A DNA stretch of 61,689 bases from a virus. Its lineage: Duplodnaviria; Caudoviricetes. A program made the translations under genes and the position numbers. The notes beneath the pieces were generated by a model, which was not told the DNA's origin, made no database searches, and saw only the letters and a list, made by a program, of their open reading frames with translations. Location of the stretch: positions 1-61,689 of the IMG/VR virus record IMGVR_UViG_3300011113_000660; one strand, 5' to 3'. Every line of letters begins with the position of its first letter. Positions within the stretch are counted from its first letter, which is position 1. Positions 1-61,689 of the stretch are shown here, in pieces.

Positions 1-2
1 AT

Positions 3-659
3 GCCATACATCATCGAAGCAGTTTAGCAGCCTTACAAAAGCAGTTAGAGGACAAACAGGCCGAAACAGATCCCTACGGTGAACAGATAGAAGACATGCA
101 AGGTCAGGCTTTGCAGGTAGTAAGCTATGACACGCTGAACGAACTTACCAGATTGCAAGAACATCAAGACTTTTTGCTCAAACTCTTGACCAGCAAGGAT
201 TCGTTTATACGCAAGAAGATCATTGAACAAAATCTGAGTTATTTGAATGCTAGACTCACACACTACTTGGATCGTATTGGCCTGCCCCACACAGTGGTAT
301 TCCAGAATGATCTCACAGTCAGCATCGAAGAGTTGGGTCGTGAACTGGACTTTGACAATTTGAGTCGTGGTGAGCGCAACAGATTGATCCTTAGCATGAG
401 CTGGGCCTTCCGTGATGTGTTTGAAAGTCTGTATCAACCCATCAATGTGCTGTTCATCGACGAAATGATCGATTCGGGTCTAGACACACAGGGCGTGGAG
501 AACGCCTTGGCCTTGCTCAAGCATATGAGTCGCGAACGTCACAAATCTATTTGGTTAGTCAGCCACAGAGATGAGTTGGCCGGGCGTGTGGAAAACATAC
601 TGCGGGTAGTCAAAGAAGGTGGCTTTACAAGTTATAACACAGACGTAGAGATTGCATGA
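3..659 (+). CDS. 46: Recombination endonuclease ATPase subunit (T4 gp46 / SbcC-Rad50-like), C-terminal part; gene starts before the window
   Basis: Frame is open from base 3. ABC signature LSRGE, Walker B/D-loop LFIDEMIDSGLD and H-loop LVSH. Confidence 0.9.
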   Translation, partial: AIHHRSSLAALQKQLEDKQAETDPYGEQIEDMQGQALQVVSYDTLNELTRLQEHQDFLLKLLTSKDSFIRKKIIEQNLSYLNARLTHYLDRIGLPHTVVFQNDLTVSIEELGRELDFDNLSRGERNRLILSMSWAFRDVFESLYQPINVLFIDEMIDSGLDTQGVENALALLKHMSRERHKSIWLVSHRDELAGRVENILRVVKEGGFTSYNTDVEIA

Positions 660-1261
660 AAATTTTATTAACTGGAAGCAGCAGTGGTGTTGGACAGGCG
701 TTGTATCAGCAGTTATGCGTTAATCACGACGTTACTGCACCGACCCGCCAACAACTAGATCTACTATCCTCTAGTCAAATAATAAATTTTGTCAATCAAG
801 GTTACGATGTGTTGATCAATTGTGCTGGCACCGGCGTTGGCGGTAAAATTGATTTTGTAAATCACAAAACAAACGATGTAAAAGATATATTACAAACAAA
901 TTTAATCGCTCCAGTATTACTATCACAGGCTGTGCTTAAACACAACTCGCAGGCAAAAATAGTAAACATTACAAGCACTAATAATTTAAGATATTGGCCA
1001 AATGATCTTGCATATAGTCTTAGCAAAAAAGCTGTTGAAGAGTTTGGAAAAATGCTAATGATTGAATATCCAACCATAGATTACTTAGAAATAAGACTGG
1101 GTCTTACAAAAACAAATTTTAATCAAAATAGATTTAAAAATGAACCTGATAGATATACTGAATTATATCAAGACAATTATCTAACTTCAGATAGTGTCGC
1201 TGATAAAATCTGCAAAGTATTGTTTGACGATACTGTAAAATTTATTGAGATATCACCGTGA
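656..1261 (+). CDS. Short-chain dehydrogenase/reductase (SDR)
   Basis: TGxxxGxG (LTGSSSGVG), LINCAG and catalytic YxxxK (YSLSK). AT-rich; ATGA overlap with gene 46. Confidence 0.9.
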   Translation: MKILLTGSSSGVGQALYQQLCVNHDVTAPTRQQLDLLSSSQIINFVNQGYDVLINCAGTGVGGKIDFVNHKTNDVKDILQTNLIAPVLLSQAVLKHNSQAKIVNITSTNNLRYWPNDLAYSLSKKAVEEFGKMLMIEYPTIDYLEIRLGLTKTNFNQNRFKNEPDRYTELYQDNYLTSDSVADKICKVLFDDTVKFIEISP

Positions 1262-2349
1262 ACTGGCAATTATATCACTGGCACTTTGAAGTTAGCGGAA
1301 AATGCACCTTAAAATGTCCTAGGTGCCCTCGCAACGACACTGCCCCGGTGCCGTGGATTAATAAAGAATTAACTTTAGATTTTTTTAAAAAAACACTAAC
1401 ACCAGACTTGTTAAAAACACAGGTTAAAAGAATAACCATGTGTGGAGATGTAGGCGATCCGATCTATGCCAGTGAATACTTAGATATCATTGAGTATATT
1501 AAGTCGCACAATCCTAAAATTCACGTCTATACAATTACCAATGGCAGTTATCGTAAACCCGAATGGTGGCAGAGATTTGCCCAGATCAGCAACAAATACG
1601 ATACTGTAAATTTCAGTGTCGACGGGTACGATGGTGCTAGTAATAACTTGTATCGCATTGGTAGCAACTGGGAAAGCATAATGACCGGTATGCGTATCAT
1701 GTGCCAAGAGAGTCCAGCGTTTGTTTACTGGGCTACTATTGTTTTTGCTTTCAATCAGGACTACTTAGATCAAATTGAACAACAAGCACGTGATATTGGA
1801 TGCGATGGATTACAGTTAACTTACAGCACCAAGTTTGGTAGTAAGTATGGCGAAGCCTATGGTGGTGCCACAGATCCAATGGAGCCTAGACCAGAATTTA
1901 TTAGTAAGACCCACAGATACGAAAGATATTTCCGTAATATCAGCGGACGAGAACAACACAATCAAGACTATCTTGAACACAACTTACAACGATACCGAGC
2001 AGTTAAACAACAACACAATAGGTTCATTACACCTATGTGCAGTGTTGGTAACCGCGGATTATATGTTAGTGCAGATGGTGTGTTACACCCGTGCAGTTGG
2101 GTTAGTTTTCCGTACGTATCAATGAGCACCGGGCGTAAAACAATACACTTTAAAAATAGTTTTCATCAGGTACATAGAGAGAAGTTAAATTTAAACACTC
2201 GCAGTTTAGACGAAGTGTTAAATGATCCAATTTGGAATTTGCTGTCTGAGTCATTTGACAATCCAGAAAAAGCCTGGGTCGAATGCGAACAAAAATGTAA
2301 TTGTAATATAGTGGATGAAGAATATGCTGTTGGGTGGCTTACAAATTAA
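1258..2349 (+). CDS. Radical SAM protein with C-terminal Cys-rich (SPASM/twitch-like) domain
   Basis: CxxxCxxC (CTLKCPRC), GDP, TNGS and FSVDG motifs. C-terminal C..G.L.PC and CEQKC. Confidence 0.9.
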   Translation: MNWQLYHWHFEVSGKCTLKCPRCPRNDTAPVPWINKELTLDFFKKTLTPDLLKTQVKRITMCGDVGDPIYASEYLDIIEYIKSHNPKIHVYTITNGSYRKPEWWQRFAQISNKYDTVNFSVDGYDGASNNLYRIGSNWESIMTGMRIMCQESPAFVYWATIVFAFNQDYLDQIEQQARDIGCDGLQLTYSTKFGSKYGEAYGGATDPMEPRPEFISKTHRYERYFRNISGREQHNQDYLEHNLQRYRAVKQQHNRFITPMCSVGNRGLYVSADGVLHPCSWVSFPYVSMSTGRKTIHFKNSFHQVHREKLNLNTRSLDEVLNDPIWNLLSESFDNPEKAWVECEQKCNCNIVDEEYAVGWLTN

Positions 2350-2383
2350 TGGGTATCAAGACAAATATGATAAACAATAGTCC

Positions 2384-2815
2384 ATGTCATGGCTATTCGA
2401 AAGCAAAACCGTTGAAATTTTACCCGAAGACTGCGTGGGCTTTGTTTACGTGATCACAAATAAACTGACCGGCAGAAAGTATATTGGAAAAAAATTAGCA
2501 AAATTCAGCAAGACAACATATAAGACAGTAAAACTCAAGAACGGCAACAAGAAGCGCAAGAAAATACGTGGCAAAATCGAATCAGACTGGCAGACCTACT
2601 ACGGCAGCAACGAACAACTCAACAAAGATGTAGCACAGTTAGGCAACGAAAACTTCTCTCGTGAAATCTTATACTACTGTAGGTCCAAGGCCGAATGTAG
2701 TTACATAGAAGCTAGAGAACAATTTAACCATAGAGTTCTGGAGTCGGATGACTGGTACAACGGACACATTCAAGTGCGTGTACATGGCAGTCATATAAAA
2801 AATAGATTTAAGTAA
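2384..2815 (+). CDS. Small Seg-type GIY-YIG nuclease domain protein with no C-terminal DNA-binding domain
   Basis: GFVY...KYIG, YYGS, NFSREIL, conserved E (YIEARE) and YN. Lys-rich insertion after YIG. Confidence 0.8.
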   Translation: MSWLFESKTVEILPEDCVGFVYVITNKLTGRKYIGKKLAKFSKTTYKTVKLKNGNKKRKKIRGKIESDWQTYYGSNEQLNKDVAQLGNENFSREILYYCRSKAECSYIEAREQFNHRVLESDDWYNGHIQVRVHGSHIKNRFK

Positions 2816-2818
2816 GAG

Positions 2819-3424
2819 ATGAAAAAAATTTTAATTTGTGGGGATAGTTTTGCTGTTGATTACAAGAATTTGACAAGCAACAACCCAGGCTGGTCTAGTT
2901 TATTATCCAACAATTTTTTGGTAACTAATCTGTCACAGGCTGGGGCAAGCGAATATAGAATTCTTAAACAAATAAAAAATGAAAATATTGATTTGTATGA
3001 CGCTATTATAATTAGCCATACTAGCCCAAATCGGTTGTATGTCAATGAACATCCTATTCATAAAAATAATGCCATTCATCAAAATAGTGATTTACTTTAT
3101 AATGATGTGGTATATCACGCCAACTTGGATCCTGACAATAAGATATTAATGTCAGCTAAAAATTATTTTGAAAATATTTTTGATATGACATATCATGAAG
3201 ATCTATTTTTTTTAATTGCTGATCAAATTAATCTTCTTGCAAATGATAAACCATGCCTGAATCTATTTACATTGTATGACAAAAATTGTAACAAGTTTCA
3301 ACATTATTTAAATTTAAAAAAACAATTTAAAATTGTACCGGGACAAACCAATCATTATACAAGCACAACAAATTTGCAAATTTCCAATTTAATCAAAAAA
3401 TGGATTGATCTTGTTACCAATTAA
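2819..3424 (+). CDS. SGNH/GDSL-hydrolase-like protein
   Basis: N-terminal ICGDSF, block II NLSQAGAS, C-terminal NH. AT-rich. Confidence 0.6.
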   Translation: MKKILICGDSFAVDYKNLTSNNPGWSSLLSNNFLVTNLSQAGASEYRILKQIKNENIDLYDAIIISHTSPNRLYVNEHPIHKNNAIHQNSDLLYNDVVYHANLDPDNKILMSAKNYFENIFDMTYHEDLFFLIADQINLLANDKPCLNLFTLYDKNCNKFQHYLNLKKQFKIVPGQTNHYTSTTNLQISNLIKKWIDLVTN

Positions 3425-4430
3425 AATAACCATTTTTGTCGGGGATGTTTCAGAAACGACATCAAGTGTTGCTTTGGCGTTGGACAAGGAAGCAGTGTTG
3501 CTCGATCAAAGTAACTACCTGCAATTCTTAAATAAAGAATTGTTAAATCATACTTTTTATACCAGCTTAGGCGATTTACCAAAAGATATAGCTATTATGT
3601 ATCGTATATTAGACAAAGCCGATGACATTATTTACTGCCCGACTAATTCCTGGAGCGATGATAAAGCTCTCGACATTACAAATGTCACTAGTTCCATACA
3701 AGGACTCACCGAATTTATTTTGTTTAATATTTCTCAAATAAAACATAATGTATATAATCTAGATTTAACAAAATATACTAACAGCGTATACACTATTCTT
3801 GCTGATTCTCGTAAAACAGATAGTCAACAACTATGGATTTCTGGTTGTAGTGTAACACACGGCGTAGGAGTAGATGCGTCTCAACGGTATGGGCAACTTC
3901 TTGCAAATTTATTAGAGTTGCCGGTGTCGTTTTTAACCGCTGGAGGATCATCTATTCCGTGGGCAATAGATCAAATAATTAGGTCAGATGTATGTCCTGG
4001 TGATATTGTAGTTTTAGGACTAATCAGTGAGTTTAGATTTCCATACTGGGCTGGTAAAAATGGTGTTTGGCACATAGCTTCTTCACATCGATTGCACGCT
4101 AAAAAATTACCCTTTACAAATTTATCACACAGCATGTTAGACAGACTAATTACAGATGAGAATTGCTTTTATCAATCTGTAATTAGTATTAACCAACTTA
4201 TAAATTTTTGCAGAAAACTTAATCTAAAATTATTAATTTTAGGATTACTCTCCTCACACAAATTAGCATTACAACTAAGCAACATATCACAATTCAAAAA
4301 CTATGTAAACTTTGAATCACCAAATTCTTACGTTGATCTAGGAACCGACGATAAGCATCCTGGGCCACAACAACACAAACTCTACGCAGACTTTTGTCAA
4401 TCAGCACTAAAACAACTTCATTACATTTAA
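3405..4430 (+). CDS. Protein with C-terminal SGNH/GDSL-like domain
   Basis: GCSVTHGVG, AGGSS and DDKHPG (DxxHP). AT-rich; exact start codon uncertain. Confidence 0.6.
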   Translation: MILLPIKITIFVGDVSETTSSVALALDKEAVLLDQSNYLQFLNKELLNHTFYTSLGDLPKDIAIMYRILDKADDIIYCPTNSWSDDKALDITNVTSSIQGLTEFILFNISQIKHNVYNLDLTKYTNSVYTILADSRKTDSQQLWISGCSVTHGVGVDASQRYGQLLANLLELPVSFLTAGGSSIPWAIDQIIRSDVCPGDIVVLGLISEFRFPYWAGKNGVWHIASSHRLHAKKLPFTNLSHSMLDRLITDENCFYQSVISINQLINFCRKLNLKLLILGLLSSHKLALQLSNISQFKNYVNFESPNSYVDLGTDDKHPGPQQHKLYADFCQSALKQLHYI

Positions 4431-4858
4431 AACTAGATAGGCAACTTTACTGACTCTGCGCCGGGTGTTTGATCCGGCCCCATCGAAGAACGGTGCAATA
4501 CCCGGTCTGGAAAACTTTGGGCGTCAAAGGCAATTGCTAACTTAAGGCAACAAATGGTTTGAGCTCTGTGAAAAAGACACAACTCATGCTCATAGGACTT
4601 GGTTCTTCTCGGGTCACTAGGGTTCCGTTGACATGTGAAGCTTGAGTAGGGGGTACCGGTCAACCGCCTCCGTGTAGGAAACTACAATCTCATTGGAATG
4701 AAGTGACTGCGATACTCGGATAATGCAGAACTTTTCACCCGGCAACGGGTGAATTGTGACCACTTAATCTGGATAATACGGAAAAACATTTTCTTTATAG
4801 CAACAGATAAAGATGCGTGAGCAAAGCGAAACGCATAGACTTCGTAATACGAAGTCTC
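4431..4858 (+). ncRNA. Putative large structured non-coding RNA of unknown class
   Basis: About 430 bp between convergent genes, more GC-rich than the flanks, with at least 9 helices found by eye. Two are capped by GNRA tetraloops on the + strand (TGTAG-GAAA-CTACA 4673-4686; TTCACCCG-GCAA-CGGGTGAA 4734-4753). G-U pairs read correctly on the + strand. Confidence 0.6.
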
Positions 4859-4860
4859 TT
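4837..4860. terminator. Hairpin at the junction of convergent transcription units (possible terminator or RNA 3' end)
   Basis: AGACTTCGT-AAT-ACGAAGTCT, directly abutting the stop of the minus-strand radical SAM gene; weak T tail. Confidence 0.4.
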
Positions 4861-6427
4861 ATACCATCAACGCACTGTCTGCTTTGGAAGTTTGAATTGG
4901 AATGATTCTTTTAACCAAAGGTTTTACAACGTCAGTGAAAGCTGCTGCTCGAGTTCGGTTGACTTCAAGATACAACTCAATTTCGCCATTGAGATTGTAG
5001 CTCATGTTTATTGCATCTCGTGTGGCACGTATCCAGCGTAGATACCTTTCTTTGACTGTGAGTTCGGGATTAGAATCACATACCCAGTCAGATACGTTGT
5101 TGGATCCTTCAAACCAACGAGTACCAAGCTCTTGTGACATTGCCTCAACCGGAGTATGATCTTGTATAGCCATGGTAAATCTTACATCGTAAATCAACAC
5201 TGTGTCGTTGATAACATAGCGTTGCCAGCGTTTTAACAATTCCAGTGACTCCTGGAAATCTTGTTCTGTTTCGGTCACATACCCTACAATCATTAATAAT
5301 GAATTTTGAATACCGTATTTTTCGCACATGGCCAAATGATAATCAACATCTTCATTGGTAAATTTTTTACGCATGTGGATTCTTACTTTTTCACTGCCGC
5401 TCTCTAATCCCACTGAGATCGTTTTTAGTCCTACCTTGCTCATAAGTTGAAACATTCTTTCTTTGTGTGCTGTTTTGGGTCTCAGAATAAAATTTCCGTT
5501 CAGTGAAAGTTTAGATAGGCCTGGATGATTGTTAATATGGATGTCAAGCACTTCTAACATTTCCATAAACTGACTCAGGGATCCATTGAGCAAACTATCA
5601 CTAAAGATAAATTCGGTTACCCCAGCATCTAGATAGCACTGTAATATTTCATCAGCTATGTGTTTTCCTGTCCGGAATCGATATTTTTTCCAGTGAGCGG
5701 CCACATCACAAAATGTACAATCTTGTACACACCCCCGGCTACCGGTTATGGTTATTACAGGGGTTCCTTTTGGTCCTAAATAGTCATTGAGATTATCTTT
5801 GAGTTTTTTATAATCTACAAAAGGCAAACTGTCTAAATCGTTAATTTGTTCTTGCTTGTGTTCAACATTATTTTTGCTGTTCAATCCAGCAATGTTTCTA
5901 TGTCCAGTGATGAATTTTTCAAAAATTATGTCTCCTTCTCCAAGCACATAATAGTCCAATAGATCCTGATCGACTAGGTATCTTCCATAAGAATCAGAAT
6001 TCAATCCTTTGAGTTGGTAGGTTGTGTTGACTCCAGATCCCCCGGCAATAATTGGCAAGTTGGTGTTGTGTTTTTTACAATATCGTAAAAATAGTTCGCA
6101 CCATTGATGTTGGATGTAACTGAATACCGAGATAGCAATAGCGTCAGCACCACTTTGTTTGATTCGATCAGTTATGGCAAGAAAAAAATTGTCAATTTCT
6201 TGTTGTTTTTCGGCAATAGCCACATCCAGATTGCTCCAACTATGTTTGTAAAAATATTCCCACTGCTGGTCTCCAAAATAATACCGTAACTCCATGCTGA
6301 GATCCATTAGATCATAATCGACCTGATTACGATTACACACTCCGGCAAGAAATCCTAAACTAGAAGGCAACCGAGAACTGGGCAGTTGCGCACCGTTAAC
6401 AAGCATGATTTTTTTAAACTTTGACAT
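4859..6427 (-). CDS. B12-binding-domain radical SAM protein (class B methyltransferase-like architecture)
   Basis: N-terminal cobalamin-binding-like region (SLGFLAG, IIAGGSG, LGEGD), SRGCVQDCTFC, GLESGS and IVGYVTET. Confidence 0.88.
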   Translation of the reverse strand: MSKFKKIMLVNGAQLPSSRLPSSLGFLAGVCNRNQVDYDLMDLSMELRYYFGDQQWEYFYKHSWSNLDVAIAEKQQEIDNFFLAITDRIKQSGADAIAISVFSYIQHQWCELFLRYCKKHNTNLPIIAGGSGVNTTYQLKGLNSDSYGRYLVDQDLLDYYVLGEGDIIFEKFITGHRNIAGLNSKNNVEHKQEQINDLDSLPFVDYKKLKDNLNDYLGPKGTPVITITGSRGCVQDCTFCDVAAHWKKYRFRTGKHIADEILQCYLDAGVTEFIFSDSLLNGSLSQFMEMLEVLDIHINNHPGLSKLSLNGNFILRPKTAHKERMFQLMSKVGLKTISVGLESGSEKVRIHMRKKFTNEDVDYHLAMCEKYGIQNSLLMIVGYVTETEQDFQESLELLKRWQRYVINDTVLIYDVRFTMAIQDHTPVEAMSQELGTRWFEGSNNVSDWVCDSNPELTVKERYLRWIRATRDAINMSYNLNGEIELYLEVNRTRAAAFTDVVKPLVKRIIPIQTSKADSALMV

Positions 6428-6935
6428 TGGTTAATTCTTTTTCGAATGCATCGAGCTTATCTAAGAACCGCTGACGTGCCTCTGGCAACGGTATGAATAA
6501 GTTTAAAACGGGTTGACTCTTATTTATTTTTTCTTGAACTGCCCAGTCTATCACAGGTACGCCCATTGGCATCTTGAATGTACCATTTGGACCCCAAATC
6601 AGTGACTGCGGATGCTCGGTACCATCGAAACAAAAAATTCCAGAGAACTTGAAATAGTTTGGGAGTTTAACATCTTCTATATAGATATCGTCTAAAGTCA
6701 CAATCTGATCTTGTACTATGACATTGTTTTCAACTATGCAGTTGTTGTCAGTTTTTCCATAGCGTTCAATACTAAGTGTATATAATCCGGATTCTATTTT
6801 TTCCAGCGGCAGACTAATTTGTTCTTGAGGCCTGGTAAATTCAAAGTCAACTAACGTTGTGTTGTTCAGGGTAAATTTTAACTTTGGCCAACCGTTGCAT
6901 TCGGTAGCTGAGAAATGGAAAATTAATTGATTCAT
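6414..6935 (-). CDS. Hypothetical protein (beta-rich), coupled to the radical SAM gene
   Basis: 173-aa ORF overlapping both neighbours; AT-rich. Confidence 0.7.
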   Translation of the reverse strand: MNQLIFHFSATECNGWPKLKFTLNNTTLVDFEFTRPQEQISLPLEKIESGLYTLSIERYGKTDNNCIVENNVIVQDQIVTLDDIYIEDVKLPNYFKFSGIFCFDGTEHPQSLIWGPNGTFKMPMGVPVIDWAVQEKINKSQPVLNLFIPLPEARQRFLDKLDAFEKELTNVKV

Positions 6936-7270
6936 AGATTTTTATCAGGCCAATCACGAAACAGTGCATGCTGTATGTCACCTGCGACGAACTGATTGAA
7001 ACTTCGATGTTTGGTTTCTAATTCACCTTCGAGTGGTGCAACTCTTCGGAATGCTTCATCCATTTGTGCCATGTCGCGGAATTCCATGATTATCATCCAC
7101 TCGGGCATGTCTGCTATGCTACGGAATCCCATTTTGCATCTAGTGATTCTGTATGATTCCATTTTGCCTTCTGAAATCAAATGATCAAAGAAACCCTTCA
7201 TGCCGTTGACCCAATCAATGTCACTGATGTCGCCTTCTTTGTTTGCCCAAATTGTGTATAAGTCTGCCAT
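6932..7270 (-). CDS. Small dimeric alpha-beta-barrel-like protein (DUF6614-like)
   Basis: ITRxKMGF...EW.I..EF..MAQMDEAF..VA...H pattern; family recalled from memory, not searched. Confidence 0.5.
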   Translation of the reverse strand: MADLYTIWANKEGDISDIDWVNGMKGFFDHLISEGKMESYRITRCKMGFRSIADMPEWMIIMEFRDMAQMDEAFRRVAPLEGELETKHRSFNQFVAGDIQHALFRDWPDKNL

Positions 7271-7704
7271 TATTGTAGTGTCCCTAAAATTTCAAAGCCT
7301 TCAAGGCCTTGTTTGTACAAGTGTGCTTGATCTAGATATAGAAACTTGTAACCTCTTTCTCTGTAGATAGCACATTCTGTTTTCAAACTTTCTATTCCCA
7401 GTTGAGTCCTTGGATTATGATATGTCCATGCAAACTGACTGGCCAGCACATTTTCTGTATCGTAGCGCCGCATCAAACTAAAAGCCACTAGCTCATCGTT
7501 TTCTCTATAGCCAATCACATCGGTCATGGGATCCGTAAACTGGCTGTCAAACAAGGGCATGACCGACGCAAAATGTTTGTAGATACAGTAGGTCCTGTAG
7601 ATGTCCTTCAATTGAGCAATGTTGGGTTCGTGTAGATATTCCCAGGCCACGGTGGCCCGATAGGTAGTTTTAGATAAGTCTATGCGAGCAAATTGATAAG
7701 TCAT
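7270..7704 (-). CDS. GNAT-fold protein resembling the C-terminal domain of arginyl/leucyl-tRNA-protein transferases (ATE1/Bpt)
   Basis: LVAFS...LASQFAWTY..P..QLGIESL..EC...R..GYKFLYL...YK parallels the ATE_C pattern LxAv...Y.fYDP...LG..s.l.EI...r..g..ylYLG...YK. Confidence 0.6.
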   Translation of the reverse strand: MTYQFARIDLSKTTYRATVAWEYLHEPNIAQLKDIYRTYCIYKHFASVMPLFDSQFTDPMTDVIGYRENDELVAFSLMRRYDTENVLASQFAWTYHNPRTQLGIESLKTECAIYRERGYKFLYLDQAHLYKQGLEGFEILGTLQ

Positions 7705-8204
7705 GTCCTGGGATCTTGTCTATGAGCAAACAAGGTCTGTAAATAGTCCTCGGGCCAGGTCGCATAAAACCCTTTGTCTGCCATTTGCTGTGCTTTGGAA
7801 TTCAAGTCAGTCAAATTCTGTACCAAGACCAAGGCATAGGTGCCTTGATTCATAGTCACTCCGTTGACTATTTCTGGATCCGCCGGATGATCTTCCAAGG
7901 CAATCATGTCTCGGGGCACAAGATGATTGGTGTTGGCAAATTCTATTTCGTCATGGAATTTGTCGTAGGGATGGAACTTGAGGTCGTACGCAAAAATCGT
8001 CACACTTTTTGCCAAGGTGCTGTAGCTTACAGCAATGAGATCTTCTAAAGGATTGCGACCAAGTCTGACTTCAAAGTCACGATCCAAGCGTGCTTTGCGA
8101 GCGTACGGACACGGTGCCCAACCACCCAGAGCCGGATGCGGAACTTCCACAAACGTGGCCATCCAGCGTTCGATGTCGTAGGTAACAGTTTCTAAATTTA
8201 ACAT
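7701..8204 (-). CDS. DUF1415-like protein
   Basis: W...FV......CPYA and DHP motifs typical of DUF1415 (W...v...nlCPFA ... FHP). Confidence 0.5.
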   Translation of the reverse strand: MLNLETVTYDIERWMATFVEVPHPALGGWAPCPYARKARLDRDFEVRLGRNPLEDLIAVSYSTLAKSVTIFAYDLKFHPYDKFHDEIEFANTNHLVPRDMIALEDHPADPEIVNGVTMNQGTYALVLVQNLTDLNSKAQQMADKGFYATWPEDYLQTLFAHRQDPRT

Positions 8205-8207
8205 TTT

Positions 8208-8396
8208 TTAAAAGAAAGGCAGACCGCTCTTTTTAGTGGTCTCGAGATTTTCTTTGATTATGACATTGATCAATTTTCTTTCGCTGACGCCCAGGGTCAT
8301 GGCCTGCTCATAGGTCAGACCACCACGCATGTACCAGGCCATTTTCAGCGCCTCCTGTCGGATGTCATTGCTTTCTTTTTCCATGCTGTCCAGCAT
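8208..8396 (-). CDS. Small baseplate hub assembly protein (T4 gp51-like)
   Basis: Directly follows the gp26-like gene; short helical protein with W.MRG...Y...M.L...ER. Confidence 0.5.
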   Translation of the reverse strand: MLDSMEKESNDIRQEALKMAWYMRGGLTYEQAMTLGVSERKLINVIIKENLETTKKSGLPFF

Positions 8397-8422
8397 TTTG
8401 GAAATTTGGTCAGAGTCCAGGA

Positions 8423-9262
8423 CTAGGAGGCGGCTGCGAAAAAACTTGTCATGTCCAAGGTCATGGGTTGTTCATAGGCATTCTGACATTCTGGACAAGA
8501 GATCTTCAAGGGCTGTAGTTCGGCCTGGGTCTTGAGATTCACAATGTGATCTCGCACACTGTTGAAAATCTTTCTATCACAGTTGTTCATGAGCTCGCGT
8601 ATAAATTCGGGTTCGGTGACCAAGGCCTGTGGTGTTTTGACTGCGGCTATGCTTTGGCACAGGGCCTCTATGGTCACCTGTGTGAGACGGCGCAAGGCAT
8701 CTCCAATGGCCGTGATCTTGTCAGGTTCGGGTACTTCGCTGTCGGGCAACATGCTCATGAGCTTTTGCTGATCATACTGTATTTGGTTGTTTTCGTTGAG
8801 ATTACGATAGCTCATGGGCCGGAAGTAGAATTCCAGATCGCCGTGGCGCACAGACTGATCATAGTTGGGTGAACGTATGCCATCCAGCACTGATCTAAGG
8901 TCCACGGTGAAATCGGATTCTTTGCGGCAGGCCGGGCAGGTGGTGCCCAGTTCCATTTCGTGTCCGTAGCTGGCCAAGCGTATGCCCACCAAGATGGTGT
9001 CCACATCCATGGCTGGCACTGCCCAGGCATCACGTATGTTGGGCACACAGCTCTGTATCACATTGACCATGGCCGAACCATTGAACAAGGCATCCGGTGT
9101 GCGATAGGTTATTTCGTCCACTGCGGTCATGGGCAACACTGGCAGTTCGCCATTGGCTGGCATGTCTAAGGCGCCAGCCGGATAGTGTTTGCCGGCACTG
9201 GGCAGGCGTATGTATATGGCCGGCTGACGGAAATACTGTTGTAAAGGGTTGTTTTGTGGCAT
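8423..9262 (-). CDS. 26: Baseplate hub subunit (T4 gp26-like)
   Basis: IRLPS, PMTA.DE, D.D.IL..IR.ASYG, CPAC and C-terminal CPEC...FF. Confidence 0.75.
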   Translation of the reverse strand: MPQNNPLQQYFRQPAIYIRLPSAGKHYPAGALDMPANGELPVLPMTAVDEITYRTPDALFNGSAMVNVIQSCVPNIRDAWAVPAMDVDTILVGIRLASYGHEMELGTTCPACRKESDFTVDLRSVLDGIRSPNYDQSVRHGDLEFYFRPMSYRNLNENNQIQYDQQKLMSMLPDSEVPEPDKITAIGDALRRLTQVTIEALCQSIAAVKTPQALVTEPEFIRELMNNCDRKIFNSVRDHIVNLKTQAELQPLKISCPECQNAYEQPMTLDMTSFFAAAS

Positions 9263-9274
9263 AATTATCCTCGG

Positions 9275-9280
9275 TAAATA
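9275..9280 (+). promoter_or_regulatory. T4-type late promoter core TAAATA
   Basis: 5 nt upstream of ATG 9286; no Shine-Dalgarno. Confidence 0.65.
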
Positions 9281-9285
9281 TAGTT

Positions 9286-11376
9286 ATGGCTGATTTTATG
9301 AACGAACAAGAAATTCAAGAGGCAATGAAACGCCTGGCGGAAAACTTCCAACAGGGCTACATTACTGCAGCAGAATACAACAAAGGCATGAAAGATGCCA
9401 CGGTAGGCATACGCGGTTACACAGCCAGTCTGCAGGCCAGCATGGCCCAGCTGGGCACCAGTATGAAGCAACTGGGCGCTGGCATTTACAAGAACACACA
9501 AGGTGTAGGGCAGTTTGGCGGAGCGATTGAATCTGGTGCTGACGCTGTCAGCGCCTATACCAAGAAATTTGGTCCTGCCGGTCAAGCAGTGGGCCTGTTT
9601 ACCCAGGCCTTGGCCAAATACGTAGCAGCATCGCTCAAGATGAGCGATCAGCTGTTTGACAGTTATACAAAAATCAGCAGAGCCGGTGTTGTAGGCGCCG
9701 GGGCCATGAGCGAAGTCTATGACAGTCTTCGTGATTTTGGTTATACCATGGAAGGGCTGGAAAATCTTGGAAACTTGCTGGGACGCAACAGCAAAAACTT
9801 TGGCCTGTTCTTCCAAAGTGCTTTGCAAGGATCCCGAGCTTTTGGCCAGGTGGCCAGCCAGATTCAAAACAGTGACCTACGGCAACAGTTTTTCCAACTG
9901 GGCATGAGCGTCGATGATATCAACGATGGCATAGCCGGATACGTAGCACAACAAGGAAAACTGGGACAGATCCAAGGCAAGAGTGTGGATCAACTGGCCA
10001 AAGGGTCTGAGGCCTATATCAAAGAACTAGACATACTGACCAAGCTCACTGGCATGACACGCCAAGAACAAGAAGACGCTAGAGAACAGGCTCTGCAGAT
10101 TGAAGCTTTTTATGCTGGCCTAGCCGATCTTGGTGAAGCTCAACAAGAAGAAGCCTTAAAGGCCTTTACAATGATGTATGCCAAGGGCGGACCCAAAGCC
10201 GCAGCTGAAATGGCATCACAGTTCAATGGAGTGATCACTGCAGCCTCAGACATGTTCCTGACCACAGGCGGTGCCAGCATGCAGGCCTTTAGCAAAGAAT
10301 TTTTTGCTAGAGGTGGCACAGCAGCACAATCTGCACAGATGATCAAAGACAGTATCAGTCCAGACATGGCAAAGATTACCCAGGACTTGAACAAGATGGG
10401 TGTTTCGTTGGGCCTGAACTTTAGAACCATTCAAAATCTTACCAAAGACGGCATGGTGCCTTTAGAAAAACTAGCCAAAGAACTGACTGATGAACAGTTC
10501 AAGCAACTGACTGGCATGGACAAGGCCACAGCAGCACAGGCTGGTGCACGAGACAGTCAAATCAAGACCGCACAGAACTTGCAAGATTTTGTGCGAATGG
10601 GAGTTGGCCCTGCAACCGCTGCTTTAGAAATCTTTACCCAGGCCGTAGAATATCTAACTTCCTTCATACCAGGGTTTGAAAGCAAAAAAACTGTTGCAAC
10701 CAGAGCCGAAGCAGTCCGCACAACCACTGCTTCGGCTTCGGGCACAGACACCTCGGGTTCCATGGCCGGAATTGATGTTCCTGGTGGTGCAGGCGGAGTC
10801 GGAGCTCAACTAACACCAGATGAAATGGGACTCAAAGGACTGCCTCTTAAGAAAGGTGCCACTTCGGGCGGTGAACACACAGAAGCCCTGGCTGGCTTAG
10901 CACAACGCATACACAAGGAGCTAGGAGGAGAGCTTGTGTACTTTAGCGGATTTAACGACGGCTATGCTCGAGATAAAAACAGTAAACACCCATCCGGCCA
11001 GGCATTAGATTTCACTATCAAAGATGCGGCACAGTCTGCTAGAATAGCCGAACTGGTCAGGCGCATGCCAGGAGTCGGCTATGTTCAAGACGAGTATCTA
11101 AACCCTAGCTCAAGAAGCAGCGGCAATCATATACACGCAGAAGTGTCGGCTGCCAATGGGGCTATTTTGTCTGGCCCTGCCAGTGGCTATCAGCCCAATC
11201 TGACCATGCACGGCACCGAAGCTGTGGTGCCCTTGAACACCGCTGCACAACAGGCCGCAGCCGGCATGACAGACAGTGGAACCATGGCCCTGCAACTGGG
11301 CAAGCTGGAAGAAATGGTCAGCTTGATGAAGAGTCAGCTCAGTGTCAGCACAAGAATAATGCAGTACAGTAGCTAG
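9286..11376 (+). CDS. Tape-measure/baseplate-hub-like protein with C-terminal LAS (M15-like) peptidoglycan peptidase domain
   Basis: Long Ala/Gln-rich helical region, then SKHPSGQALD (H-x6-D) and NHIH (HxH), and a HGTEAVVPL motif. Confidence 0.65.
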   Translation: MADFMNEQEIQEAMKRLAENFQQGYITAAEYNKGMKDATVGIRGYTASLQASMAQLGTSMKQLGAGIYKNTQGVGQFGGAIESGADAVSAYTKKFGPAGQAVGLFTQALAKYVAASLKMSDQLFDSYTKISRAGVVGAGAMSEVYDSLRDFGYTMEGLENLGNLLGRNSKNFGLFFQSALQGSRAFGQVASQIQNSDLRQQFFQLGMSVDDINDGIAGYVAQQGKLGQIQGKSVDQLAKGSEAYIKELDILTKLTGMTRQEQEDAREQALQIEAFYAGLADLGEAQQEEALKAFTMMYAKGGPKAAAEMASQFNGVITAASDMFLTTGGASMQAFSKEFFARGGTAAQSAQMIKDSISPDMAKITQDLNKMGVSLGLNFRTIQNLTKDGMVPLEKLAKELTDEQFKQLTGMDKATAAQAGARDSQIKTAQNLQDFVRMGVGPATAALEIFTQAVEYLTSFIPGFESKKTVATRAEAVRTTTASASGTDTSGSMAGIDVPGGAGGVGAQLTPDEMGLKGLPLKKGATSGGEHTEALAGLAQRIHKELGGELVYFSGFNDGYARDKNSKHPSGQALDFTIKDAAQSARIAELVRRMPGVGYVQDEYLNPSSRSSGNHIHAEVSAANGAILSGPASGYQPNLTMHGTEAVVPLNTAAQQAAAGMTDSGTMALQLGKLEEMVSLMKSQLSVSTRIMQYSS

Positions 11377-11383
11377 GTCGCGG

Positions 11384-11389
11384 TAAATA
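11384..11389 (+). promoter_or_regulatory. Late promoter core TAAATA
   Basis: 7 nt upstream of the portal ATG. Confidence 0.65.
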
Positions 11390-11396
11390 TACTACC

Positions 11397-13232
11397 ATGG
11401 CAGAAAATCAAAATACCCGTAAACCCGGGTGGCGCAAATATTTCAAGGTCGCCAACACCGGCGGTCAACTGAGCCCCATAAGCGGGCAAAATCAGTTTGG
11501 ATTGCCCAACTATCCTAGACAAACCGGAGCCGGCTACGAAAACGGTGGCACCGGCAATGACTTTGCGTTTCGCAACTATGCGTCACGCTTGCCAGAAGTG
11601 TACTCGGGCCATCCCAACCGTATTGAACGCTACAATCAGTATGAAAACATGGACTGCGATTCAGAAGTCAATGCTTGCCTGGACATCATCGCTGAGTTCA
11701 GCACACAGATGAATCAGGACAATGAAACTCCATTTGACATTGCCTTTACCGACAAGCCCACAGACAACGAAGTAGAAATCATCAAAAAGCAGTTGCAACA
11801 GTGGTGCAAGCTCAACAAGATGGACCAGCGCATATTCAAGCTGTTCCGCAATACTATCAAGTACGGTGACCAGGTGTTTGTGCGTGACCCAGAAACTTTT
11901 GAAATGTACTGGGTGGACATGGTCAAAGTGGCACGTGTGATCGTCAACGAAAGCGAAGGCAAGCGTCCCGAGCAGTACATCATCAGAGACATCAACCCCA
12001 ACTTCCAGAACATGAGCGTGGCACAAAAGACCACACAGGACTACTATGTGAGCCGTGCCACTGGCAGCATTGGACAAAACAACTACACAGCACCCAACGG
12101 TGGTGGCTATGGCGGTGCCGGCGGTTCGGGTCAGAGCCGATTCACCCAGGCCATGAACGAAACCTGCATCGATGCCCGACACGTGGTGCATCTCAGCTTG
12201 AATGAAGGACTCGATTACTTCTGGCCGTTTGGACAAAGCATACTGGAAAACATTTTCAAAGTTTACAAACAAAAAGAATTGCTGGAAGACTCAGTCCTGA
12301 TCTATCGTGTGCAACGTGCTCCTGAGCGCCGAGTGTTCAAGATTGACGTGGGCGACATGCCCAGCCACATGGCCATGCAGTTTGTGGAACGTGTCAAAAA
12401 CGAAATGCACCAACGGCGCATACCCACCATCACCGGTGGTGGTGCCAACATGATGGATGCCAGCTACAACCCGCTCAGTATCAACGAAGACTTTTTCTTC
12501 CCGTTCAACGGATCTAGTGGCCGCGGCAGCAGTGTGGATACCCTGGCTGGTGGTACCAATCTGGGCGAGATTGACGATTTAAAATATTTCAACAACAAAA
12601 TGGCCCGCGGCTTGCGTGTGCCCTCCAGCTATTTGCCCACCGGGCCCGATGACAGCAACTTGGCCATGAACGATGGACGTGTGGGCACAGCACTCATACA
12701 AGAATACAGATTCAACCAGTACTGCATGCGCCTGCAACGTGCAATCATGCAAAAGTTGGATGACGAATTCAAGATGTTCCTGCGTTGGAGAGGTTTCAAC
12801 ATTGATGCAGGACTTTTCAGCATCGCATTCTGTGAACCACAGAATTTTGCCTCATATCGCCAAAGCGAGCTGGACACCACACGCATAGCTGCCTTTACAC
12901 AGCTGGAGCAGATGCCCTACATGAGCAAGCGATTCATGATGAAACGCTACCTGGGACTAACCGAAGAAGAGATCGTGGAAAACGAACAACTCTGGCGTGA
13001 AGAGCGAGACGAACCCGAGTTAACCACCACACAAGGACAGGATCTGCGCAGCATCGGCGTCACACCTGCAGGTTTAGAAAGTGACATAGCCATGGGCCAA
13101 GAACTGGCCGGAGCCGAAATGGGCGCCGAAGCCGGTGCGCCGCAGGCTGGAGCAGTGCCCACATCCACAGCACCTGCCGGAGCCGGAGCTCCTGCTGCTG
13201 GTGGAGCACCAGCTGGCGTGCCAGGTCTTTAA
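11397..13232 (+). CDS. 20: Portal protein (T4 gp20)
   Basis: LEDSVLIYRVQRAPERRVFKIDVG, EDFFFP, GSSVDTLAGG, LGEIDDLKYF and LRVPSS motifs. Confidence 0.97.
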   Translation: MAENQNTRKPGWRKYFKVANTGGQLSPISGQNQFGLPNYPRQTGAGYENGGTGNDFAFRNYASRLPEVYSGHPNRIERYNQYENMDCDSEVNACLDIIAEFSTQMNQDNETPFDIAFTDKPTDNEVEIIKKQLQQWCKLNKMDQRIFKLFRNTIKYGDQVFVRDPETFEMYWVDMVKVARVIVNESEGKRPEQYIIRDINPNFQNMSVAQKTTQDYYVSRATGSIGQNNYTAPNGGGYGGAGGSGQSRFTQAMNETCIDARHVVHLSLNEGLDYFWPFGQSILENIFKVYKQKELLEDSVLIYRVQRAPERRVFKIDVGDMPSHMAMQFVERVKNEMHQRRIPTITGGGANMMDASYNPLSINEDFFFPFNGSSGRGSSVDTLAGGTNLGEIDDLKYFNNKMARGLRVPSSYLPTGPDDSNLAMNDGRVGTALIQEYRFNQYCMRLQRAIMQKLDDEFKMFLRWRGFNIDAGLFSIAFCEPQNFASYRQSELDTTRIAAFTQLEQMPYMSKRFMMKRYLGLTEEEIVENEQLWREERDEPELTTTQGQDLRSIGVTPAGLESDIAMGQELAGAEMGAEAGAPQAGAVPTSTAPAGAGAPAAGGAPAGVPGL

Positions 13233-13238
13233 TAAATA
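13233..13238 (+). promoter_or_regulatory. Late promoter core TAAATA
   Basis: 5 nt upstream of ATG 13244. Confidence 0.6.
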
Positions 13239-13243
13239 CTGGC

Positions 13244-13465
13244 ATGATACTCAACGAAATCTACGAGCGTAGTGCTGAAGCCTATCAGGATGTCAGCCAG
13301 GACAACAGCCAACCCAGGCTGGGCAATCTGCGCAAGACACGCCTGACCCTGCGCCAGCTCAACAAACTGCGCCAGATGAACGACGTAAGAACCTACGAAT
13401 ACAAAGAAAAACTCAAGCAAGTCAAGAAGCAATACGCACCACCGGCTGCCCCGCCAGCACTGTAA
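13244..13465 (+). CDS. Small basic head-region protein
   Basis: 73 aa between portal and core genes, with its own TAAATA; N-terminus MILNEIYE. Confidence 0.7.
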   Translation: MILNEIYERSAEAYQDVSQDNSQPRLGNLRKTRLTLRQLNKLRQMNDVRTYEYKEKLKQVKKQYAPPAAPPAL

Positions 13466-13525
13466 CAAAACAGTCAAAAACACCCAGTTTTCTACCTTAA
13501 AACTACCAATATTATTCGTTGATAG

Positions 13526-13531
13526 TAAATA
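13526..13531 (+). promoter_or_regulatory. Late promoter core TAAATA for the head operon
   Basis: Upstream of AAGGAG SD and ATG 13564. Confidence 0.6.
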
Positions 13532-13563
13532 TCTAACGAGCCATAACCTACGAAGGAGATAAT

Positions 13564-14439
13564 ATGACATCGAAATTTGAACAGTTGATCGAATACGTGA
13601 TCAACGACGAAGAGGCGAAAGCCAAAGAACTTTTCCACGACATCGTGGTAGAAAAGTCACGTGAAATCTACGAAAACCTCATGAGTGAGGAAGAGTTAGA
13701 CGAAGCCGAGTCCACAGACAAAGAAGACGAAAAAGCTGAAAAAGCCGGCGAAAAAGTCACCAAGGACATCGAATACGACGACAAAAAAGATCGTAAAGAG
13801 CGCATGGATGAGGAAGAAGACGAAGAGATGGACGAGTCTGTCATGGACGAAACCATGATGTCCGACGACGAAGAACTCATGAACGACGTTGAAGCTGAAG
13901 AACAGGGCATGGAAATGTCCGAAGCCGAAGGCGAAGAAGGTCTTGAAGATCGCGTGGTCGATTTAGAAGACAAGCTGGACGAACTCATGGCTGAGTTTGA
14001 AGCTCTCATGGGCGACGACGGTGACAAAGCTGTTGGCGACGAAATGGGCGGTGACGACTTAGAAATGGACGACACAGAAACAGCCGAGTTTGACATGGAC
14101 GGTGAAGAAGAAGAAGAAGAGTCCGATTCAGAAGAAATTGAAATGGGCATGATGGAAGCTATTAATCTAGCCAAAGCTCCTGCTCCTGTAACTAGCGAAC
14201 CTGCTGGCACAAACACCAAAAGCACAGTAACAGCCAACAGTGGTGCCAAAGGTGCCATGGCTCATCCTGTAAAAATGACAGGTGACACAGCAGAAGGTCG
14301 CCCGGCTCCCAAAGCTGGTGAGTTGATCGGCAAAGTGCAAAACAGCGTAGGCGGCGACAAGAAGTTGAGCCCAGCTACCAAGCCACACCTTGCACAAGCC
14401 ACTGGTGTAAACACAAAAACTCCATTTCCTAAGGCTTAA
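13564..14439 (+). CDS. Highly acidic prohead core/scaffold-like protein (position of T4 gp67/gp68)
   Basis: Asp/Glu-rich, many [LIVM]-x-E sites, located between portal and protease. Confidence 0.6.
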   Translation: MTSKFEQLIEYVINDEEAKAKELFHDIVVEKSREIYENLMSEEELDEAESTDKEDEKAEKAGEKVTKDIEYDDKKDRKERMDEEEDEEMDESVMDETMMSDDEELMNDVEAEEQGMEMSEAEGEEGLEDRVVDLEDKLDELMAEFEALMGDDGDKAVGDEMGGDDLEMDDTETAEFDMDGEEEEEESDSEEIEMGMMEAINLAKAPAPVTSEPAGTNTKSTVTANSGAKGAMAHPVKMTGDTAEGRPAPKAGELIGKVQNSVGGDKKLSPATKPHLAQATGVNTKTPFPKA

Positions 14440-14448
14440 TAGTTAGAT

Positions 14449-15096
14449 ATGGCTCGCTATCTAAGAGAACATCTAAGCTTCACTCAGGCAAGAGCAGAAA
14501 TCTTGTCTGAGGAAGCCGCGGATGGATCCGGCAAGAACCTGTACCTCAAAGGCATTTGCATTGAGGGCGGTGTTCGTAACGCCAACGAACGAGTATATCC
14601 TGTCAACGAAATAGCCAAAGCAGTAGACACCATCAACGAACAGATCAAGACTGGTCACAGTGTCCTAGGCGAAGTAGATCATCCTGAAGACTTGAAGATC
14701 AACCTGGATCGTGTGAGTCACATGATTGAAAAAATGTGGATGGACGGTCCTGCTGGATATGGAAAATTAAAGATATTACCCACACCCATGGGCGAGCTGG
14801 TCAAAACCATGCTCACCAGCGGTGTGAAATTAGGTGTTAGCAGTCGTGGCAGCGGTAACGTCAACGACGCCAACGGACATGTCAGTGACTTTGAAATTGT
14901 CACTGTAGATGTGGTTGCTCAGCCCAGCGCCCCCAACGCATATCCCACAGCAATCTACGAAGGCCTGTTAAATCATGCCGGCGGAGCTAGACTGTTGGAA
15001 ATGTTCAAGGACCCAGCCAAAAGCAACAAAGCACAGAGATACGTCAAAGGCGAAGTAATGCGCTTGATACGTGGTCTCAAGATACAGGAGAAATAA
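14449..15096 (+). CDS. 21: Prohead protease (T4 gp21)
   Basis: N.N.RVYP, LGEVDHP, LGVSSRGSG and DVVAQPSAP. Confidence 0.97.
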   Translation: MARYLREHLSFTQARAEILSEEAADGSGKNLYLKGICIEGGVRNANERVYPVNEIAKAVDTINEQIKTGHSVLGEVDHPEDLKINLDRVSHMIEKMWMDGPAGYGKLKILPTPMGELVKTMLTSGVKLGVSSRGSGNVNDANGHVSDFEIVTVDVVAQPSAPNAYPTAIYEGLLNHAGGARLLEMFKDPAKSNKAQRYVKGEVMRLIRGLKIQEK

Positions 15097-15098
15097 GC

Positions 15099-16199
15099 AT
15101 GTTAGATGCTATTAAACCGTTACTAGATAGCGAACTGTTAAGCGAAGAAGCTCAGCAAGAAATTTCTGAGGCTTGGGAAACCAAGTTAAACGAAGCCCGC
15201 GAAACAGTGCGTGCAGAACTCCGCGAAGAGTTTGCACAACGCTATGAGCATGACAAAACAGTGATGGTGGAAGCCCTGGATCGTATGGTAACAGAAGGTT
15301 TAGCCGCAGAACTTCAAGCAGTTCAAGCTGAAAAGCAACAACTGGCCGAAGATCGCGTCAAGTTCCAAGCCCGGATCAAAGAAGATGCTACTAAGTTTAA
15401 CAACTTCATGATCACCAAACTGGCCGAAGAAATTGGCGAACTGCGCAAAGACCGCAAGACACACAACGATGGAATGGAAAAGTTAGAATCATTCGTCGTT
15501 CATGCGCTTGCACGCGAGATTCAAGAATTTGCAGAAGACAAACAAGATGTGGTCAACACAAAAGTTCGTCTGGTTCGTGAAGCTCGTGCCAAATTGGAAC
15601 AGCTCAAAGGTCGATTTGTTGCAGAATCTGCCAAGAAAATGTCCAATGCTGTTAGCACACACCTCAAGGCTGAACTCAGTCAGTTGCAAGAAGACATCAA
15701 AGTTGCTCGCGAGAACAATTTTGGTCGTCGTATTTTTGAAGCATACGCAACAGAATTTGGCGCGACTCATCTCAATGAGAAAGCGGAAGTTCGCAAGTTG
15801 CACGATGTCATTGCTGCCAAAGATGCAAAACTGGCCGAAGCCATCCAGTTCACCGAGAAAGCACGAGTTCTCGTTGAATCAAAAGAACGCGAAATACGCA
15901 TGATCAAAGAATCCAATGAGCGTGAAGCCACCATGGATGATTTGTTGCGCCCTCTCAACACAGAGAAGCGTGAAGTAATGCGTAATTTGTTGGAAAGCGT
16001 ACAGACCACACGTCTGAAAAATGCTTTCGAAAAGTATCTACCAGCTGTACTCGAAGACCGTTCCGTGAAAGCCAAATCAGTGATCACAGAAACAGTATCG
16101 GTTGCAACCGGTGATAAATCTGCCCGCAGTCCAGATGCAGATCAACTAGCTGAGGAAACCAGCAACGTGATCGATCTCAAGCGTTTGGCAGGGCTGTAA
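15099..16199 (+). CDS. 22: Prohead core scaffolding protein (T4 gp22)
   Basis: Coiled-coil, Glu-rich, between protease and major capsid genes. Confidence 0.85.
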   Translation: MLDAIKPLLDSELLSEEAQQEISEAWETKLNEARETVRAELREEFAQRYEHDKTVMVEALDRMVTEGLAAELQAVQAEKQQLAEDRVKFQARIKEDATKFNNFMITKLAEEIGELRKDRKTHNDGMEKLESFVVHALAREIQEFAEDKQDVVNTKVRLVREARAKLEQLKGRFVAESAKKMSNAVSTHLKAELSQLQEDIKVARENNFGRRIFEAYATEFGATHLNEKAEVRKLHDVIAAKDAKLAEAIQFTEKARVLVESKEREIRMIKESNEREATMDDLLRPLNTEKREVMRNLLESVQTTRLKNAFEKYLPAVLEDRSVKAKSVITETVSVATGDKSARSPDADQLAEETSNVIDLKRLAGL

Positions 16200-16226
16200 T
16201 CCAAGACATAATAAAAGGAGACTTAA

Positions 16227-17423
16227 ATGTCACAAGAATTATTAGAAGGTCGTTGGGACGAAACCAGAGAAGCACTCTTGGAAGGTTTATCCGGCTCCAA
16301 GCGCAATTCGATGGCAGTAATCCTCGAAAACACCAAGAAGTACTTGCGTGAAAATGCAAGTTCAGGTTCTACAGTTTCTGGTAACATCGCTACATTAAAC
16401 CGTGTGATTCTGCCAGTGATTCGACGTGTCATGCCAACAGTTATTGCTAACGAGTTGGTCGGCGTTCAGCCAATGACAGGTCCAGTAGGCCAAATCCATA
16501 CGTTGCGTGTGCGTTATGCTCAGTCCTTGACTGACACATCCACAGCTGCAACAAGCGTAGTAGCTGGCCAAGAAGCTTTGAGCCCATTTACTATTGCTAC
16601 AGCATACTCCACAGTGCCAGCAGGCACAACTTCCACAAATGCTTACACAGGCGGTAACACAAGCACAATGGAAGGTACAGGTGGTAAGCAGATTTCTGTT
16701 CAGATCTTGAAGCAAGCTGTTGAAGCTAAGACACGCAAGTTACAAGCTCGTTGGACATTTGAATCTGCACAAGATGCACAAGCTATGCATGGTATCGACG
16801 TAGAAGCTGAAATCATGGCTGCTCTTGCACAAGAGATCACAGCTGAGATTGATCAAGAGATTTTGTTATCCTTGAGCACCCTGGCTGCTACAGAATACAC
16901 ATACAACCAAGCTACAGTATCTGGTACAGCAACATTCGTTGGTGATGAGCATGCCGCTTTAGCAGTGTTGATCAACCGCGTTGCTAACTTGATCGCTCAG
17001 CGTACACGTCGTGGCGCTGGTAACTGGGCAGTTGTAAGTCCTGCAAGTTTGACAGTGTTGCAATCTGCAACAACATCAGCTTTTGCTCGCACAACAGAAG
17101 GCACATTTGAAGCACCTACAAACACCAAGTTTGTTGGTACACTCAATGGCGCAATGCGTGTGTTTGTAAACAGCTATGCTGCTGACACAGCTTCTGTGTT
17201 GGTAGGTTATAAAGGCACAAGCGAGGCAGATGCTGCCGCGTTCTATTGCCCATATATTCCTTTAATGAGCAGCGGTGTTGTTCTTGATCCAACAACATTC
17301 GAACCAGTCGTATCATTCATGACACGTTATGGCTTCGTTGAGTTGACCAACACAGCATCCAGCTTCGGCAACGCAGCTGACTATGTTGGCGAGATCGCAG
17401 TTCAAAACTTGTCATTCTCTTAA
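16227..17423 (+). CDS. 23: Major capsid protein (T4 gp23)
   Basis: GVQPMTGPVG, AKTRKLQARWT.E.AQD...HG.D.EAE, FYCPYIPL and FMTRYG. Confidence 0.98.
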   Translation: MSQELLEGRWDETREALLEGLSGSKRNSMAVILENTKKYLRENASSGSTVSGNIATLNRVILPVIRRVMPTVIANELVGVQPMTGPVGQIHTLRVRYAQSLTDTSTAATSVVAGQEALSPFTIATAYSTVPAGTTSTNAYTGGNTSTMEGTGGKQISVQILKQAVEAKTRKLQARWTFESAQDAQAMHGIDVEAEIMAALAQEITAEIDQEILLSLSTLAATEYTYNQATVSGTATFVGDEHAALAVLINRVANLIAQRTRRGAGNWAVVSPASLTVLQSATTSAFARTTEGTFEAPTNTKFVGTLNGAMRVFVNSYAADTASVLVGYKGTSEADAAAFYCPYIPLMSSGVVLDPTTFEPVVSFMTRYGFVELTNTASSFGNAADYVGEIAVQNLSFS

Positions 17424-17459
17424 TCAGAGAAGAAACAAACTACCCAGGGATGGGAAGGC

Positions 17460-17487
17460 AAAAAAAGCACCGCAAGGTGCTTTTTTT
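17460..17487. terminator. Bidirectional intrinsic terminator after gp23
   Basis: A7-GCACC-GCAA-GGTGC-T7 between convergent genes. Confidence 0.9.
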
Positions 17488-17492
17488 GTTGG

Positions 17493-18641
17493 CTAAATTT
17501 TAAACCAGGAAAGGTATTGATGTATGCGATCTACAACTGTGTCCCAATCACCTAATTTTGGCTGACGGAACAATCGGGCTGACGGATACCAAGGACTTGA
17601 TTCGCGTGTCAGCAACCAGCGCCAGTCGGTGCCATACCAGTTGAGTGGTATCCAGGTGGGTCTTCCAAGAGCTCCTGCCAAGTGTGCCACAGCAGTATCT
17701 ACTGTGATCACAACGTCCAGGTGATGTATCAAGGCCGCTGAATCAGCAAAATTCTTTATTAGGCCAGGAAAATGTTGTACCCTGTTTTGGATCAAAGTTT
17801 GGGCTTGTTCATCTGAGCATTCTACCTGCAGGTTGATCCACTCATAGCCGGGGTTGCGTTTTATTAAATCCAGCATGACTTCAAACGGCATGCCCTTGTG
17901 GCGATTTATCCACGAGTCAGGACGACCCGACCAGCAAATGCCCACACGCAGGCGTTTTTTAAATCCCAGCCGTTCTTGCCATTCACGTGCCAGATCTGTT
18001 CTTGCGGCCAGATACTGCAATTGATGCGGCAGATTGTCCAAGGTCACACCTTGCACTCCAGGTATGCTCATTATGGGAGTCCAGTAGTCAAAGCCCGCTG
18101 GCGTGTCTTTGACATCAATGAGTTGGTGGATCACAGGACTGCCTGCAAACAAGGGCGCCAAGTTGTCGTTGACCTGCAGGATCACTCGGGCTCCGGCACT
18201 ATGCAGGCCAAAAACAAATCGCACAAACTGTATGGTGTCGCCCAGACCCTGTTCCTGTATGACCAGGATGGTTTTGTCTCGGAGATCTTGACCAGTCCAG
18301 CGTGGCTGACTGTGACCGGGCAAGGTGCCGGCCAAGTGTTCAAAGTTCCAGCGATGTTCGTACTGTGGCCAACCACGAGCATAATCACCGCTCAACAGAT
18401 AGGCCACGGCCAAGTTGAAGTTGGGTGTGGTTGCTGTGGGTGCCAACTGCACGCTTCTCTGCAAGAAAGGTATGGCCGCTTCGGGCTCGCCCATTTCTCT
18501 CAGCACATTGCCATAGTTGTTGAAGGCCGACGCCGAGTTTCTATCTTGTGTCAGTGCCTGGGCATAGTGCTTGAGTGCACCTTCGGGGTCGTTGCATTCA
18601 CGGGCGGCATTGCCGGCTTCAATCAATTGTTCTGTGTTCAT
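17493..18641 (-). CDS. TPR-repeat glycosyltransferase (GT9/heptosyltransferase-like C-terminus)
   Basis: N-terminal TPRs (AFNNYGNVL, FNLAVAYL); EQGLGDTIQF, DVVITVDTAVAHLAGALG, DWRW and WYPSARLFRQ. Start placed at ATG 18641 behind a TAAATA box. Confidence 0.88.
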   Translation of the reverse strand: MNTEQLIEAGNAARECNDPEGALKHYAQALTQDRNSASAFNNYGNVLREMGEPEAAIPFLQRSVQLAPTATTPNFNLAVAYLLSGDYARGWPQYEHRWNFEHLAGTLPGHSQPRWTGQDLRDKTILVIQEQGLGDTIQFVRFVFGLHSAGARVILQVNDNLAPLFAGSPVIHQLIDVKDTPAGFDYWTPIMSIPGVQGVTLDNLPHQLQYLAARTDLAREWQERLGFKKRLRVGICWSGRPDSWINRHKGMPFEVMLDLIKRNPGYEWINLQVECSDEQAQTLIQNRVQHFPGLIKNFADSAALIHHLDVVITVDTAVAHLAGALGRPTWIPLNWYGTDWRWLLTRESSPWYPSARLFRQPKLGDWDTVVDRIHQYLSWFKI

Positions 18642-18646
18642 GGCAA

Positions 18647-18652
18647 TATTTA
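18647..18652 (-). promoter_or_regulatory. Late promoter core TAAATA (minus strand)
   Basis: 5 nt upstream of ATG 18641. Confidence 0.6.
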
Positions 18653-18690
18653 AGAATACCTGTGCTAGAGCATATTTTTTGTTGCGACCA

Positions 18691-18786
18691 TAAATACTTG
18701 TCAACGCAATTCGGCGTTTTATGCAGGCTTTACCCCCTGCGTAGTGACTAGAACTCACATTGGGCTTCTTTAAAGGAGAAAACAAA
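18691..18786 (+). promoter_or_regulatory. Late promoter TAAATA plus structured 5' leader with three hairpins
   Basis: TAAATA 18691-18696; AACGC/GCGTT 18703-18718; TATGCAGG/CCTGCGTA 18720-18743; GTGA/TCAC 18744-18758; AAGGAG SD. Confidence 0.5.
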
Positions 18787-19605
18787 ATGGGACGTCCTCT
18801 CAAAATTAAAAAAATTACGGAATCTGCTTATAATTCCACTACCGGTGCAAATCCTGGTGTAGACATTGGTTTCAATGCATTGGCATATTTGACTGCACCT
18901 GTATTGCCAAGCAATGTATGGGATTCAACCACAGAGTATCTTGGTGTGGTTGGTGGTGTGCAACCTCCAACAGTGGCCACAACAAACTATCCAATCATCA
19001 AGTGCGAAGTCAACATCGCCAACAGCTACAGCGGTCAAGTGCCCGGATTGATTATCCGTCAAAAAGGTTCACGCAAGTTCTTGGTCGCAACCACAGCTGG
19101 TATTGATCCTGCCAACGCTGTAATTGGCGGCACACCCACAGTGGCCTTGCGTATTCGTGTGGTTGGTAACACCAACTGGACAGCTATGGGCGCTCCTGAA
19201 GGTTATGGCATAGGCACAATCTTTACTCCCACAGCAGCCTCTGCAGGTGGCACCAATGGAACAGCACAAGAAGTTGGCATCTGTGTGTTACAAAATGATT
19301 TGACACCCACAGCAGGCAACATGAGCATCAGCTATTTCAGCAACGACAGTTCTGAAACAGCAGTCAGCAAAATTACCAACAAGTTCTTGCAGAATTTTGC
19401 TGGCGGTTGCGCAGGCGGCGGAGCCAATACTGGCGAAGTTTGGGATCCAGATCTAGTGGTCAACAACGTGGCATTCGCTGACAACTTCTTCAGCGACGAA
19501 GGTGTCACAGCCAAGTCTGGTGCAGACGTTGAAACCTGGGCAGGAACAAGCCAACTTGCAACCGGCAATCTGGACCTTGCTATTGTAGAAAACTATAAAA
19601 CTTAA
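18787..19605 (+). CDS. Putative virion structural protein
   Basis: Strong SD before ATG 18787 (MGRPLKIK); Thr/Gly/Asn-rich; IIRQKGSRKFLV. Confidence 0.65.
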   Translation: MGRPLKIKKITESAYNSTTGANPGVDIGFNALAYLTAPVLPSNVWDSTTEYLGVVGGVQPPTVATTNYPIIKCEVNIANSYSGQVPGLIIRQKGSRKFLVATTAGIDPANAVIGGTPTVALRIRVVGNTNWTAMGAPEGYGIGTIFTPTAASAGGTNGTAQEVGICVLQNDLTPTAGNMSISYFSNDSSETAVSKITNKFLQNFAGGCAGGGANTGEVWDPDLVVNNVAFADNFFSDEGVTAKSGADVETWAGTSQLATGNLDLAIVENYKT

Positions 19606-19621
19606 TTTTTATAGCAACATC

Positions 19622-19656
19622 AAAATCCCTGCAATAAGTATTGTGGGGATTTTTTT
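19622..19656 (+). terminator. Intrinsic terminator with a TAAGTA late-promoter-like box at its loop
   Basis: AAAATCCCTGCAAT-AAGT-ATTGTGGGGATTTT followed by further Ts. Confidence 0.7.
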
Positions 19657-20244
19657 ATGAGCATAGCTTTTGTATTGGGCAACGGCGTCAGCCGCAAGGA
19701 TATCAGTTTAACAACACTGAGCCAGTGCGGACGTATCTATGGTTGCAACGCCCTGCACAGAGAACATGTTCCAGATGTGCTGGTCTCGACCGACAGACCC
19801 ATAGCCGAACACATACAACACAGCGGTTACAGCGCAAACCACAGATTCTATACTCGGCGCCCGCTGCCGGATCTGGGAGCCCAACCGATACCCAAACCCT
19901 ATTTTGGATTCAGCTCTGGGCCCGTGGCTGCGGGATTGGCGGCTGTGGACGGGCATCGACGCATATATCTCCTGGGCTTTGATCTGGGACCCAGCCCGGA
20001 AAAAACCATCAATAATCTGTATGCCGGCACGGAATTTTACAAACCTCGGGGGTCGACCCCAACTTTTACCGGTAACTGGATCCGGCAACTGGTGCAGATC
20101 ATGCAGGAACACAGGCAGGTGCGGTTCATGCGTGTGTATGGTGCTACCACAGCACATGTTCCGCAATTTGACGACGTGCCCAACTTGTCCAGGCTAGATT
20201 TGGCTGTGTTCTTGGACCGCATAAATAACAAAAAGGATCTGTGA
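19657..20244 (+). CDS. GT42/Maf-like (sialyltransferase-fold) protein
   Basis: AFVLGNGVSR, IYGCN and SSG..A...A..G...IYLLGFD parallel CstII motifs (IAGNGPS, FRCN, TSG, IYLSGID). Confidence 0.55.
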   Translation: MSIAFVLGNGVSRKDISLTTLSQCGRIYGCNALHREHVPDVLVSTDRPIAEHIQHSGYSANHRFYTRRPLPDLGAQPIPKPYFGFSSGPVAAGLAAVDGHRRIYLLGFDLGPSPEKTINNLYAGTEFYKPRGSTPTFTGNWIRQLVQIMQEHRQVRFMRVYGATTAHVPQFDDVPNLSRLDLAVFLDRINNKKDL

Positions 20245-20853
20245 ATGACAACCAGCTACAAAGACGTCAGCGGCGATTACACTCTTACCTGTGAAGGCGG
20301 AGTGGGTATCTTCACCATCAACGCGGCCAACACCATATTCAACGGTAACCTGACCTACACCGGTAACTTGACTACGGTGGATGATTTCATTGTGGTGGGT
20401 GCCAACAACACCGGCGCTGTGGCCAATCTGGGCTTGTTGACCGGATTAAATGTGACCACAAACTCCTACGCTGGACTCAGATTCAACGCTGATGTGAATG
20501 CCTGGCAGATTTCAGCCAACGTGTATGGCAACGGCGCTCCCAACACAGCCTATGCCAACATAGCCACGGGCAATGCCACCGTGGGTGGAGCCAACACCCA
20601 GATACAGTTCAACGACTCCAGCTCGTTTGGAGCTTCAGCCAATCTGACCTTTGACAAAAACACCAATCGCTTGACCTTGACTGGACACCAGGCCTTGGCC
20701 AATGTGGCAACTCCGGCTAATGTCAGCAACAGCGTGGTCATCTACAGCAATGTGGTCGGTGCCGGAGGCACAGGCCTGTATTTTACCAGCGCAGCTGCCA
20801 ACGACGAACTGGTCAGCAAAAGCAAGGCCATAGTATTTTCAATCATATTTTAA
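20245..20853 (+). CDS. Fibre/appendage-associated structural protein
   Basis: Asn/Thr/Gly-rich; GANTQIQFND motif shared with the long fibre; TAAATA at 20222-20227. Confidence 0.65.
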   Translation: MTTSYKDVSGDYTLTCEGGVGIFTINAANTIFNGNLTYTGNLTTVDDFIVVGANNTGAVANLGLLTGLNVTTNSYAGLRFNADVNAWQISANVYGNGAPNTAYANIATGNATVGGANTQIQFNDSSSFGASANLTFDKNTNRLTLTGHQALANVATPANVSNSVVIYSNVVGAGGTGLYFTSAAANDELVSKSKAIVFSIIF

Positions 20854-20862
20854 GGACTAACA

Positions 20863-21174
20863 ATGACCATCCAAGTAGCCAATGTGACCACAGCCGGCAA
20901 CACAGTTTACACCAGCTCGGGCAACACAGCCATAACATTCCTCAGTATCTGCAACTTCAACAGTGGCACCTGCACAGCCAACGTATATGCTGTGCCATCG
21001 GGCGGCACTGCCGGCAACACCAACATAGTTTTGGCCAATCTAGAACTCACAGGTTTTGAAACATATCAGTTGTATGCTGGCGGTGAAAAACTGCTTTTGA
21101 ACAACGGCGATTTTGTCAGCGTGATAGCCAATGCCAACACAGTGACCACGGTCACCAGTTTTACCACGATCTAA
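20863..21174 (+). CDS. Small beta-rich structural protein
   Basis: 103 aa with AAGGA SD, inside the fibre cluster. Confidence 0.65.
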   Translation: MTIQVANVTTAGNTVYTSSGNTAITFLSICNFNSGTCTANVYAVPSGGTAGNTNIVLANLELTGFETYQLYAGGEKLLLNNGDFVSVIANANTVTTVTSFTTI

Positions 21175-21572
21175 TGGGATATTATGTAAAAAATCGCCGC
21201 CTGCAAAGCGGCAGCACCGGAGTGCGACTGCCAGTGGGCTCGGCCCTTGATCGCCCAGAATATCCTACCTTTGGCATGATACGCTACAACACTGACTCGG
21301 CGTCGGTGGAATTCTACGATGGCAGCGTATGGGCTGCACTCAGCGCTGCTGGAGCCATCAGCTACACCGTGGACAGTTTCAATGCCGACGGCAGCACCAC
21401 GGTGTTTGTCATGAGTATAGCCGAGGCTTCAGCCACACAGATCATAGTGTTTATAGGATCAATCTATCAAGATCCCGCTACGTCTTATACCGTGGATGGT
21501 GGCCTAAACATAACCTTTACTTCAGCGCCGCCCAACGGCACGGTCATAAACGTAATACACAGCGAAACCTAA
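21174..21572 (+). CDS. Fibre-associated structural protein
   Basis: P.G....RP....GMIRYNT...EFYDG..W and FTSAP motifs shared with neighbouring fibre proteins. Confidence 0.7.
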   Translation: MGYYVKNRRLQSGSTGVRLPVGSALDRPEYPTFGMIRYNTDSASVEFYDGSVWAALSAAGAISYTVDSFNADGSTTVFVMSIAEASATQIIVFIGSIYQDPATSYTVDGGLNITFTSAPPNGTVINVIHSET

Positions 21573-21603
21573 TCAGCTAAATACCCCACGACAGGGATAA
21601 TCT

Positions 21604-22605
21604 ATGGCAGTTAATTACGTACAAGGGCAGATTTTAGCAAACGTTCTCCAGCGGGATAACATAGATCTGTCCATAGCCAACGCCAACGTAGGTATTGGCA
21701 CACTGGCACCCTTAGCTCGACTGGATGTAACAGGCAATGTGCTGGTGGGCAATGTGCTGATCGCAAACGTGGGCACAGTAAGCGCAACAGGCAACATCAT
21801 TGGTGGTAACATTACTACGGTTGGCGTGATCACTGCCACAGGAAACGTCTTGGGTGGCAATGTCAGCACAGCAGGATTGATCACAGCTACCGGTAATGTC
21901 ACAGGTGGCAACATAACAACTGCCGGGGTGGTCACAGCCACTGGCAATGTGATTGGTGGTAACATACTCACAGTGGGACTGATCAGTGCAACTTCTAGCA
22001 TAACTTCAGCTGCCAATGTGTTGGTTGGCAACATAGTGATTCCAGCCACGGGCAACATAGATGCTGGCAATGTAAACATAGCAAACTTGGCAGGACCAGT
22101 GGCCAACACAGATGCTGCCACTAAATTTTACGTAGATAATTCGATTGGTAATATTGGAAACGCAGGAAATCTTACCTTTTCAAACACCACCATCAGCACC
22201 AGCCTGGCCACTGGCAATATCACGCTGGCAGCCACGGGCAGTGCGTTTGTACAGATTGCTGGCACTTATGGGTTGGTGTTGCCATCGGGCAATACAGCAC
22301 AGCGTCTGGCCACAGGCAATGTCACAGGCACTGTGCGTTTCAACACAGATGTGGCCAGGATTGAAGTCTACGATGGCACTGAATGGGATCAGGTAGCAGT
22401 GACCAATCAGACTGAAAATGGTGATGGCTCCACAGACACGTTTGCATTAAATCGCACCACGACCACGGCAGCAGCCCTGATCATGCTCAATGGTGTGGTA
22501 CAGTTGCCCACCACGGCCTATGCAGTGGTGCCCAGCCCCGGCAACAGCTTGGTGTTCACAGAAGCTCCGGCTGCAGGTGACGTCATAGACATTAGATTCC
22601 TGTAA
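21604..22605 (+). CDS. Fibre protein with TGNVxGGN repeats
   Basis: ~17-aa repeats, DAATKFYVD, RFNT..EVYDG..W and FTEAP; TAAATA at 21578-21583. Confidence 0.75.
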   Translation: MAVNYVQGQILANVLQRDNIDLSIANANVGIGTLAPLARLDVTGNVLVGNVLIANVGTVSATGNIIGGNITTVGVITATGNVLGGNVSTAGLITATGNVTGGNITTAGVVTATGNVIGGNILTVGLISATSSITSAANVLVGNIVIPATGNIDAGNVNIANLAGPVANTDAATKFYVDNSIGNIGNAGNLTFSNTTISTSLATGNITLAATGSAFVQIAGTYGLVLPSGNTAQRLATGNVTGTVRFNTDVARIEVYDGTEWDQVAVTNQTENGDGSTDTFALNRTTTTAAALIMLNGVVQLPTTAYAVVPSPGNSLVFTEAPAAGDVIDIRFL

Positions 22606-22849
22606 AAAAGCCGGGCAAATGTCTGGATTTTTGTCCCAGAAATAAATACAGTATCCTTCCAATAGACCACTGCTGTCTGTCCAGCAACACCGTCGCTCCT
22701 GAGCGAATATCTTCCAAAACACGTGTTGCAATACCCAAAATCTCCTGGCCCTGGTAAATACATCATAGCCTGTGAATTGTCACGGCCAAGCAAATTAATT
22801 TGTTGCTCAGAGCAACAAATATGGTACAAAACGGCAACCGGAGATAAAA

Positions 22850-25800
22850 ATGCCAGTTACAAGAATTAAGAATAATCAGGTCACTGATAGCTCAGCAGGT
22901 AACACACAAGTTGGTATCAACGCAGGTACCAAATTACAAGATTATTCCATCACAGCCGGCAAAATAGCCAACAGCTTGGTGTATGGATCAGACCTTACAG
23001 TCACTGGTAACCTCACAGTGCAGGGCAACAGCACTGCTATTGACACCACCATAACCACCATTGAAGATCCGATCATAGTTTTAGCTTCTACTCAGACTTC
23101 GGGTGCTCCGGCTGTGGACATTGGTTACTTGGGTTTCCGCGGCAATCAAAGCAACATAGCATTTGTCTGGGACGAAAGCGCCGGACAGTTTGTAACAGCG
23201 TTTACCAGCACCGGAGAAAGCAACACCACGATTACCATAACCAGCTATGCCAATTTGCAAATTGGCAATCTCAGCTTGACTGGCAACATACTCAACAGCT
23301 CGCTCAATGTCACTGGCAATATTACCGGTGGAAATCTACTGACCCCGGGCTTGATCAGTGCCACTTCGACCATAACATCAGCGGCCAACATCACAGGTGG
23401 CAATGTCCTAACTGCTGGCATAATGAGCAGTACCGGCAATGGCATACATGGCAACATACTAACAGGCGGAGTAGTCACAGCCACTGGCAACATCACTGGT
23501 GGCAACGTCACTACAGCAGGCAATGTCACCGGTGGCAACTTGCTCACAGGCGGATTGATCAGCGCCGCAGGTAATATCATAGCCAATCCTAGCAGTTTCT
23601 TCATTGGTAACGGTAGCCAGCTCACAGGCGTGATAGCCACAAGTGCTGGATTCCCAGTCAGCAACGGCACCAGCAACATCAATGCCGCGGTCAATGCCAA
23701 CATCACAGTGGGTGTAAGTGGCACCAGCAACGTGGCAGTGTTTGCTTCTACAGGTGTGTTTGTCACTGGAGTAAACAGTGTCAGCGGCAACATCACAGGT
23801 GGCAATGTCCTGACCGGTGGTCTTGTTTCAGCCACAGGAACAATCACATCAGCTGCCAACGTCACTGGTGGCAACTTACTCACTGCTGGTTTGATCACAG
23901 CCACAGGCACAATAACCAGTGCTGCCAACATTATTGGTGCTAACGTCACCACAGCTGGACTAGTGACAGCCACAGGCAACGTCACTGGCGGCAACATCAA
24001 CACTGCAGGTCTAATCACAGCCACAGGCAACGTCACAGGTGGTAACATATTGACTGGTGGCCTTATTTCAGCCACAGGAACAATCACATCAGCAGCCAAC
24101 ATCACGGGCGGCAACATCAACACTGCAGGCCAAGTCACAGCCACAGGCAACATCACTGGCGGTAATATTTTAACCAGCGGATTGATTTCAGCCGCAGGGC
24201 TGGCCACCAGCGGCAACGTGGCCACAGCAGGCACTGTCAGTGCCACCGGAAACATCAACACAGCAGGCAATCTAAATCTTGGTGGCAACATTGTTGACTC
24301 AAATGCTTTGACCATCAGCACAGCCACCGGAGATCTAAATCTCAGTCCAGCTGGCAACGTCAACGTGGGTACCAGATATATCAATAATGTGATCAATCCG
24401 GTACAAAATCAAGACGCGGCCACCAAGATCTACGTGGATAATGCAGTGTCTACTGCAATTTCATACCATCAACCGGTGTTAGCAGCTTCCACAGCCAACA
24501 TGGCCACTACCACAGGTGGCACAATCACCTATACCCAACCCAACGGTGCGGCCAACGGCGTTGGTGCGTTGTTGACCACCACAGGTTCGTTCAATCTCAT
24601 CGACACAGCCAACGTTCAAACCCTGGGCACAAGAATCTTGATCAAGAACGAGGCCAATGCGGTATTCAACGGCGTTTACACCTGGGCCAATGCCACAAAC
24701 ATTGTGCGAGCCACAGATGCTGACACCTACGGTGCTGGTAATACCAGCGCCCTGGGACTCAATGACTATTTCTTTGTGAGTTCGGGCAATGTCAACTTGG
24801 GCAGTGCTTACATTGTCAGTGCACCAGTAGGCACAATCACATTTGGCACCAGCAATATACAATTTGCTCAGTTCAGCCAGAGCCAGGTCTACACAGCCAA
24901 CACAAGTGCTGGTATCAGTTTAACGGGCACAGTATTTTCAGCCAAGGTCGATAACAACACCACAGCCTTTGATGGCGGTGGCAATATCTCAGTCAAAGCC
25001 GGTGCTAATTTAACAACACCCAACATTGGTGCTGCCACTGGCACAAGTTTGAGTGCCACTGGCAACATCCAAGGTGCAAATCTGATCACAGGTGGTTTTG
25101 TCACTGCTACAGGTAACTTGGTGGGTGGCAACGTCAACACAGCTGGCGTGGTAACTGCCACCGGCAACGTCACTGGTGGTAACATCTTGACTGCTGGCAT
25201 TATGAGTTCAACCGGCAATGGCATACATGGCAACATCCTAACTGGCGGAGTAGTCACAGCCACTGGCAACATCACTGGTGGAAACATCTTGACCGCTGGA
25301 CTGGTAAGTGCCACTGGAATCATCACTTCAGCTTCCAACATCTCTGGTGCAAACGTCACCACAGCAGGCCTGATTACTGCCACGGGCAACATTACCGGTG
25401 GCAACTTGCTCACAGGCGGATTGATCAGCTCAACTGGTGCTGTAACCAGCGGTGGATTTACCACCACAGGCAATGTCACCGGCGGCAACATCCTGTATGG
25501 ATCGGGCATAGTGTCTGGCACAGGCAACGTTTATGCCGCAAACTTCTTTGGTAACATTGCAGGTAACATTGATGCCGCGGGCGCAAACACCCAGGTCCAG
25601 TTCAACGATACCGGAGATATCCTGGGAGCCAGCGCAGGATTCACGTTCAACAAGGTTGGCAATGTATTGACAGCCAACGGCAACATCAACGGAGCCAACC
25701 TGTTCACAGGTGGTTCAGTGAGTGCTACTGCCAACATCACTGGTGGAAACATCTTGACAGCAGGTCTTATTAGTGCCACTAGCACTATCACTTCTGCTGC

Positions 25801-27514
25801 CAATGTCACTGGTGGCAATGTCAATACCGCAGGCTTGATCACTGCCACTGGCAATGTCACTGGTGGCAATGTCAATACCGCAGGCTTGATCACTGCCACT
25901 GGCAACATCACAGGTGCCAATTTGATCTTGACTTCGGGCTTCATTGACGGTCCAGCCGCAGGCAGGATCACTATCAACGGTTCAGACATTGACACTGACT
26001 TTGCAGTGGATGGCGATACCTTGGCCAATGTGTTCTACGTGGATGCCGGCACAGGCACAGCCAGCTTTGGTGCCAGCACACAGGTCACCAATGCCATTGT
26101 AAACTTTGCTACTACTACCTCAATCAAGACGCCAGTGGGCAACACAGCACAACGTCCTGGTACTGGGGTCACAGGCATGTTGCGTTTCAACACCACCAGC
26201 AATGCCTTGGAAGTCTATGACAACAGTGCCTGGACCTCAGTGGGTGTTCCAGTGTTTACAGTCATAGCCGACGAACAGTTTGCCGGCGATGGATTGACGG
26301 TGGCATTTACGCTAGGCAGCACACAGACCACAAATAGCTGTATCGTGTCTATCAACGGTGTGGTACAGATTCCAACCTTGGCCTACTCGGTGGCAGGTAC
26401 CAATCCAACCTGTGTGCTCACATTCACAGAAGCTCCGGCTGCTGGTGACGTGATTGATGTGCGCCAGATCACCACCACCACTTCAGTTACCAGTATTGCC
26501 AACAGCAGTGGCAACGCAGTTATCGCAGTCAGTGCTACTTCTGCACAAACCAATGTCACCGGCGACCTCAGTGTCAGCGGAACAATTCTTGGTGGAAATA
26601 TCAACAGCACTGCTATCACCAGTGGCACGTCAAACATGTCAATTGTCAGCAGTGGTGGCAACATACGTGGCAACGTAGCTGGCACAACAGTGATGACTAT
26701 CAGCCCTGGCTTGGTAGACATTGTGGGCAACTTAACAGTGTCTGGCAACGCCACACTCAGTGGTAACATCTTGGGTGATCGTATCCAAAACGGCAACACA
26801 CAGATAGACATTCAAACAGCCAACGGCAATGCCAACGTCACAGTAGGTGGGACGTCTAACGTGGCTGTGTTTGCTACCACTGGTGTGTTTGTCACAGGTG
26901 TTATCAGTGCCTCTGGCTCAATCACTACAGGCGGAGATATCAGTATAACTGGCAACATCGTGGATGCTGCCGCATTGACCATCAGCACCGGCAGCAACGG
27001 CAATATCACATTGTCGCCCAATGGTACAGGTGTTATCATAGCCAGTAAAGACATACTCAACGGTCAAGCCAATGGTGTAGGTAACATTGGTAATGCTACC
27101 GGTTACTTCAACACTGTATTTGCCAAAGCAACTTCAGCACAATACGCTGACTTGGCAGAGAAATACACTGCAGATGCAGAATATGCACCTGGCACCGTTG
27201 TGATGTTTGGCGGTTCAGCAGAAGTTACAATTTGCTCGAACGATGCATGTGCAAGAGTAGCAGGTGTGGTTTCAACCAATCCCAGCTACAGGATGAACGA
27301 TGGTTTAGTTAGTGCTCACACTGCCATGGTAGCACTTACAGGTCGTGTGCCCACCAAGGTCACAGGCACAGTGCGCAAGGGCGATATGATGGTTTCAGCA
27401 GGTAACGGAACCGCAAGAGCTGAAGCTAACCCAGCGGTAGGAACAGTGATTGGTAAAGCTCTAGCTGACAGCGAAGGCGATGCAGTCATAGAAGTAGTGG
27501 TTGGCCGCGTTTAA
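22850..27514 (+). CDS. Long fibre protein (1554 aa) with many 17-aa repeats and a C-terminal chaperone/autocleavage-like domain
   Basis: Dozens of (A)TGN(I/V)TGGN(I/L)xT(A/G)Gxxx repeats, DAATKIYVD, ATSAQYADLAE...VALTGRVP...KGD...IGKAL. Confidence 0.85.
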   Translation: MPVTRIKNNQVTDSSAGNTQVGINAGTKLQDYSITAGKIANSLVYGSDLTVTGNLTVQGNSTAIDTTITTIEDPIIVLASTQTSGAPAVDIGYLGFRGNQSNIAFVWDESAGQFVTAFTSTGESNTTITITSYANLQIGNLSLTGNILNSSLNVTGNITGGNLLTPGLISATSTITSAANITGGNVLTAGIMSSTGNGIHGNILTGGVVTATGNITGGNVTTAGNVTGGNLLTGGLISAAGNIIANPSSFFIGNGSQLTGVIATSAGFPVSNGTSNINAAVNANITVGVSGTSNVAVFASTGVFVTGVNSVSGNITGGNVLTGGLVSATGTITSAANVTGGNLLTAGLITATGTITSAANIIGANVTTAGLVTATGNVTGGNINTAGLITATGNVTGGNILTGGLISATGTITSAANITGGNINTAGQVTATGNITGGNILTSGLISAAGLATSGNVATAGTVSATGNINTAGNLNLGGNIVDSNALTISTATGDLNLSPAGNVNVGTRYINNVINPVQNQDAATKIYVDNAVSTAISYHQPVLAASTANMATTTGGTITYTQPNGAANGVGALLTTTGSFNLIDTANVQTLGTRILIKNEANAVFNGVYTWANATNIVRATDADTYGAGNTSALGLNDYFFVSSGNVNLGSAYIVSAPVGTITFGTSNIQFAQFSQSQVYTANTSAGISLTGTVFSAKVDNNTTAFDGGGNISVKAGANLTTPNIGAATGTSLSATGNIQGANLITGGFVTATGNLVGGNVNTAGVVTATGNVTGGNILTAGIMSSTGNGIHGNILTGGVVTATGNITGGNILTAGLVSATGIITSASNISGANVTTAGLITATGNITGGNLLTGGLISSTGAVTSGGFTTTGNVTGGNILYGSGIVSGTGNVYAANFFGNIAGNIDAAGANTQVQFNDTGDILGASAGFTFNKVGNVLTANGNINGANLFTGGSVSATANITGGNILTAGLISATSTITSAANVTGGNVNTAGLITATGNVTGGNVNTAGLITATGNITGANLILTSGFIDGPAAGRITINGSDIDTDFAVDGDTLANVFYVDAGTGTASFGASTQVTNAIVNFATTTSIKTPVGNTAQRPGTGVTGMLRFNTTSNALEVYDNSAWTSVGVPVFTVIADEQFAGDGLTVAFTLGSTQTTNSCIVSINGVVQIPTLAYSVAGTNPTCVLTFTEAPAAGDVIDVRQITTTTSVTSIANSSGNAVIAVSATSAQTNVTGDLSVSGTILGGNINSTAITSGTSNMSIVSSGGNIRGNVAGTTVMTISPGLVDIVGNLTVSGNATLSGNILGDRIQNGNTQIDIQTANGNANVTVGGTSNVAVFATTGVFVTGVISASGSITTGGDISITGNIVDAAALTISTGSNGNITLSPNGTGVIIASKDILNGQANGVGNIGNATGYFNTVFAKATSAQYADLAEKYTADAEYAPGTVVMFGGSAEVTICSNDACARVAGVVSTNPSYRMNDGLVSAHTAMVALTGRVPTKVTGTVRKGDMMVSAGNGTARAEANPAVGTVIGKALADSEGDAVIEVVVGRV
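25801..25902 (+). repeat. Perfect 51-bp tandem duplication inside the long fibre gene
   Basis: CAATGTCACTGGTGGCAATGTCAATACCGCAGGCTTGATCACTGCCACTGG x2. Confidence 0.9.
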
Positions 27515-27530
27515 CAGCTCAAAGTTGTGA

Positions 27531-27560
27531 AAAATAGGACTGGTCACAGTCCTATTTTTT
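27531..27560 (+). terminator. Intrinsic terminator, followed by TAAATA at 27565-27570
   Basis: AAAATAGGACTG-GTCA-CAGTCCTATTTT followed by a T run. Confidence 0.85.
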
Positions 27561-27591
27561 TGGCTAAATATGTGATAAATCAGGACAGACC

Positions 27592-29073
27592 ATGGGCTTA
27601 ACCAAACCGCGTGCCGCGCAGATATTCAACTTAGATTACAAACAAAGTACGCGAGTTGTAACCACCACCAACATCACCTTGACTGGCGGAGCACCTAACC
27701 TGGTTGATGGAGTTACCCTGAGCCTGGGCGATCGTGTGCTGGTCACCGGACAAACCACAGGCAACCAAAATGGACTTTATTTGGTGACCACCCTAGGGTC
27801 GGGCGCCAATGGCACCTGGGCCAGAACCAGTGACGGCAACGAAAACGGTGAAATTGAAGCCGGCATGATCGTCATGGTCACCGAAGGCACCGTCTATGCC
27901 GACACACAGTGGAAACTGATCACTGATGATCCTATTACGATCAATACCACGGCCCTGACCTTTACACAAAACTACATGGCCAACTCCATATCGGGTGGCA
28001 CATCAAATGTGGTGGTCAACTCAAATGCCAATGTCACCATAAGCAGTGCCGGCACAGCCAATGTGCTCACAGTCAGCAACACCGGTGCTTTTGTCAGTGG
28101 CGTGACCAGCGCCAGTGGTAATATCACAGGTGGTAATTTAATAACTGCTGGACTGATCACAGCTACAGGCAATGTCACGGGTGGAAACATCTTGACCGCT
28201 GGACTGGTAAGTGCCACATCAACAATAACATCAGCAGCTAACATTACTGGCGGTAATGTGCTAACTGGCGGACTGGTCAGTGCCACTGGCAATGTCACAG
28301 GAAATTATATATTAGGCAATGGTGCATTGCTCACTGGTGTGATTACCTCCTCGTCTAACATCAACAATGGTACTAGTAATGTCACAGTGGTGTCATCGGG
28401 TGGTAATGTCACAGTGGGCATTGGTGGAACCAGCAACGTGGCCACATTTACCACAGCAGGTCTTGTTGCTAACTCCGTTGCCGCTACCAACAACGGTGGT
28501 GGCACCAACTTCAAAGTAGGTGATGACACCTGGCTTGGCGATATTAACGTGGCAGATACTCTAAGTATTCGAGGCCAGCAAAATGCCGCCAATGCATACA
28601 TAGTATTTGGCAATGCCGATGGCATACAGTTGGGTCGTGCAGGATCAGGGCCATTAACATACGGCGGAGCATTTAGTGCCACAGGCAATGTCACCGGCGG
28701 TAACATACTCACAGTGGGCCAAGTAAGCGCTACTGGTAACGTGACCGGCAACTTCTTTGTAGGAAACGGTGCGTTTTTAACTGGCCTAAGTGCCGGTTCC
28801 AGCAACGGTATCAGCAACGGTGCAACCAGCATTTCAATTCCCGTGGCGTCGGGCAACATAGCCATGAGCGTGGCTGGACAGTCCAACACGGTTGTTATCA
28901 ATCTGGGCAGTTTCACCATGTACGGCACATTTGCTGGACCCAAATCTTTAGAAGCCAACGTGACTGTGGCTCCTGCTGTCAATGCTTTGTTGATTGGCCC
29001 AGTGGTTCTGGGCAACGCCTACAATATCACAGTGCCCGATAGCAGCACACTGTATGTGTATGCAGAAGCTTGA
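27592..29073 (+). CDS. Fibre protein with the same 17-aa repeats
   Basis: DGV.L..GDRVLV..Q....QNGLY....W.R..D domain followed by TGNxTGGN repeats. Confidence 0.8.
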   Translation: MGLTKPRAAQIFNLDYKQSTRVVTTTNITLTGGAPNLVDGVTLSLGDRVLVTGQTTGNQNGLYLVTTLGSGANGTWARTSDGNENGEIEAGMIVMVTEGTVYADTQWKLITDDPITINTTALTFTQNYMANSISGGTSNVVVNSNANVTISSAGTANVLTVSNTGAFVSGVTSASGNITGGNLITAGLITATGNVTGGNILTAGLVSATSTITSAANITGGNVLTGGLVSATGNVTGNYILGNGALLTGVITSSSNINNGTSNVTVVSSGGNVTVGIGGTSNVATFTTAGLVANSVAATNNGGGTNFKVGDDTWLGDINVADTLSIRGQQNAANAYIVFGNADGIQLGRAGSGPLTYGGAFSATGNVTGGNILTVGQVSATGNVTGNFFVGNGAFLTGLSAGSSNGISNGATSISIPVASGNIAMSVAGQSNTVVINLGSFTMYGTFAGPKSLEANVTVAPAVNALLIGPVVLGNAYNITVPDSSTLYVYAEA

Positions 29074-29118
29074 TTAAACTGAATTTGACAACTAAATATA
29101 GGATAAAAGGAACGCAAC

Positions 29119-30105
29119 ATGGCACTAGCACTAGACGGCACAACTGGCATATCAGCGTCGGGCAACATCACCGGCGGCAACGTAATTGCCAGCGGATCAT
29201 TGATTGTGGGCAGTTTTGCGCCAGCATCTCTCAGCACTGCTGGAAACGTCACTGGTGGCAACGTTTTAACAGGTGGCCGAGTCTCGGCCACTGGCAACAT
29301 CACAGGTAGTTTTATTCTTGGAAATGGTAGCCAGCTCACCGGCATTGACGCCACAAGCATCCAAAGTGGAACCAGCAACGTAAGAGTAGTCAGCTCGGGT
29401 GGCAACGTGGCCACGGGCATTGGTGGCACAGCCAACGTGGTTGTTGTGGCCACAACAGGACAGTTTGTAACTGGTGTTGTTAGTGCCTCTGGAGCAATTA
29501 CCACAGCAGGAGATATCAGTATCACTGGTAACATTGTTGACACTGGCCCACTGACTGTAACTACCACCAGCAACGGTAATATTACCTTGGCTCCCAATGG
29601 AACTGGTATAGTGATAGTCAACACCGATATCAGAAATGGCCAGGCCAGTGGCACAGGCAACATCGGAGCCAGTGGTGCAGTATTCAACACCATATTTGCC
29701 AAGGCCACATCAGCACAATACGCTGACTTGGCCGAAATGTACCAGGCCGACAAACAACTTGATGCCGGTCAAGTGGTTGAATTTGGTGGTGCTTATGAAA
29801 TACAAAAATCCATTAGCAGTCACAGTACTCGAGTGGCCGGCATAGTTTCTTCTAGTCCTAGCTATCTGATGAATTCTGCTCTGCAGGCTGAGTTCAAAGC
29901 TCCAGTGGCCTTGACTGGTCGTGTGCCCTGTTACGTGGTAGGCACAATCAGCAAAGGTGACAGATTGGTAGCCAGCGACATCTCTGGTGTGGCCACGGTT
30001 TTAGACATGACCAAATATGAACCAGGATGCATCCTTGGCAAGGCCTTGGAAGATTACGACAGCCAAGAAATTGGTCGAATAGAAGTAGCTGTAGGCAGGT
30101 TCTAA
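29119..30105 (+). CDS. Short fibre protein with ATSAQYADLAE chaperone-like C-terminus
   Basis: Paralogous to the C-terminal part of 22850-27514; TAAATA at 29093-29098. Confidence 0.8.
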   Translation: MALALDGTTGISASGNITGGNVIASGSLIVGSFAPASLSTAGNVTGGNVLTGGRVSATGNITGSFILGNGSQLTGIDATSIQSGTSNVRVVSSGGNVATGIGGTANVVVVATTGQFVTGVVSASGAITTAGDISITGNIVDTGPLTVTTTSNGNITLAPNGTGIVIVNTDIRNGQASGTGNIGASGAVFNTIFAKATSAQYADLAEMYQADKQLDAGQVVEFGGAYEIQKSISSHSTRVAGIVSSSPSYLMNSALQAEFKAPVALTGRVPCYVVGTISKGDRLVASDISGVATVLDMTKYEPGCILGKALEDYDSQEIGRIEVAVGRF

Positions 30106-30767
30106 TGCAGGCCCGATATAGATCGGACTATGCTGGCGAATTTGTGGTGGTAGAAACCCGGTGGTCAGCGGGTCGCAAAACCCAAACACGAGAGTGGATC
30201 GCCAATCCCATTGAAAACCATCACATAAGTGGTCGTGCGGCCTGTATTGGATCTGCATTTGACGCAGATCGTTTTGACCATGTCAGGTTGCAACGACACC
30301 GTGGCGGCTTGTTGGGTTCAAAAAAATTACAGACCTACGGTGTTGGTGACATAGCAAGTGCCATGCGCCTGGACTTTGCTGTGGAAACACGTGCCACCCA
30401 ACTTGCAACCTTGAAAGAATCAGGCTACGCAGAAAAAAACATCGTGTATACCACAGCCCGACAGTGTATTGCCATGCCAGGAGAATTTTATCTGATTCCC
30501 ATGGCGCCTGGCTTGTTGGACATAGCCATTTTGCCTTATCTGGCTGCCTTTGATGGGCATCAAGAAATATTTTTACTGGGCTACAATCAGGAAACACCTG
30601 TAGAGAATGCCACGTGGCATCAGCAGGTCAGTAACGTGATTGATGCCTATCCCGGCGTGCGATTCTATTTTGTTGGCGAACCTACCAACATGTATGATTC
30701 TTGGTTGGAACCTGCCAATGCCCAGGCTATGACTTATAGAGATTTCATTGGCTACTGCGATGTTTGA
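30105..30767 (+). CDS. Divergent paralog of the GT42/Maf-like protein
   Basis: RAACIGS, TYG and LAAFDGHQEIFLLGY. Start at ATG 30105, overlapping the upstream stop (TAATG). Confidence 0.5.
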   Translation: MQARYRSDYAGEFVVVETRWSAGRKTQTREWIANPIENHHISGRAACIGSAFDADRFDHVRLQRHRGGLLGSKKLQTYGVGDIASAMRLDFAVETRATQLATLKESGYAEKNIVYTTARQCIAMPGEFYLIPMAPGLLDIAILPYLAAFDGHQEIFLLGYNQETPVENATWHQQVSNVIDAYPGVRFYFVGEPTNMYDSWLEPANAQAMTYRDFIGYCDV

Positions 30768-31192
30768 ACCGTGGCCTCAATGATCTGTATCTTGCTTTGA
30801 ACTGCTTCAAAATTCACAGTTGACCAAAGTCCTGGATGCATGGGTCTGGGCCAGGTTCCTGAATCAATCCAGGCATAACCCAGGTGTTCATGATTGAGTT
30901 CAGGCACAAACTCTTGTTCCACGCTGCAATAAAAAGTATGATAGGCAAATACTCCGTCGACTGTGGTGAATTTTTCAATGGGTATCAGGCGCATGAAGTC
31001 AGGCACAAAGCCCAGTTCTTCTCGGCACTCTCTGAACATGGCATCACGTAGGCTTTCGCCGGCTTCTATCCTACCGCCAGGCAGACCCCATGACCCTGGA
31101 TGTTTTGGATCGTTTCTCATGAGATACAGATAGCGGCCAGTATCTACAGCATAGAACCAAACTCCTACAGCGTTTACAATACTAGGCTCCAT
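30752..31192 (-). CDS. NUDIX hydrolase
   Basis: Nudix box GGRIEAGESLRDAMFRECREELG. Confidence 0.92.
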   Translation of the reverse strand: MEPSIVNAVGVWFYAVDTGRYLYLMRNDPKHPGSWGLPGGRIEAGESLRDAMFRECREELGFVPDFMRLIPIEKFTTVDGVFAYHTFYCSVEQEFVPELNHEHLGYAWIDSGTWPRPMHPGLWSTVNFEAVQSKIQIIEATVQTSQ

Positions 31193-32565
31193 GTGCCTCC
31201 GGGATAAAGTCCCTGATATGATTTGATCCAGGCCGAGCCAGTCCAGCGATATTGTATTTCTGTGGTGACATTTGTGACATACTGTATATTATCTGGACTT
31301 GAGGCGCTGTCAAAAGAAATCTGCCACCGTGAGCCGTCGTATTCTACTATGTCGTTGGCCTGTGCTACCAAAGGTTGTCCGTTGACCCCTGCCCAGGCTT
31401 CGGCGTTGCCATCATCAAAACTGCCAGTGGCCTCGGTAAAAAGATATCGTTGTCCTACTGCCGCAGGGTCTAGTCCAGCTCCAGGGCCGCTTCGCAAAGG
31501 ATCAATCACGGCATCCACTGCTTCCAGGGTATTAGCCGGCACTGTGTCTGGATCTATAGTGAATAGCAGGAATCTGTCGTCAGTGGGATCAAATGCCACG
31601 GTGCCTATGACATCTGTGCCGTCTTCTTGTTCCAGCTTGATGTAGCTGATGCCTGGACGCAACACGCCATATTGTCCTACCACAGCTGACCACAACAAGT
31701 TGCTGGGCGGAGAGTCTGGCGGAGTCAAGCTGGTGTTGGGCTCGTCTATGACCTGCGGTGGTCGTAGGGCCTGAAGTTTGCCACCCACTAGCAAGGCCTG
31801 ATAGTTGAAGGGAGTAAACACCTGACGTGTGCCCAGCAACAAGTCATTGTCTAGTATGGCATTGGATGCATCGCCGTTGGCATCAAACACACTGGCCACT
31901 ATGCGCTCGATCACACCCAGTTTCTTGACCTTGGCCGGACTGCTGATCCAGATGGGTATGCTGAATGTCAGCGTGGCCACGTCAATGGGATTTTCAGCAT
32001 TGATGGGAATGGTGCGACTGCTCCAGTTCACACGTTCTAGGTTGCACACAGTCAGGCTGGTCCAGTCTATGTAGTTATCGGTGCTTTGTATCTCCAAAGC
32101 TGGATTGAACAGGACCACTATCTGTTCCAAGATCTGCATTTTCTGATTGGTGTTTGAGGTCCAGATATCCAGATTTATGGTCAGTTTGTAAGGCACTGGC
32201 ATGAGCCGTTCTATGGTAAAAGCATTGCCTTGTGTGGTTTCATAGGTGTCGGTCGCAGAATCATAGGTCCTTTGTCTAACCTGTATGTTGCTGACAAAGT
32301 AGGGCTCTTGCATCCTGGGACGATCATACTCCAAGGCTGTGATATAAAAGGTCATCAAGGGTGTTGATGGCAAGTTGTTGGCTGAATTTTCCTGTATGAT
32401 GGTCTGGGCCTGGCGGCTGGAATCACCGTAGCGCACTGGCACACGCACCAGGGTGTCGTTGATACCGGCTTCGTTGCGGCCATATGCCACTTCAAAGTTT
32501 GAAAAGATCCTGGCAAACTGCAACAAGAATCTGCGTATTTGGGCATCATAAAAAAATTGGGCCAT
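31174..32565 (-). CDS. 15: Tail sheath stabilizer/tail terminator (T4 gp15-like) with C-terminal extension
   Basis: FY..QIRRF..QF..IFS, VPVRYG, MPVPY.L...L.IW and QILEQI..LFNP. Confidence 0.8.
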   Translation of the reverse strand: MAQFFYDAQIRRFLLQFARIFSNFEVAYGRNEAGINDTLVRVPVRYGDSSRQAQTIIQENSANNLPSTPLMTFYITALEYDRPRMQEPYFVSNIQVRQRTYDSATDTYETTQGNAFTIERLMPVPYKLTINLDIWTSNTNQKMQILEQIVVLFNPALEIQSTDNYIDWTSLTVCNLERVNWSSRTIPINAENPIDVATLTFSIPIWISSPAKVKKLGVIERIVASVFDANGDASNAILDNDLLLGTRQVFTPFNYQALLVGGKLQALRPPQVIDEPNTSLTPPDSPPSNLLWSAVVGQYGVLRPGISYIKLEQEDGTDVIGTVAFDPTDDRFLLFTIDPDTVPANTLEAVDAVIDPLRSGPGAGLDPAAVGQRYLFTEATGSFDDGNAEAWAGVNGQPLVAQANDIVEYDGSRWQISFDSASSPDNIQYVTNVTTEIQYRWTGSAWIKSYQGLYPGGTWSLVL

Positions 32566-33932
32566 TATCGTCCTGGGGGTCTTGGGTTGGGTGGCAAGTT
32601 ACCACCTTGGTCACCGTTGTCGGCCAGTGGTTTGAGTATTTCACTGAGACTCTGACGGCTGGGTATGTTGCCCAGGTCTGTGGTGGGCACGGTGTAGGTG
32701 TTGTTGACAAAACTGGCTCGCTGTGTGAGTGCGCCTGCTGCCAAGTCAAGATCAGTCCTGACATTGTCTTCAATCTTGACCCAGGACCTGCCATTGAATC
32801 TAAACAAGCGATTGGGAAAATAATCCAGCCTCAGGGCATAGTCACCACTCACAGGATTCAGCGGAAAGCTCACGCCTGGTGTGACCGGCAGGCCATTGGG
32901 CGCATACTGATCTCCGGTAAGATAGCCCATGGTATAACCAAAGCTCTTGGGCGTGATACCGTCTCCGCCTTGCGTGCCATCCACTGTGGGATAAGTGTCA
33001 TCGGCTGTGAGTCCTGCACCAGCTGGCTGTCCGTCCTGGGTGGGCAGGATGTAGAATTTGGTAACATCATAGCCACTGAGTGGCACATCGGCCTGTGCTT
33101 GAAGCAATAGAGCATCATTGATGGCCAGATCTTTGGGCCTGGTGCTCATCCTGTCGCCTACGGTGGCAGGATTTTCTATCAAGGTCCAGTAAGGTTGTCC
33201 TGTGTTGGGATTTACAGCATCGATAGCAGTTCCGGGCGGAACATTGCCATTGGCCTGATAATAGGTGTTACCGTTGTTGACTATTTCACCAGAAGGATAA
33301 AAATTTCCCGGATCCCAGATGTTTTCTGGCATAAACGGCTGGTTGATGATCTGGCTGTATTCTTGCGCATTGACCATGGGTGTGGCCTTGATGCGCCACA
33401 GATGTGGCTGCCAGGTTTGGCTAAATCCTTCCGACGCATAGTTGCCATCCTGTATCACATAGTATCTGGGCAAGGGCAAAGGAATGGAACGGTCCAAGGG
33501 ATGATAGTCTTTGAGATTGGGCACCTCGATCACATCACCTACCATGAGTTTGCGACCCAAGGTGTCAATCATGTCATTGTAGTGGAAGGTGATAAACAAG
33601 GTATCACCATTTAAAAATAATCCAAATTGGGTGAGATCAAAATCTATGTCCTGCGTTCTATAAACACCACGCATGACAAATATGTCTGGGTCATACACTC
33701 GGTCACGATTTTCCAACAACAGCAGATCTTCTATGAACAAAGGACTTTCTGCGCCATAGGTAGGTATAGTAACGTCACCCGGTGAGTTGGTCTGATCCGG
33801 ATTCAGTTGTGGGCCCAGATATTTGTGCACCAAGATATCAATGCCGCCCACAGTGAACATTTCGCTGATGTTGCGGTCAAGATACTGGTAATCATAGGTC
33901 CTGTTGGGGCGATAAAGGCTGAGTCGCGGCAT
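32565..33932 (-). CDS. 14: Neck/head-closure protein (T4 gp14-like)
   Basis: GG.D...HKY, D.LLLENRDR.Y, QFGL and GDVIEVP; adjacent to gp15. Start MPRLSLY lies 7 nt after TAAATA (33940-33945, minus strand). Confidence 0.65.
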   Translation of the reverse strand: MPRLSLYRPNRTYDYQYLDRNISEMFTVGGIDILVHKYLGPQLNPDQTNSPGDVTIPTYGAESPLFIEDLLLLENRDRVYDPDIFVMRGVYRTQDIDFDLTQFGLFLNGDTLFITFHYNDMIDTLGRKLMVGDVIEVPNLKDYHPLDRSIPLPLPRYYVIQDGNYASEGFSQTWQPHLWRIKATPMVNAQEYSQIINQPFMPENIWDPGNFYPSGEIVNNGNTYYQANGNVPPGTAIDAVNPNTGQPYWTLIENPATVGDRMSTRPKDLAINDALLLQAQADVPLSGYDVTKFYILPTQDGQPAGAGLTADDTYPTVDGTQGGDGITPKSFGYTMGYLTGDQYAPNGLPVTPGVSFPLNPVSGDYALRLDYFPNRLFRFNGRSWVKIEDNVRTDLDLAAGALTQRASFVNNTYTVPTTDLGNIPSRQSLSEILKPLADNGDQGGNLPPNPRPPGR

Positions 33933-33954
33933 AGTCTTGTATTTATGGGTCAAA

Positions 33955-33983
33955 TTGACTTGCAACTCCAAAGCAGTTATAAT
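33955..33983 (+). promoter_or_regulatory. Sigma70-type promoter
   Basis: TTGACT-N17-TATAAT; ATG 33991 is 7 nt downstream. Confidence 0.8.
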
Positions 33984-33990
33984 TAACTAC

Positions 33991-34245
33991 ATGGATGAAC
34001 TGCTAGACCGCCTGGGACAAATTGAGCGCCAAATACCACAGATCCGCAACAAAGTGGCACGCCGAGATTTGATGAAAATGCTCAAAAACATTGATGTGGC
34101 TGTAAATGCTGCCAGCCGCGAAAGTGTGGAGTGCCGTAGACTGCACAGAGAAACGCTACACTACCGAGAATTGGTCCAGCAGGCTCAGGCCCTGATCACC
34201 AACCTGGAGCAACACCTAACATTTGCGGCATTGTTAAACGGTTGA
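33991..34245 (+). CDS. Hypothetical helical protein (early/middle)
   Basis: 84 aa from MDELLDRL, directly behind a sigma70 promoter. Confidence 0.7.
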   Translation: MDELLDRLGQIERQIPQIRNKVARRDLMKMLKNIDVAVNAASRESVECRRLHRETLHYRELVQQAQALITNLEQHLTFAALLNG

Positions 34246-34270
34246 CCAAAAATGGCTCTGGTGCTATAAT
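34242..34270 (+). promoter_or_regulatory. Sigma70-type promoter with extended -10
   Basis: TTGACC-N17-TATAAT with TG at 34262-34263; AGGAG SD downstream. Confidence 0.85.
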
Positions 34271-34294
34271 ATTCTAATAAACTCAGGAGAACCC

Positions 34295-35440
34295 ATGAAC
34301 GCACGAGCCGCAACTGTGATCAAGCCCTTGAATCCCAAAGGCGCAGAAACCAAATATGTTGGACACGAGCCTGACTGGAAATTCCAGCCCACAGAAGAAA
34401 ATCGCATCAGTGCCTTCAGCAAGGCCTTTGCCTGGTACAACTATCACTATGGCAAAAAAGATGCCAAGGACATGCTGTGTCAGTACCTGGACGTCAATCA
34501 TAGAAGCAAGGATGCCAAACTCATGCGTGGCATTCCGGACAGCCAGATTCGACTTACACCGGCCTGGGTATGCAGGATGACCTTGATGGGCCTGACGCTC
34601 AACGAGCATGAACAGTGCATCGTTGACGAGCAGATCGCCACTATGCTAAAAATCAAACAAGAAGTCAAAAAGGTCATTGACGAAGCCGAAGTGGCCGTGG
34701 CAAAACTTACCATCCAAGATCACCTGCGTGAGAAAGTGAGTGAATGTGCCGGCGAACTAGAAGGCATGTTTGATGACTTTATCTCGGCCGGCGCCCGGAT
34801 GACGGCAGATTGGAAACCCATCGCACAGATCCGTGGCATGAACATCAGCCCCAACATGGTGGGCACCATTGCCGATGTGTGGAAAACAAAGTTGGCCGAG
34901 TTTGAACAAGTGTTGGAAGGAACCGATGCGGACCTAGCAGAAGGCTACAGCCACCTCAACAAAAATCAGATCAAGCAGTGCATCAAATTCATTGAGCAGG
35001 TCATAGCAGATTGTGGCAACTATGTGCAGATCAAGAAAGTAGAACGCAAGCCAAGAGCCAAGAAAGCAGTTAGCCCAGAAAAGCTCAGCGCCAAGTTCAA
35101 ATACCTCAAAGATTTTGCTGAACTTAAACTGACCAGTATCGCACCAGCTCAATTGGTGGGTGCTGGCGAAGCTTGGTTGTATGATACCAAAAAACGCAAG
35201 TTGATCCATGTCATGGCCGACGCTCATCTTGGCACATTTAGTGTCAAAGGATCAGCTGTCGTGGGCTTTGACACCATGCAAACTGTACAAAAAACTCTAC
35301 GCAAGCCTGCAGAGCAGTTAAAAGAACTCATGTCGGGCGGAAAACCTGCGGCTCGCAAGGTGTTTAAAGATATCCGAGCCACAGAAACCAAGTTCAACGG
35401 ACGTGGCAACGAGAATCTGATCATACTCAAGGCCTGGTAA
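34295..35440 (+). CDS. Hypothetical phage protein (basic C-terminus)
   Basis: 381-aa ORF with good SD; KTLRKP...NGR.NE..I.LK C-terminus; function not recognised. Confidence 0.75.
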   Translation: MNARAATVIKPLNPKGAETKYVGHEPDWKFQPTEENRISAFSKAFAWYNYHYGKKDAKDMLCQYLDVNHRSKDAKLMRGIPDSQIRLTPAWVCRMTLMGLTLNEHEQCIVDEQIATMLKIKQEVKKVIDEAEVAVAKLTIQDHLREKVSECAGELEGMFDDFISAGARMTADWKPIAQIRGMNISPNMVGTIADVWKTKLAEFEQVLEGTDADLAEGYSHLNKNQIKQCIKFIEQVIADCGNYVQIKKVERKPRAKKAVSPEKLSAKFKYLKDFAELKLTSIAPAQLVGAGEAWLYDTKKRKLIHVMADAHLGTFSVKGSAVVGFDTMQTVQKTLRKPAEQLKELMSGGKPAARKVFKDIRATETKFNGRGNENLIILKAW

Positions 35441-35464
35441 ATACAAGGGAACGGAGTTCCCTAC

Positions 35465-36235
35465 ATGGCCTTAGAAAATCAATCCAGCTTAGAAACCCTA
35501 AAACAACAACTGTTTGACTATGTCAGACTGACCTTGGGTGATCAGATCGTAGATCTTGAGCTGGATGCAGAACACTACGATGCAGCCTATCAGAGAACCA
35601 TTGGGGTGTATCGTCAAAGAGCACAAAATGCTTATGAAGAAAGCTATACCTTCATGGAACTGGTGGCCAATGTCAACATCTACGACCTGCCACAGGAAGT
35701 CATAACTGTACGACAAATCTTCCGTAGAACCTTTGGCGATAGTACAGGACCCTTTGCCAGCAACTTTGATCCATTCAGCCAGGCCAGCATGAACGTGTAT
35801 CTCATGAACTTCAACGTGGCCGGAGGACTTGCTACATACGATTTCTACAGTCAATATGTGGAACTGGCCGGACGCATGTTTGGCGCCTACATGAACTATA
35901 CCTGGAATCCTGTGACCAAGAAACTTCAATTGATCCGCGATCCCAAAGGCACCGGAGAGAATGTGCTGTTATGGACCTACAATCTCAAGCCTGAATTCAA
36001 CTTGTTACAGGACTTCCAGATACAACAATGGATACGTGACTACATGGTAGCAGCCTCGAAGATGATCATTGGTGAAGCAAGAGAAAAATTTGGACAGTAT
36101 GCAGGACCACAAGGTGGCAGTCAGCTCAATGGCACTGCTCTCAAAACTGAAGCACAGGCACAAATGGACAGCCTGATCGAACAACTCAAGAACTATGTGG
36201 ATGGCAGCCAGCCCATCACCTTTGTAATCGGTTAA
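35465..36235 (+). CDS. 13: Neck protein (T4 gp13-like)
   Basis: LG...VDLEL, WIRDY..A..K...GE.R.KF....GP.GG.QLNG; TAAATA at 35438-35443. Confidence 0.8.
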   Translation: MALENQSSLETLKQQLFDYVRLTLGDQIVDLELDAEHYDAAYQRTIGVYRQRAQNAYEESYTFMELVANVNIYDLPQEVITVRQIFRRTFGDSTGPFASNFDPFSQASMNVYLMNFNVAGGLATYDFYSQYVELAGRMFGAYMNYTWNPVTKKLQLIRDPKGTGENVLLWTYNLKPEFNLLQDFQIQQWIRDYMVAASKMIIGEAREKFGQYAGPQGGSQLNGTALKTEAQAQMDSLIEQLKNYVDGSQPITFVIG

Positions 36236-36262
36236 TAGATCCTAGCTTTATTTCTAAACTCA

Positions 36263-36271
36263 TGCTATACT
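36263..36271 (+). promoter_or_regulatory. Extended -10 promoter element (TGnTATACT)
   Basis: TGCTATACT, 6 nt upstream of ATG 36278. Confidence 0.55.
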
Positions 36272-36277
36272 ATTAGC

Positions 36278-36799
36278 ATGGACTTAATGATTGATCTTGA
36301 GGGGTTAGCAACTGGACCCGATACTACTATACTGACCATTGCCGCTCAGGCATTTGATCCATTTGGTACGGGGTATTATGATCAACAATACTACGCTAGA
36401 ATAACATTGGAAAGTCAACCCGATAGAAGCATTGATCAAGGCACACTAGAGTGGTGGGCAACGCAACCTTCTGCGGCCAAGGATGAAGCTTTTATGGAAG
36501 AAGGTCGTATTCCTTTAGATGTAGCATTAGATAGTTTAGGCAAACTAATCTGGCACGCCAAACGAGTTTGGGCCCAAGGACCAACCTATGACATGAATAT
36601 CCTGGAGCATGCCTACAAGAGTTACGGTAAAGCACTTCCTTGGCAGTTTTATTCCGTAAGAGACAGCAGAACTGTATTTTCATTATGGCCTGGCTTGCCT
36701 AAGCCACCCACTAGTCATCATGCACTGGAAGATTGTCGTAGACAGATTGACATGTTGCAGGCCACATTTCGACATCTTAATGTAAAAGAACTAAGATGA
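36278..36799 (+). CDS. DEDDh 3'-5' exonuclease (DexA / Rv2179c-like)
   Basis: MIDLE, WAQG..YD, RDSRT and HHALEDC. Confidence 0.88.
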   Translation: MDLMIDLEGLATGPDTTILTIAAQAFDPFGTGYYDQQYYARITLESQPDRSIDQGTLEWWATQPSAAKDEAFMEEGRIPLDVALDSLGKLIWHAKRVWAQGPTYDMNILEHAYKSYGKALPWQFYSVRDSRTVFSLWPGLPKPPTSHHALEDCRRQIDMLQATFRHLNVKELR

Positions 36800-37929
36800 T
36801 CACTGTTCCAGCACAACGGTTACAGAATTTTGGCACACTCAACACTTTAGATGCTTTGCAATCTATGGACATAGAATCTATAAATCAATATGTCAAAAAT
36901 CATGCAACAATGGTCCGCCCTGGTGAGAAACTGCACGTGGTGTTTACATCATTGACCGAAGCTGGTTCTCTATCTACAAATGTAAAATATACTGTTGAAC
37001 AATTTGCTAGATATGATATCAAAGTCACCTTGTTGCTCAACAGCTACATGAACCACTGGGCAGAGGAACTCGAACAATTGCTTTGCGATGTTATATATGT
37101 TGATTACTTTTTATGGCGAACCTACAGCGAACTAGAACTGAAAAAAAACAATTCGGTGAATATGCAATGGAATCCTGACGCCAAACAATTTCTTTTTTTA
37201 ACAGGCAAGCCAAACAAAATAAATCGCATAAGATTACTTTGGAAATTACACAAACAAAATTTGTTGCCACATGCCATATGGTCTTTGTTTGTGAACAATG
37301 AGAACAAACAATCGGCCTATGAACATGTGCCTGAGCTAGATTACAGAGATTTTGAACTGTTTGTGACGCAATTTGCCAGTAATCCAGATCAAATACAAGT
37401 TGTACAAAATCCAAACATGGATCTTCACTATGGAGGTATACCTTTTGAGCATGATCTTTTTCAACGCACTCGATTTAGAGTGATCGCAGAAACTGGAATG
37501 GAACATCCAAAACCCTGGATCACTGAAAAAACCTGGATTACAATAGCTAACAATCACCCATTTGTCATGGCAGGAGACAGAGGCACATGTCAAAGATTGC
37601 AACAGATGGGATTCCGCACTTTTGAAAACTATCTCGAGCTACTCGATTATGATAAAATCTCAAAATCAGAACAACGGCTTGATGCCGTGGTAGAAAATGT
37701 TAAACATCTGTTGACATCAACCAAGCATGATCAAGTCATGCTTGCAGATGTAGAACATAATCGTCGACGTTTTTTAGAATTAGGAGAATCTAATCAAAAA
37801 AAATTATGTGATTTTTTTAGCAATGCCAACATACCACAACAACAGATGGAATTTTATATTTTCAGTAGAGATATAATATATGACGAGTACATGGCCAGAA
37901 TTCATCAAACAAGGAGAATTGCACAATGA
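36796..37929 (+). CDS. AT-rich accessory protein, possibly glycosyltransferase-like (GT-B / GT10-type motif)
   Basis: FLFL..K....R and VIAET....WITEKTW..I...HPF..........L..MGFRTF.....YD. Confidence 0.45.
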   Translation: MITVPAQRLQNFGTLNTLDALQSMDIESINQYVKNHATMVRPGEKLHVVFTSLTEAGSLSTNVKYTVEQFARYDIKVTLLLNSYMNHWAEELEQLLCDVIYVDYFLWRTYSELELKKNNSVNMQWNPDAKQFLFLTGKPNKINRIRLLWKLHKQNLLPHAIWSLFVNNENKQSAYEHVPELDYRDFELFVTQFASNPDQIQVVQNPNMDLHYGGIPFEHDLFQRTRFRVIAETGMEHPKPWITEKTWITIANNHPFVMAGDRGTCQRLQQMGFRTFENYLELLDYDKISKSEQRLDAVVENVKHLLTSTKHDQVMLADVEHNRRRFLELGESNQKKLCDFFSNANIPQQQMEFYIFSRDIIYDEYMARIHQTRRIAQ

Positions 37930-38588
37930 TTATTGGAGTATGCGGACTCATAGGCGCTGGCAAAGATACCATAGCAGACTACCTGGTAAACATTCACCAA
38001 TTCCGACGAGAAAGTTTTGCCAACACTCTTAAAGATGCTGTGAGTTCAGTGTTTGGCTGGGATCGTGAACTGTTAGAAGGACGCACCCGTCACAGCAGAG
38101 AGTGGCGCGAACAGGTAGATACCTGGTGGGCAGACCGCCTGGACATGCCCGATCTGACTCCTAGATGGGTGCTACAGTATTGGGGCACCGAAGTTGTGCG
38201 CAGAGGGTTTCATGACGATACCTGGATAGCCAGCCTGGAAAATAAACTGCGCAAAACCACCGACGATGTGGTCATTAGTGACTGTAGGTTTCCCAACGAA
38301 ATAGCCGCGATCAAGCGTGCTGGCGGCACAGTGATCAGAGTACATCGCGGTCCGGATCCAGCATGGTATCACTTGGCAGAAACAGTGAATTCTGGACCGC
38401 ACAATATGACCTGGACCACGGCAAAAATAGCCTTGGAAAAATACAACATACATGCTTCGGAAACTGCCTGGATTGGCACAGATTTTGATGCTGTCATAGA
38501 CAACAACTCCACCATGGATCATTTGTACAGACAGGTCAACGATCTGGTTCAAGATCTCCTGGCGTCCAAGGGCGATCCAGGCGTTTGA
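37926..38588 (+). CDS. 1: Deoxynucleoside monophosphate kinase (T4 gp1-like)
   Basis: GLIGAGKDT, FA..LK, TPR.VLQ..GTE, ISDCRFPNE and HASE. Confidence 0.93.
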   Translation: MIIGVCGLIGAGKDTIADYLVNIHQFRRESFANTLKDAVSSVFGWDRELLEGRTRHSREWREQVDTWWADRLDMPDLTPRWVLQYWGTEVVRRGFHDDTWIASLENKLRKTTDDVVISDCRFPNEIAAIKRAGGTVIRVHRGPDPAWYHLAETVNSGPHNMTWTTAKIALEKYNIHASETAWIGTDFDAVIDNNSTMDHLYRQVNDLVQDLLASKGDPGV

Positions 38589-38880
38589 TTTCTTCCACGC
38601 AGTTCAAGCATACAGTTTTTAGATTACGCAAACTAGTATTGTGTTGATTACCATCTACATGATATACCACTAGCTGGCTGGCATATCGACTTCTAAATCC
38701 ACACCGATCACAAGCAATTTTTTTCTTGTAACCAGCAGATCGCCATCTAGGTTCTGGCGGCCGGACTTTGCGTCCTCGCTTGATACAGTATTCACACAAT
38801 CTACGATATTGTATGCAATGATCTTTGTGATAGGCCACAGCTCTAGGACGTTGATTGCAGGCCAAACACATGGGTCTCAT
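38536..38880 (-). CDS. Small Zn-binding HNH endonuclease-like protein
   Basis: CxxC pairs and HVDGN..N....NL..VC.NC; TAAATA at 38885-38890 (minus strand) 4 nt before ATG 38880. Confidence 0.75.
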   Translation of the reverse strand: MRPMCLACNQRPRAVAYHKDHCIQYRRLCEYCIKRGRKVRPPEPRWRSAGYKKKIACDRCGFRSRYASQLVVYHVDGNQHNTSLRNLKTVCLNCVEEIKRLDRPWTPGDLEPDR

Positions 38881-38943
38881 GCTGTATTTATGCACAAAAC
38901 CTACTAAGTAGGGACTCTATATACCCAAGTTTTTTACTTTTTC

Positions 38944-38951
38944 TATAAATA
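38944..38951 (+). promoter_or_regulatory. Full T4 late promoter consensus TATAAATA
   Basis: Exact consensus upstream of the sheath gene. Confidence 0.8.
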
Positions 38952-38977
38952 TCAATAACTAGAAAAAAGGATTTACC

Positions 38978-41900
38978 ATGGCACTTATATCACCAGGCGT
39001 AGAAGTCACAGTCATTGACGAAAGTCAATATATTCCTGCCGCTACAAACTCGGTCCCTTACATCTTATTGGCCACCGCACAGAACAAGGTTTCTGGTGCA
39101 GGTGTGGGCGTAGCCGCTGGCACCTTGGCTGCCAATGCCAATAGAATATACCTGATCGACAGCCAACGCGATCTGGCCAACACTTTTGGTGTACCTTTCT
39201 TTTACAAGACCACAGCAGGAACCCCTATCAACGGCTACGAGCTCAACGAATATGGTCTGTTGGCCGCCTATAGTGCCCTGGGCATAACCAACCGTGCTTA
39301 TATACAGCGTGCAGACATTGACTTGGCTGCACTCACAGCAAGTCTAACACGTCCCACTGGCAGTCCTGATAACGGTACATACTGGTTAGACACAGCCAAC
39401 AGTCTGTGGGGTATTTTCCAGTGGAATCAGACCACCAACGCATTTACCAACCAGATTCCTCTAGTAATTACTGATGCTACAGATCTCGAGGGTTCTACTA
39501 CAGTACCTTTGCAGAGCATAGGTTCCATAGGCAATTATGCTATTACCGCTACAAATATATTTAATCCTGGCTACTTCAAGCGAGGTGGTCCTACAGTTGA
39601 TCAGACCACAGCCACTGACCTCAGCGACATTTACAATACCTGGGTTGAGGTTGGCAGCGACGATTGGAAAACGGCCTGGCCCACAGTGCAAGGAACCTTG
39701 GCTCCTGTATCATTGACAGCAAATAACACCGTTGTAATCAACGGTACCACAGTGACGGTACCCGCTAGTCCCAACAACACCGTAGAAGGACTCAGCAATG
39801 CCATTAATACTGCCAGCATCACAGGAGTATATTCTGCTTTTATTGATGACAAACTGCAGATCTATGCTGACAGCACAGCCACAGCTGATGATTCTACCGG
39901 TGGTGAAGGTGCTGTAGAAATCATCAACGGTACAGGCACACCCTTGGCAGATCTAGGTATCACTGCGCAGACATACTATGCACCAGCTTTCTTGGCAGCC
40001 TACAGTTTCCAAGCACCCAGATGGCGTGCCACCGATGTCCAACCGGAACCCACTGGCAGCGTATGGCAAAAGATCAACAATGTGAATCTAGGTGCCAATC
40101 TTGTGATTAAAAAATATAACAGCACTCTAGGAGCTTTTGTTCAACAGGCCTGCAACATCTACACAAGTACCAGTGCTGCTACCTATGCCCTGGATCCTGC
40201 TGGTGGTGGACAGAACATTCCTGCAGGAACCACAATCGCACATACCAATCCAGAGTTTAATACGCCAGACACCCTTGGTTTAGAAATACTTGAAAGATAT
40301 GCTACCGGTGCTGCTGTTTATACTGGTTCAGACGAATCACCTGGGCCTTTTGTCATCGGCAACACCTTTAACATACAGGCTACTATACCCGGGCAGGCAA
40401 CGCCAGAACAGGCTGTCACAGCAACATTGGCTGGTACAGCCGCCACGGATTTTATTACAGCAGTGAGTGCGGCAGTAGGATCATCAACATTTGCCAGTTA
40501 TGTATCAGCTACCATAAACTCATCTGGAGCCATAGTGTTTACACACTCTGCCGGCGGCGATATCATATTGAACAACAGCACAGGCTCACCGGTGACCACA
40601 GCAGGTTTTACTACAAGTACAACGTTTGTGCGGTCTGCTCCAAACAACGGCTTATATCTCAGTTATTTTGTAGACACACCCACATTCACTTATACGGCCA
40701 GTGCAACAGCACCTGATCAAGATCCAAATGATGGAACCTACTGGTATTATTCAGCTACAACTCAAGCGGACATCATGATCAACAACAACGGAGCCTGGCG
40801 TGGTTATCAGAATGTCAGCAATGATGTGCGTGGCGACAATTTGACATTGACCAATGCCTCGGGTCCTATATTTTCCACCACTGCACCATCTACACAAAAT
40901 AACACAGCATTGAGTCCGTTGGTGTACGGAGACCTCTGGATCGACACCGCAGATCTGGAAAATTATCCGGTGATTTATCGCTGGTCAAATGTGGAAGGGG
41001 CAGATCAGTGGGTGCAGTTGGACAACACCGACCAGACCACACAAAACGGCATATTATTTGCAGATGCACGCTGGGCTCCAAATGGCACCACCAATCCCAT
41101 CACCGACGCCATACCCACAATTACCAGCCTGTTAACCTCTAACTACAAGGACTTGGATGCTCCAGAAGCAGATCTGTATCCACAGGGCATGTTGTTGTTT
41201 AACACACGGCGTAGTGGGTTCAATGTCAAGAGCTTCCAGGTAGACTATTTCAATACCACAGATTTTCCAGTGAATATTTGGGATTCTACCACTGCCTATG
41301 TACCAAATAATTTTGTAAACTACAACGGTGTGATCTATGTGTGTATCCTGGCACCCACAGCCAATCAAGCACCGACCAATACCACATATTGGGCCGCCAT
41401 TGAAACTAATGCCTGGGTCACAGCTTCGGGAAACAAGGCTTCAGGAGCACCTTACATGGGTCGCCAGGCACAACGTGCCATCATCGTGGCCGCACTCAAG
41501 AGTGGCATTGATGCCAACATCGAAATACGTGAGGAACAACGTCAGTTCAACTTGATTGCCTGCCCACAGTATCCAGAACTCATACCTAACATGGTCGAAC
41601 TCAACAACGACCGCAGAAACACAGCCTTTGTGATTGGTGACACACCTTTGCGCCTGGGTCCTTCGGGCAATGATATCACAGCCTGGGTGACCAACAATGG
41701 CGGAACCGGCACAGCCACTGAAGACGGTTTATCCACAGGAGATGTGTATCTTGGTGTGTTTTACCCCAGCTGTCAGACCACAGATCTTTCAGGAAGTCCG
41801 GTGGTACAACCTCCTAGCCACATGATGATCAGAACTATCATACGCAGTGACGAAGTGGCTTTCCCCTGGTTGGCACCTGCTGGCACACGACGTGGTGTCG

Positions 41901-42424
41901 TAGACAATGCTGCTAGGATTGGCTATGTCAACGGAACCACTGGCGAGTTTGAAACCATAGGTGTTAGCCAAAGCCTGCGCGATATCCTGTATCAGGTAGA
42001 CATCAATCCAATTACATTTGTGCCGGGCATAGGTATCACCAACTTTGGCAACAAGACGGTGACAGCTGCAACCACAGCACTTGATCGCATCAACGTGGCA
42101 CGTTTGGTGGCATTCATACGCGGCAGGCTGCAGGAAATTGGCAACACATTCTTGTTTGAACCCAATGATCAGATCACCCGTAATGAGATACAGAATTCCA
42201 TCAACAGTTTGATGATCGACTTGGTTAACAAGCGTGGTATCTATGACTACTTGGTAGTGTGCGATCTTACAAACAACACGCCAGCCCGTATAGATGCCAA
42301 CGAGCTGTGGGTAGATATTGCTATTGAACCGGTCAAAGCAGTTGAATTCATCTATATTCCTCTGCGCATCAAGAATACTGGAGAGATTGCAACCAGCATC
42401 AGCACCGTGGCAACGGCGGCTTGA
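38978..42424 (+). CDS. 18: Tail sheath protein (T4 gp18), enlarged to 1148 aa
   Basis: SPGVEV..IDES, FPWLAPAG..RG, INPI.F, FGNKT, DRINVARL, FEPND..TR and CD..NNTP..ID.NE. Confidence 0.95.
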   Translation: MALISPGVEVTVIDESQYIPAATNSVPYILLATAQNKVSGAGVGVAAGTLAANANRIYLIDSQRDLANTFGVPFFYKTTAGTPINGYELNEYGLLAAYSALGITNRAYIQRADIDLAALTASLTRPTGSPDNGTYWLDTANSLWGIFQWNQTTNAFTNQIPLVITDATDLEGSTTVPLQSIGSIGNYAITATNIFNPGYFKRGGPTVDQTTATDLSDIYNTWVEVGSDDWKTAWPTVQGTLAPVSLTANNTVVINGTTVTVPASPNNTVEGLSNAINTASITGVYSAFIDDKLQIYADSTATADDSTGGEGAVEIINGTGTPLADLGITAQTYYAPAFLAAYSFQAPRWRATDVQPEPTGSVWQKINNVNLGANLVIKKYNSTLGAFVQQACNIYTSTSAATYALDPAGGGQNIPAGTTIAHTNPEFNTPDTLGLEILERYATGAAVYTGSDESPGPFVIGNTFNIQATIPGQATPEQAVTATLAGTAATDFITAVSAAVGSSTFASYVSATINSSGAIVFTHSAGGDIILNNSTGSPVTTAGFTTSTTFVRSAPNNGLYLSYFVDTPTFTYTASATAPDQDPNDGTYWYYSATTQADIMINNNGAWRGYQNVSNDVRGDNLTLTNASGPIFSTTAPSTQNNTALSPLVYGDLWIDTADLENYPVIYRWSNVEGADQWVQLDNTDQTTQNGILFADARWAPNGTTNPITDAIPTITSLLTSNYKDLDAPEADLYPQGMLLFNTRRSGFNVKSFQVDYFNTTDFPVNIWDSTTAYVPNNFVNYNGVIYVCILAPTANQAPTNTTYWAAIETNAWVTASGNKASGAPYMGRQAQRAIIVAALKSGIDANIEIREEQRQFNLIACPQYPELIPNMVELNNDRRNTAFVIGDTPLRLGPSGNDITAWVTNNGGTGTATEDGLSTGDVYLGVFYPSCQTTDLSGSPVVQPPSHMMIRTIIRSDEVAFPWLAPAGTRRGVVDNAARIGYVNGTTGEFETIGVSQSLRDILYQVDINPITFVPGIGITNFGNKTVTAATTALDRINVARLVAFIRGRLQEIGNTFLFEPNDQITRNEIQNSINSLMIDLVNKRGIYDYLVVCDLTNNTPARIDANELWVDIAIEPVKAVEFIYIPLRIKNTGEIATSISTVATAA

Positions 42425-42471
42425 TACCATGGTACTCAACACCATAAATAAAGTATATAGGAGATAATACC

Positions 42472-43092
42472 ATGGCAGTTTCATCGTTAACCAGAATGAC
42501 AGTGCCTTTGGCCAGTGACCAAAGCAATCCAAACCAGGGCTTGTTGATGCCCAAACTCAAGTATCGCTTTAGAGTGATATTTGAAAACTTTGGAGTCAGC
42601 ACACCACGAACAGAACTTACCAAACAGGTCATGGATTTCACACGCCCACAGGTGGATTTTGCCGACATTGATGTGCCCATTTACAACAGCACAGTGCGCT
42701 TGGCCGGCAAGTATACCTGGAGCGATCTAACTTGTCAGATTCGCGATGATGCTGGTGGCAATGTCAGCCGATTGGTAGGCGAGCAGTTGCAGAAGCAGTT
42801 GGACTTTTCTGAAATGGCCTCGGCTGCTTCGGGCATAGACTACAAGTTCCTGACACGTTTTGAAGTGTTGGACGGCGGCAACGGTGCCGGCGAACCAGTG
42901 GTGTTAGAAAACTGGGAGATCTATGGTTGCTATCTCAAGAGTGTGAACTACAACAACATGGACTATGGTACCAGCGAAGTGGCCACCATAAGCATGACCA
43001 TACGCTTTGACAATGCCAACCAGACTCCAGGACAAGGTGTTGGTACCTTGATTGGTCGCACAGTGGGTGACGTAGCCACCGGAGTAGGCTAA
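42472..43092 (+). CDS. 19: Tail tube protein (T4 gp19-like)
   Basis: Follows the sheath; RFRV.F, LAGK.TW..L....RDD, W.IYGCY......MDY; TAAATA at 42445-42450. Confidence 0.85.
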   Translation: MAVSSLTRMTVPLASDQSNPNQGLLMPKLKYRFRVIFENFGVSTPRTELTKQVMDFTRPQVDFADIDVPIYNSTVRLAGKYTWSDLTCQIRDDAGGNVSRLVGEQLQKQLDFSEMASAASGIDYKFLTRFEVLDGGNGAGEPVVLENWEIYGCYLKSVNYNNMDYGTSEVATISMTIRFDNANQTPGQGVGTLIGRTVGDVATGVG

Positions 43093-43095
43093 ACC

Positions 43096-44304
43096 ATGGC
43101 TTTTGGCCAAGACTTCCTCAAAGGATTTTTTGGCGCGGACGGGTTAAAAACTTACGCTCACGCCAGTAAAACTTTCTTAACTAACGGATACGAACTGGCC
43201 CCCAGGGCCAAGTATCTGTTCCATGTTTATTTCACAGTAAACACCCAACAGGTTCCTGCACTCAAAAACGCTTTTCCCAATCAGGACGTGGCACAGATTG
43301 GACTCATGGTCAAATCTGCACAGTTGCCCAGCTACGAGCTGTCGGTAGAAACACTAAACCAATACAATCGCAAGCGCCTGGCCCAGACCAAGATTGAATA
43401 CAATCCAGTGACCCTGGAGTTCCACGACGATGGTGGAGACCTGGTGCGCAACATGTGGTACAACTATTTCAAGTACTACTACAAGGATGCCAGCCAACAG
43501 TATGACAATGCCAGTGCCACCAATGGCAGCATGGCAGCCATGATACAGAGTCCGGTGGGTTTCAGCTACAACAACCGTGATATCTATGACAATCAACGCT
43601 ATGTCAACGACTGGGGCTACATTGGTGAATCCTACACAGATGGCGTGCCTGGAGCAGGTCCCACCACCAGCAAACCACCGTTTTTTCGCGACATCAGAAT
43701 TTATGGATTGAACCAGCGCAGATTTGCCGAGTATATCTTGATCAACCCCATGATCACCAACTGGACACATGACACCTACGACTACAGTGCCGGCAACGGC
43801 ATCATGAACAATCGCATGACCATACGCTATGAAACTGTGAAATACTACACTGGAGCCGTGGGCGGTGTAAGGCCCGATACCAACGTGGTGGGCTTTGCAG
43901 ATCCAGCCTACTATGACACTGTGCCCAGTGCCTTGGCCCGACCTGGAGCCACCCAGACTGTGCTGGGCCAAGGTGGCTTGCTGGATGCCGGCATTGGCAT
44001 AGTGGAAGATCTACAGAGTGGTGGAGTGGCTGGCCTGATCGGTGCGGCACAAAAAGCCGGCACGGCCTATTTCACATTCAAAGACAAAAACATCAGAAGC
44101 ATAGTCAACGAAGAAGTCAATCAAGGTGCCAGAAACATCATACGTGGCACCCTGCCTGGAGCAGTGCGCGGAGTCATTGGCAGCACAGTACAGTCGCCCA
44201 ATGCCGTGGGCTTGCCCACACCCAATCGTGGACAACTGGACGGCATATTCTTTCCCACAGCACCACGTAGCACCAACACCCCACCGTTTTATCCAGGAAG
44301 CTGA
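43096..44304 (+). CDS. Tube-fold baseplate/tail-tube initiator-like protein (gp48/gp54-like)
   Basis: VKSAQLPS, YNPVTLEFHDD...W..Y and MTIRYE motifs of the gp19 fold; adjacent to the tube gene. Confidence 0.55.
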   Translation: MAFGQDFLKGFFGADGLKTYAHASKTFLTNGYELAPRAKYLFHVYFTVNTQQVPALKNAFPNQDVAQIGLMVKSAQLPSYELSVETLNQYNRKRLAQTKIEYNPVTLEFHDDGGDLVRNMWYNYFKYYYKDASQQYDNASATNGSMAAMIQSPVGFSYNNRDIYDNQRYVNDWGYIGESYTDGVPGAGPTTSKPPFFRDIRIYGLNQRRFAEYILINPMITNWTHDTYDYSAGNGIMNNRMTIRYETVKYYTGAVGGVRPDTNVVGFADPAYYDTVPSALARPGATQTVLGQGGLLDAGIGIVEDLQSGGVAGLIGAAQKAGTAYFTFKDKNIRSIVNEEVNQGARNIIRGTLPGAVRGVIGSTVQSPNAVGLPTPNRGQLDGIFFPTAPRSTNTPPFYPGS

Positions 44305-44306
44305 TC

Positions 44307-44672
44307 GTGCCCACCGTCAATGAAATCAACCCCAGTATAGATCAAACAGTCAGGATCTTTGATCAGTTCTACAACTATTCGGCCAACGTGCCTGCTGAAG
44401 AATATGATGCTGTGCTCAGCTACTTCAAGAGTGTGTTTACCACGGTCTTGGCCGCTGAAAACTTTACCAGCAGCCTGTTCCGTGTGGCCCAAGAAACCAA
44501 TCAAAGTGCGCTGACCCTGTTGCAGACTTTCCAGGAAGGCGGACAAAGTGCTCCAGAAATTACCGTACTCATGGCCTACTATCTCAACAGTGTGCGCAGT
44601 CCTGCCACCTTGTTGGGCGTGCTCACACCCACACAACCCAATTTCTATGCTGCCAGGAATGTGAGAGCATGA
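44307..44672 (+). CDS. Hypothetical (probably structural) protein
   Basis: 121-aa ORF with GTG start in the tail operon. Confidence 0.65.
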   Translation: MPTVNEINPSIDQTVRIFDQFYNYSANVPAEEYDAVLSYFKSVFTTVLAAENFTSSLFRVAQETNQSALTLLQTFQEGGQSAPEITVLMAYYLNSVRSPATLLGVLTPTQPNFYAARNVRA

Positions 44673-44673
44673 C

Positions 44674-45117
44674 ATGGCCAACTTCAGACAGGGCGTGTAC
44701 ACAGTAAGGAATCCTGGCAAGTATGTGGGCAAAGGTACACCCAGATACAGATCGGGCTGGGAGCTAACTTTTATGATGTTTCTTGACAGCAACGACAACA
44801 TCGTGCAATGGGCCAGCGAAAGCATCAGCATACCCTACAGAAATCCCATCACAGGAAAACAGAGCATGTATGTGCCAGATTTTTTCGTGACCTATCGTGG
44901 ACGTGACAACACCACCCGTGCCGAACTGATAGAAATCAAACCCAAAAAACAAAGCCTGATCGAAAGCCGAATGACCGACCGAGATCGTGCCATAGTAGCA
45001 GTGAACTACGCCAAGTGGGATTCTGCAACCAAATGGGCACGGCGCAACGGACTCACATTTAGAGTAATCAACGAAGATCAGATATTCCATCAAGGCAGCA
45101 AAAAGACCGGTAAATAG
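44674..45117 (+). CDS. 4: Head completion nuclease (T4 gp4, TnsA-like)
   Basis: NP.KY.G...YRS.WE, WASE..IPY, Y.PDF, IEIKP and N.AKW. Confidence 0.92.
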   Translation: MANFRQGVYTVRNPGKYVGKGTPRYRSGWELTFMMFLDSNDNIVQWASESISIPYRNPITGKQSMYVPDFFVTYRGRDNTTRAELIEIKPKKQSLIESRMTDRDRAIVAVNYAKWDSATKWARRNGLTFRVINEDQIFHQGSKKTGK

Positions 45118-45120
45118 GTC

Positions 45121-45621
45121 ATGACACGAAAATTGGAAGAACTTTTTGACTTTCCGCCTAGTGGCAGCGAAAGCGAGCCCACTGAATCCACGGCCACAGC
45201 CGAACAAACCCGTAGCCAGTTGGCGCAGATAGACGCCACCATAGACAAGATTGATGCGGCCTTGCCCATGGTGCGTGATCTGGAAACCGGAGATGGCGAA
45301 CTGGATGACTTGGCCAACATGGCCAAAGAAAGCTACGACAACTTGATGGATCTGGGCATGCAGGTGGACAGCCGTTATGCCAGTGAAATATTTGCTGTGG
45401 CTGGGACCATGCTGGGCCATGCGCTCACAGCCAAGACAGCCAAGTTGAACAAAAAACTGAAAATGGTAGATCTACAGTTGAAAAAGATGAAAATGGATCA
45501 GGACCAGGCCAGCAAGGGTGGTGATCAAGCTGTGGAAACAGCACACGGACAAGTGTTGAGTCGCAACGATTTGTTGGAACGACTCATGAGCACAAGAGAC
45601 CAAAACAATAACAAAGCATAA
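45121..45621 (+). CDS. 16: Terminase small subunit (T4 gp16-like)
   Basis: Helical/coiled-coil, follows gp4, C-terminal SRNDLL; TAAATA 4 nt before the ATG. Confidence 0.55.
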   Translation: MTRKLEELFDFPPSGSESEPTESTATAEQTRSQLAQIDATIDKIDAALPMVRDLETGDGELDDLANMAKESYDNLMDLGMQVDSRYASEIFAVAGTMLGHALTAKTAKLNKKLKMVDLQLKKMKMDQDQASKGGDQAVETAHGQVLSRNDLLERLMSTRDQNNNKA

Positions 45622-45642
45622 ATATCGTATAGGGATACAAAT

Positions 45643-46251
45643 ATGAAAAATTTTCAAGAATACCTGGCCGAAAGCCAAAGAACCTACAACTATCGCGTGA
45701 AAATCGTGGGTGATGTAGAGCCTGCTTTTGTAAAGGCACTGGAAGAAAAGCTCAAACAGTTTGACCCAGTCAAGGTGTCAGCTGTGAAGAAAACTCCTAT
45801 CCAGCTCAAGCCTGCAGACTTTCCTGCAGCCGCCAATGAAAGCGTCAGCTCCATGGAGTGTGAATTCCGTTATCCAGCCATTGAGCCACAGATCCAACAG
45901 ATCGCCCAATTGCTGGGACTTGATCCCAACCGTATCCGTTTGTTGACCACACCCTATGAAGAAAGTGTAGATGTGGAACGTGAGCGTGTGGAAGAAGAAA
46001 ACAAAGATCTGCTGACCGACACCGACTATCCTGCTCCCAACGCAGAACAAAAAGCACTCAGCAAAGATTATTCAGCTGAACCACATGATCATGCTGTGTT
46101 GAAGAATGCCTACCGCAGTGAGTTTACTGTGGCTGGTGGCAAGACACCGCCTGCCAAGACCACAAATGATTTACCAATGGGAACTTCAAGTCCCATGACC
46201 AAAGTAAAACGCCCACCACGACCAGCCACCGGTGCCAACCCAAAAGGATAA
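45643..46251 (+). CDS. Putative head internal protein with capsid-targeting-like N-terminus
   Basis: MKNFQEYLAE resembles the T4 IP signal MKTYQEFIAE; TAAATA at 45619-45624. Confidence 0.55.
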   Translation: MKNFQEYLAESQRTYNYRVKIVGDVEPAFVKALEEKLKQFDPVKVSAVKKTPIQLKPADFPAAANESVSSMECEFRYPAIEPQIQQIAQLLGLDPNRIRLLTTPYEESVDVERERVEEENKDLLTDTDYPAPNAEQKALSKDYSAEPHDHAVLKNAYRSEFTVAGGKTPPAKTTNDLPMGTSSPMTKVKRPPRPATGANPKG

Positions 46252-46255
46252 CAGC

Positions 46256-48064
46256 ATGACATTTTTTTACGACCTAAACAAGAAATTGGCCACACTGTCG
46301 GCCAAACAAGAGCTTGCAGAAAGTGCTCAGCCAGTGGCTGAACGTAGCACTGGAGACTATTCAGCCAAGAAAGCTGCTGCGGGCAAAGACATTGGCAAGC
46401 CTGGCAAGATGTTTTCAAAGATCGCCAAGAGTGCCGGCAAGCGTTATGGCAGCAAAGAGAGTGGAGAAAAAGTTGCCGGCGCTGTGTTGGCCAAACTGCG
46501 TGCCAAAGAAAGCGTAGAAGAAGCCGACATGGATGAGAGTGCATTGCAAGCATATTTGGGCAAGAAAAAATACGGCGAGACTGGTATGAAGGCCCTGCAA
46601 AAGGCTGGACGTGAAGGCGCCAGCAAAGAGACCATGGCCCGGATCCGTGCCAAGCATGACAAGATGGACGAAGCCGACATGGAAGAAGGCAATAAATTCA
46701 CAGGCAACTTGATGAAAGCCCGTGCCGCAGGTTTGAAGAAAGCTGACCTTGACGGTGATGGCGATATGGAAACAGTGCGTGAAGCCGATGTGGTTGGTCT
46801 TGGTGAAAAGAAAAAAGCCAAACCTGACTATATTGATCTTGACAAGGATGGCAACCGCAAAGAAACCATGAAGAAGGCCGCCGCTGACAAAAAGAAAAGC
46901 CGCAGTGCAGGTACAGCATTTGATCCTGAAGTGGCCAAGAGCATGATCACCAAAGATCCACATCCACGCTACGATGTCAAAGACACAGGCTACAGCAAAC
47001 GTTACACAAGAAAAGAAGAACCTGAAGCAGAAAAGGATGATGAAGTAGCATCTGATGCACCAAAGAAAAAAGGTCGTCCAGCTGGTACCAAGCGTGCCAT
47101 TGGCGCCAAAGGCCCCACAGGCCGATCAAAGTTGATGAAGAAAGATTCTATCAAAGAAATGGACGCAGTGTCACTCACTGACAAAGGTGAGTATGATCAA
47201 GAAGGCGACATGGCCAAAGATCAACTACACACCCTGGTCAAAGCTGCCAAAGAACTGCATGGAATCCTAGCCGACGATGACAACTTGCCAGAGTGGGTGC
47301 AATCAAAGATCACCAAGGCACTTGATTATATCAACAGTGCCAATGACTACATGGATCAAGAAAAGCATGACGCAGACAATCCTATTGCCGAAAAAGCTGT
47401 CAGCGTGGCACAACGCAGAGCCGCTGGCATAGCACATGCCGCACAAAAGGGCGAGATTCCCAAAAAAGAACTGCGTGGTGCTAGTAAAGAAATGGCCAAG
47501 ATGCCCAAGGGTGAACTTAAAAAGTTTGCCAAGACCAAAGAAACGGGTCTGCCAGAAAAAGTCAAAGAAGCTGATGCTGAAGCAAAGCCAGCCAAGAAAG
47601 GTGGATTTGAATTTGGCAAAGGCATCTATGAAAGCATGGACTCCAAGTTCCGGCAGGCACTCACAGAAGGCATGAACATTTCAGTAAACATGAACACTGG
47701 CCCCGATGGTCAGCCCAGCAAGAACATCACAGTCAGTGCTGACGGTGAAGATGCTGAAGCCTTGGCCGCATTGTTAAAGATGGCTGGCATCAGCGGTCAC
47801 GACAACGCAGAAAGCTGTGACACCTGTGGCAAAGCACCCTGTGGCTGTGAAGCACTGGACGAGAACTCACCTGACTGGCCCACAAACACAGAAACATCCG
47901 ACAATGCCTTGCAGTATTCGGGCGGCTTGAATGGTCCCAAGAGCACAGGTCAAACAACAGTTCCTGTAATCGCTTCGCAACAAGATCGTTTACATACCAT
48001 GGAAGAGTCAGTAAAACTCGAGCGCGATTTGTTTAGACTTTATCAAAACTACAAAGCCCAATGA
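46256..48064 (+). CDS. Charged modular prohead-core-like polyprotein (contains a DUF3008-like module)
   Basis: Start MTFFYDLNKK. About 15 [LIVM]-x-E sites separating short Lys-rich modules. Confidence 0.6.
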   Translation: MTFFYDLNKKLATLSAKQELAESAQPVAERSTGDYSAKKAAAGKDIGKPGKMFSKIAKSAGKRYGSKESGEKVAGAVLAKLRAKESVEEADMDESALQAYLGKKKYGETGMKALQKAGREGASKETMARIRAKHDKMDEADMEEGNKFTGNLMKARAAGLKKADLDGDGDMETVREADVVGLGEKKKAKPDYIDLDKDGNRKETMKKAAADKKKSRSAGTAFDPEVAKSMITKDPHPRYDVKDTGYSKRYTRKEEPEAEKDDEVASDAPKKKGRPAGTKRAIGAKGPTGRSKLMKKDSIKEMDAVSLTDKGEYDQEGDMAKDQLHTLVKAAKELHGILADDDNLPEWVQSKITKALDYINSANDYMDQEKHDADNPIAEKAVSVAQRRAAGIAHAAQKGEIPKKELRGASKEMAKMPKGELKKFAKTKETGLPEKVKEADAEAKPAKKGGFEFGKGIYESMDSKFRQALTEGMNISVNMNTGPDGQPSKNITVSADGEDAEALAALLKMAGISGHDNAESCDTCGKAPCGCEALDENSPDWPTNTETSDNALQYSGGLNGPKSTGQTTVPVIASQQDRLHTMEESVKLERDLFRLYQNYKAQ

Positions 48065-48732
48065 AAACCTTAAAAGACTATCTCTCGGAAAGCGAACAAT
48101 GGATGAACACACCTGCAGTAGGTGACACCTTTGCCTTTGAACTGCCCGATGAAGTCTTGTGCGAAACCTACATAATTGAAGTGGCCGATGATTGTATTCT
48201 CCTGGATTCTACACCAGAAATCAATGCGGCCTTGGCTGAATGGGCCACATTAGAAGACACGGACGAAGGCGATTCAGGTGTGATACTTGAAACCATGGGA
48301 TATGGCAGCCTTGTGGGTGAAGGCGCCATGAAGCACGAAATGATGACGAATGCCAAGCGCATGAGCCTAGAACAGTTCAAAGACCGCTATGGTGACGAAG
48401 ACTGGATTGAAGAATTTTGGCGTGTGGCCACTGGTGAGACAGAGCAGTCCAACACCGACGAAGCCAAGTATCAAGGTCGCGAAGTTCCACTCAACAAGCC
48501 CATGGCCGGCGATGTAAAAAAATCAAAAGTGTATGTTCGAGATCCCAAGACCGGCAATGTAAAGAAAGTGAACTTTGGTCACGGCGGCAAAACTGCCAAA
48601 AGATTGGGCCAAAAGACCATGAAGATCAAAAAATCAAATCCGGCTCGTAGAAAGAGTTTTAGAGCAAGACACAACTGTGACAACCCAGGACCAAAAACCA
48701 AGGCGCGATATTGGTCGTGTCGTGCATGGTAA
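48061..48732 (+). CDS. Putative head internal protein: acidic N-terminal half, basic C-terminal domain
   Basis: MKTLKDYLSE start; C-terminal EAKYQGR...KVNFG...RRKSFRARHNC...ARYWSC..W. Confidence 0.65.
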   Translation: MKTLKDYLSESEQWMNTPAVGDTFAFELPDEVLCETYIIEVADDCILLDSTPEINAALAEWATLEDTDEGDSGVILETMGYGSLVGEGAMKHEMMTNAKRMSLEQFKDRYGDEDWIEEFWRVATGETEQSNTDEAKYQGREVPLNKPMAGDVKKSKVYVRDPKTGNVKKVNFGHGGKTAKRLGQKTMKIKKSNPARRKSFRARHNCDNPGPKTKARYWSCRAW

Positions 48733-48747
48733 TATAAGGAAAATAAA

Positions 48748-49038
48748 ATGCCACAAGCCAACGTAATCAGCACCGCAGCAAATGCGACATGGTACACCGA
48801 CAAAGCAGAAATCACTGCCTTGGATGGCGCAGTGACCTATCAGGTCTATGCCACGGCCCTGGGCACAGAAGCAGCAGTGGGCAACATTTGGAGCAACGCC
48901 GTGGCAGTTGGTGCCAATACCACAGTTCAAATCTATGTGGGCGCTGGCAACAAGCTCACAGTCACAGGCACATTCACAGCTGCCGAGTTAGGCACAGCAA
49001 GTTCAGCACAAGAAGGCGTCATCGGCGGAGGTGCCTGA
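48748..49038 (+). CDS. Small beta-rich structural protein
   Basis: 96 aa, AAGGA SD, Ala/Thr/Gly-rich. Confidence 0.65.
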   Translation: MPQANVISTAANATWYTDKAEITALDGAVTYQVYATALGTEAAVGNIWSNAVAVGANTTVQIYVGAGNKLTVTGTFTAAELGTASSAQEGVIGGGA

Positions 49039-49040
49039 CG

Positions 49041-49421
49041 GTGCGTGCCCGAGAATTTATTGCCGAAGGTGGTAGGGGCGGAACCAGATCCGACGTCAAT
49101 CACGAATTTGATCAAGCACATCCTGGCATAGTTGGTCCCGGTGGAAATGGCGATGTGTATTGGGGCCGCTATTATGATTTCTACCGCGTATCAAGTCTGG
49201 CCGGCATGGATCCAGATCAGATAGGCAATGTTGACGACATTGGATTCTTTGGCAATCTTCCTGTGTTCAGTGCCTACACTGAATATGATAGGAAAAAACT
49301 CAAAGCCATCATGAAAAAACTTGGCATGAAGCCACGTGACCATGTGTTGCCCGGCAGTCTTGAAGCCAATTATGTAAACACCACTAGCCCGGTCAAAGGC
49401 TTCAAAGGCTACACTCGCTAA
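49041..49421 (+). CDS. MRAREF-family protein 1
   Basis: GTG start giving (M)RAREFIAE; C-terminus EANYVNTTSPVKGFKGYTR. Confidence 0.7.
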   Translation: MRAREFIAEGGRGGTRSDVNHEFDQAHPGIVGPGGNGDVYWGRYYDFYRVSSLAGMDPDQIGNVDDIGFFGNLPVFSAYTEYDRKKLKAIMKKLGMKPRDHVLPGSLEANYVNTTSPVKGFKGYTR

Positions 49422-50300
49422 ATGTGCGTGATCGTTGCCAAATGGTTTGACGGCGTAGGCTGGGCCGGAGCCAAGAATCGCGACCGGACCTACACACCTG
49501 TGCTGGATTTCATCGAAAGCAAAGCTGGCGACATTGACCGCATGATGATGCACGATGAAGTCACTGGCTACAAAGAAGGCATCAACAGTCGCGGTGTCAG
49601 CATTCTAAACACCAGCCTTGACATAGGCAATGACGAAACTGAAGTTGAGTCTGGTAAGGTAAAAACCAGCCCTGATGGACAGATGATTGCTGAAGCCCTG
49701 ACTCTGCCCACAGCTGAAGCAGCCGCTGAATTTTTGATAAAAAATCAACTGTGTGGTTGCACCATGGTTTTTGATCAAGACGACATGATCCTGATCGAAG
49801 CCAGCAACTGGGATGGCAAAAGACCCTACAGATTCCGAGCACGAAGAATACCCAAAACCCAAACAGTGGCCAGGACCAATCACGGCGTCTGGATGCCCAC
49901 AGCTGGCATGCAACGCAGTCCAAGAGATCGGCAACGAACCCTGGACCGTATCAGCAGTGAAAGCCGTTTGTTGTTGGCCGAAGCTGTGGTAAAATCTGCA
50001 CAAAAACCTGAAGATCTAGTGGATGGCATGTGCCAAGTCTACATCAATGATCCGCAACTAAATATACTTAGGACCAGCACCAATGGCCGGAAAATGCGCA
50101 CAACCAGCCAACAACTGTGTGTGCCCCGGGAGCAAACCTTGTATTGCCGGCCCGTGAGCAGTCACATGAAGTTTGATTTTTGGAGTTTGAATCGCCCTGA
50201 CACTGGTGTCTGGGTCGAGATCATGAGCAACAGAGAACTGTGGCAAAACGTCCGTGGCGATCCACCGTTTGGTCACATGAACATGCAGGATTTAGAATGA
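49422..50300 (+). CDS. Ntn-hydrolase-like protein (N-terminal Cys nucleophile; C45/NRDE-like)
   Basis: MC start, KNRDR, EGINSRGV and RTNH. Confidence 0.6.
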   Translation: MCVIVAKWFDGVGWAGAKNRDRTYTPVLDFIESKAGDIDRMMMHDEVTGYKEGINSRGVSILNTSLDIGNDETEVESGKVKTSPDGQMIAEALTLPTAEAAAEFLIKNQLCGCTMVFDQDDMILIEASNWDGKRPYRFRARRIPKTQTVARTNHGVWMPTAGMQRSPRDRQRTLDRISSESRLLLAEAVVKSAQKPEDLVDGMCQVYINDPQLNILRTSTNGRKMRTTSQQLCVPREQTLYCRPVSSHMKFDFWSLNRPDTGVWVEIMSNRELWQNVRGDPPFGHMNMQDLE

Positions 50301-50695
50301 GAGCAAGAGAGTTTGTCGCAGAAGCACGGTTTGGCAGCGCCGCCGATGTGCCAGCCAACGCACGAAAATTGCCCAAGAGTCAACACTCAGCTCTCAAAGG
50401 CGCTATTTCTATGCCTGACATCAGCTCGAACAAACAAGGTGGTAGTCCTTACACACAATGGCGTTTTAGTATAGCCATGGCCGGAGCACCCGATTACCCC
50501 ACGCCACCTGCGGGAGCCTTTGCTGGTGATCCCTTGCTGGCCACTTACAGTGATGCTGACTTGGCAATCATCAACGCAGCCGCCAAATCAGTTGGAGCAG
50601 GCAGAGTAAACAAACTCACAGACAATCGCAGCACCGAAGCAGACTATGTGAACAAGACCAGTCCTGTTACAGGATTCCGGGGGTATGCACGATGA
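50297..50695 (+). CDS. MRAREF-family protein 2
   Basis: MRAREFVAE; RFSIAMA; C-terminus EADYVNKTSPVTGFRGYAR. Confidence 0.75.
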   Translation: MRAREFVAEARFGSAADVPANARKLPKSQHSALKGAISMPDISSNKQGGSPYTQWRFSIAMAGAPDYPTPPAGAFAGDPLLATYSDADLAIINAAAKSVGAGRVNKLTDNRSTEADYVNKTSPVTGFRGYAR

Positions 50696-51084
50696 GAGCC
50701 CGAGAGTTCATCGCAGAACAACGTGAGCTTCCGGCCGAGATCTCGGAACCTTTGCGTTATACCTACATCCTGCCCGGACTCAGTGCCGCAGATCCTTACC
50801 GCAATTATAGATTTGGTGTGGCCATGGCCCGTGCCCGAAGTGATCGCGGCACAGATCAAGATCAAGTAGATCATTTTATCCCGCCTTGGGAAGCTGAGAC
50901 AGCCTTTGGCGAACATGGAGTGATATCAGGATTTGATGCCAACGTGGATCCTGTGATCGACATGGCCTTGAAAATGACCAAAACTCCGGGCGGCAAAAAG
51001 CTAGTTTCCAGTGCTGAAAGCAAAGAACCCGCCGGCACTGACATAGTCAGTCCCATAAAGCCCTTCAAAGGATATCCTAGATAA
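50692..51084 (+). CDS. MRAREF-family protein 3
   Basis: MRAREFIAE; YRFGVAMA; C-terminus EPAGTDIVSPIKPFKGYPR. Confidence 0.75.
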   Translation: MRAREFIAEQRELPAEISEPLRYTYILPGLSAADPYRNYRFGVAMARARSDRGTDQDQVDHFIPPWEAETAFGEHGVISGFDANVDPVIDMALKMTKTPGGKKLVSSAESKEPAGTDIVSPIKPFKGYPR

Positions 51085-51383
51085 TGGCCAATCCGCCACC
51101 ACCCTATGAAGATCTCACGGGCATAAGCCGTACAGTCATGAAGGACAACGCCCAGGAAACTGTGACCAACTACAACGGCAATGCCAGACCTGCGGAAATG
51201 ACCGTGAACATCAACACCAATGAAATCTACATAGGCAATGCCACTGGTGCTCTTACCAAAGTGCTACAAGTAACAGGTGCAAATACATTCCTGGGCAATG
51301 TGCGTGTGGCAAATAGCACTGCGGGACTCAATCAGCTGTATTTTGATCCGGCCACAGGTGAAATTGTATACTACGAGCCCTGA
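51084..51383 (+). CDS. Hypothetical structural protein
   Basis: 99 aa, coupled start; Asn/Thr-rich. Confidence 0.65.
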   Translation: MANPPPPYEDLTGISRTVMKDNAQETVTNYNGNARPAEMTVNINTNEIYIGNATGALTKVLQVTGANTFLGNVRVANSTAGLNQLYFDPATGEIVYYEP

Positions 51384-51409
51384 GCTAAATACACTACGGA
51401 AACTATATT

Positions 51410-51817
51410 ATGAAAATCGCAGACATTTTACGCACACTGGCCGCTAATTTAGAACACGCACAAGGTGGCGCTCCTGATCCAAGAATACAAAATCCAGGTC
51501 AGTTGATTGATGTGGCAGTGGTAGCAGACTCTGATGAACCCAGCCCCAATGGCACCACAGCCAGTGGCAACGACAAGGCTCCAGAAAACACATTCTTGCC
51601 TCCGCTACAACAAAAACAAGAGTTACTTAAAAAAGCCGTGGGCGTGGAAAATGTGTACGATGATGGCGGTCCTGAACATCAACACGCTGAAGAACAGGCC
51701 GAACAAGATGACATGACACAAGAGCGTGATGACATTGTGGATCGTATCAAGAAATTGAGCGGTGTGCCCCGAGCTGCCATCCAAGAACTCAGCAACGACG
51801 ACGTCTTTGACGATTAA
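51410..51817 (+). CDS. Acidic hypothetical head-associated protein
   Basis: TAAATA at 51386-51391; PPLQQK.ELLKK and DRIKKLSGV. Confidence 0.65.
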   Translation: MKIADILRTLAANLEHAQGGAPDPRIQNPGQLIDVAVVADSDEPSPNGTTASGNDKAPENTFLPPLQQKQELLKKAVGVENVYDDGGPEHQHAEEQAEQDDMTQERDDIVDRIKKLSGVPRAAIQELSNDDVFDD

Positions 51818-51828
51818 GGGGCTCTGAC

Positions 51829-52860
51829 ATGAGCTTCATCCAAAATCTTTTTACCAGCCGCGACAACAACGCCAATGGCGCTTCTTACGTAGGCCAACAA
51901 GATCGCATCTGGTGGGATCCTGACACCAACGCATTCTACTACAGTGACGGCAACACCGCAGGTGGCATACCCATTGGCACAGCATCGGGCAGTGGAATAC
52001 CCATTGGCCCAATAAACTCTGTTCAACTCAATGCTGGCAGCGGCAACTTTTTAGGCACCAGCAGTTTGGTATTTTCTGGCAATGTGTTGACCGTGGGAGG
52101 GAACGTCACTGCCGACTATTTTATTGGCGACGGCGGATTCATAACCAATATCACTGGAGTCACTGTAACCAAGATTGTCAACGGCACCAGCTGGGCCAAC
52201 ATATCTGCATCAGGTGGTAATCTAACCATGGCCATTGCTGGCAACACCATTGCCAACGTTGCTGCCACAGGAACACATGTCACAGGCATTGTTTCAGCAT
52301 CTGGCAATGTCACAGGTGGCAATCTAATTGGACAAAATCTCACCGCAGGTCGCGTGGCCATTGTGGGATCAGGCAAGGAAGTCAGCGACGACGCAGAATT
52401 TACCTACAACAGCTCAACCAACATACTCAGCGTGGTCGGCAACGTTGTGGCCAATAACTTTATTGGCAATATTATTAGTGCCAACAACATCAGCAACGTG
52501 GGCAATTTGTATGTGCAAGGCAATATACAATACAATCTGGGCACCGACGACGGCGGCAATGTCACACAGCTCACAAACAAAGCCACCGCAGTGACCTGCA
52601 ACGGTAGAACTGGTCGCATCACCACCAGTGGTGCGGCCTTGACCGGCGGATCCGTTGTGACATTTGTGGTCAACAACACCTATGTGCAACAGTATGACCT
52701 GGTCATACTCAATATCAAAGATCCTGTGCGGGCCAATACCTATGTGGCCGCAGTGGCCGGAGTGGGCACCAGCAGCTTCAACATACAGATTCAAAACGTT
52801 GACAACAACAGCCACAGCGATGCCATCATCTTGAGCTTTGCTGTAATACAGGTTCGATAG
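51829..52860 (+). CDS. Fibre/appendage-like structural protein
   Basis: SDGNTAGG, SVQ.N and GNVTGGN repeats like the fibre cluster. Confidence 0.7.
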   Translation: MSFIQNLFTSRDNNANGASYVGQQDRIWWDPDTNAFYYSDGNTAGGIPIGTASGSGIPIGPINSVQLNAGSGNFLGTSSLVFSGNVLTVGGNVTADYFIGDGGFITNITGVTVTKIVNGTSWANISASGGNLTMAIAGNTIANVAATGTHVTGIVSASGNVTGGNLIGQNLTAGRVAIVGSGKEVSDDAEFTYNSSTNILSVVGNVVANNFIGNIISANNISNVGNLYVQGNIQYNLGTDDGGNVTQLTNKATAVTCNGRTGRITTSGAALTGGSVVTFVVNNTYVQQYDLVILNIKDPVRANTYVAAVAGVGTSSFNIQIQNVDNNSHSDAIILSFAVIQVR

Positions 52861-52871
52861 CAACAACAAAA

Positions 52872-53585
52872 ATGAAAAAACTATTATTAGCATTACTGTT
52901 TGCGCCTTTACTTGCTGTAGCTCAGATCAATACTCAATGCCCACAGTTCACAGTCAACGGCACACCCGAGTATCAAGCACAGCCAGGTGATCAGGAACTG
53001 TGCCGTAAAAACTATGCTGTGATCCACCGTTGCAGTGTCAAGGCTCCTGTGGCTGTGTTTGAACACCTGACTCCAGCAGGCATGAACGGTCCTGCTAAAC
53101 GCAGAGACGATTTCCGACCAGATCCTGCTGTGGTCGAGCAATGCCGTGCCAGCCTAGCAGACTATGCCACAGTGGGTCGAACACACGATCGTGGACACAT
53201 GAGTCCAGCCGCAAACAACAGCCAGAGCGATCAGATCATGAGTGAAAGTTTCTTTCTAAGCAACATGCTGGCACAGGTGGCCAACAACAACCGTGGAGCA
53301 TGGCGCTTGTTGGAAGTGGCTGTGCGCCAATGGGCCAGCCAGCCCGGCACAGACTTCTATGTGATTTCGGGCGGCATATTTGATACTGGACATCCGGTCA
53401 CAGGCAACGGTCTGGGTATACCCACCCGACTTTACAAGATTGTTGTTGAACGCAACAGCCGCCAGGTGCAAGCCTACCTGTTTCCTAATGCACCAATCAG
53501 TCCAGCCACGTCGTGGCCACAGTATCAGACCACTATGACTGAAATTGAGCGTGCGACTGGTATCCGATTCAATTTAGGACAATGA
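52872..53585 (+). CDS. Secreted DNA/RNA non-specific endonuclease (NucA/EndoG family)
   Basis: Signal peptide MKKLLLALLFAPLLAVA; DRGHMSPA, SFFLSN, N.G.W..LE and IPT..YK. Confidence 0.92.
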   Translation: MKKLLLALLFAPLLAVAQINTQCPQFTVNGTPEYQAQPGDQELCRKNYAVIHRCSVKAPVAVFEHLTPAGMNGPAKRRDDFRPDPAVVEQCRASLADYATVGRTHDRGHMSPAANNSQSDQIMSESFFLSNMLAQVANNNRGAWRLLEVAVRQWASQPGTDFYVISGGIFDTGHPVTGNGLGIPTRLYKIVVERNSRQVQAYLFPNAPISPATSWPQYQTTMTEIERATGIRFNLGQ

Positions 53586-53776
53586 GATTCACAGAATTCG
53601 GCAAAGGCATATACAGCCCTTCCAAGCTCAAACCTCTCGCAGGCAGTAACATATCAAAGACAGGCACGTATGTGGCCCGTTTCCAACGTAAAAAACACAT
53701 TGAACCTGGCACCGAATCATGGTTTCGGCTATGGTTTGCAAAACCTGGCCTTACCGGTGAAAACCCCTATAAGTAA
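53582..53776 (+). CDS. Small basic protein
   Basis: MRFTEF start; I.PGT.SWFRLWF..P.LTGE. Confidence 0.6.
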   Translation: MRFTEFGKGIYSPSKLKPLAGSNISKTGTYVARFQRKKHIEPGTESWFRLWFAKPGLTGENPYK

Positions 53777-53779
53777 GGC

Positions 53780-55345
53780 ATGAGCCAAGACGCCTCCACC
53801 CTGGTCAAGTCACCGTATAAAAAACAACATTGGACTGACCAACAGCTAGAAGAATTTATGAAATGTGCTGATCCTGTGTCAGGACCACAGTATTTTTTAG
53901 ACAACTTTTTCTACATACAGCATCCGGTACGAGGTAAAATGCTGTACCATCCGTTTGATTATCAAAAACGCCTGATAGACACCTATCACAACTACAGATA
54001 TAGTATTTCCATGATGCCCAGGCAGACCGGCAAGAGTACCAGTGCCGCGGGCTATCTGTTGTGGATGGCCATGTTCCGTCCAGACTCAACCATCTTGATC
54101 GCCGCCCACAAATACACCGGCTCACAGGAAATCATGCAACGCATACGCTATGCCTATGAATTGTGTCCAGATCATATCAGAGCAGGTGTGACCAGTTACA
54201 ACAAAGGCAACTTGGACTTTGAAAACGGCAGCCGCATAGTGTCAACCACCACAACAGAAAACACCGGTCGTGGTATGAGTATAACCTTGCTGTACTGTGA
54301 CGAGTTTGCATTTGTGCGACCCACCATAGCCCGAGAGTTTTGGACTTCTATAAGCCCTACCTTGGCCACTGGTGGTAAGGCCATTATTACTAGCACACCA
54401 AATTCAGATGAAGATCAGTTTGCCTTGCTGTGGAAAGGTGCCAACAAATGCGAAGATGCCTACGGCAATCCCACTGAACTGGGCATCAACGGATTCAGGG
54501 CCTATCGCAGTTACTGGAACGAACATCCTGACAGAGATGAAACCTGGGCCGCTGAACAACGGGCACAACTAGGTGATGATCGCTTCCGCCGAGAGATGGG
54601 ATGCGAATTCATAATAAATGATGAAACCTTGATAGCTCCGGCCAAGCTGATAGATCTACAAGGGCACGAACCCTTGTACAAAACTGGCCAGGTACGTTGG
54701 TATCAACGACCCAAGAAAGATCGCATCTATGTGATAGCCCTGGATCCTAGTTTAGGTACCGGCGGAGATCCCTCAGCCATACAAGTATTTGAAGCTACCA
54801 CCACTGAGCAAGTGGCCGAATGGCGTCACAACCGCACCACCATACCTGAACAGATACGCATCCTAGCTGACATAGTCAACCACCTACACGAAACTGTGCA
54901 GGATCCACAACACATCTATTTCAGCATAGAAAACAACACCATTGGCGAAGCTGCCTTGATCAGCATAGCCGAATACGGCGAAGAAAACATCAAAGGCTAT
55001 TTCCTCAGCGAACCCGGTGGAGGCGGAAGCCGCAGATATCGCAAAGGCTTCAACACCACCAACAAGCCCAAGCTGGCAGCCTGCAACAAGCTCAAAATCC
55101 TGATTGAAACTGGCCGCATGAAGATACGCAGTGCTGCCCTGGTCAGCGAACTCAAAACATTTGTGGCACACGGTGTGGGCTATGCGGCCAAACCCGGAGA
55201 AACCGACGATTTGGTCATGAGCACCATCTTGGCCGTGCGCATGATGCAGTTGCTACAGACTTTCCATGCAGAAATGGACCAGCAAATGCGTGATCACGGC
55301 GACAATATCGAGCCACCCATGCCCTTCATCAGCACGCGATATTAA
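53780..55345 (+). CDS. 17: Terminase large subunit (T4 gp17)
   Basis: PRQTGKS Walker A, LYCDEFAF Walker B, ITSTPN, nuclease LDPS.G.G.D and DDLVM; TATAAGTA at 53768-53775. Confidence 0.97.
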   Translation: MSQDASTLVKSPYKKQHWTDQQLEEFMKCADPVSGPQYFLDNFFYIQHPVRGKMLYHPFDYQKRLIDTYHNYRYSISMMPRQTGKSTSAAGYLLWMAMFRPDSTILIAAHKYTGSQEIMQRIRYAYELCPDHIRAGVTSYNKGNLDFENGSRIVSTTTTENTGRGMSITLLYCDEFAFVRPTIAREFWTSISPTLATGGKAIITSTPNSDEDQFALLWKGANKCEDAYGNPTELGINGFRAYRSYWNEHPDRDETWAAEQRAQLGDDRFRREMGCEFIINDETLIAPAKLIDLQGHEPLYKTGQVRWYQRPKKDRIYVIALDPSLGTGGDPSAIQVFEATTTEQVAEWRHNRTTIPEQIRILADIVNHLHETVQDPQHIYFSIENNTIGEAALISIAEYGEENIKGYFLSEPGGGGSRRYRKGFNTTNKPKLAACNKLKILIETGRMKIRSAALVSELKTFVAHGVGYAAKPGETDDLVMSTILAVRMMQLLQTFHAEMDQQMRDHGDNIEPPMPFISTRY

Positions 55346-55359
55346 CTAAATACTAGACC

Positions 55360-57159
55360 ATGGCAGATATCACACCCGCCCACAAACTGTTTGACCTCTT
55401 GGTCAGTAGAGATTTTGACCCAGAAATGCTGGATGCCACTGGCCGTCCTGCAGAAAATCCCAGCGAAACAGAAATATTCAGCTTTGATTTCCGTGCCGAA
55501 AGCGGCCGAGATTACGGCACAGTTGTGATCATGCTGGGCGATGACAATGAATTGGAAGTCTACTGCTCCGACAACGTGGGCCGCAGCATGGAAGGTGACG
55601 ACAAAAATGACTGGTTTGAATTCTTGGCCCAGCTCAAAAACTTCGCCACCCGTAACTTCATGAGCTTTGGCATCAAGAATTTGAACCGCTTGCGCTACAG
55701 CATGCAGGGCCAGGCCGGCATCAAAGAAAGTGTATTTGAGGCATGGGCTGGCAAGCGAGACATCAGCTGGAATGCTGGAGCCACAGAAAGCCGACTCATG
55801 ATCAAACACAAACGGGTCATGGGCGAAGGCGAAGCCCGATTCCGTTGCATAGAAAGCCTGTTTATTGAAACAGCCGAAGGCGAACGTTACAAGTTGCCAT
55901 TCCGCAATCTCACAGCCGGCAAGGCCATGCTGGAGCATGTGCGCAACGGTGGACGACCCTATGACGACCGTGGACAACACATTGCCGAAATGGTCACAGA
56001 ATTAAATGTGCTCAGCAGATTCCGCAGGGCCAACACAGGTAAACTATTGGAAGGCGACACTGCTGTCTTGGTCGAGAAGACCACAGCTTACCATGAAACA
56101 CTGCGACACAACCTAAAGAGCTTGGCCACACGTCGAGGCTACAGCCAGTACTTTGAAAACTGGAATCCCACTGCTCTCACCGAAGAGTCCGTAGTGGTTG
56201 ATGGACTCAAACATTTATTTGTAACACAAAGCATTGATCAACGCATTGAAGATGCCTTGCCTTTGATCGCTAGAATTCAACAACAGGAAAACGACATGAA
56301 AGAAGCCAACATATTTGAAACCTGGGCCAACCGGCTCATGGAAGGAACCTGGCAAACCCCAGACACACCAGAAAAGCAAGCCAAGCTGGTTGAACTGCTG
56401 AGCAAGGACTTGCCGGTGGGTGCCGATGCCACCAATGCCACAGAACAACTGTATGACTTGCTAGGCGATGATGAATTGTTTGATCAACTGCAAGAGTTGG
56501 CCGATCGCGATGCCAACGCAGATGCTAGACAAGTGGTTTTGAATCGCATGCAAGAATTGGATCAAGATCCAGACGTAATGAAAGTTATTACCAGCTTGAA
56601 CATTGACGCCACAGCAGAGATGAATCCGGCCGAGCAGACACCAGCTGATCTCGACTCCCAAGAAGACAAAGTTGAAGAAATGCTGGGTGGTGATGCCAGT
56701 GATGAATTTATACAAGACATCAGCATCAAAGAACCCCGAGATGAAATGGAAGAAGCTGTCAAAGATCCTGTGGATCAGACCGAAGATCCAGAAGGTACCA
56801 CGCAACCAGCCTATCCTGAATATGCCCAAGACCTGAGCAACATCTTGAAACACGCAGGGGTACCTGCCCAACCACGACCAGCACCAGACTATGAACTAGA
56901 AGTGGCCGAAACAGCCAATCCGGGTGTGACACCGGCCGACATCGACGGTGTGCCCACAGAAGAACTGGATGAAGCCAGCCGTTGCAACATGAGCGAAGCT
57001 GGCGAAAGTTGCCCAGTGCATGGACTCAAAGAGTGTGGCATGTACGAAGCCTCGGCCCTGGCAGGACAGTATGGACACAGTGGCAGAATGAAACCGGTGG
57101 CCCAAGACACTGGATTCTTGGATCGTCTCAAAGAACTCAGTGGTATGATCCGCAACTAA
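55360..57159 (+). CDS. Large late protein with acidic, modular C-terminus (probably head-associated)
   Basis: TAAATA at 55347-55352; many [LIVM]-x-E sites; CNM..AGE.CPVHG..EC; ends LDRLKELSGM. Confidence 0.65.
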   Translation: MADITPAHKLFDLLVSRDFDPEMLDATGRPAENPSETEIFSFDFRAESGRDYGTVVIMLGDDNELEVYCSDNVGRSMEGDDKNDWFEFLAQLKNFATRNFMSFGIKNLNRLRYSMQGQAGIKESVFEAWAGKRDISWNAGATESRLMIKHKRVMGEGEARFRCIESLFIETAEGERYKLPFRNLTAGKAMLEHVRNGGRPYDDRGQHIAEMVTELNVLSRFRRANTGKLLEGDTAVLVEKTTAYHETLRHNLKSLATRRGYSQYFENWNPTALTEESVVVDGLKHLFVTQSIDQRIEDALPLIARIQQQENDMKEANIFETWANRLMEGTWQTPDTPEKQAKLVELLSKDLPVGADATNATEQLYDLLGDDELFDQLQELADRDANADARQVVLNRMQELDQDPDVMKVITSLNIDATAEMNPAEQTPADLDSQEDKVEEMLGGDASDEFIQDISIKEPRDEMEEAVKDPVDQTEDPEGTTQPAYPEYAQDLSNILKHAGVPAQPRPAPDYELEVAETANPGVTPADIDGVPTEELDEASRCNMSEAGESCPVHGLKECGMYEASALAGQYGHSGRMKPVAQDTGFLDRLKELSGMIRN

Positions 57160-57258
57160 ATTTGTAATCTGAACAACCGCGTCATAAATACACTTGCGAA
57201 AAACAGTAGAGCGTGTAATAATACATGCTCTACACAGGCAACAAAGATAGGCAACTGA

Positions 57259-58005
57259 ATGAAACCTTATACATATCTCGTTGGATGGCCAGAACACAAC
57301 ATCTGGTATTATGGTGTCAGATACAGCCAAGATTGCGACCCCGGTGATCTTTGGAATCCATACAAGACCTCGTCCGTTCATGTTAAAAAATTTATCGCAG
57401 ACAATGGCGAACCTACGGTTATCAAGGTAAGAAAAGTCTTTGATAACGAATCTTCAGCACGACTTTGGGAGCATCGTGTTCTCAAAAGGTTGAAAGTAGT
57501 CGGCGATCCTCGTTGGCTGAATAAAACAGATAATAAATCCATTGCCCCATTATATGGTGAAGATCATCCAATGGCAAAACCTGAAAATAGAGCAAAGGTT
57601 GCCGGCGATAACCATCCACAAAAGAAACCAGAAGCAAGGGAACGAGCAAGACAGCGTATGTTAGCATTGGGTGACGAGCATTGGTGGAAAGATCCAGAGG
57701 TTATTGCTCGTAAAGTAGCTAAGACAAGCGGCGATAAGCATCATATGAAACGCCCAGAAGTAGCAGAGAAGGTGTCTGGTAAAAATAACTGGATATACCA
57801 AAAGCCAGGTGCGTTGGAAGAACGCAGTCAAAGATTTATAAAAATGAATAAAGCTCGCAAAGGCACACATTATCGTAGAGTGTGTTGTGAGCATTGTGAA
57901 AAAGATTATTCGTCCGTGCAAATCAAACAACACCAAAGACGATGTAAAATGAATTTAACCAGTTTAGTAGCAAACACTGACAGCAGAGTGTATAATCAGC
58001 TGTAA
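57259..58005 (+). CDS. Free-standing Seg-like GIY-YIG homing endonuclease with repeated DNA-binding modules
   Basis: YTY...WYYGVR, Y.TSS, E...L and WLN; five G(D/E/K)x(H/N) repeats; C-terminal CEHC...H...C. Confidence 0.75.
   Translation: MKPYTYLVGWPEHNIWYYGVRYSQDCDPGDLWNPYKTSSVHVKKFIADNGEPTVIKVRKVFDNESSARLWEHRVLKRLKVVGDPRWLNKTDNKSIAPLYGEDHPMAKPENRAKVAGDNHPQKKPEARERARQRMLALGDEHWWKDPEVIARKVAKTSGDKHHMKRPEVAEKVSGKNNWIYQKPGALEERSQRFIKMNKARKGTHYRRVCCEHCEKDYSSVQIKQHQRRCKMNLTSLVANTDSRVYNQL
57968..57996 (+). promoter_or_regulatory. Sigma70-like promoter for gp32 within the 3' end of the endonuclease gene
   Basis: TAGCAA-N17-TATAAT. Confidence 0.5.
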
Positions 58006-58067
58006 GGCAACATTTAAGACAACTCTTAAATCACATATTAAATCAACTTTAGAAAGGCAACACTAAT

Positions 58068-59051
58068 ATGGCTAGTTTACAAGAAATCCGTGCCCGTTTA
58101 GCGGCATCAGAAAACAAACAAGGTGGTTCATCCACCGGTGGCGACAATGGAATATATCCCCATTGGAATCTCGAGGAGGGGCAGTCATGCACCTTGCGAT
58201 TCCTCCCAGACGGCAATTCAAAGAACACATTCTTTTGGCAAGAACGGGCCATGATCCGCTTGCCATTCAATGGCATCAAAGGCGAAGCAGACAGCAAACA
58301 AGTCTACGTCCAAGTGCCATGCATGGAGATGTGGCAAGAGACCTGCCCAGTGCTGACAGAAGTTCGCACCTGGTTCAAGGACAAGGCCTTGGAAGACATG
58401 GGTCGCAAGTATTGGAAGAAGCGTAGTTATATTTTCCAGGGTTTCGTTCGCGAGAATCCGCTTGCCGATGACAAGACTCCAGAGAACCCAATCCGTAGAT
58501 TCATCATTGGTCCTCAGATCTTTACCATCATCAAAGGTGCATTGATGGATCCAGAATTAGAAGAATTGCCAACTGACTTGTTGCGTGGCCTGGACTTCCG
58601 TATCACCAAGACCAGCAAAGGTGGTTTCGCTGACTACAACAGTTCAAAATGGGCACGCAAAGAATCAGCACTGTTAGAAGCCGAACAAGCCGCGATTGAA
58701 AAACACGGCCTGTTTGATTTGAGCACATTCTTGCCCAAGAAGCCAAGCGAAGCCGAAGTCAAGGTCATCAAAGAAATGTTTGAGGCGTCAGTGGATGGCC
58801 AGACCTATGATACCGAACGTTGGGGTCAGTATTTCCGCCCAGCAGGTGTCAATGCTCCGGCTGGTGGATCCGGTACCGCACATGCCGACGAAGATGCTCC
58901 AGCACCTGCGGCCAAACCTGCTCCAGCGGCGGCCAGCAGTTTTGATGAAGATGACGCACCAGCAGTAGCGGCAACACCGGTAGAAGCCAAACCTTCGACT
59001 CAAAAAGCCGAAGACATTTTGGCCATGATCAGGGCACGTCAAAAGCAGTAA
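58068..59051 (+). CDS. 32: Single-stranded DNA-binding protein (T4 gp32-like)
   Basis: LRFLPD, C......CP, YWKKRSY, G.DF.I.K...GG.ADY..S.W; Ala/Pro/acidic tail; precedes uvsX. Confidence 0.9.
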   Translation: MASLQEIRARLAASENKQGGSSTGGDNGIYPHWNLEEGQSCTLRFLPDGNSKNTFFWQERAMIRLPFNGIKGEADSKQVYVQVPCMEMWQETCPVLTEVRTWFKDKALEDMGRKYWKKRSYIFQGFVRENPLADDKTPENPIRRFIIGPQIFTIIKGALMDPELEELPTDLLRGLDFRITKTSKGGFADYNSSKWARKESALLEAEQAAIEKHGLFDLSTFLPKKPSEAEVKVIKEMFEASVDGQTYDTERWGQYFRPAGVNAPAGGSGTAHADEDAPAPAAKPAPAAASSFDEDDAPAVAATPVEAKPSTQKAEDILAMIRARQKQ

Positions 59052-59067
59052 GTCATTGACAGATCAA

Positions 59068-59090
59068 GCACAGGGAACGTATCCCTGTGC
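59068..59090 (+). other. Hairpin between gp32 and the inserted AT-rich gene
   Basis: GCACAGGGA-ACGTA-TCCCTGTGC; no strong T tail. Confidence 0.5.
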
Positions 59091-59114
59091 ATCTACCTGT
59101 TTATAGATAATGAA

Positions 59115-60020
59115 ATGAAATTAAATTTAATATTTGAAAATTCTAACGATTCAATTGAGTTTGATATTGTTTATAATTCAGACATATTGGAACATGTGGT
59201 AGCAAAATCCAATGCTGACGGTTGTAACAGTTACTCAGACGATGGCAATATTTCTTCGTCGGTTGACAGATATTTGAATGAGTTGCATAGTGCTGTGACT
59301 TTAACCAACACAGTGATGCCGTTGGTGTGTGATCAAAAATTTGCCGAGCATACAGATATTCTTGAATATCTTGATCAAAAATTTCTTAATCAGCAACACG
59401 AACAATGGGTGCGGTCTCAACAACACATTATTGACATAGATAAACTGAGATTTTCACAAGACAAAACTGTCAGCCAACTTGGATGGAGATTGCACGATCT
59501 ATATCCAGATGAAATCCGACAAATACGACTGGCCGAGGTCATGCAAAAATTAGGATTCATCTTTCCCTACGAAGAAGTCAACATGACGGTGCATAGGTTA
59601 GAACAGTTTTTTGCCAAAAACATTGAATTCAAGTCACGTTCAAAATGGCAGGTATTTAATAATCCATTCCAAGACACCATGACCAGCAACAACGACGTGG
59701 TAAATTTGAGTTTTGGATACACCTACGTTGGAAGGCAATTTTACAACAAATGGCAATTTTGGGATACTGATCTAGATTGCGTCGATCATTACAATTATGA
59801 AACTTTGGAATATGCTTTTCAACTCAATCTAGATCGACCTCAAACAATACCATACAGCAAAGAATTTATCAATTGGCAACAACGAAAAGGGATCAAAGCA
59901 ATAACCACACAAATTCCAATTGCCAATATCATAGACTTAGAAAAAAATCTCAAGTATTATAGAACTATGTTATATAAAAATTCTAAAGCCAATAATCGGG
60001 CAACTCTACTACTTCACTAA
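59115..60020 (+). CDS. AT-rich hypothetical protein inserted between gp32 and uvsX
   Basis: 301-aa ORF; LN..HE.W, N..VH.LE and Y..VGR motifs; no recognised family. Confidence 0.7.
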   Translation: MKLNLIFENSNDSIEFDIVYNSDILEHVVAKSNADGCNSYSDDGNISSSVDRYLNELHSAVTLTNTVMPLVCDQKFAEHTDILEYLDQKFLNQQHEQWVRSQQHIIDIDKLRFSQDKTVSQLGWRLHDLYPDEIRQIRLAEVMQKLGFIFPYEEVNMTVHRLEQFFAKNIEFKSRSKWQVFNNPFQDTMTSNNDVVNLSFGYTYVGRQFYNKWQFWDTDLDCVDHYNYETLEYAFQLNLDRPQTIPYSKEFINWQQRKGIKAITTQIPIANIIDLEKNLKYYRTMLYKNSKANNRATLLLH

Positions 60021-60029
60021 AGGAAAATC

Positions 60030-61088
60030 ATGGGCAAGCCATTTGACGTATCAAAATTCCGCAAGGAAATTACAAAAAGCATTGACGGACTCAGCATTGG
60101 GTTCAATGATCCCACAGACTGGATCAGCACAGGTAACTTTGCACTCAACTACTTGATCAGCGGAGACTTCAACAAAGGTATCCCCTTGGGCAAGGTCACT
60201 GTGTTTGCCGGTGAGTCAGGTGCAGGCAAGAGTTATATCTGTAGTGGTAACATTGCTCGCAACGCACAACAACAAGGTATCTTTGTTGTGTTGATTGACA
60301 GCGAAAACGCACTCGACGAAGATTGGCTCAAAGCACTTGGTGTTGACACATCAGAAAGCAAATTGCTCAAGTTGAGCATGGCCATGATTGATGACGTGGC
60401 CAAGACCATCAGCACATTCATGGCCGACTACAAGGCCTTGCCCGATGGCGAGCGTCCCAAGGTCATGTTTATTATTGACAGCTTGGGCATGTTGCTAACA
60501 CCCACTGACGTAAATCAGTTTGACGCCGGTGAAATGAAAGGTGACCTGGGTCGCAAACCCAAGGCACTCACAGCCTTGGTACGTAACTGTGTCAACATGT
60601 TTGGTAGTTACAACGTGGGCTTGGTATGTACCAATCACACCTATGCCAGCCAGGACATGTTTGATCCTGACGACAAGATCTCAGGCGGACAAGGCTTTAT
60701 CTATGCCAGCAGTATTGTAGTGGCCATGAAAAAGATGAAGCTCAAAGAAGACGAGGATGGCAACAAGATCTCAGAAGTCATGGGTATCCGTGCTGGTTGT
60801 AAGGTGATGAAAACACGCTATGCCAAACCGTTTGAGGGTGTGCAAGTCAAGATTCCTTATGAAACAGGCATGAACCCCTACAGCGGTCTTGTGGACCTGG
60901 CTGAAAAGAAAGGCCTGTTAAAGAAAGACGGCAACCGACTCATGTTTGTAACGTCGGATGGTGAGATCATCAAGCAGTTCCGCAAGGCCTGGGAAAGCAA
61001 CGAAGAAGGATGCTTGGACAAGGTCATGGCTGATTTTGCAAATCAGAAAGAAACGGTAAGTACTGAAGAAACAGCCACGGAGGAATAA
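60030..61088 (+). CDS. uvsX: RecA-like recombinase UvsX
   Basis: GESGAGKS, IDSENA, IIDSLG, TNHTY, SGG.GF.YASS and KTRY. Confidence 0.95.
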   Translation: MGKPFDVSKFRKEITKSIDGLSIGFNDPTDWISTGNFALNYLISGDFNKGIPLGKVTVFAGESGAGKSYICSGNIARNAQQQGIFVVLIDSENALDEDWLKALGVDTSESKLLKLSMAMIDDVAKTISTFMADYKALPDGERPKVMFIIDSLGMLLTPTDVNQFDAGEMKGDLGRKPKALTALVRNCVNMFGSYNVGLVCTNHTYASQDMFDPDDKISGGQGFIYASSIVVAMKKMKLKEDEDGNKISEVMGIRAGCKVMKTRYAKPFEGVQVKIPYETGMNPYSGLVDLAEKKGLLKKDGNRLMFVTSDGEIIKQFRKAWESNEEGCLDKVMADFANQKETVSTEETATEE

Positions 61089-61091
61089 TAG

Positions 61092-61337
61092 ATGTCAGTA
61101 GAATTAAGCAAAGAAATTTGGGATGAGATCAAACGTTATGTAAACACGGTGGACCGTCAAGAAGCAGCAGAAACCTTGATCAATGTGCTAATTGACAATG
61201 ATGTAGATGCCGACGAAATCCGAGATACATTCAAAGGTGACCCAGAAGTCAAACGTGCTTTGACTAGCTATCTCAAAGATCATGCCGATGAAGAGGATGA
61301 GGAAGAGGAGTATGAGGAAGAGGACGAAGACTACTGA
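61092..61337 (+). CDS. Small acidic hypothetical protein
   Basis: 81 aa with GAGG SD and an acidic tail. Confidence 0.7.
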   Translation: MSVELSKEIWDEIKRYVNTVDRQEAAETLINVLIDNDVDADEIRDTFKGDPEVKRALTSYLKDHADEEDEEEEYEEEDEDY

Positions 61338-61689
61338 TGTGGTATAGCCGTGTGGTGGCCGATCTTGGTGCTATTCCTGATTTTATAGCGTACTATGAAA
61401 GTGAGCTAGAGGATGCCAAGCGTGATGTGCGTGTGGGCGGTTTAATTGAAAAAAACATCAAAGAACTGCCGGGCATCACCGAACATCGTTTCAATCAACT
61501 GCAAGAAATTGAAGCCATACTAAATCATCTCAACATACAGTTGAGAAAGATACGCAGAAAACATTTTCAAAAGTATTTGGAAGGCTATCAGCGAGCATTG
61601 ACCAGCAGAGATGCAGAAAAATACGTGGATGGTGAAGATGAAGTCATTGACTTTGAAACCATAATCAACGAAGTGGCTCTGCTACGCAA
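61337..61689 (+). CDS. uvsY: Recombination mediator UvsY-like protein, truncated by the window end
   Basis: Not in the ORF track; my translation MWYSRVVADLGAIPDFIAYYE...LPGITEHRFNQLQEIEAIL...KYLEGYQRALTSRDAEKYVDGEDEV; follows uvsX. Confidence 0.75.
   Translation, partial: MWYSRVVADLGAIPDFIAYYESELEDAKRDVRVGGLIEKNIKELPGITEHRFNQLQEIEAILNHLNIQLRKIRRKHFQKYLEGYQRALTSRDAEKYVDGEDEVIDFETIINEVALLR

What the first reader, a model, noticed from the sequence alone, without database searches (positions are those of the whole stretch)
4431..4858. Unassigned ~430-nt highly structured non-coding RNA candidate
Seen: this is the longest gene-free stretch in a tightly packed window, and it is more GC-rich than its AT-rich neighbours. 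It is filled with helices: CCGGGTGTT/AATACCCGG (4461-4505) enclosing CATCG/CGGTG; TTGC/GCAA (4534-4550); TGAG..TGTG/CACA..CTCA (4560-4586); TGCTCA/TGAGTA (4587-4648); GGGGG/CCTCC around CGG-TCAA-CCG (4649-4671); GAAA- and GCAA-capped stems (4673-4686, 4734-4753); and three 3' stems (4792-4857). GTCAC at 4613-4617 can pair with either of two GTGAC copies (4703-4707, 4756-4760), each followed shortly by GGATAAT, suggesting a pseudoknot or two-state switch. Established: GNRA loops and G-U pairs are typical of folded RNAs. I see no tRNA, tmRNA, RNase P or group I/II intron signature. Inference: a possibly undescribed large phage ncRNA (ribozyme, RNP scaffold or origin-associated RNA).
Basis: partly seen in the sequence, partly recalled or inferred. 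Interest (0 to 1): 0.85.

Follow-up and report, generated by a model that had tools for sequence, protein, structure and literature searches.

The report
Twin-box structured RNA of a phage
The gene-free gap encodes a real, roughly 400-base folded non-coding RNA that is common in uncultured giant T4-like lake phages and carries one fast-changing 7-letter word twice; what reads that word, and so what the RNA does, is still unknown.

Summary
Window 4431-4858 is the longest ORF-free gap (428 nt). It holds a conserved RNA gene on the + strand, about 4449-4856.

Relatives occur in 121 of 225 IMG/VR loci that I fetched with two short conserved words. On 79 non-redundant copies, 81 modelled pairs are 98.0% paired against 88.2% in shuffles. 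42 pairs show compensatory double changes. A covarying pseudoknot is present.

The two GGATAAT words (4718-4724, 4771-4777) are real "twin boxes". They are identical within 78 of 79 aligned copies (the 79th by eye), across 9 word variants, and they change together repeatedly.

No Rfam family matches the window. The 3' half is homologous to longer phage RNAs whose 5' third is the orphan motif Polynucleobacter-1 (RF01718).

A small SegE-like GIY-YIG nuclease gene lies upstream in 102 of 111 loci that have room for it. I found no partner for the boxes.

This scan has found the same family before on other DNA. Function is unknown. It is a new variant of a little-known kind.

The parts
4449..4856 (+). 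The whole conserved RNA, about 408 nt, a member of the 'twin-box' phage RNA family
   Evidence: The nhmmer profile aligns to 4427-4863. Conservation across copies with different upstream genes starts near ACGAC/ACTGAC at 4449-4454 (alignment). Seven near-invariant G-U pairs fit only the + strand.
4452..4525 (+). 5' domain, closed by GAC 4452-54 / GTC 4523-25. It holds hairpin GCCGGGT/ATCCGGC (4460-66/4471-77), CCCA/TGGG (4479-82/4518-21), AGA/TCT (4487-89/4506-08) and CGG/CCG (4491-93/4502-04).
   Evidence: helices 1-4: 10 of 13 pairs have changes on both sides., 5' hairpin: each copy's own partner gives 6.81 pairs on average, against 4.87 when partners are swapped between copies.
4534..4550 (+). 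Hairpin TTGCT/GGCAA with a nearly invariant loop AACUUAA
   Evidence: helix 5: 4 of 5 pairs have double changes. Loop columns are invariant or nearly so.
4560..4586 (+). Hairpin TGAG/CTCA plus TG/CA with an A-rich loop
   Evidence: helices 6-7. The pair of columns 222-249 reads UA 39, GC 30, CG 7.
4593..4619 (+). Hairpin TAGGACTTGG / TCGGGTC(A)CTA. Its loop (4602-4608) forms the pseudoknot.
   Evidence: helix 8: 10 pairs, 99.4% paired, 3 with double changes.
4695..4703 (+). 3' strand of the pseudoknot, pairing with loop 4602-4608 (GTTCT/GGAAT or CTTC/GAAG in this window)
   Evidence: each copy's own partner gives 7.71 consecutive pairs on average, against 5.53 for swapped partners. Examples are ATCTAT/ATAGAT and ATTTATTAT/ATAATAAAT. 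helix 9: the pair of columns 268-428 reads UA 33, CG 32.
4620..4671 (+). Almost invariant core: GGGTTCCGTTGAYATGTGAAGCT, then GGGGGTACCGGTCAACCGCCTCC
   Evidence: Invariant columns are listed. The helix 4649-53/4667-71 has one covarying pair (GC 61, AU 18). The predicted 4620-27/4634-42 hairpin never varies, so it cannot be tested.
4643..4692 (+). Helix TGAG 4643-46 / CTCA 4689-92, enclosing the core hairpin and the GNRA-capped stem 4674-76/4683-85
   Evidence: helices 11 and 14. Columns 309-416 read UA 42, AU 35. Columns 367-406 read AU 37, GC 15, UA 14, CG 8.
4703..4724 (+). Repeat A: GTGAC-N6-ACTC followed by twin box 1, GGATAAT (4718-4724)
4734..4753 (+). Conserved hairpin TTCACCC-GGCAA-GGGTGAA between the two boxes
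   Evidence: helix 15: 99.3% paired. Columns 480-488 read GC 70, CG 8.
4756..4777 (+). Repeat B: GTGAC-N6-ATCT followed by twin box 2, GGATAAT (4771-4777)
4778..4812 (+). Linker of variable length and sequence. This window's own small stem here is not conserved.
   Evidence: Alignment, columns 521-564.
4813..4836 (+). Hairpin ATGCGT/ACGCAT capped by GAGC...AGCGAA: two G-C pairs (4821-22/4826-27) flanked by possible tandem G-A pairs
   Evidence: helices 16-17: 8 of 8 pairs have double changes.
4837..4856 (+). Terminal hairpin AGACTTC/GAAGTCT, the probable 3' end. No T-run follows it.
   Evidence: helix 18: 5 of 7 pairs have double changes. The consensus scan calls no terminator.
2384..2815 (+). 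SegE-like GIY-YIG nuclease gene (143 aa, catalytic domain only), the family's usual upstream neighbour
   Evidence: Pfam PF19835, E = 6.9e-33. A homologue lies upstream on the same strand in 102 of 111 loci with room for it.

Best explanation
Shown: window ~4449-4856 (+) is a single-copy gene for a stand-alone, highly structured non-coding RNA of about 408 nt. It sits at a fixed, syntenic place in a lineage of uncultured giant T4-like freshwater phages. It has 18 supported helices, at least one pseudoknot, and long invariant stretches.

It has two parts.
- The 5' part (about 4449-4625) is specific to this subfamily.
- The 3' part (about 4626-4856) is shared with longer phage RNAs that start with the Rfam motif Polynucleobacter-1. 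It holds a conserved hairpin flanked by two direct repeats (GUGAC-N6-ACUC/AUCU). Each repeat ends in the same 7-nt purine-rich word, GGAUAAU in this window.

Inferred: the RNA works as an RNA, not as a cis signal for its neighbours. It presents the two identical words to one and the same reader twice. The invariant core does the conserved job, such as folding, scaffolding or possibly catalysis. The words set specificity, so they must change together.

The neighbouring Seg-like nuclease gene is most simply a long-resident homing-type gene sitting beside a conserved RNA gene, with no proven role for the RNA.
For: Homologues:
- 13 of 117 loci match the window's sequence alone.
- 121 of 225 loci match a 10-sequence profile.
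- 79 copies, window included, are near full length and under 97% identical to each other.

Structure:
- RNAalifold predicts 74 pairs, 38 with double changes.
- My 81-pair model is 98.0% paired against 88.2% in shuffles (0 of 500 shuffles reach it).
- It has 42 pairs and 613 cells with double changes, against 27.5 and 163 in shuffles.
- Slid controls are 37-46% paired.
- Pseudoknot: each copy's own partner gives 7.71 consecutive pairs on average, against 5.53 for partners swapped between copies.

Strand: seven G-U pairs are kept in 64-78 of 79 copies.

Not coding: the only sizeable ORF (4433-4663, - strand) stays at 70 aa or more in 19 of 92 loci.

Twin boxes:
- They are identical in 78 of 79 aligned rows, with 8 words.
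- Diverged relatives keep the rule with other words: ACGAAAT twice and AGATGAA twice.
- Box positions 1 and 5 share information only with their twin (MI 0.88 and 1.0; next best 0.39 or less).
- On a tree built without the box columns, position 1 changes at least 16 times in each box. All 10 independent pairs on supported branches are concordant (sign test p about 0.002).

Genome context:
- One copy in each of 7 records, including a complete 346,856-bp genome.
- Conserved synteny.
- The RNA is intact in this window although two genes separate it from seg and two more separate it from its usual downstream neighbour.

RNA libraries: contigs of relatives in 4 metatranscriptome runs from 4 studies cover 4452-4779, with almost nothing on the flanks.
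Against: - No discrete transcript is shown. The runs were available only as assembled contigs. They were found through the RNA's own conserved words. They cannot show ends or strand and may include DNA carry-over.
- No sigma-70-like promoter or intrinsic terminator is called at the ends.
- Single-sequence folding is only modestly better than shuffles (z = -2.32).
- No reader of the boxes was found:
  - No complementary column inside the RNA covaries with them.
  - The box's complement is not enriched in the flanks: 39 for a copy's own word against a mean of 44 for each of the other three variants, over 631 kb.
  - It is not enriched near ORF starts: 3 for the own word against 7 summed over the three other variants, at 559 starts.
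  - No third site changes in step with the boxes across 7 long records.
  - No genome-specific enrichment of the word.
  - No phage tRNA tracks the box.
  - No column of seg or of six neighbouring protein families tracks it cleanly.
- Predicted accessibility of the boxes is average: 0.44 and 0.54 against 0.40 overall.
- Most box changes are A<->G. An invariant U could tolerate these, so a cis partner without covariation is not excluded.
Confidence: 0.6

Rival explanations
1. The RNA is the partner of the neighbouring minimal GIY-YIG nuclease. It would act as a scaffold or guide that gives target specificity to a catalytic domain lacking its own DNA-binding domain, with the twin boxes as seeds.
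For: - A seg homologue lies upstream on the same strand in 102 of 111 loci with room for it: 85 directly adjacent and 17 at 0.7-2.2 kb. That is unusually constant for a selfish homing gene.
- The protein is 143 aa. The Pfam SegE GIY-YIG domain covers residues 3-129.
- The boxes evolve fast and in step.
Against: - No seg column tracks the box state (best MI 0.38-0.53, no clean split).
- No complementary sites are enriched or co-varying in 7 long records.
- Seven-nt seeds are very short.
- 9 of 111 loci with room have no seg.
- The RNA stays intact when genes are inserted between it and seg, as in this window.
- No GIY-YIG enzyme is known to me to be RNA-guided (recalled, not searched beyond).
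Confidence: 0.07
2. It is an RNA-only assembly. Like ROOL, GOLLD and OLE, it would form homo-oligomers, with the boxes or the self-complementary AUCURGAU at box 2 as contacts between molecules.
For: - It is a large ornate phage RNA with invariant loops.
- Box 2 with its constant flank reads AUCURGAU, which is self-complementary if G-U is allowed (my reading).
- There is a precedent in Kretsch et al., bioRxiv 10.1101/2024.12.08.627333 (search listing and abstract start only).
Against: - Identical words cannot pair with each other.
- No complementary covarying segment exists in the RNA.
- The self-complementarity is lost in diverged relatives such as AUCUACGA in L149.
- The palindromic UUAA in the AACUUAA loop is broken in 7 of 79 copies (my count).
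Confidence: 0.08
3. It is a cis-acting part of the flanking transcription units: a structured 3' UTR, processing site or terminator region for the seg operon and the convergent operon.
For: - It lies exactly between convergent genes.
- In 85 loci it starts within a few bases of the seg stop codon.
- It ends in a strongly covarying hairpin.
Against: - About 400 nt with a pseudoknot, 18 helices and long invariant single-stranded stretches is far more than termination needs.
- The sequence is kept unchanged when the upstream gene is replaced by unrelated genes, in this window and 17 loci.
- No terminator consensus is called.
Confidence: 0.08
4. The selected object is DNA: an origin or iteron-like site, or a homing-endonuclease target, with two 22-bp direct repeats 53 bp apart.
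For: - The repeats GTGAC-N6-AYYY-RGATRAT start 53 bp apart, about five helical turns.
- Words that stay identical to each other but differ between phages are what protein-bound iterons or operators show (recalled analogy).
- A nuclease gene sits next door.
Against: - Compensatory changes and conserved G-U pairs across the whole element show selection on a single-stranded + strand fold.
- The 4-nt flanks of the two boxes differ constantly (ACTC against ATCT), which argues against one DNA-binding site used twice.
- This does not exclude a DNA role for the boxes in addition.
Confidence: 0.05
5. It is a decayed gene or a neutral spacer.
For: Small ORFs of 30-76 aa exist on both strands.
Against: - Strong nucleotide conservation with covariation.
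- The longest ORF is kept in only 19 of 92 loci.
Confidence: 0.01

Closest known systems
Polynucleobacter-1 RNA motif (Rfam RF01718; listed in table 1 of Weinberg et al. 2010, Genome Biol 11:R31, PMC2864571; I saw only that table row)
   Same: In 8 of 14 diverged loci, RF01718 (81-116 bits) sits about 100 nt upstream of a 3' domain homologous to window ~4636-4856. That domain has the same invariant core word and twin boxes. The upstream Seg-like gene and the habitat (fresh water) are the same too.
   Different: The catalogued 141-nt motif itself is absent here: no match at E<=10 in the window, and none in 4 related records including a complete genome. This window's 5' ~180 nt has a different set of helices. 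Rfam's model covers only the first third of the longer RNAs and none of the twin-box domain.
ROOL, GOLLD and other large ornate phage-associated RNAs (Rfam families; Kretsch et al. bioRxiv 10.1101/2024.12.08.627333, listing and abstract start only)
   Same: Several hundred nt, many helices and pseudoknots, phage-borne, no known function.
   Different: No Rfam match. It is smaller. None of those is known to me to carry two identical, co-changing words (recalled).
T4 segB inside the tRNA / stable RNA C and D gene cluster
   Same: A free-standing GIY-YIG Seg gene sits beside conserved stable-RNA genes of a T4-like phage. Conserved RNA genes make good homing sites.
   Different: Here the nuclease has only the catalytic domain and is nearly always present. 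The RNA is a single 400-nt molecule unrelated to tRNA (ARAGORN finds none).
Repeated recognition words that co-evolve with their reader, such as lambda-type nutL/nutR boxB with N protein, or plasmid iterons with Rep (recalled analogy)
   Same: Two copies of a short word are identical within a genome and differ between relatives.
   Different: No reader has been identified. The words here lie in one RNA 53 nt apart, and no neighbouring protein tracks them.

Membership tests
Polynucleobacter-1 (RF01718) | Match to the Rfam covariance model at or above 37 bits | tested here: not met
   No RF01718 match at E<=10 in 4300-5000 or in the whole window. The same model scores 81-116 bits on 8 diverged loci, so the test works.
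Polynucleobacter-1 (RF01718) | Homology to the rest of the full-length RNAs that carry the motif | tested here: met
   The profile built from this subfamily hits the region downstream of RF01718 in L135, L205, L208, L173, L202, L150, L141 and L133 (E from 2e-21 to 1e-13). They share the same core word and twin boxes.
Twin-box phage RNA (a family defined by this scan, not published) | Invariant core GGUACCGGUCAACCGCC | tested here: met
   Present at 4652-4668.
Twin-box phage RNA (a family defined by this scan, not published) | Two identical 7-nt words behind ACUC and AUCU, flanking a conserved hairpin | tested here: met
   GGATAAT at 4718-4724 and 4771-4777, with the hairpin at 4734-4753.
Twin-box phage RNA (a family defined by this scan, not published) | Covarying pseudoknot between a hairpin loop and the stretch before repeat A | tested here: met
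   4602-4608 pairs with 4695-4703.
Twin-box phage RNA (a family defined by this scan, not published) | SegE-like GIY-YIG gene upstream on the same strand | tested here: met
   2384-2815, 1.6 kb upstream with two inserted genes in between.
ROOL / GOLLD / HEARO / OLE / raiA and all other Rfam 15 families | Covariance-model match | tested here: not met
   The gathering scan of the window finds only freshwater-2 at 18702-18789. The E<=10 scan of the gap finds only noise.
tRNA / tmRNA | ARAGORN call | tested here: not met
   0 genes in the window.
Intrinsic terminator pair of convergent genes | G+C-rich hairpin followed by a T-run | tested here: not met
   0 terminator-like sites in 2200-5100.
RNA-guided nuclease system | Guide segment complementary to target sites, with co-variation of guide and target or protein | tested here: inconclusive
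   No targets or tracking protein columns were found. Only 7 long records and 7-nt words were available, so power is low.

The most novel reading that the evidence does not exclude
The twin boxes are a programmable address. The RNA, together with the always-adjacent catalytic-domain-only GIY-YIG nuclease, would form an RNA-directed or RNA-scaffolded nuclease, or a self/non-self discrimination device used between co-infecting giant phages. Its specificity would be rewritten by changing both boxes together.
Probability: 0.05. Interest if true: 0.9.

Novelty: new variant of a known kind. Interest (0 to 1): 0.6.

Why it matters
Large, intricately folded RNAs without a known job are rare, and in the past they have led to new biochemistry. 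This one is abundant in giant T4-like lake phages. It is absent from Rfam except for one third of its sister form.

It carries an unusual evolutionary signature: two short words kept identical while they change many times. That signature says a specific reader exists, and it offers a direct experimental handle, namely swapping one box, swapping both, or pulling down what binds them.

For annotation, the result shows that Rfam's Polynucleobacter-1 is only the 5' end of a longer RNA. It also shows that a second subfamily, this window's, lacks that end altogether.

Tried and rejected
- Flanking-protein route to homologues: the search for related loci with the two genes next to the gap found nothing. 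Synteny later showed these genes are window-specific inserts.
- blastn of the gap against 50,697 GenBank phage records: no match.
- A helix between the two N6 spacers of the repeats: each copy's own partner gives 3.0 pairs, swapped partners 3.12; rejected.
- Pairing of the stretch after box 1 with ATTRTG or with the stretch after box 2: own no better than swapped.
- AUAAU of either box with AUUGU (4753-57): pairs are possible in at least 88% of copies, but there is no covariation and it is lost in diverged relatives. Left open as a weak possibility.
- GGUCA of the core loop (4658-62) with UGACC (4757-61) as a second pseudoknot: all pairs possible, none varies, so it cannot be tested by covariation.
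- Search for a reader of the boxes:
  - columns inside the RNA
  - complement in the flanks
  - complement at ORF starts
  - ATTATCC in the window, 8 found against 5.3 expected, two of them the boxes themselves
  - freshwater-2 RNA, no complement
  - a third co-varying site in 7 long records
  - genome-wide word counts
  - phage tRNAs: only a tRNA-Asp loop pairs 7 of 7, in 2 of 3 genomes, and it does not change with the box
  - columns of neighbouring proteins
  All were negative.
- Reading the boxes as RGA-URA (a sense codon plus UAA/UGA, by my reading in 77 of the 79 copies tabulated), or as an Asp codon, is numerology. It fails in diverged words.
- Accessibility by partition function was uninformative.
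- Exact-word scan of 185,579 species genomes: 90 stretches, about the number expected by chance (my estimate). Only 2 are true copies, both on phage-like contigs binned into one Haliscomenobacter MAG. This is no evidence for a host.
- Read laying: parts of the stretch without contig cover (the flanks) prove nothing.
- Literature: searches for 'Polynucleobacter-1', for GIY-YIG + noncoding RNA + phage + covariation, for freshwater-2 + RNA motif and for GOLLD/ROOL/phage/GIY-YIG found no description of this RNA.
Full report
**Setting.** The window is a 61,689-bp fragment of an IMG/VR virus record, 18% complete by CheckV. It encodes a T4-type portal protein (PF07230, E = 3.6e-102). The finding, 4431-4858, lies between convergent genes. 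On the left is 3405-4430 (+), 341 aa, with no Pfam family. On the right is 4859-6427 (-), a B12-binding radical-SAM protein. It is the longest stretch without an ORF of 90 aa or more: 428 nt, with 248 nt next. Its GC is 0.46, against 0.321 and 0.385 for the neighbouring genes and 0.473 for the whole window.

**Known families.**
- Rfam 15 at gathering thresholds finds one RNA in the whole window, freshwater-2 at 18702-18789.
- A permissive scan (E<=10) of 4300-5000 gives only two noise hits.
- ARAGORN finds nothing.
- Folding the + strand alone gives -127.1 kcal/mol, z = -2.32. The - strand gives z = -1.25. This is suggestive, not decisive.
- blastn against 50,697 GenBank phage records finds nothing.

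**Homologues.**
- The scan's own notes said that look-alike stretches had been called a 'twin-box phage RNA' related to Polynucleobacter-1. I took that as a lead and tested it.
- Two short words from the gap were used to scan IMG/VR.
- nhmmer with the window's 428 nt alone hit 13 of 117 loci from the first scan, E from 5e-81 to 5e-14.
- A profile of 10 copies hit 121 of 225 fetched loci (123 rows).
- 87 hits are near full length and 81 are distinct. 79, including the window, are under 97% identical to each other. The nearest is 88.8% identical to the window.

**Structure.**
- On the 79-row alignment A2, RNAalifold predicts 74 pairs, 38 with double changes.
- I removed two doubtful pairs and added three helices seen in a helix screen, including a pseudoknot. 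I then counted the result.
- The model has 81 pairs in 18 helices. 98.0% of cells are paired, against 88.2% in shuffles (0 of 500 shuffles reach it).
- 42 pairs have double changes against 27.5 in shuffles. 613 cells have double changes against 163.
- When partners are slid by 1-3 columns, pairing falls to 37-46%.
- Two regions that MAFFT aligns poorly were tested copy by copy, comparing each copy's own partner with partners swapped between copies.
  - The 5' hairpin gives 6.81 pairs with its own partner and 4.87 with swapped partners.
  - The loop-to-downstream pseudoknot gives 7.71 and 5.53.
- In this window the pseudoknot joins 4602-4608 to 4695-4703.
- Seven G-U pairs are kept in 64-78 of 79 copies. 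On the other strand they would be C-A mismatches, so the RNA is read from the + strand.
- The only sizeable ORF in the gap (- strand, 76 aa) survives at 70 aa or more in 19 of 92 loci.

- The long-range CCGGGTGTT/AATACCCGG helix is replaced by local hairpins.
- TGCTCA/TGAGTA is replaced by TGAG 4643-46 with CTCA 4689-92 (UA 42, AU 35).
- GTCAC 4613-17 is inside the covarying hairpin 4593-4602/4609-4619. It is not a switch partner of the GTGAC copies.

**Twin boxes.**
GGATAAT' copies are the most unusual feature.
- They are 22-nt imperfect direct repeats, GTGAC-N6-ACTC-word and GTGAC-N6-ATCT-word. They flank the conserved hairpin 4734-4753.
- The 7-nt word is the same in both repeats in 78 of 79 aligned rows. 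The words and their counts are: AGATGAT 25, GGATAAT 21 (including the window), AGATAAT 17, GGATGAT 8, AGATGAA 3, ACATGAA 2, GGATGAG 1, AGATCAA 1.
- The 79th row is a shifted alignment. It reads AGACGAA in both repeats by eye.
- More distant relatives keep the rule with quite different words: ACGAAAT twice, AGATGAA twice, TGGAAA twice, and ATGAAGG/ATGAAGA. The 4-nt flanks ACTC and ATCT stay constant.
- The variable positions share information with their twin (MI 0.88 and 1.0) and with nothing else in the RNA (0.39 or less).
- On a tree built without the box columns, position 1 changes at least 16 times in each box. In all 10 independent comparisons on supported branches the twin goes the same way (p about 0.002). 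Position 5 changes 7-8 times; its 4 comparisons are too few for significance.
- Recombination could carry both boxes together. Even so, crossovers between them, and single mutations, would give unequal boxes, and none is seen among these 79 (L167, outside this set, differs at one base).

**Relation to Polynucleobacter-1.**
- RF01718 does not match the window at E<=10. It matches none of four related records, one of them a complete 346,856-bp genome.
- In 8 of 14 diverged loci RF01718 matches at 81-116 bits. It lies about 100 nt upstream of a stretch that my profile recognises from about the invariant core onward. That stretch holds the same core word, the twin boxes and the 3' hairpins.
- So the catalogued 141-nt motif is the 5' third of a longer RNA.
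- This window belongs to a sister subfamily. It has the same 3' domain (about 4626-4856) and a different 5' domain (about 4449-4625).
- The 2010 paper's main text only lists the motif in a table.

**Context.**
- A SegE-like GIY-YIG gene lies directly upstream on the same strand in 85 of 121 loci.
- It lies 0.7-2.2 kb upstream in 17. It is absent in 9. Ten loci have no room to tell.
- In this window it is at 2384-2815 (143 aa; the catalytic domain covers residues 3-129). Two low-GC genes (2819-4430) are inserted before the RNA.
- Synteny over 92 loci shows the usual order:
  - a 582-aa gene
  - a radical-SAM gene
  - seg
  - the RNA
  - then, convergent: DUF6614 (window 6932-7270), a 145-aa gene, a 167-aa gene and a 280-aa gene
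- The window has two further inserts (4859-6935) on that side. The RNA is therefore a fixed, vertically kept gene, and it survives intact when its neighbours change.
- Each of 7 long records holds exactly one copy. The relatives are giant phages with 24-29 ARAGORN gene calls, almost all tRNAs.

**Expression.**
- 20 public runs from 17 studies, mostly lake or fresh water, hold part of the stretch. 6 are RNA libraries.
- I laid 3900-5400 at 80% likeness on contigs of four metatranscriptome runs from four studies. They cover 4452-4779, with summed contig depth up to 167 in one bin. Almost nothing lies on the flanking genes.
- These are contigs of relatives, found by the RNA's own words. They have no strand or end information. 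I count this as a weak hint only.
- No promoter or terminator consensus marks the ends.

- No complementary column in cis.
- No enrichment of the complement in 631 kb of flanks: 39 for a copy's own word against a mean of 44 per other variant.
- No enrichment at 559 ORF starts: 3 against 7 summed over the three other variants.
- Nothing in the window.
- No third site with conserved flanks changes with the box among 7 long records.
- No genome-specific excess of the word.
- No phage tRNA follows it.
- No column of seg or of six neighbouring protein families splits cleanly with it.

**Verdict.**
- The finding is a genuine, intricately folded ncRNA gene. It is a member of a family that this scan has met many times on other DNA, and no public description of it turned up in my searches.
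- Its most likely mode of action, by inference only, is as a stable RNA that shows one specificity word twice to a single, still unknown reader.
- The nuclease-partner, RNA-assembly, cis-element and DNA-site readings are less likely, but none is fully excluded.

Noticed in passing
window 18702-18789 (+); also L135 14865-14940: A freshwater-2 RNA (RF02980, 68.8 bits) lies just upstream of an ATG at 18787 preceded by AAAGGAGAAAA. The same motif lies in the same position before a homologous MGRP... start in a relative. It looks like a 5' leader. It contains no complement of the twin box.
   Followed up: partly
window 2819-4430 and 4859-6935: Four genes flanking the RNA are absent from the usual syntenic arrangement of relatives. 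They are two unknown + strand genes with GC 0.32, and a B12-binding radical-SAM gene plus a 173-aa gene on the - strand. They look like insertions on both sides of the RNA gene, which makes this junction an insertion hot spot.
   Followed up: partly
G001 (record of L140), 346,856 bp, RNA at about 195271-195693: A complete relative with direct terminal repeats. ARAGORN reports 29 genes, almost all tRNAs in one cluster (102-116 kb), plus a permuted tmRNA call at 110821-111310 that I did not verify.
   Followed up: no
G001 tRNA-Asp at 105915-105989; G003 contig 1 tRNA-Asp at 145340-145414: The phage tRNA-Asp(GUC) has an unusual anticodon loop, UUGUCUA, with U at position 37. A third relative (G002) has the ordinary CUGUCAC.
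   Followed up: no
L277 and L265 (G003 contigs 1 and 3; 183 kb and 148 kb): Two different twin-box-RNA-bearing contigs, one with 28 ARAGORN gene calls (nearly all tRNAs), are binned into one Haliscomenobacter sp. MAG. They look like giant-phage contigs. This could be a mis-binning or a host hint.
   Followed up: partly
window 4438-4445 and 4544-4551: The heptamer AGGCAAC occurs twice: once just before the conserved RNA, and once as the 3' strand of the 4534-4550 hairpin. Many relatives lack the first copy, so I did not treat it as part of the RNA.
   Followed up: partly

What the first reader, a model, noticed from the sequence alone, without database searches (positions are those of the whole stretch)
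4859..8204. Operon with an aminoacyl-tRNA-transferase-like GNAT, DUF1415-like protein, barrel protein and B12 radical SAM
Seen: five overlapping or abutting minus-strand genes appended to the baseplate hub genes. The 144-aa protein parallels the ATE1/Bpt C-terminal domain (QLGIESL..EC...GYKFLYL...YK). Established: ATE1/Bpt enzymes transfer amino acids from aminoacyl-tRNA to protein N-termini (N-degron pathway), and B12 radical SAM enzymes methylate unactivated carbons. Inference: a phage-encoded tRNA-dependent modification system that could tag host proteins for degradation, modify virion proteins or make a small metabolite. I know of no characterised phage example.
Basis: partly seen in the sequence, partly recalled or inferred. 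Interest (0 to 1): 0.7.

Follow-up and report, generated by a model that had tools for sequence, protein, structure and literature searches.

The report
Phage mini tRNA-transferase and haem-enzyme cassette
An uncultured giant T4-like lake phage carries three tightly linked, very conserved genes (a haem-enzyme-like protein, a half-size relative of enzymes that move amino acids off charged tRNA, and a small unknown protein) that probably form an undescribed arginine-type chemical pathway, whereas the radical SAM gene beside them is a local add-on.

Summary
All five minus-strand ORFs exist as described and are chained by overlaps behind the baseplate-hub genes. Only three of them form a conserved unit.

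- **Conserved trio.** p167, p144 and the DUF6614 protein occur together in 69 of 70 related viral loci with room on both sides. The 173-aa ORF was found in 0 of 80 loci. The radical SAM gene has only distant look-alikes, in 13 of 80 loci (24-42% identity).
- **p144.** It is a single GNAT domain. Its family profile hits only ATE1 arginyltransferases in the PDB (E 1e-7). Its model resembles aminoacyl-tRNA transferases, although ordinary GNATs score nearly as well.
- **p167.** The only standout structural match of its model is AglA, a thiolate-haem arginine-guanidine N-hydroxylase (Z 7.0-7.2, next 4.4). It carries an invariant Cys.
- **Extra partner.** Some relatives add an arginine-type amidinotransferase inside the cassette.

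My best reading is a tRNA-dependent, arginine/guanidine-tailoring pathway like AglC/AglA. Tagging host proteins for degradation is less likely. Phage Mu Mom is already a characterised phage tRNA-dependent GNAT (PMC13219725). This scan found the same cassette earlier on other DNA. Substrate and product remain unknown.

The parts
7701..8204 (-). p167: DUF6875/DUF1415-like protein, candidate cysteine-ligated haem oxygenase (first gene of the conserved trio)
   Evidence: Pfam DUF6875 is sub-threshold (E 0.0089). Across the wider family it is seen in 34 of 42 members (best 1e-5), and DUF1415 in 7 of 42. The AF2 model has pLDDT 90.6. Its only standout structural match is AglA (Z 7.0-7.2, 146-148 residues aligned, next best 4.3-4.4). 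Cys32 in a PCP motif and a DHP motif are invariant. A p167 relative lies upstream of p144 in 75 of 75 loci with room.
7270..7704 (-). p144: single-domain GNAT of the ATE_C (ATE1/Bpt C-terminal) clade, candidate aminoacyl-tRNA-dependent transferase
   Evidence: ATE_C at E 0.0099, below the cut-off. phmmer reaches 225-268-aa relatives, of which 9 of 10 tested pass the ATE_C cut-off. The family profile hits only ATE1 in the PDB (E 9.8e-8). The AF2 model has pLDDT 93.2. The top Foldseek hits are MprF/aaPGS, ATE1 and Sba18/Sbb17. Median identity is 79% over 80 loci, against 59% for the hub protein.
6932..7270 (-). DUF6614 protein (112 aa), third gene of the conserved trio; role unknown
   Evidence: Pfam DUF6614 at E 5.7e-21. 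It lies downstream of p144 in 74 of 75 loci with room, at 88% median identity. Atlas clusters are all viral. It was not found in 400 other sampled Bacteroidota genomes or in 14 control genomes.
6414..6935 (-). p173: lineage-specific ORF appended to the operon; no family
   Evidence: No hit in Pfam, PHROGs or NCBIfam. Found in 0 of 80 related loci. No relative in the IMG/VR scan. One weak hit (30% over 97 aa) in L131. GC 0.375.
4859..6427 (-). Class-B-like (B12-binding type) radical SAM enzyme; lineage-specific add-on
   Evidence: Radical_SAM at E 3.2e-18; B12-binding at E 5.4e-4, below the cut-off. The best NCBIfam hit is the PhpK family at 91.8 bits against a cut-off of 600. A CxxxCxxC motif is present in the translation. 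Only 24-42% identical look-alikes, in 13 of 80 loci. No close relative in IMG/VR. GC 0.386.
8208..8396 (-). 62-aa ORF between the hub gene and the trio (context; conserved)
   Evidence: Present in 72 of 80 loci by tblastn, at 65% median identity. No family hit.
8423..9262 (-). Baseplate hub protein, T4 gp26-like (context; first gene of the co-directional run)
   Evidence: Pfam T4_baseplate at E 5.1e-15. phrog_150 'baseplate hub' at E 6.2e-16.

Best explanation
The functional unit is the conserved three-gene cassette p167 - p144 - DUF6614. Some phages add an amidinotransferase to it. The unit is not the five-gene run.

Inferred mechanism:
- p144 is a minimal, one-domain member of the ATE1/Bpt branch of GNAT enzymes. 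It takes an aminoacyl group, most plausibly arginyl, from charged host tRNA and joins it by an amide bond to an amine on a small molecule such as a polyamine or a guanidino-amine.
- p167 is a cysteine-ligated haem oxygenase of the AglA / cytochrome P422 'sandwich' fold. It hydroxylates that amino-acid or guanidino group.
- Where present, the amidinotransferase uses arginine to build a guanidino group on the same scaffold.
- DUF6614 is an accessory protein of unknown role.

The logic copies the argolaphos pair: AglC makes AMPn-Arg in a reaction that needs tRNA and ArgRS, and AglA then N-hydroxylates it.

In this window the cassette is probably read through from the baseplate-hub genes. It has been extended by two phage-specific genes, the 173-aa ORF and the B12-type radical SAM gene, which sit in an AT-rich variable island.

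Shown here: gene order, conservation, homology and fold. Inferred: tRNA use, haem binding, arginine specificity, the acceptor and the product.
For: Linkage:
- Of 80 IMG/VR loci (the best 80 of 305 relatives), p167 lies upstream of p144 in 75 of 75 loci with room. DUF6614 lies downstream in 74 of 75. The trio is complete in 69 of 70.
- The pair p167-p144 recurs in more distant lineages and other genome contexts: L134, L144, L145, L161, L163, L165 and L166. L161 (a 352-kb contig) has p167-p144-DUF6614-amidinotransferase without a hub gene. L144 places the pair between a ribonucleotide reductase small chain and MazG.
- p144 (79% median identity) and DUF6614 (88%) are more conserved than the hub protein (59%).

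p144:
- phmmer against 1.8 billion representatives gave 116 hits, including 225-268-aa forms. Of the 10 tested, 9 pass the Pfam ATE_C cut-off, and 30 of 31 long forms match ATE_C at E<=0.01.
- The profile against PDB sequences gave significant hits only to ATE1 (E 9.8e-8 and 2.6e-6).
- The top Foldseek hits are aminoacyl-tRNA users: MprF/aaPGS (7.5e-6), K. lactis ATE1 (1.1e-5) and Sba18/Sbb17 (1.7e-5).
- No acetyltransferase Pfam family matched at E<=1.
- The loop after strand 4 follows the ATE1 pattern and not the CoA-binding Q/R-x-x-G-x-G/A motif (read).

p167:
- Its fold matches only AglA.
- Cys32 is invariant in 42 diverse family members.
- DUF6875 is reported to be the thiolate-haem cytochrome P422 family (bioRxiv 10.64898/2025.12.11.692455, passages and section 7).
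- AglA is a thiolate-haem guanidine N-hydroxylase acting on AMPn-Arg, which is prepared with ArgRS, tRNA and AglC (PMC12866846, passages).

Amidinotransferase:
- A 377-384-aa gene sits inside the cassette in 13 of 80 loci and beside it in others.
- Its profile hits only amidinotransferases in the PDB: AGAT (3.3e-17), HsvA (1.4e-15), SxtG and StrB1.

Feasibility of a one-domain enzyme: Mom shows that a single-domain, dimeric GNAT can use charged tRNA (PMC13219725).
Against: - No biochemical evidence exists for any step.
- p144 itself is below the ATE_C cut-off (16.9 vs 25 bits). It lacks the ATE_N part and the second GNAT lobe that all characterised ATE/Bpt, LFTR, FemX and MprF enzymes have.
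- In the exhaustive structure comparison, ordinary acetyl-CoA GNATs score almost as well (VipF Z 14.5; many at Z 11-12) as FemX and MprF (Z 14.3). Fold alone therefore does not single out tRNA users.
- p144 is acidic (pI 5.8), which is not what one expects of a tRNA binder.
- p167's match to AglA is only Z about 7, a value the tool warns can be a common arrangement. Foldseek found nothing at E<=1e-3. Its Pfam hit is sub-threshold. It keeps only the CP of the P422 RxGxVCP motif. I could not verify that Cys32 superposes on AglA Cys44.
- Long-form p144 relatives (48 loci) and one short-form lineage (15 loci) have no p167, DUF6614 or amidinotransferase neighbour.
- p167-like genes stand alone in two Bdellovibrionia genomes that have no p144 relative and in cultured marine phages. 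The partnership is therefore not obligatory.
- Bacterial Bpt enzymes are recalled to transfer Leu, so arginine as the donor is a guess.
- No redox partner was seen in the window.
Confidence: 0.45

Rival explanations
1. Protein tagging. p144 adds an amino acid from charged tRNA to N-termini of host or virion proteins. This would create N-degrons or decorate virion proteins made late with the baseplate.
For: The nearest characterised sequence relatives (ATE1, and NCBIfam 'arginyltransferase' models at 12-37 bits for the long forms) act on protein N-termini. In this phage group the cassette follows baseplate-hub genes on the same strand with no gap.
Against: - The ATE_N part is absent, and 0 of 31 long forms match it at E<=0.01.
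- The conserved partners are oxygenase-like and amidinotransferase enzymes, which are typical of small-molecule tailoring.
- In L161 and L144 the cassette lies away from structural genes, next to dCMP deaminase or ribonucleotide reductase and MazG.
Confidence: 0.15
2. Nucleic-acid hypermodification in the manner of Mom. p144 transfers an amino acid from charged tRNA onto a base of the phage DNA or onto a nucleotide precursor, and p167 and the amidinotransferase tailor it. The result would protect the genome from host nucleases.
For: Mom of phage Mu is a single-domain dimeric GNAT that uses Gly-tRNA on dsDNA and is expressed late (PMC13219725; abstract and sections 13 and 14). In other lineages the cassette or p144 sits beside ribonucleotide reductase, MazG, dCMP deaminase or DNA polymerase B genes.
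Against: - p144 shows no sequence relation to Mom (hhalign probability 0.2%).
- It has no room for Mom's essential HTH-like insertion (144 aa; model).
- It is acidic (pI 5.8).
- Nucleotide-metabolism neighbourhoods in T4-like phages are also common dumping grounds for accessory genes.
Confidence: 0.12
3. p144 is an ordinary acyl-CoA-dependent GNAT acyltransferase, and its likeness to ATE_C reflects only shared GNAT ancestry.
For: The exhaustive structure comparison ranks acetyl-CoA enzymes as high as tRNA-dependent ones: VipF at Z 14.5, MAB_4324 at 13.6 and many single-domain GNATs at Z 11-12. Size and one-domain build are typical of acetyltransferases. The window protein is below the ATE_C cut-off.
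Against: - No acetyltransferase Pfam family matched at E<=1.
- The only significant PDB sequence hits of the family profile are ATE1.
- The pyrophosphate-binding Q/R-x-x-G-x-G/A loop is not present, and the loop follows the ATE1 pattern.
- Full-length relatives pass ATE_C.
Confidence: 0.13
4. All five genes of the window, including the 173-aa ORF and the B12-type radical SAM enzyme, act on one product in this particular phage. For example, the radical SAM enzyme might methylate the trio's product.
For: The two extra genes are chained to the trio by 4-nt and 14-nt overlaps on the same strand. Radical SAM look-alikes lie within 6 kb of the trio in 13 of 80 relatives.
Against: - p173 is found in 0 of 80 loci.
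- The radical SAM look-alikes are only 24-42% identical, and 12 of 13 lie on the opposite strand at varying positions.
- There are no close relatives in IMG/VR.
- Both genes are AT-rich (GC 0.375-0.386) like the neighbouring variable island and unlike the phage core at about 0.50. This fits insertion at a hot spot between convergent operons.
Confidence: 0.2
5. The cassette is a counter-defence device whose key part is the DUF6614 protein.
For: A preprint reports that ORF71 of phage DruSM1, predicted there to be DUF6614, blocks Druantia type I (bioRxiv 10.1101/2024.04.14.589459, one passage seen). DUF6614 is the most conserved gene of the trio (88% median identity) and is essentially viral.
Against: The family assignment of ORF71 in that preprint is only a prediction, and I could not compare the sequences. 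DUF6614 had no match in 50,697 phage records. Such extreme conservation is unusual for proteins in an arms race.
Confidence: 0.05

Closest known systems
Argolaphos pair AglC + AglA (Streptomyces monomycini)
   Same: It is a two-enzyme logic. The amide bond of AMPn-Arg is made in a reaction that needs ArgRS, tRNA and AglC. The arginyl guanidine is then N-hydroxylated by the thiolate-haem sandwich-fold enzyme AglA (PMC12866846, passages). The related alp cluster is said to encode GNAT-superfamily aminoacyl-tRNA ligases (PMC8976061, passage). p167's only standout structural match is AglA.
   Different: - I could not obtain the AglC sequence, so homology of p144 to AglC is untested.
- p167 is much shorter (167 aa against about 240) and matches AglA only at Z about 7 with 8-10% identity.
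- No phosphonate genes were seen.
- The setting is a phage, and a DUF6614 partner is present.
ATE1 arginyl-tRNA-protein transferase / bacterial Bpt (Pfam ATE_N + ATE_C)
   Same: p144 shares the core of the C-terminal GNAT domain. The family profile hits ATE1 at E 9.8e-8, and full-length relatives pass ATE_C.
   Different: - There is no ATE_N part and no second lobe; p144 is 144 aa, against about 235-250 aa (Bpt; length recalled) and 503-518 aa (ATE1 chains).
- The window protein is below the Pfam cut-off.
- NCBIfam arginyltransferase models give only 12-37 bits to the long forms, against cut-offs of 170 or more.
- The partners suggest a non-protein acceptor.
Mom of phage Mu (tRNA-dependent GNAT that modifies DNA adenine)
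   Same: It is phage-encoded, has a single GNAT domain per chain, uses charged tRNA as acyl donor and is made late (PMC13219725).
   Different: There is no detectable sequence relation. p144 has no HTH-like insertion and is acidic. The acceptor is unknown.
Cytochrome P422 (DUF6875) and YqcI/YcgG thiolate-haem oxygenases
   Same: The predicted fold is a small alpha/beta sandwich with four strands, with an invariant Cys-Pro after the first helix. Weak DUF6875 hits are seen in 34 of 42 family members.
   Different: The hits are below the Pfam cut-off. The RxGxVCP haem motif and the three Trp-binding motifs described for P422 are not kept. p167 belongs to a separate, mainly viral and metagenomic branch: only 1 of 46 homologues of the Bdellovibrionia relative carries PF21780.
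hsvABC / phevamine A pathway (Pseudomonas syringae)
   Same: An amidinotransferase acts with amide-forming amino-acid ligases on a polyamine (PMC6187163, passages). HsvA is the second-best PDB relative of the cassette's amidinotransferase (E 1.4e-15).
   Different: The ligases there are ATP-grasp enzymes, not tRNA-dependent GNATs. That pathway has no haem enzyme. The window itself has no amidinotransferase gene.

Membership tests
ATE1/Bpt aminoacyl-tRNA-protein transferases | Significant sequence similarity to the ATE_C GNAT core | tested here: met
   Profile A2 hits ATE1 chains at E 9.8e-8 and 2.6e-6, and nothing else below E 1. phmmer links p144 to 225-268-aa proteins, 9 of 10 of which pass ATE_C.
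ATE1/Bpt aminoacyl-tRNA-protein transferases | The protein itself passes the Pfam ATE_C gathering score | tested here: not met
   16.9 bits against a cut-off of 25 (E 0.0099), over residues 60-124 only.
ATE1/Bpt aminoacyl-tRNA-protein transferases | N-terminal ATE_N part / two-lobed architecture | tested here: not met
   p144 is 144 aa and a single GNAT domain (model). In alignment A2 it starts where the long forms end their N-terminal region. No ATE_N hit in p144 or in 31 long forms. p167 is not the missing part (hhalign probability 1.7%).
ATE1/Bpt aminoacyl-tRNA-protein transferases | Uses aminoacyl-tRNA as donor | not testable with these tools
   This needs an in vitro assay. Only fold and sequence likeness to tRNA-dependent enzymes are available.
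Acetyl-CoA-dependent GNAT N-acetyltransferases | GNAT fold | tested here: met
   VIA-align Z 11-14.5 to many GNATs over 119-141 aligned residues.
Acetyl-CoA-dependent GNAT N-acetyltransferases | Pyrophosphate-binding Q/R-x-x-G-x-G/A loop and a match to acetyltransferase family models | tested here: not met
   No Acetyltransf family matched at E<=1. In A2 only one Gly (G103) is invariant in that loop, and the spacing does not fit the motif. The motif itself is recalled, not taken from a call.
Mom-like tRNA-dependent DNA-modifying GNATs | Sequence relation to Mu Mom and an HTH-like insertion | tested here: not met
   hhalign of A2 against Mu Mom gives probability 0.2%. The p144 model has no insertion between the last strands. 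The Mom features are taken from PMC13219725, section 13.
Thiolate-haem sandwich-fold oxygenases (YqcI/YcgG, DUF6875 = cytochrome P422) | Four-stranded alpha/beta sandwich fold like AglA | tested here: met
   The five AglA entries score Z 6.9-7.2 with 146-148 of 167 residues aligned; the next best chain scores Z 4.4. AglA is the single chain with Z>=5 among 48,161 representatives. Caveat: Z about 7 is modest, and Foldseek found nothing at E<=1e-3.
Thiolate-haem sandwich-fold oxygenases (YqcI/YcgG, DUF6875 = cytochrome P422) | Conserved axial cysteine in the equivalent position | tested here: inconclusive
   Cys32 (PCP) is invariant in 42 diverse members and lies in the stretch aligned to the start of the DUF6875 model. 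No residue-level superposition on AglA Cys44 or P422 Cys58 was available.
Thiolate-haem sandwich-fold oxygenases (YqcI/YcgG, DUF6875 = cytochrome P422) | Passes the Pfam PF21780 cut-off and keeps the RxGxVCP motif | tested here: not met
   16.6 bits against 24.5. The family-wide best E is 1e-5, with 34 of 42 members at E<=0.1. Only the Cys-Pro of the motif is kept (motif from the P422 preprint, section 7).
DUF6614 (PF20319) | Match above the Pfam gathering score | tested here: met
   75.1 bits against a cut-off of 25, E 5.7e-21, residues 3-110.
Class B (B12-binding) radical SAM enzymes | Radical SAM domain with CxxxCxxC plus an N-terminal B12-binding domain | tested here: inconclusive
   Radical_SAM at E 3.2e-18, and the Cys motif is present in the translation. 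B12-binding scores only 20.2 bits against a cut-off of 32.1. The best NCBIfam hits are B12-type families, but all are far below their cut-offs.

The most novel reading that the evidence does not exclude
Giant freshwater T4-like phages, and several other uncultured phage lineages, use charged host tRNA, a miniature thiolate-haem oxygenase and sometimes an amidinotransferase to build an N-hydroxylated arginyl or guanidino decoration. The target would be their own DNA, a nucleotide precursor or the polyamines packed with the DNA. This would be a new kind of virion hypermodification made late in infection to defeat host nucleases.
Probability: 0.12. Interest if true: 0.9.

Novelty: new variant of a known kind. 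Interest (0 to 1): 0.6.

Why it matters
The cassette is abundant. p144 has 2800 clusters at 90% identity in public metagenomes. At least 305 IMG/VR contigs carry it. It is more conserved than the phage's own baseplate hub.

None of p144, its long form or DUF6614 has a relative in 50,697 deposited phage records. My text searches found no paper describing the cassette.

If the reading is right, it would have three consequences:
- It would be a second, independent case, after Mom, of phages drawing on charged tRNA for chemistry outside translation.
- It would be the smallest known member of the ATE/Bpt branch.
- It would be a viral branch of the newly recognised non-P450 thiolate-haem oxygenases.

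It also gives a directly testable route to an unknown phage-made arginine- or guanidine-type compound or modification.

Tried and rejected
- **p167 as the missing N-terminal half of a split Bpt.** Rejected: hhalign of A3 against the long-form alignment A4 gave probability 1.7%.
- **The roughly 1.14-kb insertions inside the cassette as homing-endonuclease genes.** Rejected: they encode amidinotransferase homologues.
- **Complex prediction of p167 + DUF6614 + p144.** No verdict (score 0.00). It counts neither for nor against binding.
- **RNA evidence.** No RNA holder was listed for 6900-8420.
- **Nucleotide search.** blastn of 4000-9500 against deposited phages gave no match.
- **T4 late-promoter consensus.** One match in the window, far from the cassette (38944) and not above chance. 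Sigma-70-like and terminator-like sites in 4300-9500 are at shuffle level.
- **Rfam on 1-12000.** No match at E<=1.
- **tRNA genes in the window.** None found.
- **PDB sequence searches.** The p167 profiles (A3, A7) and protein P0385 gave only chance-level hits. The fimbrial-fusion hit (E 1.9e-5 summed over repeats, each stretch at E about 1.5) was judged spurious. The DUF6614 profile gave only E about 1 hits to coproheme decarboxylase.
- **True DUF6875 members for a profile comparison.** Searching 201 genomes of one phylum found 0, and the controls were silent too, so that comparison was not done.
- **BFVD search with the p144 model.** One uncharacterised close homologue and otherwise weak GNAT hits.
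- **Close relatives of p173 and the radical SAM gene in IMG/VR.** None found. The method finds only close relatives.
- **Papers not seen.** The JACS 2022 argolaphos paper (PMC9284158) is not held. I know it only as a reference entry in PMC12866846. Supplementary files were not opened. The supplementary figures of the AglA and P422 papers (family alignments) may bear on whether Cys32 is the axial ligand.

Full report
**What is there.** The window is a 61,689-base IMG/VR virus record, estimated about 18% complete. It comes from a T4-like phage. Relatives of its genes lie on contigs of up to 352 kb.

Between 4859 and 8204 lie five minus-strand ORFs of 522, 173, 112, 144 and 167 aa. They are chained by overlaps of 14, 4, 1 and 4 nt. 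They follow, on the same strand, a 62-aa ORF and a baseplate hub protein (T4_baseplate E 5.1e-15; phrog_150).

Pfam gives these results:
- Radical_SAM (E 3.2e-18), plus a sub-threshold B12-binding domain, for the 522-aa protein.
- Nothing for the 173-aa protein.
- DUF6614 (E 5.7e-21) for the 112-aa protein.
- A sub-threshold ATE_C match (E 0.0099) for the 144-aa protein.
- A sub-threshold DUF6875 match (E 0.0089) for the 167-aa protein.

NCBIfam places the radical SAM protein nearest to B12-binding families (PhpK family, 91.8 bits), far below every cut-off.

**Which genes belong together.** A scan of IMG/VR with p144 found 305 relatives, and I examined the best 80 (72-91% identical). By tblastn:
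- p167 lies upstream of p144 in 75 of 75 loci with room. It is directly adjacent in 71.
- DUF6614 lies downstream in 74 of 75 loci. It is adjacent in 66.
- The trio is complete in 69 of 70 loci.
- The 173-aa ORF is found in 0 of 80 loci.
- The radical SAM protein has only 24-42% identical look-alikes, in 13 of 80 loci. Twelve of these are on the opposite strand.
- Neither of these two genes has a close relative in IMG/VR.

In most relatives DUF6614 is followed at about 400 nt by a convergent SegE-type GIY-YIG gene. That gene is p143 in the window (SegE_GIY-YIG E 6.9e-33). In the window about 4 kb of AT-rich DNA has been added at this convergence point. It holds p173, the radical SAM gene, a 428-nt gene-free stretch and two plus-strand ORFs. 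Its GC content is 0.28-0.39, against about 0.50 for the phage core.

Median identity to the window's proteins is 59% for the hub, 65% for the 62-aa ORF, 60% for p167, 79% for p144 and 88% for DUF6614. Third codon positions differ 2-4 times more than first and second positions. The trio is thus under strong purifying selection. These 80 loci were chosen by likeness to p144, so they represent one phage group.

**Deeper lineages.** I used two distant p144 relatives as queries and built HMMs from my alignments.
- L161 (a 352-kb contig) has p167-p144-DUF6614-amidinotransferase. It has no hub gene nearby and is preceded by a dCMP deaminase.
- L145 has hub-p62-p167-p144-DUF6614.
- L144 has ribonucleotide reductase small chain-p167-p144-amidinotransferase-MazG.
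- L163, L165 and L166 have the p167-p144 pair.
- L134, from a Bacteroidetes MAG contig, has p167-like and p144-like genes, then an amidinotransferase and a row of 2OG-oxygenase-like genes.
- Against linkage, 15 loci of one short-form lineage carry p144 alone, beside a family-B-type DNA polymerase gene (named by reading its translation).
- Also against linkage, 48 loci with a 225-268-aa long form have none of the partners.
- p167-like genes stand alone among housekeeping genes in two Bdellovibrionia genomes that have no p144 relative. They also stand alone, at 22-27% identity, in cultured marine phages such as HMO-2011.

**p144.**
- phmmer against 1.8 billion representatives gave 116 hits. These are about 144-aa forms plus 225-268-aa forms.
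- Of 10 longer forms tested, 9 pass the ATE_C cut-off. None has ATE_N. NCBIfam arginyltransferase models give them only 12-37 bits.
- A 58-sequence profile hits only ATE1 in the PDB (E 9.8e-8 and 2.6e-6). The match aligns the strand-loop-helix core of the GNAT domain.
- The AF2 model (pLDDT 93.2) is a single GNAT domain.
- Foldseek ranks the MprF/aaPGS C-domains, K. lactis ATE1 and the aminoacyl-tRNA-dependent peptide synthases Sba18/Sbb17 first (E 7.5e-6 to 1.7e-5). Tandem acetyltransferases and FemX follow.
- The exhaustive aligner gives VipF Z 14.5, FemX 14.3, MprF 14.3 and ordinary GNATs Z 11-12. Fold alone therefore does not decide the donor.
- No acetyltransferase family matches at E<=1. 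The loop that binds CoA pyrophosphate in acetyltransferases follows the ATE1 pattern instead.
- p144 is not the Mom family.
- Mom shows that a one-domain, dimeric GNAT can use charged tRNA (PMC13219725).

**p167.**
- The AF2 model (pLDDT 90.6) has four strands flanked by helices.
- Foldseek finds nothing at E<=1e-3.
- The exhaustive aligner finds one chain with Z>=5 among 48,161. This is AglA, at Z 7.0 with 146 residues aligned; the next best is 4.3. All five AglA entries score 6.9-7.2.
- AglA is a YqcI/YcgG thiolate-haem enzyme with Cys44 as axial ligand. It N-hydroxylates the guanidine of AMPn-Arg. That substrate is prepared with ArgRS, tRNA and AglC (PMC12866846, passages and Introduction).
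- In a 42-member alignment of the wider p167 family, Cys32 (PCP) and a DHP motif are invariant.
- 34 of the 42 members give weak DUF6875 hits (best 1e-5), and 7 give weak DUF1415 hits.
- DUF6875 has been renamed cytochrome P422, a Cys-ligated haem family that hydroxylates tryptophan. Its RxGxVCP motif is kept in p167 only as CP, and its Trp-binding motifs are not kept (bioRxiv 10.64898/2025.12.11.692455, section 7).

**The facultative fourth gene.** The 1.13-1.16-kb 'insertions' lie between p167 and p144 in 4 loci. They lie between p144 and DUF6614 in 8 loci, plus L072. They encode 377-384-aa proteins.

The profile of these proteins hits only amidinotransferases in the PDB: AGAT (3.3e-17), HsvA (1.4e-15), SxtG (1e-11) and StrB1 (1e-10). 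The alignment covers the C-terminal Cys motif and the His-x-Asp motif. The same gene lies after DUF6614 or nearby in L026, L029, L038, L002, L134, L144 and L161. It is not in this window, but four fifths of the genome is missing.

HsvA amidinates spermidine, and ATP-grasp ligases then add amino acids to it (PMC6187163, passages).

**Reading.** Three independent hints point to arginine or guanidine chemistry on an amine scaffold:
- the ATE-type transferase;
- the AglA-like fold of p167;
- the arginine-using amidinotransferase.

The AglC/AglA pair is a worked precedent for 'tRNA-dependent amide bond, then thiolate-haem N-hydroxylation'. I commit to that mechanism at about 0.45.

The rivals are protein N-terminal tagging (0.15), Mom-like nucleic-acid modification (0.12), an ordinary acyl-CoA GNAT (0.13) and counter-defence through DUF6614 (0.05). 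The last rests on one passage in a preprint that predicts an anti-Druantia protein to be DUF6614. That the window's radical SAM and 173-aa genes act on the same product is possible (0.2) but is not supported by conservation.

**Novelty.**
- p144, its long form and DUF6614 have no match in 50,697 deposited phage records.
- DUF6614 was not found in 400 other sampled Bacteroidota genomes or in 14 control genomes.
- Text searches for the family names and for phage arginyltransferases found no description of the cassette.
- tRNA-dependent GNATs, including one in a phage (Mom), and thiolate-haem sandwich enzymes are known kinds. I therefore class this as a new variant of a known kind.

This scan had already met the same cassette on other DNA. 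Earlier follow-up notes reached similar readings. I read them after forming mine, and they are not independent evidence.

Noticed in passing
It has no Rfam match at E<=1 and no terminator-like site above chance.
   Followed up: partly
window 656-4430: This is an AT-rich plus-strand island (GC 0.28-0.40). It holds a short-chain dehydrogenase (adh_short E 8.6e-19), a radical SAM/SPASM-like protein (E 6.4e-9), a SegE-type GIY-YIG endonuclease (E 6.9e-33) and two ORFs without family. The GIY-YIG gene and the radical SAM/SPASM-like gene recur, convergent to the trio, in most related loci.
   Followed up: partly
L130, L131 (genome contigs; 148-kb and 183-kb contigs): Two different contigs of this phage type (hub-p62-trio-GIY-YIG) are binned in one MAG labelled Haliscomenobacter sp. 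This may be a host hint or a binning artefact.
   Followed up: no
L134 851-4921: After the p167-like/p144-like pair come an amidinotransferase and four ORFs. One of the four is a clear 2OG-Fe(II) oxygenase (E 3.7e-19) and two are weak ones. Together they look like a longer tailoring row.
   Followed up: partly
L135 4977-5534 and L133 4977-5534: A p167-like protein (33-34% identical) stands alone in Bdellovibrionia chromosomes, between unrelated genes that by their translations look like housekeeping genes (one resembles a glycyl-tRNA synthetase). The haem-like family is therefore not confined to phages.
   Followed up: partly
L149 4322-5438: In one short-form lineage p144 is overlapped upstream by a 229-aa ORF without a Pfam family. 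A family-B-type DNA polymerase gene follows. This may be a different partner.
   Followed up: partly
window 9262-9286: The hub gene (minus strand) and a 696-aa gene (plus strand) start only 23 nt apart, back to back. Promoters for both must therefore lie inside coding sequence.
   Followed up: no
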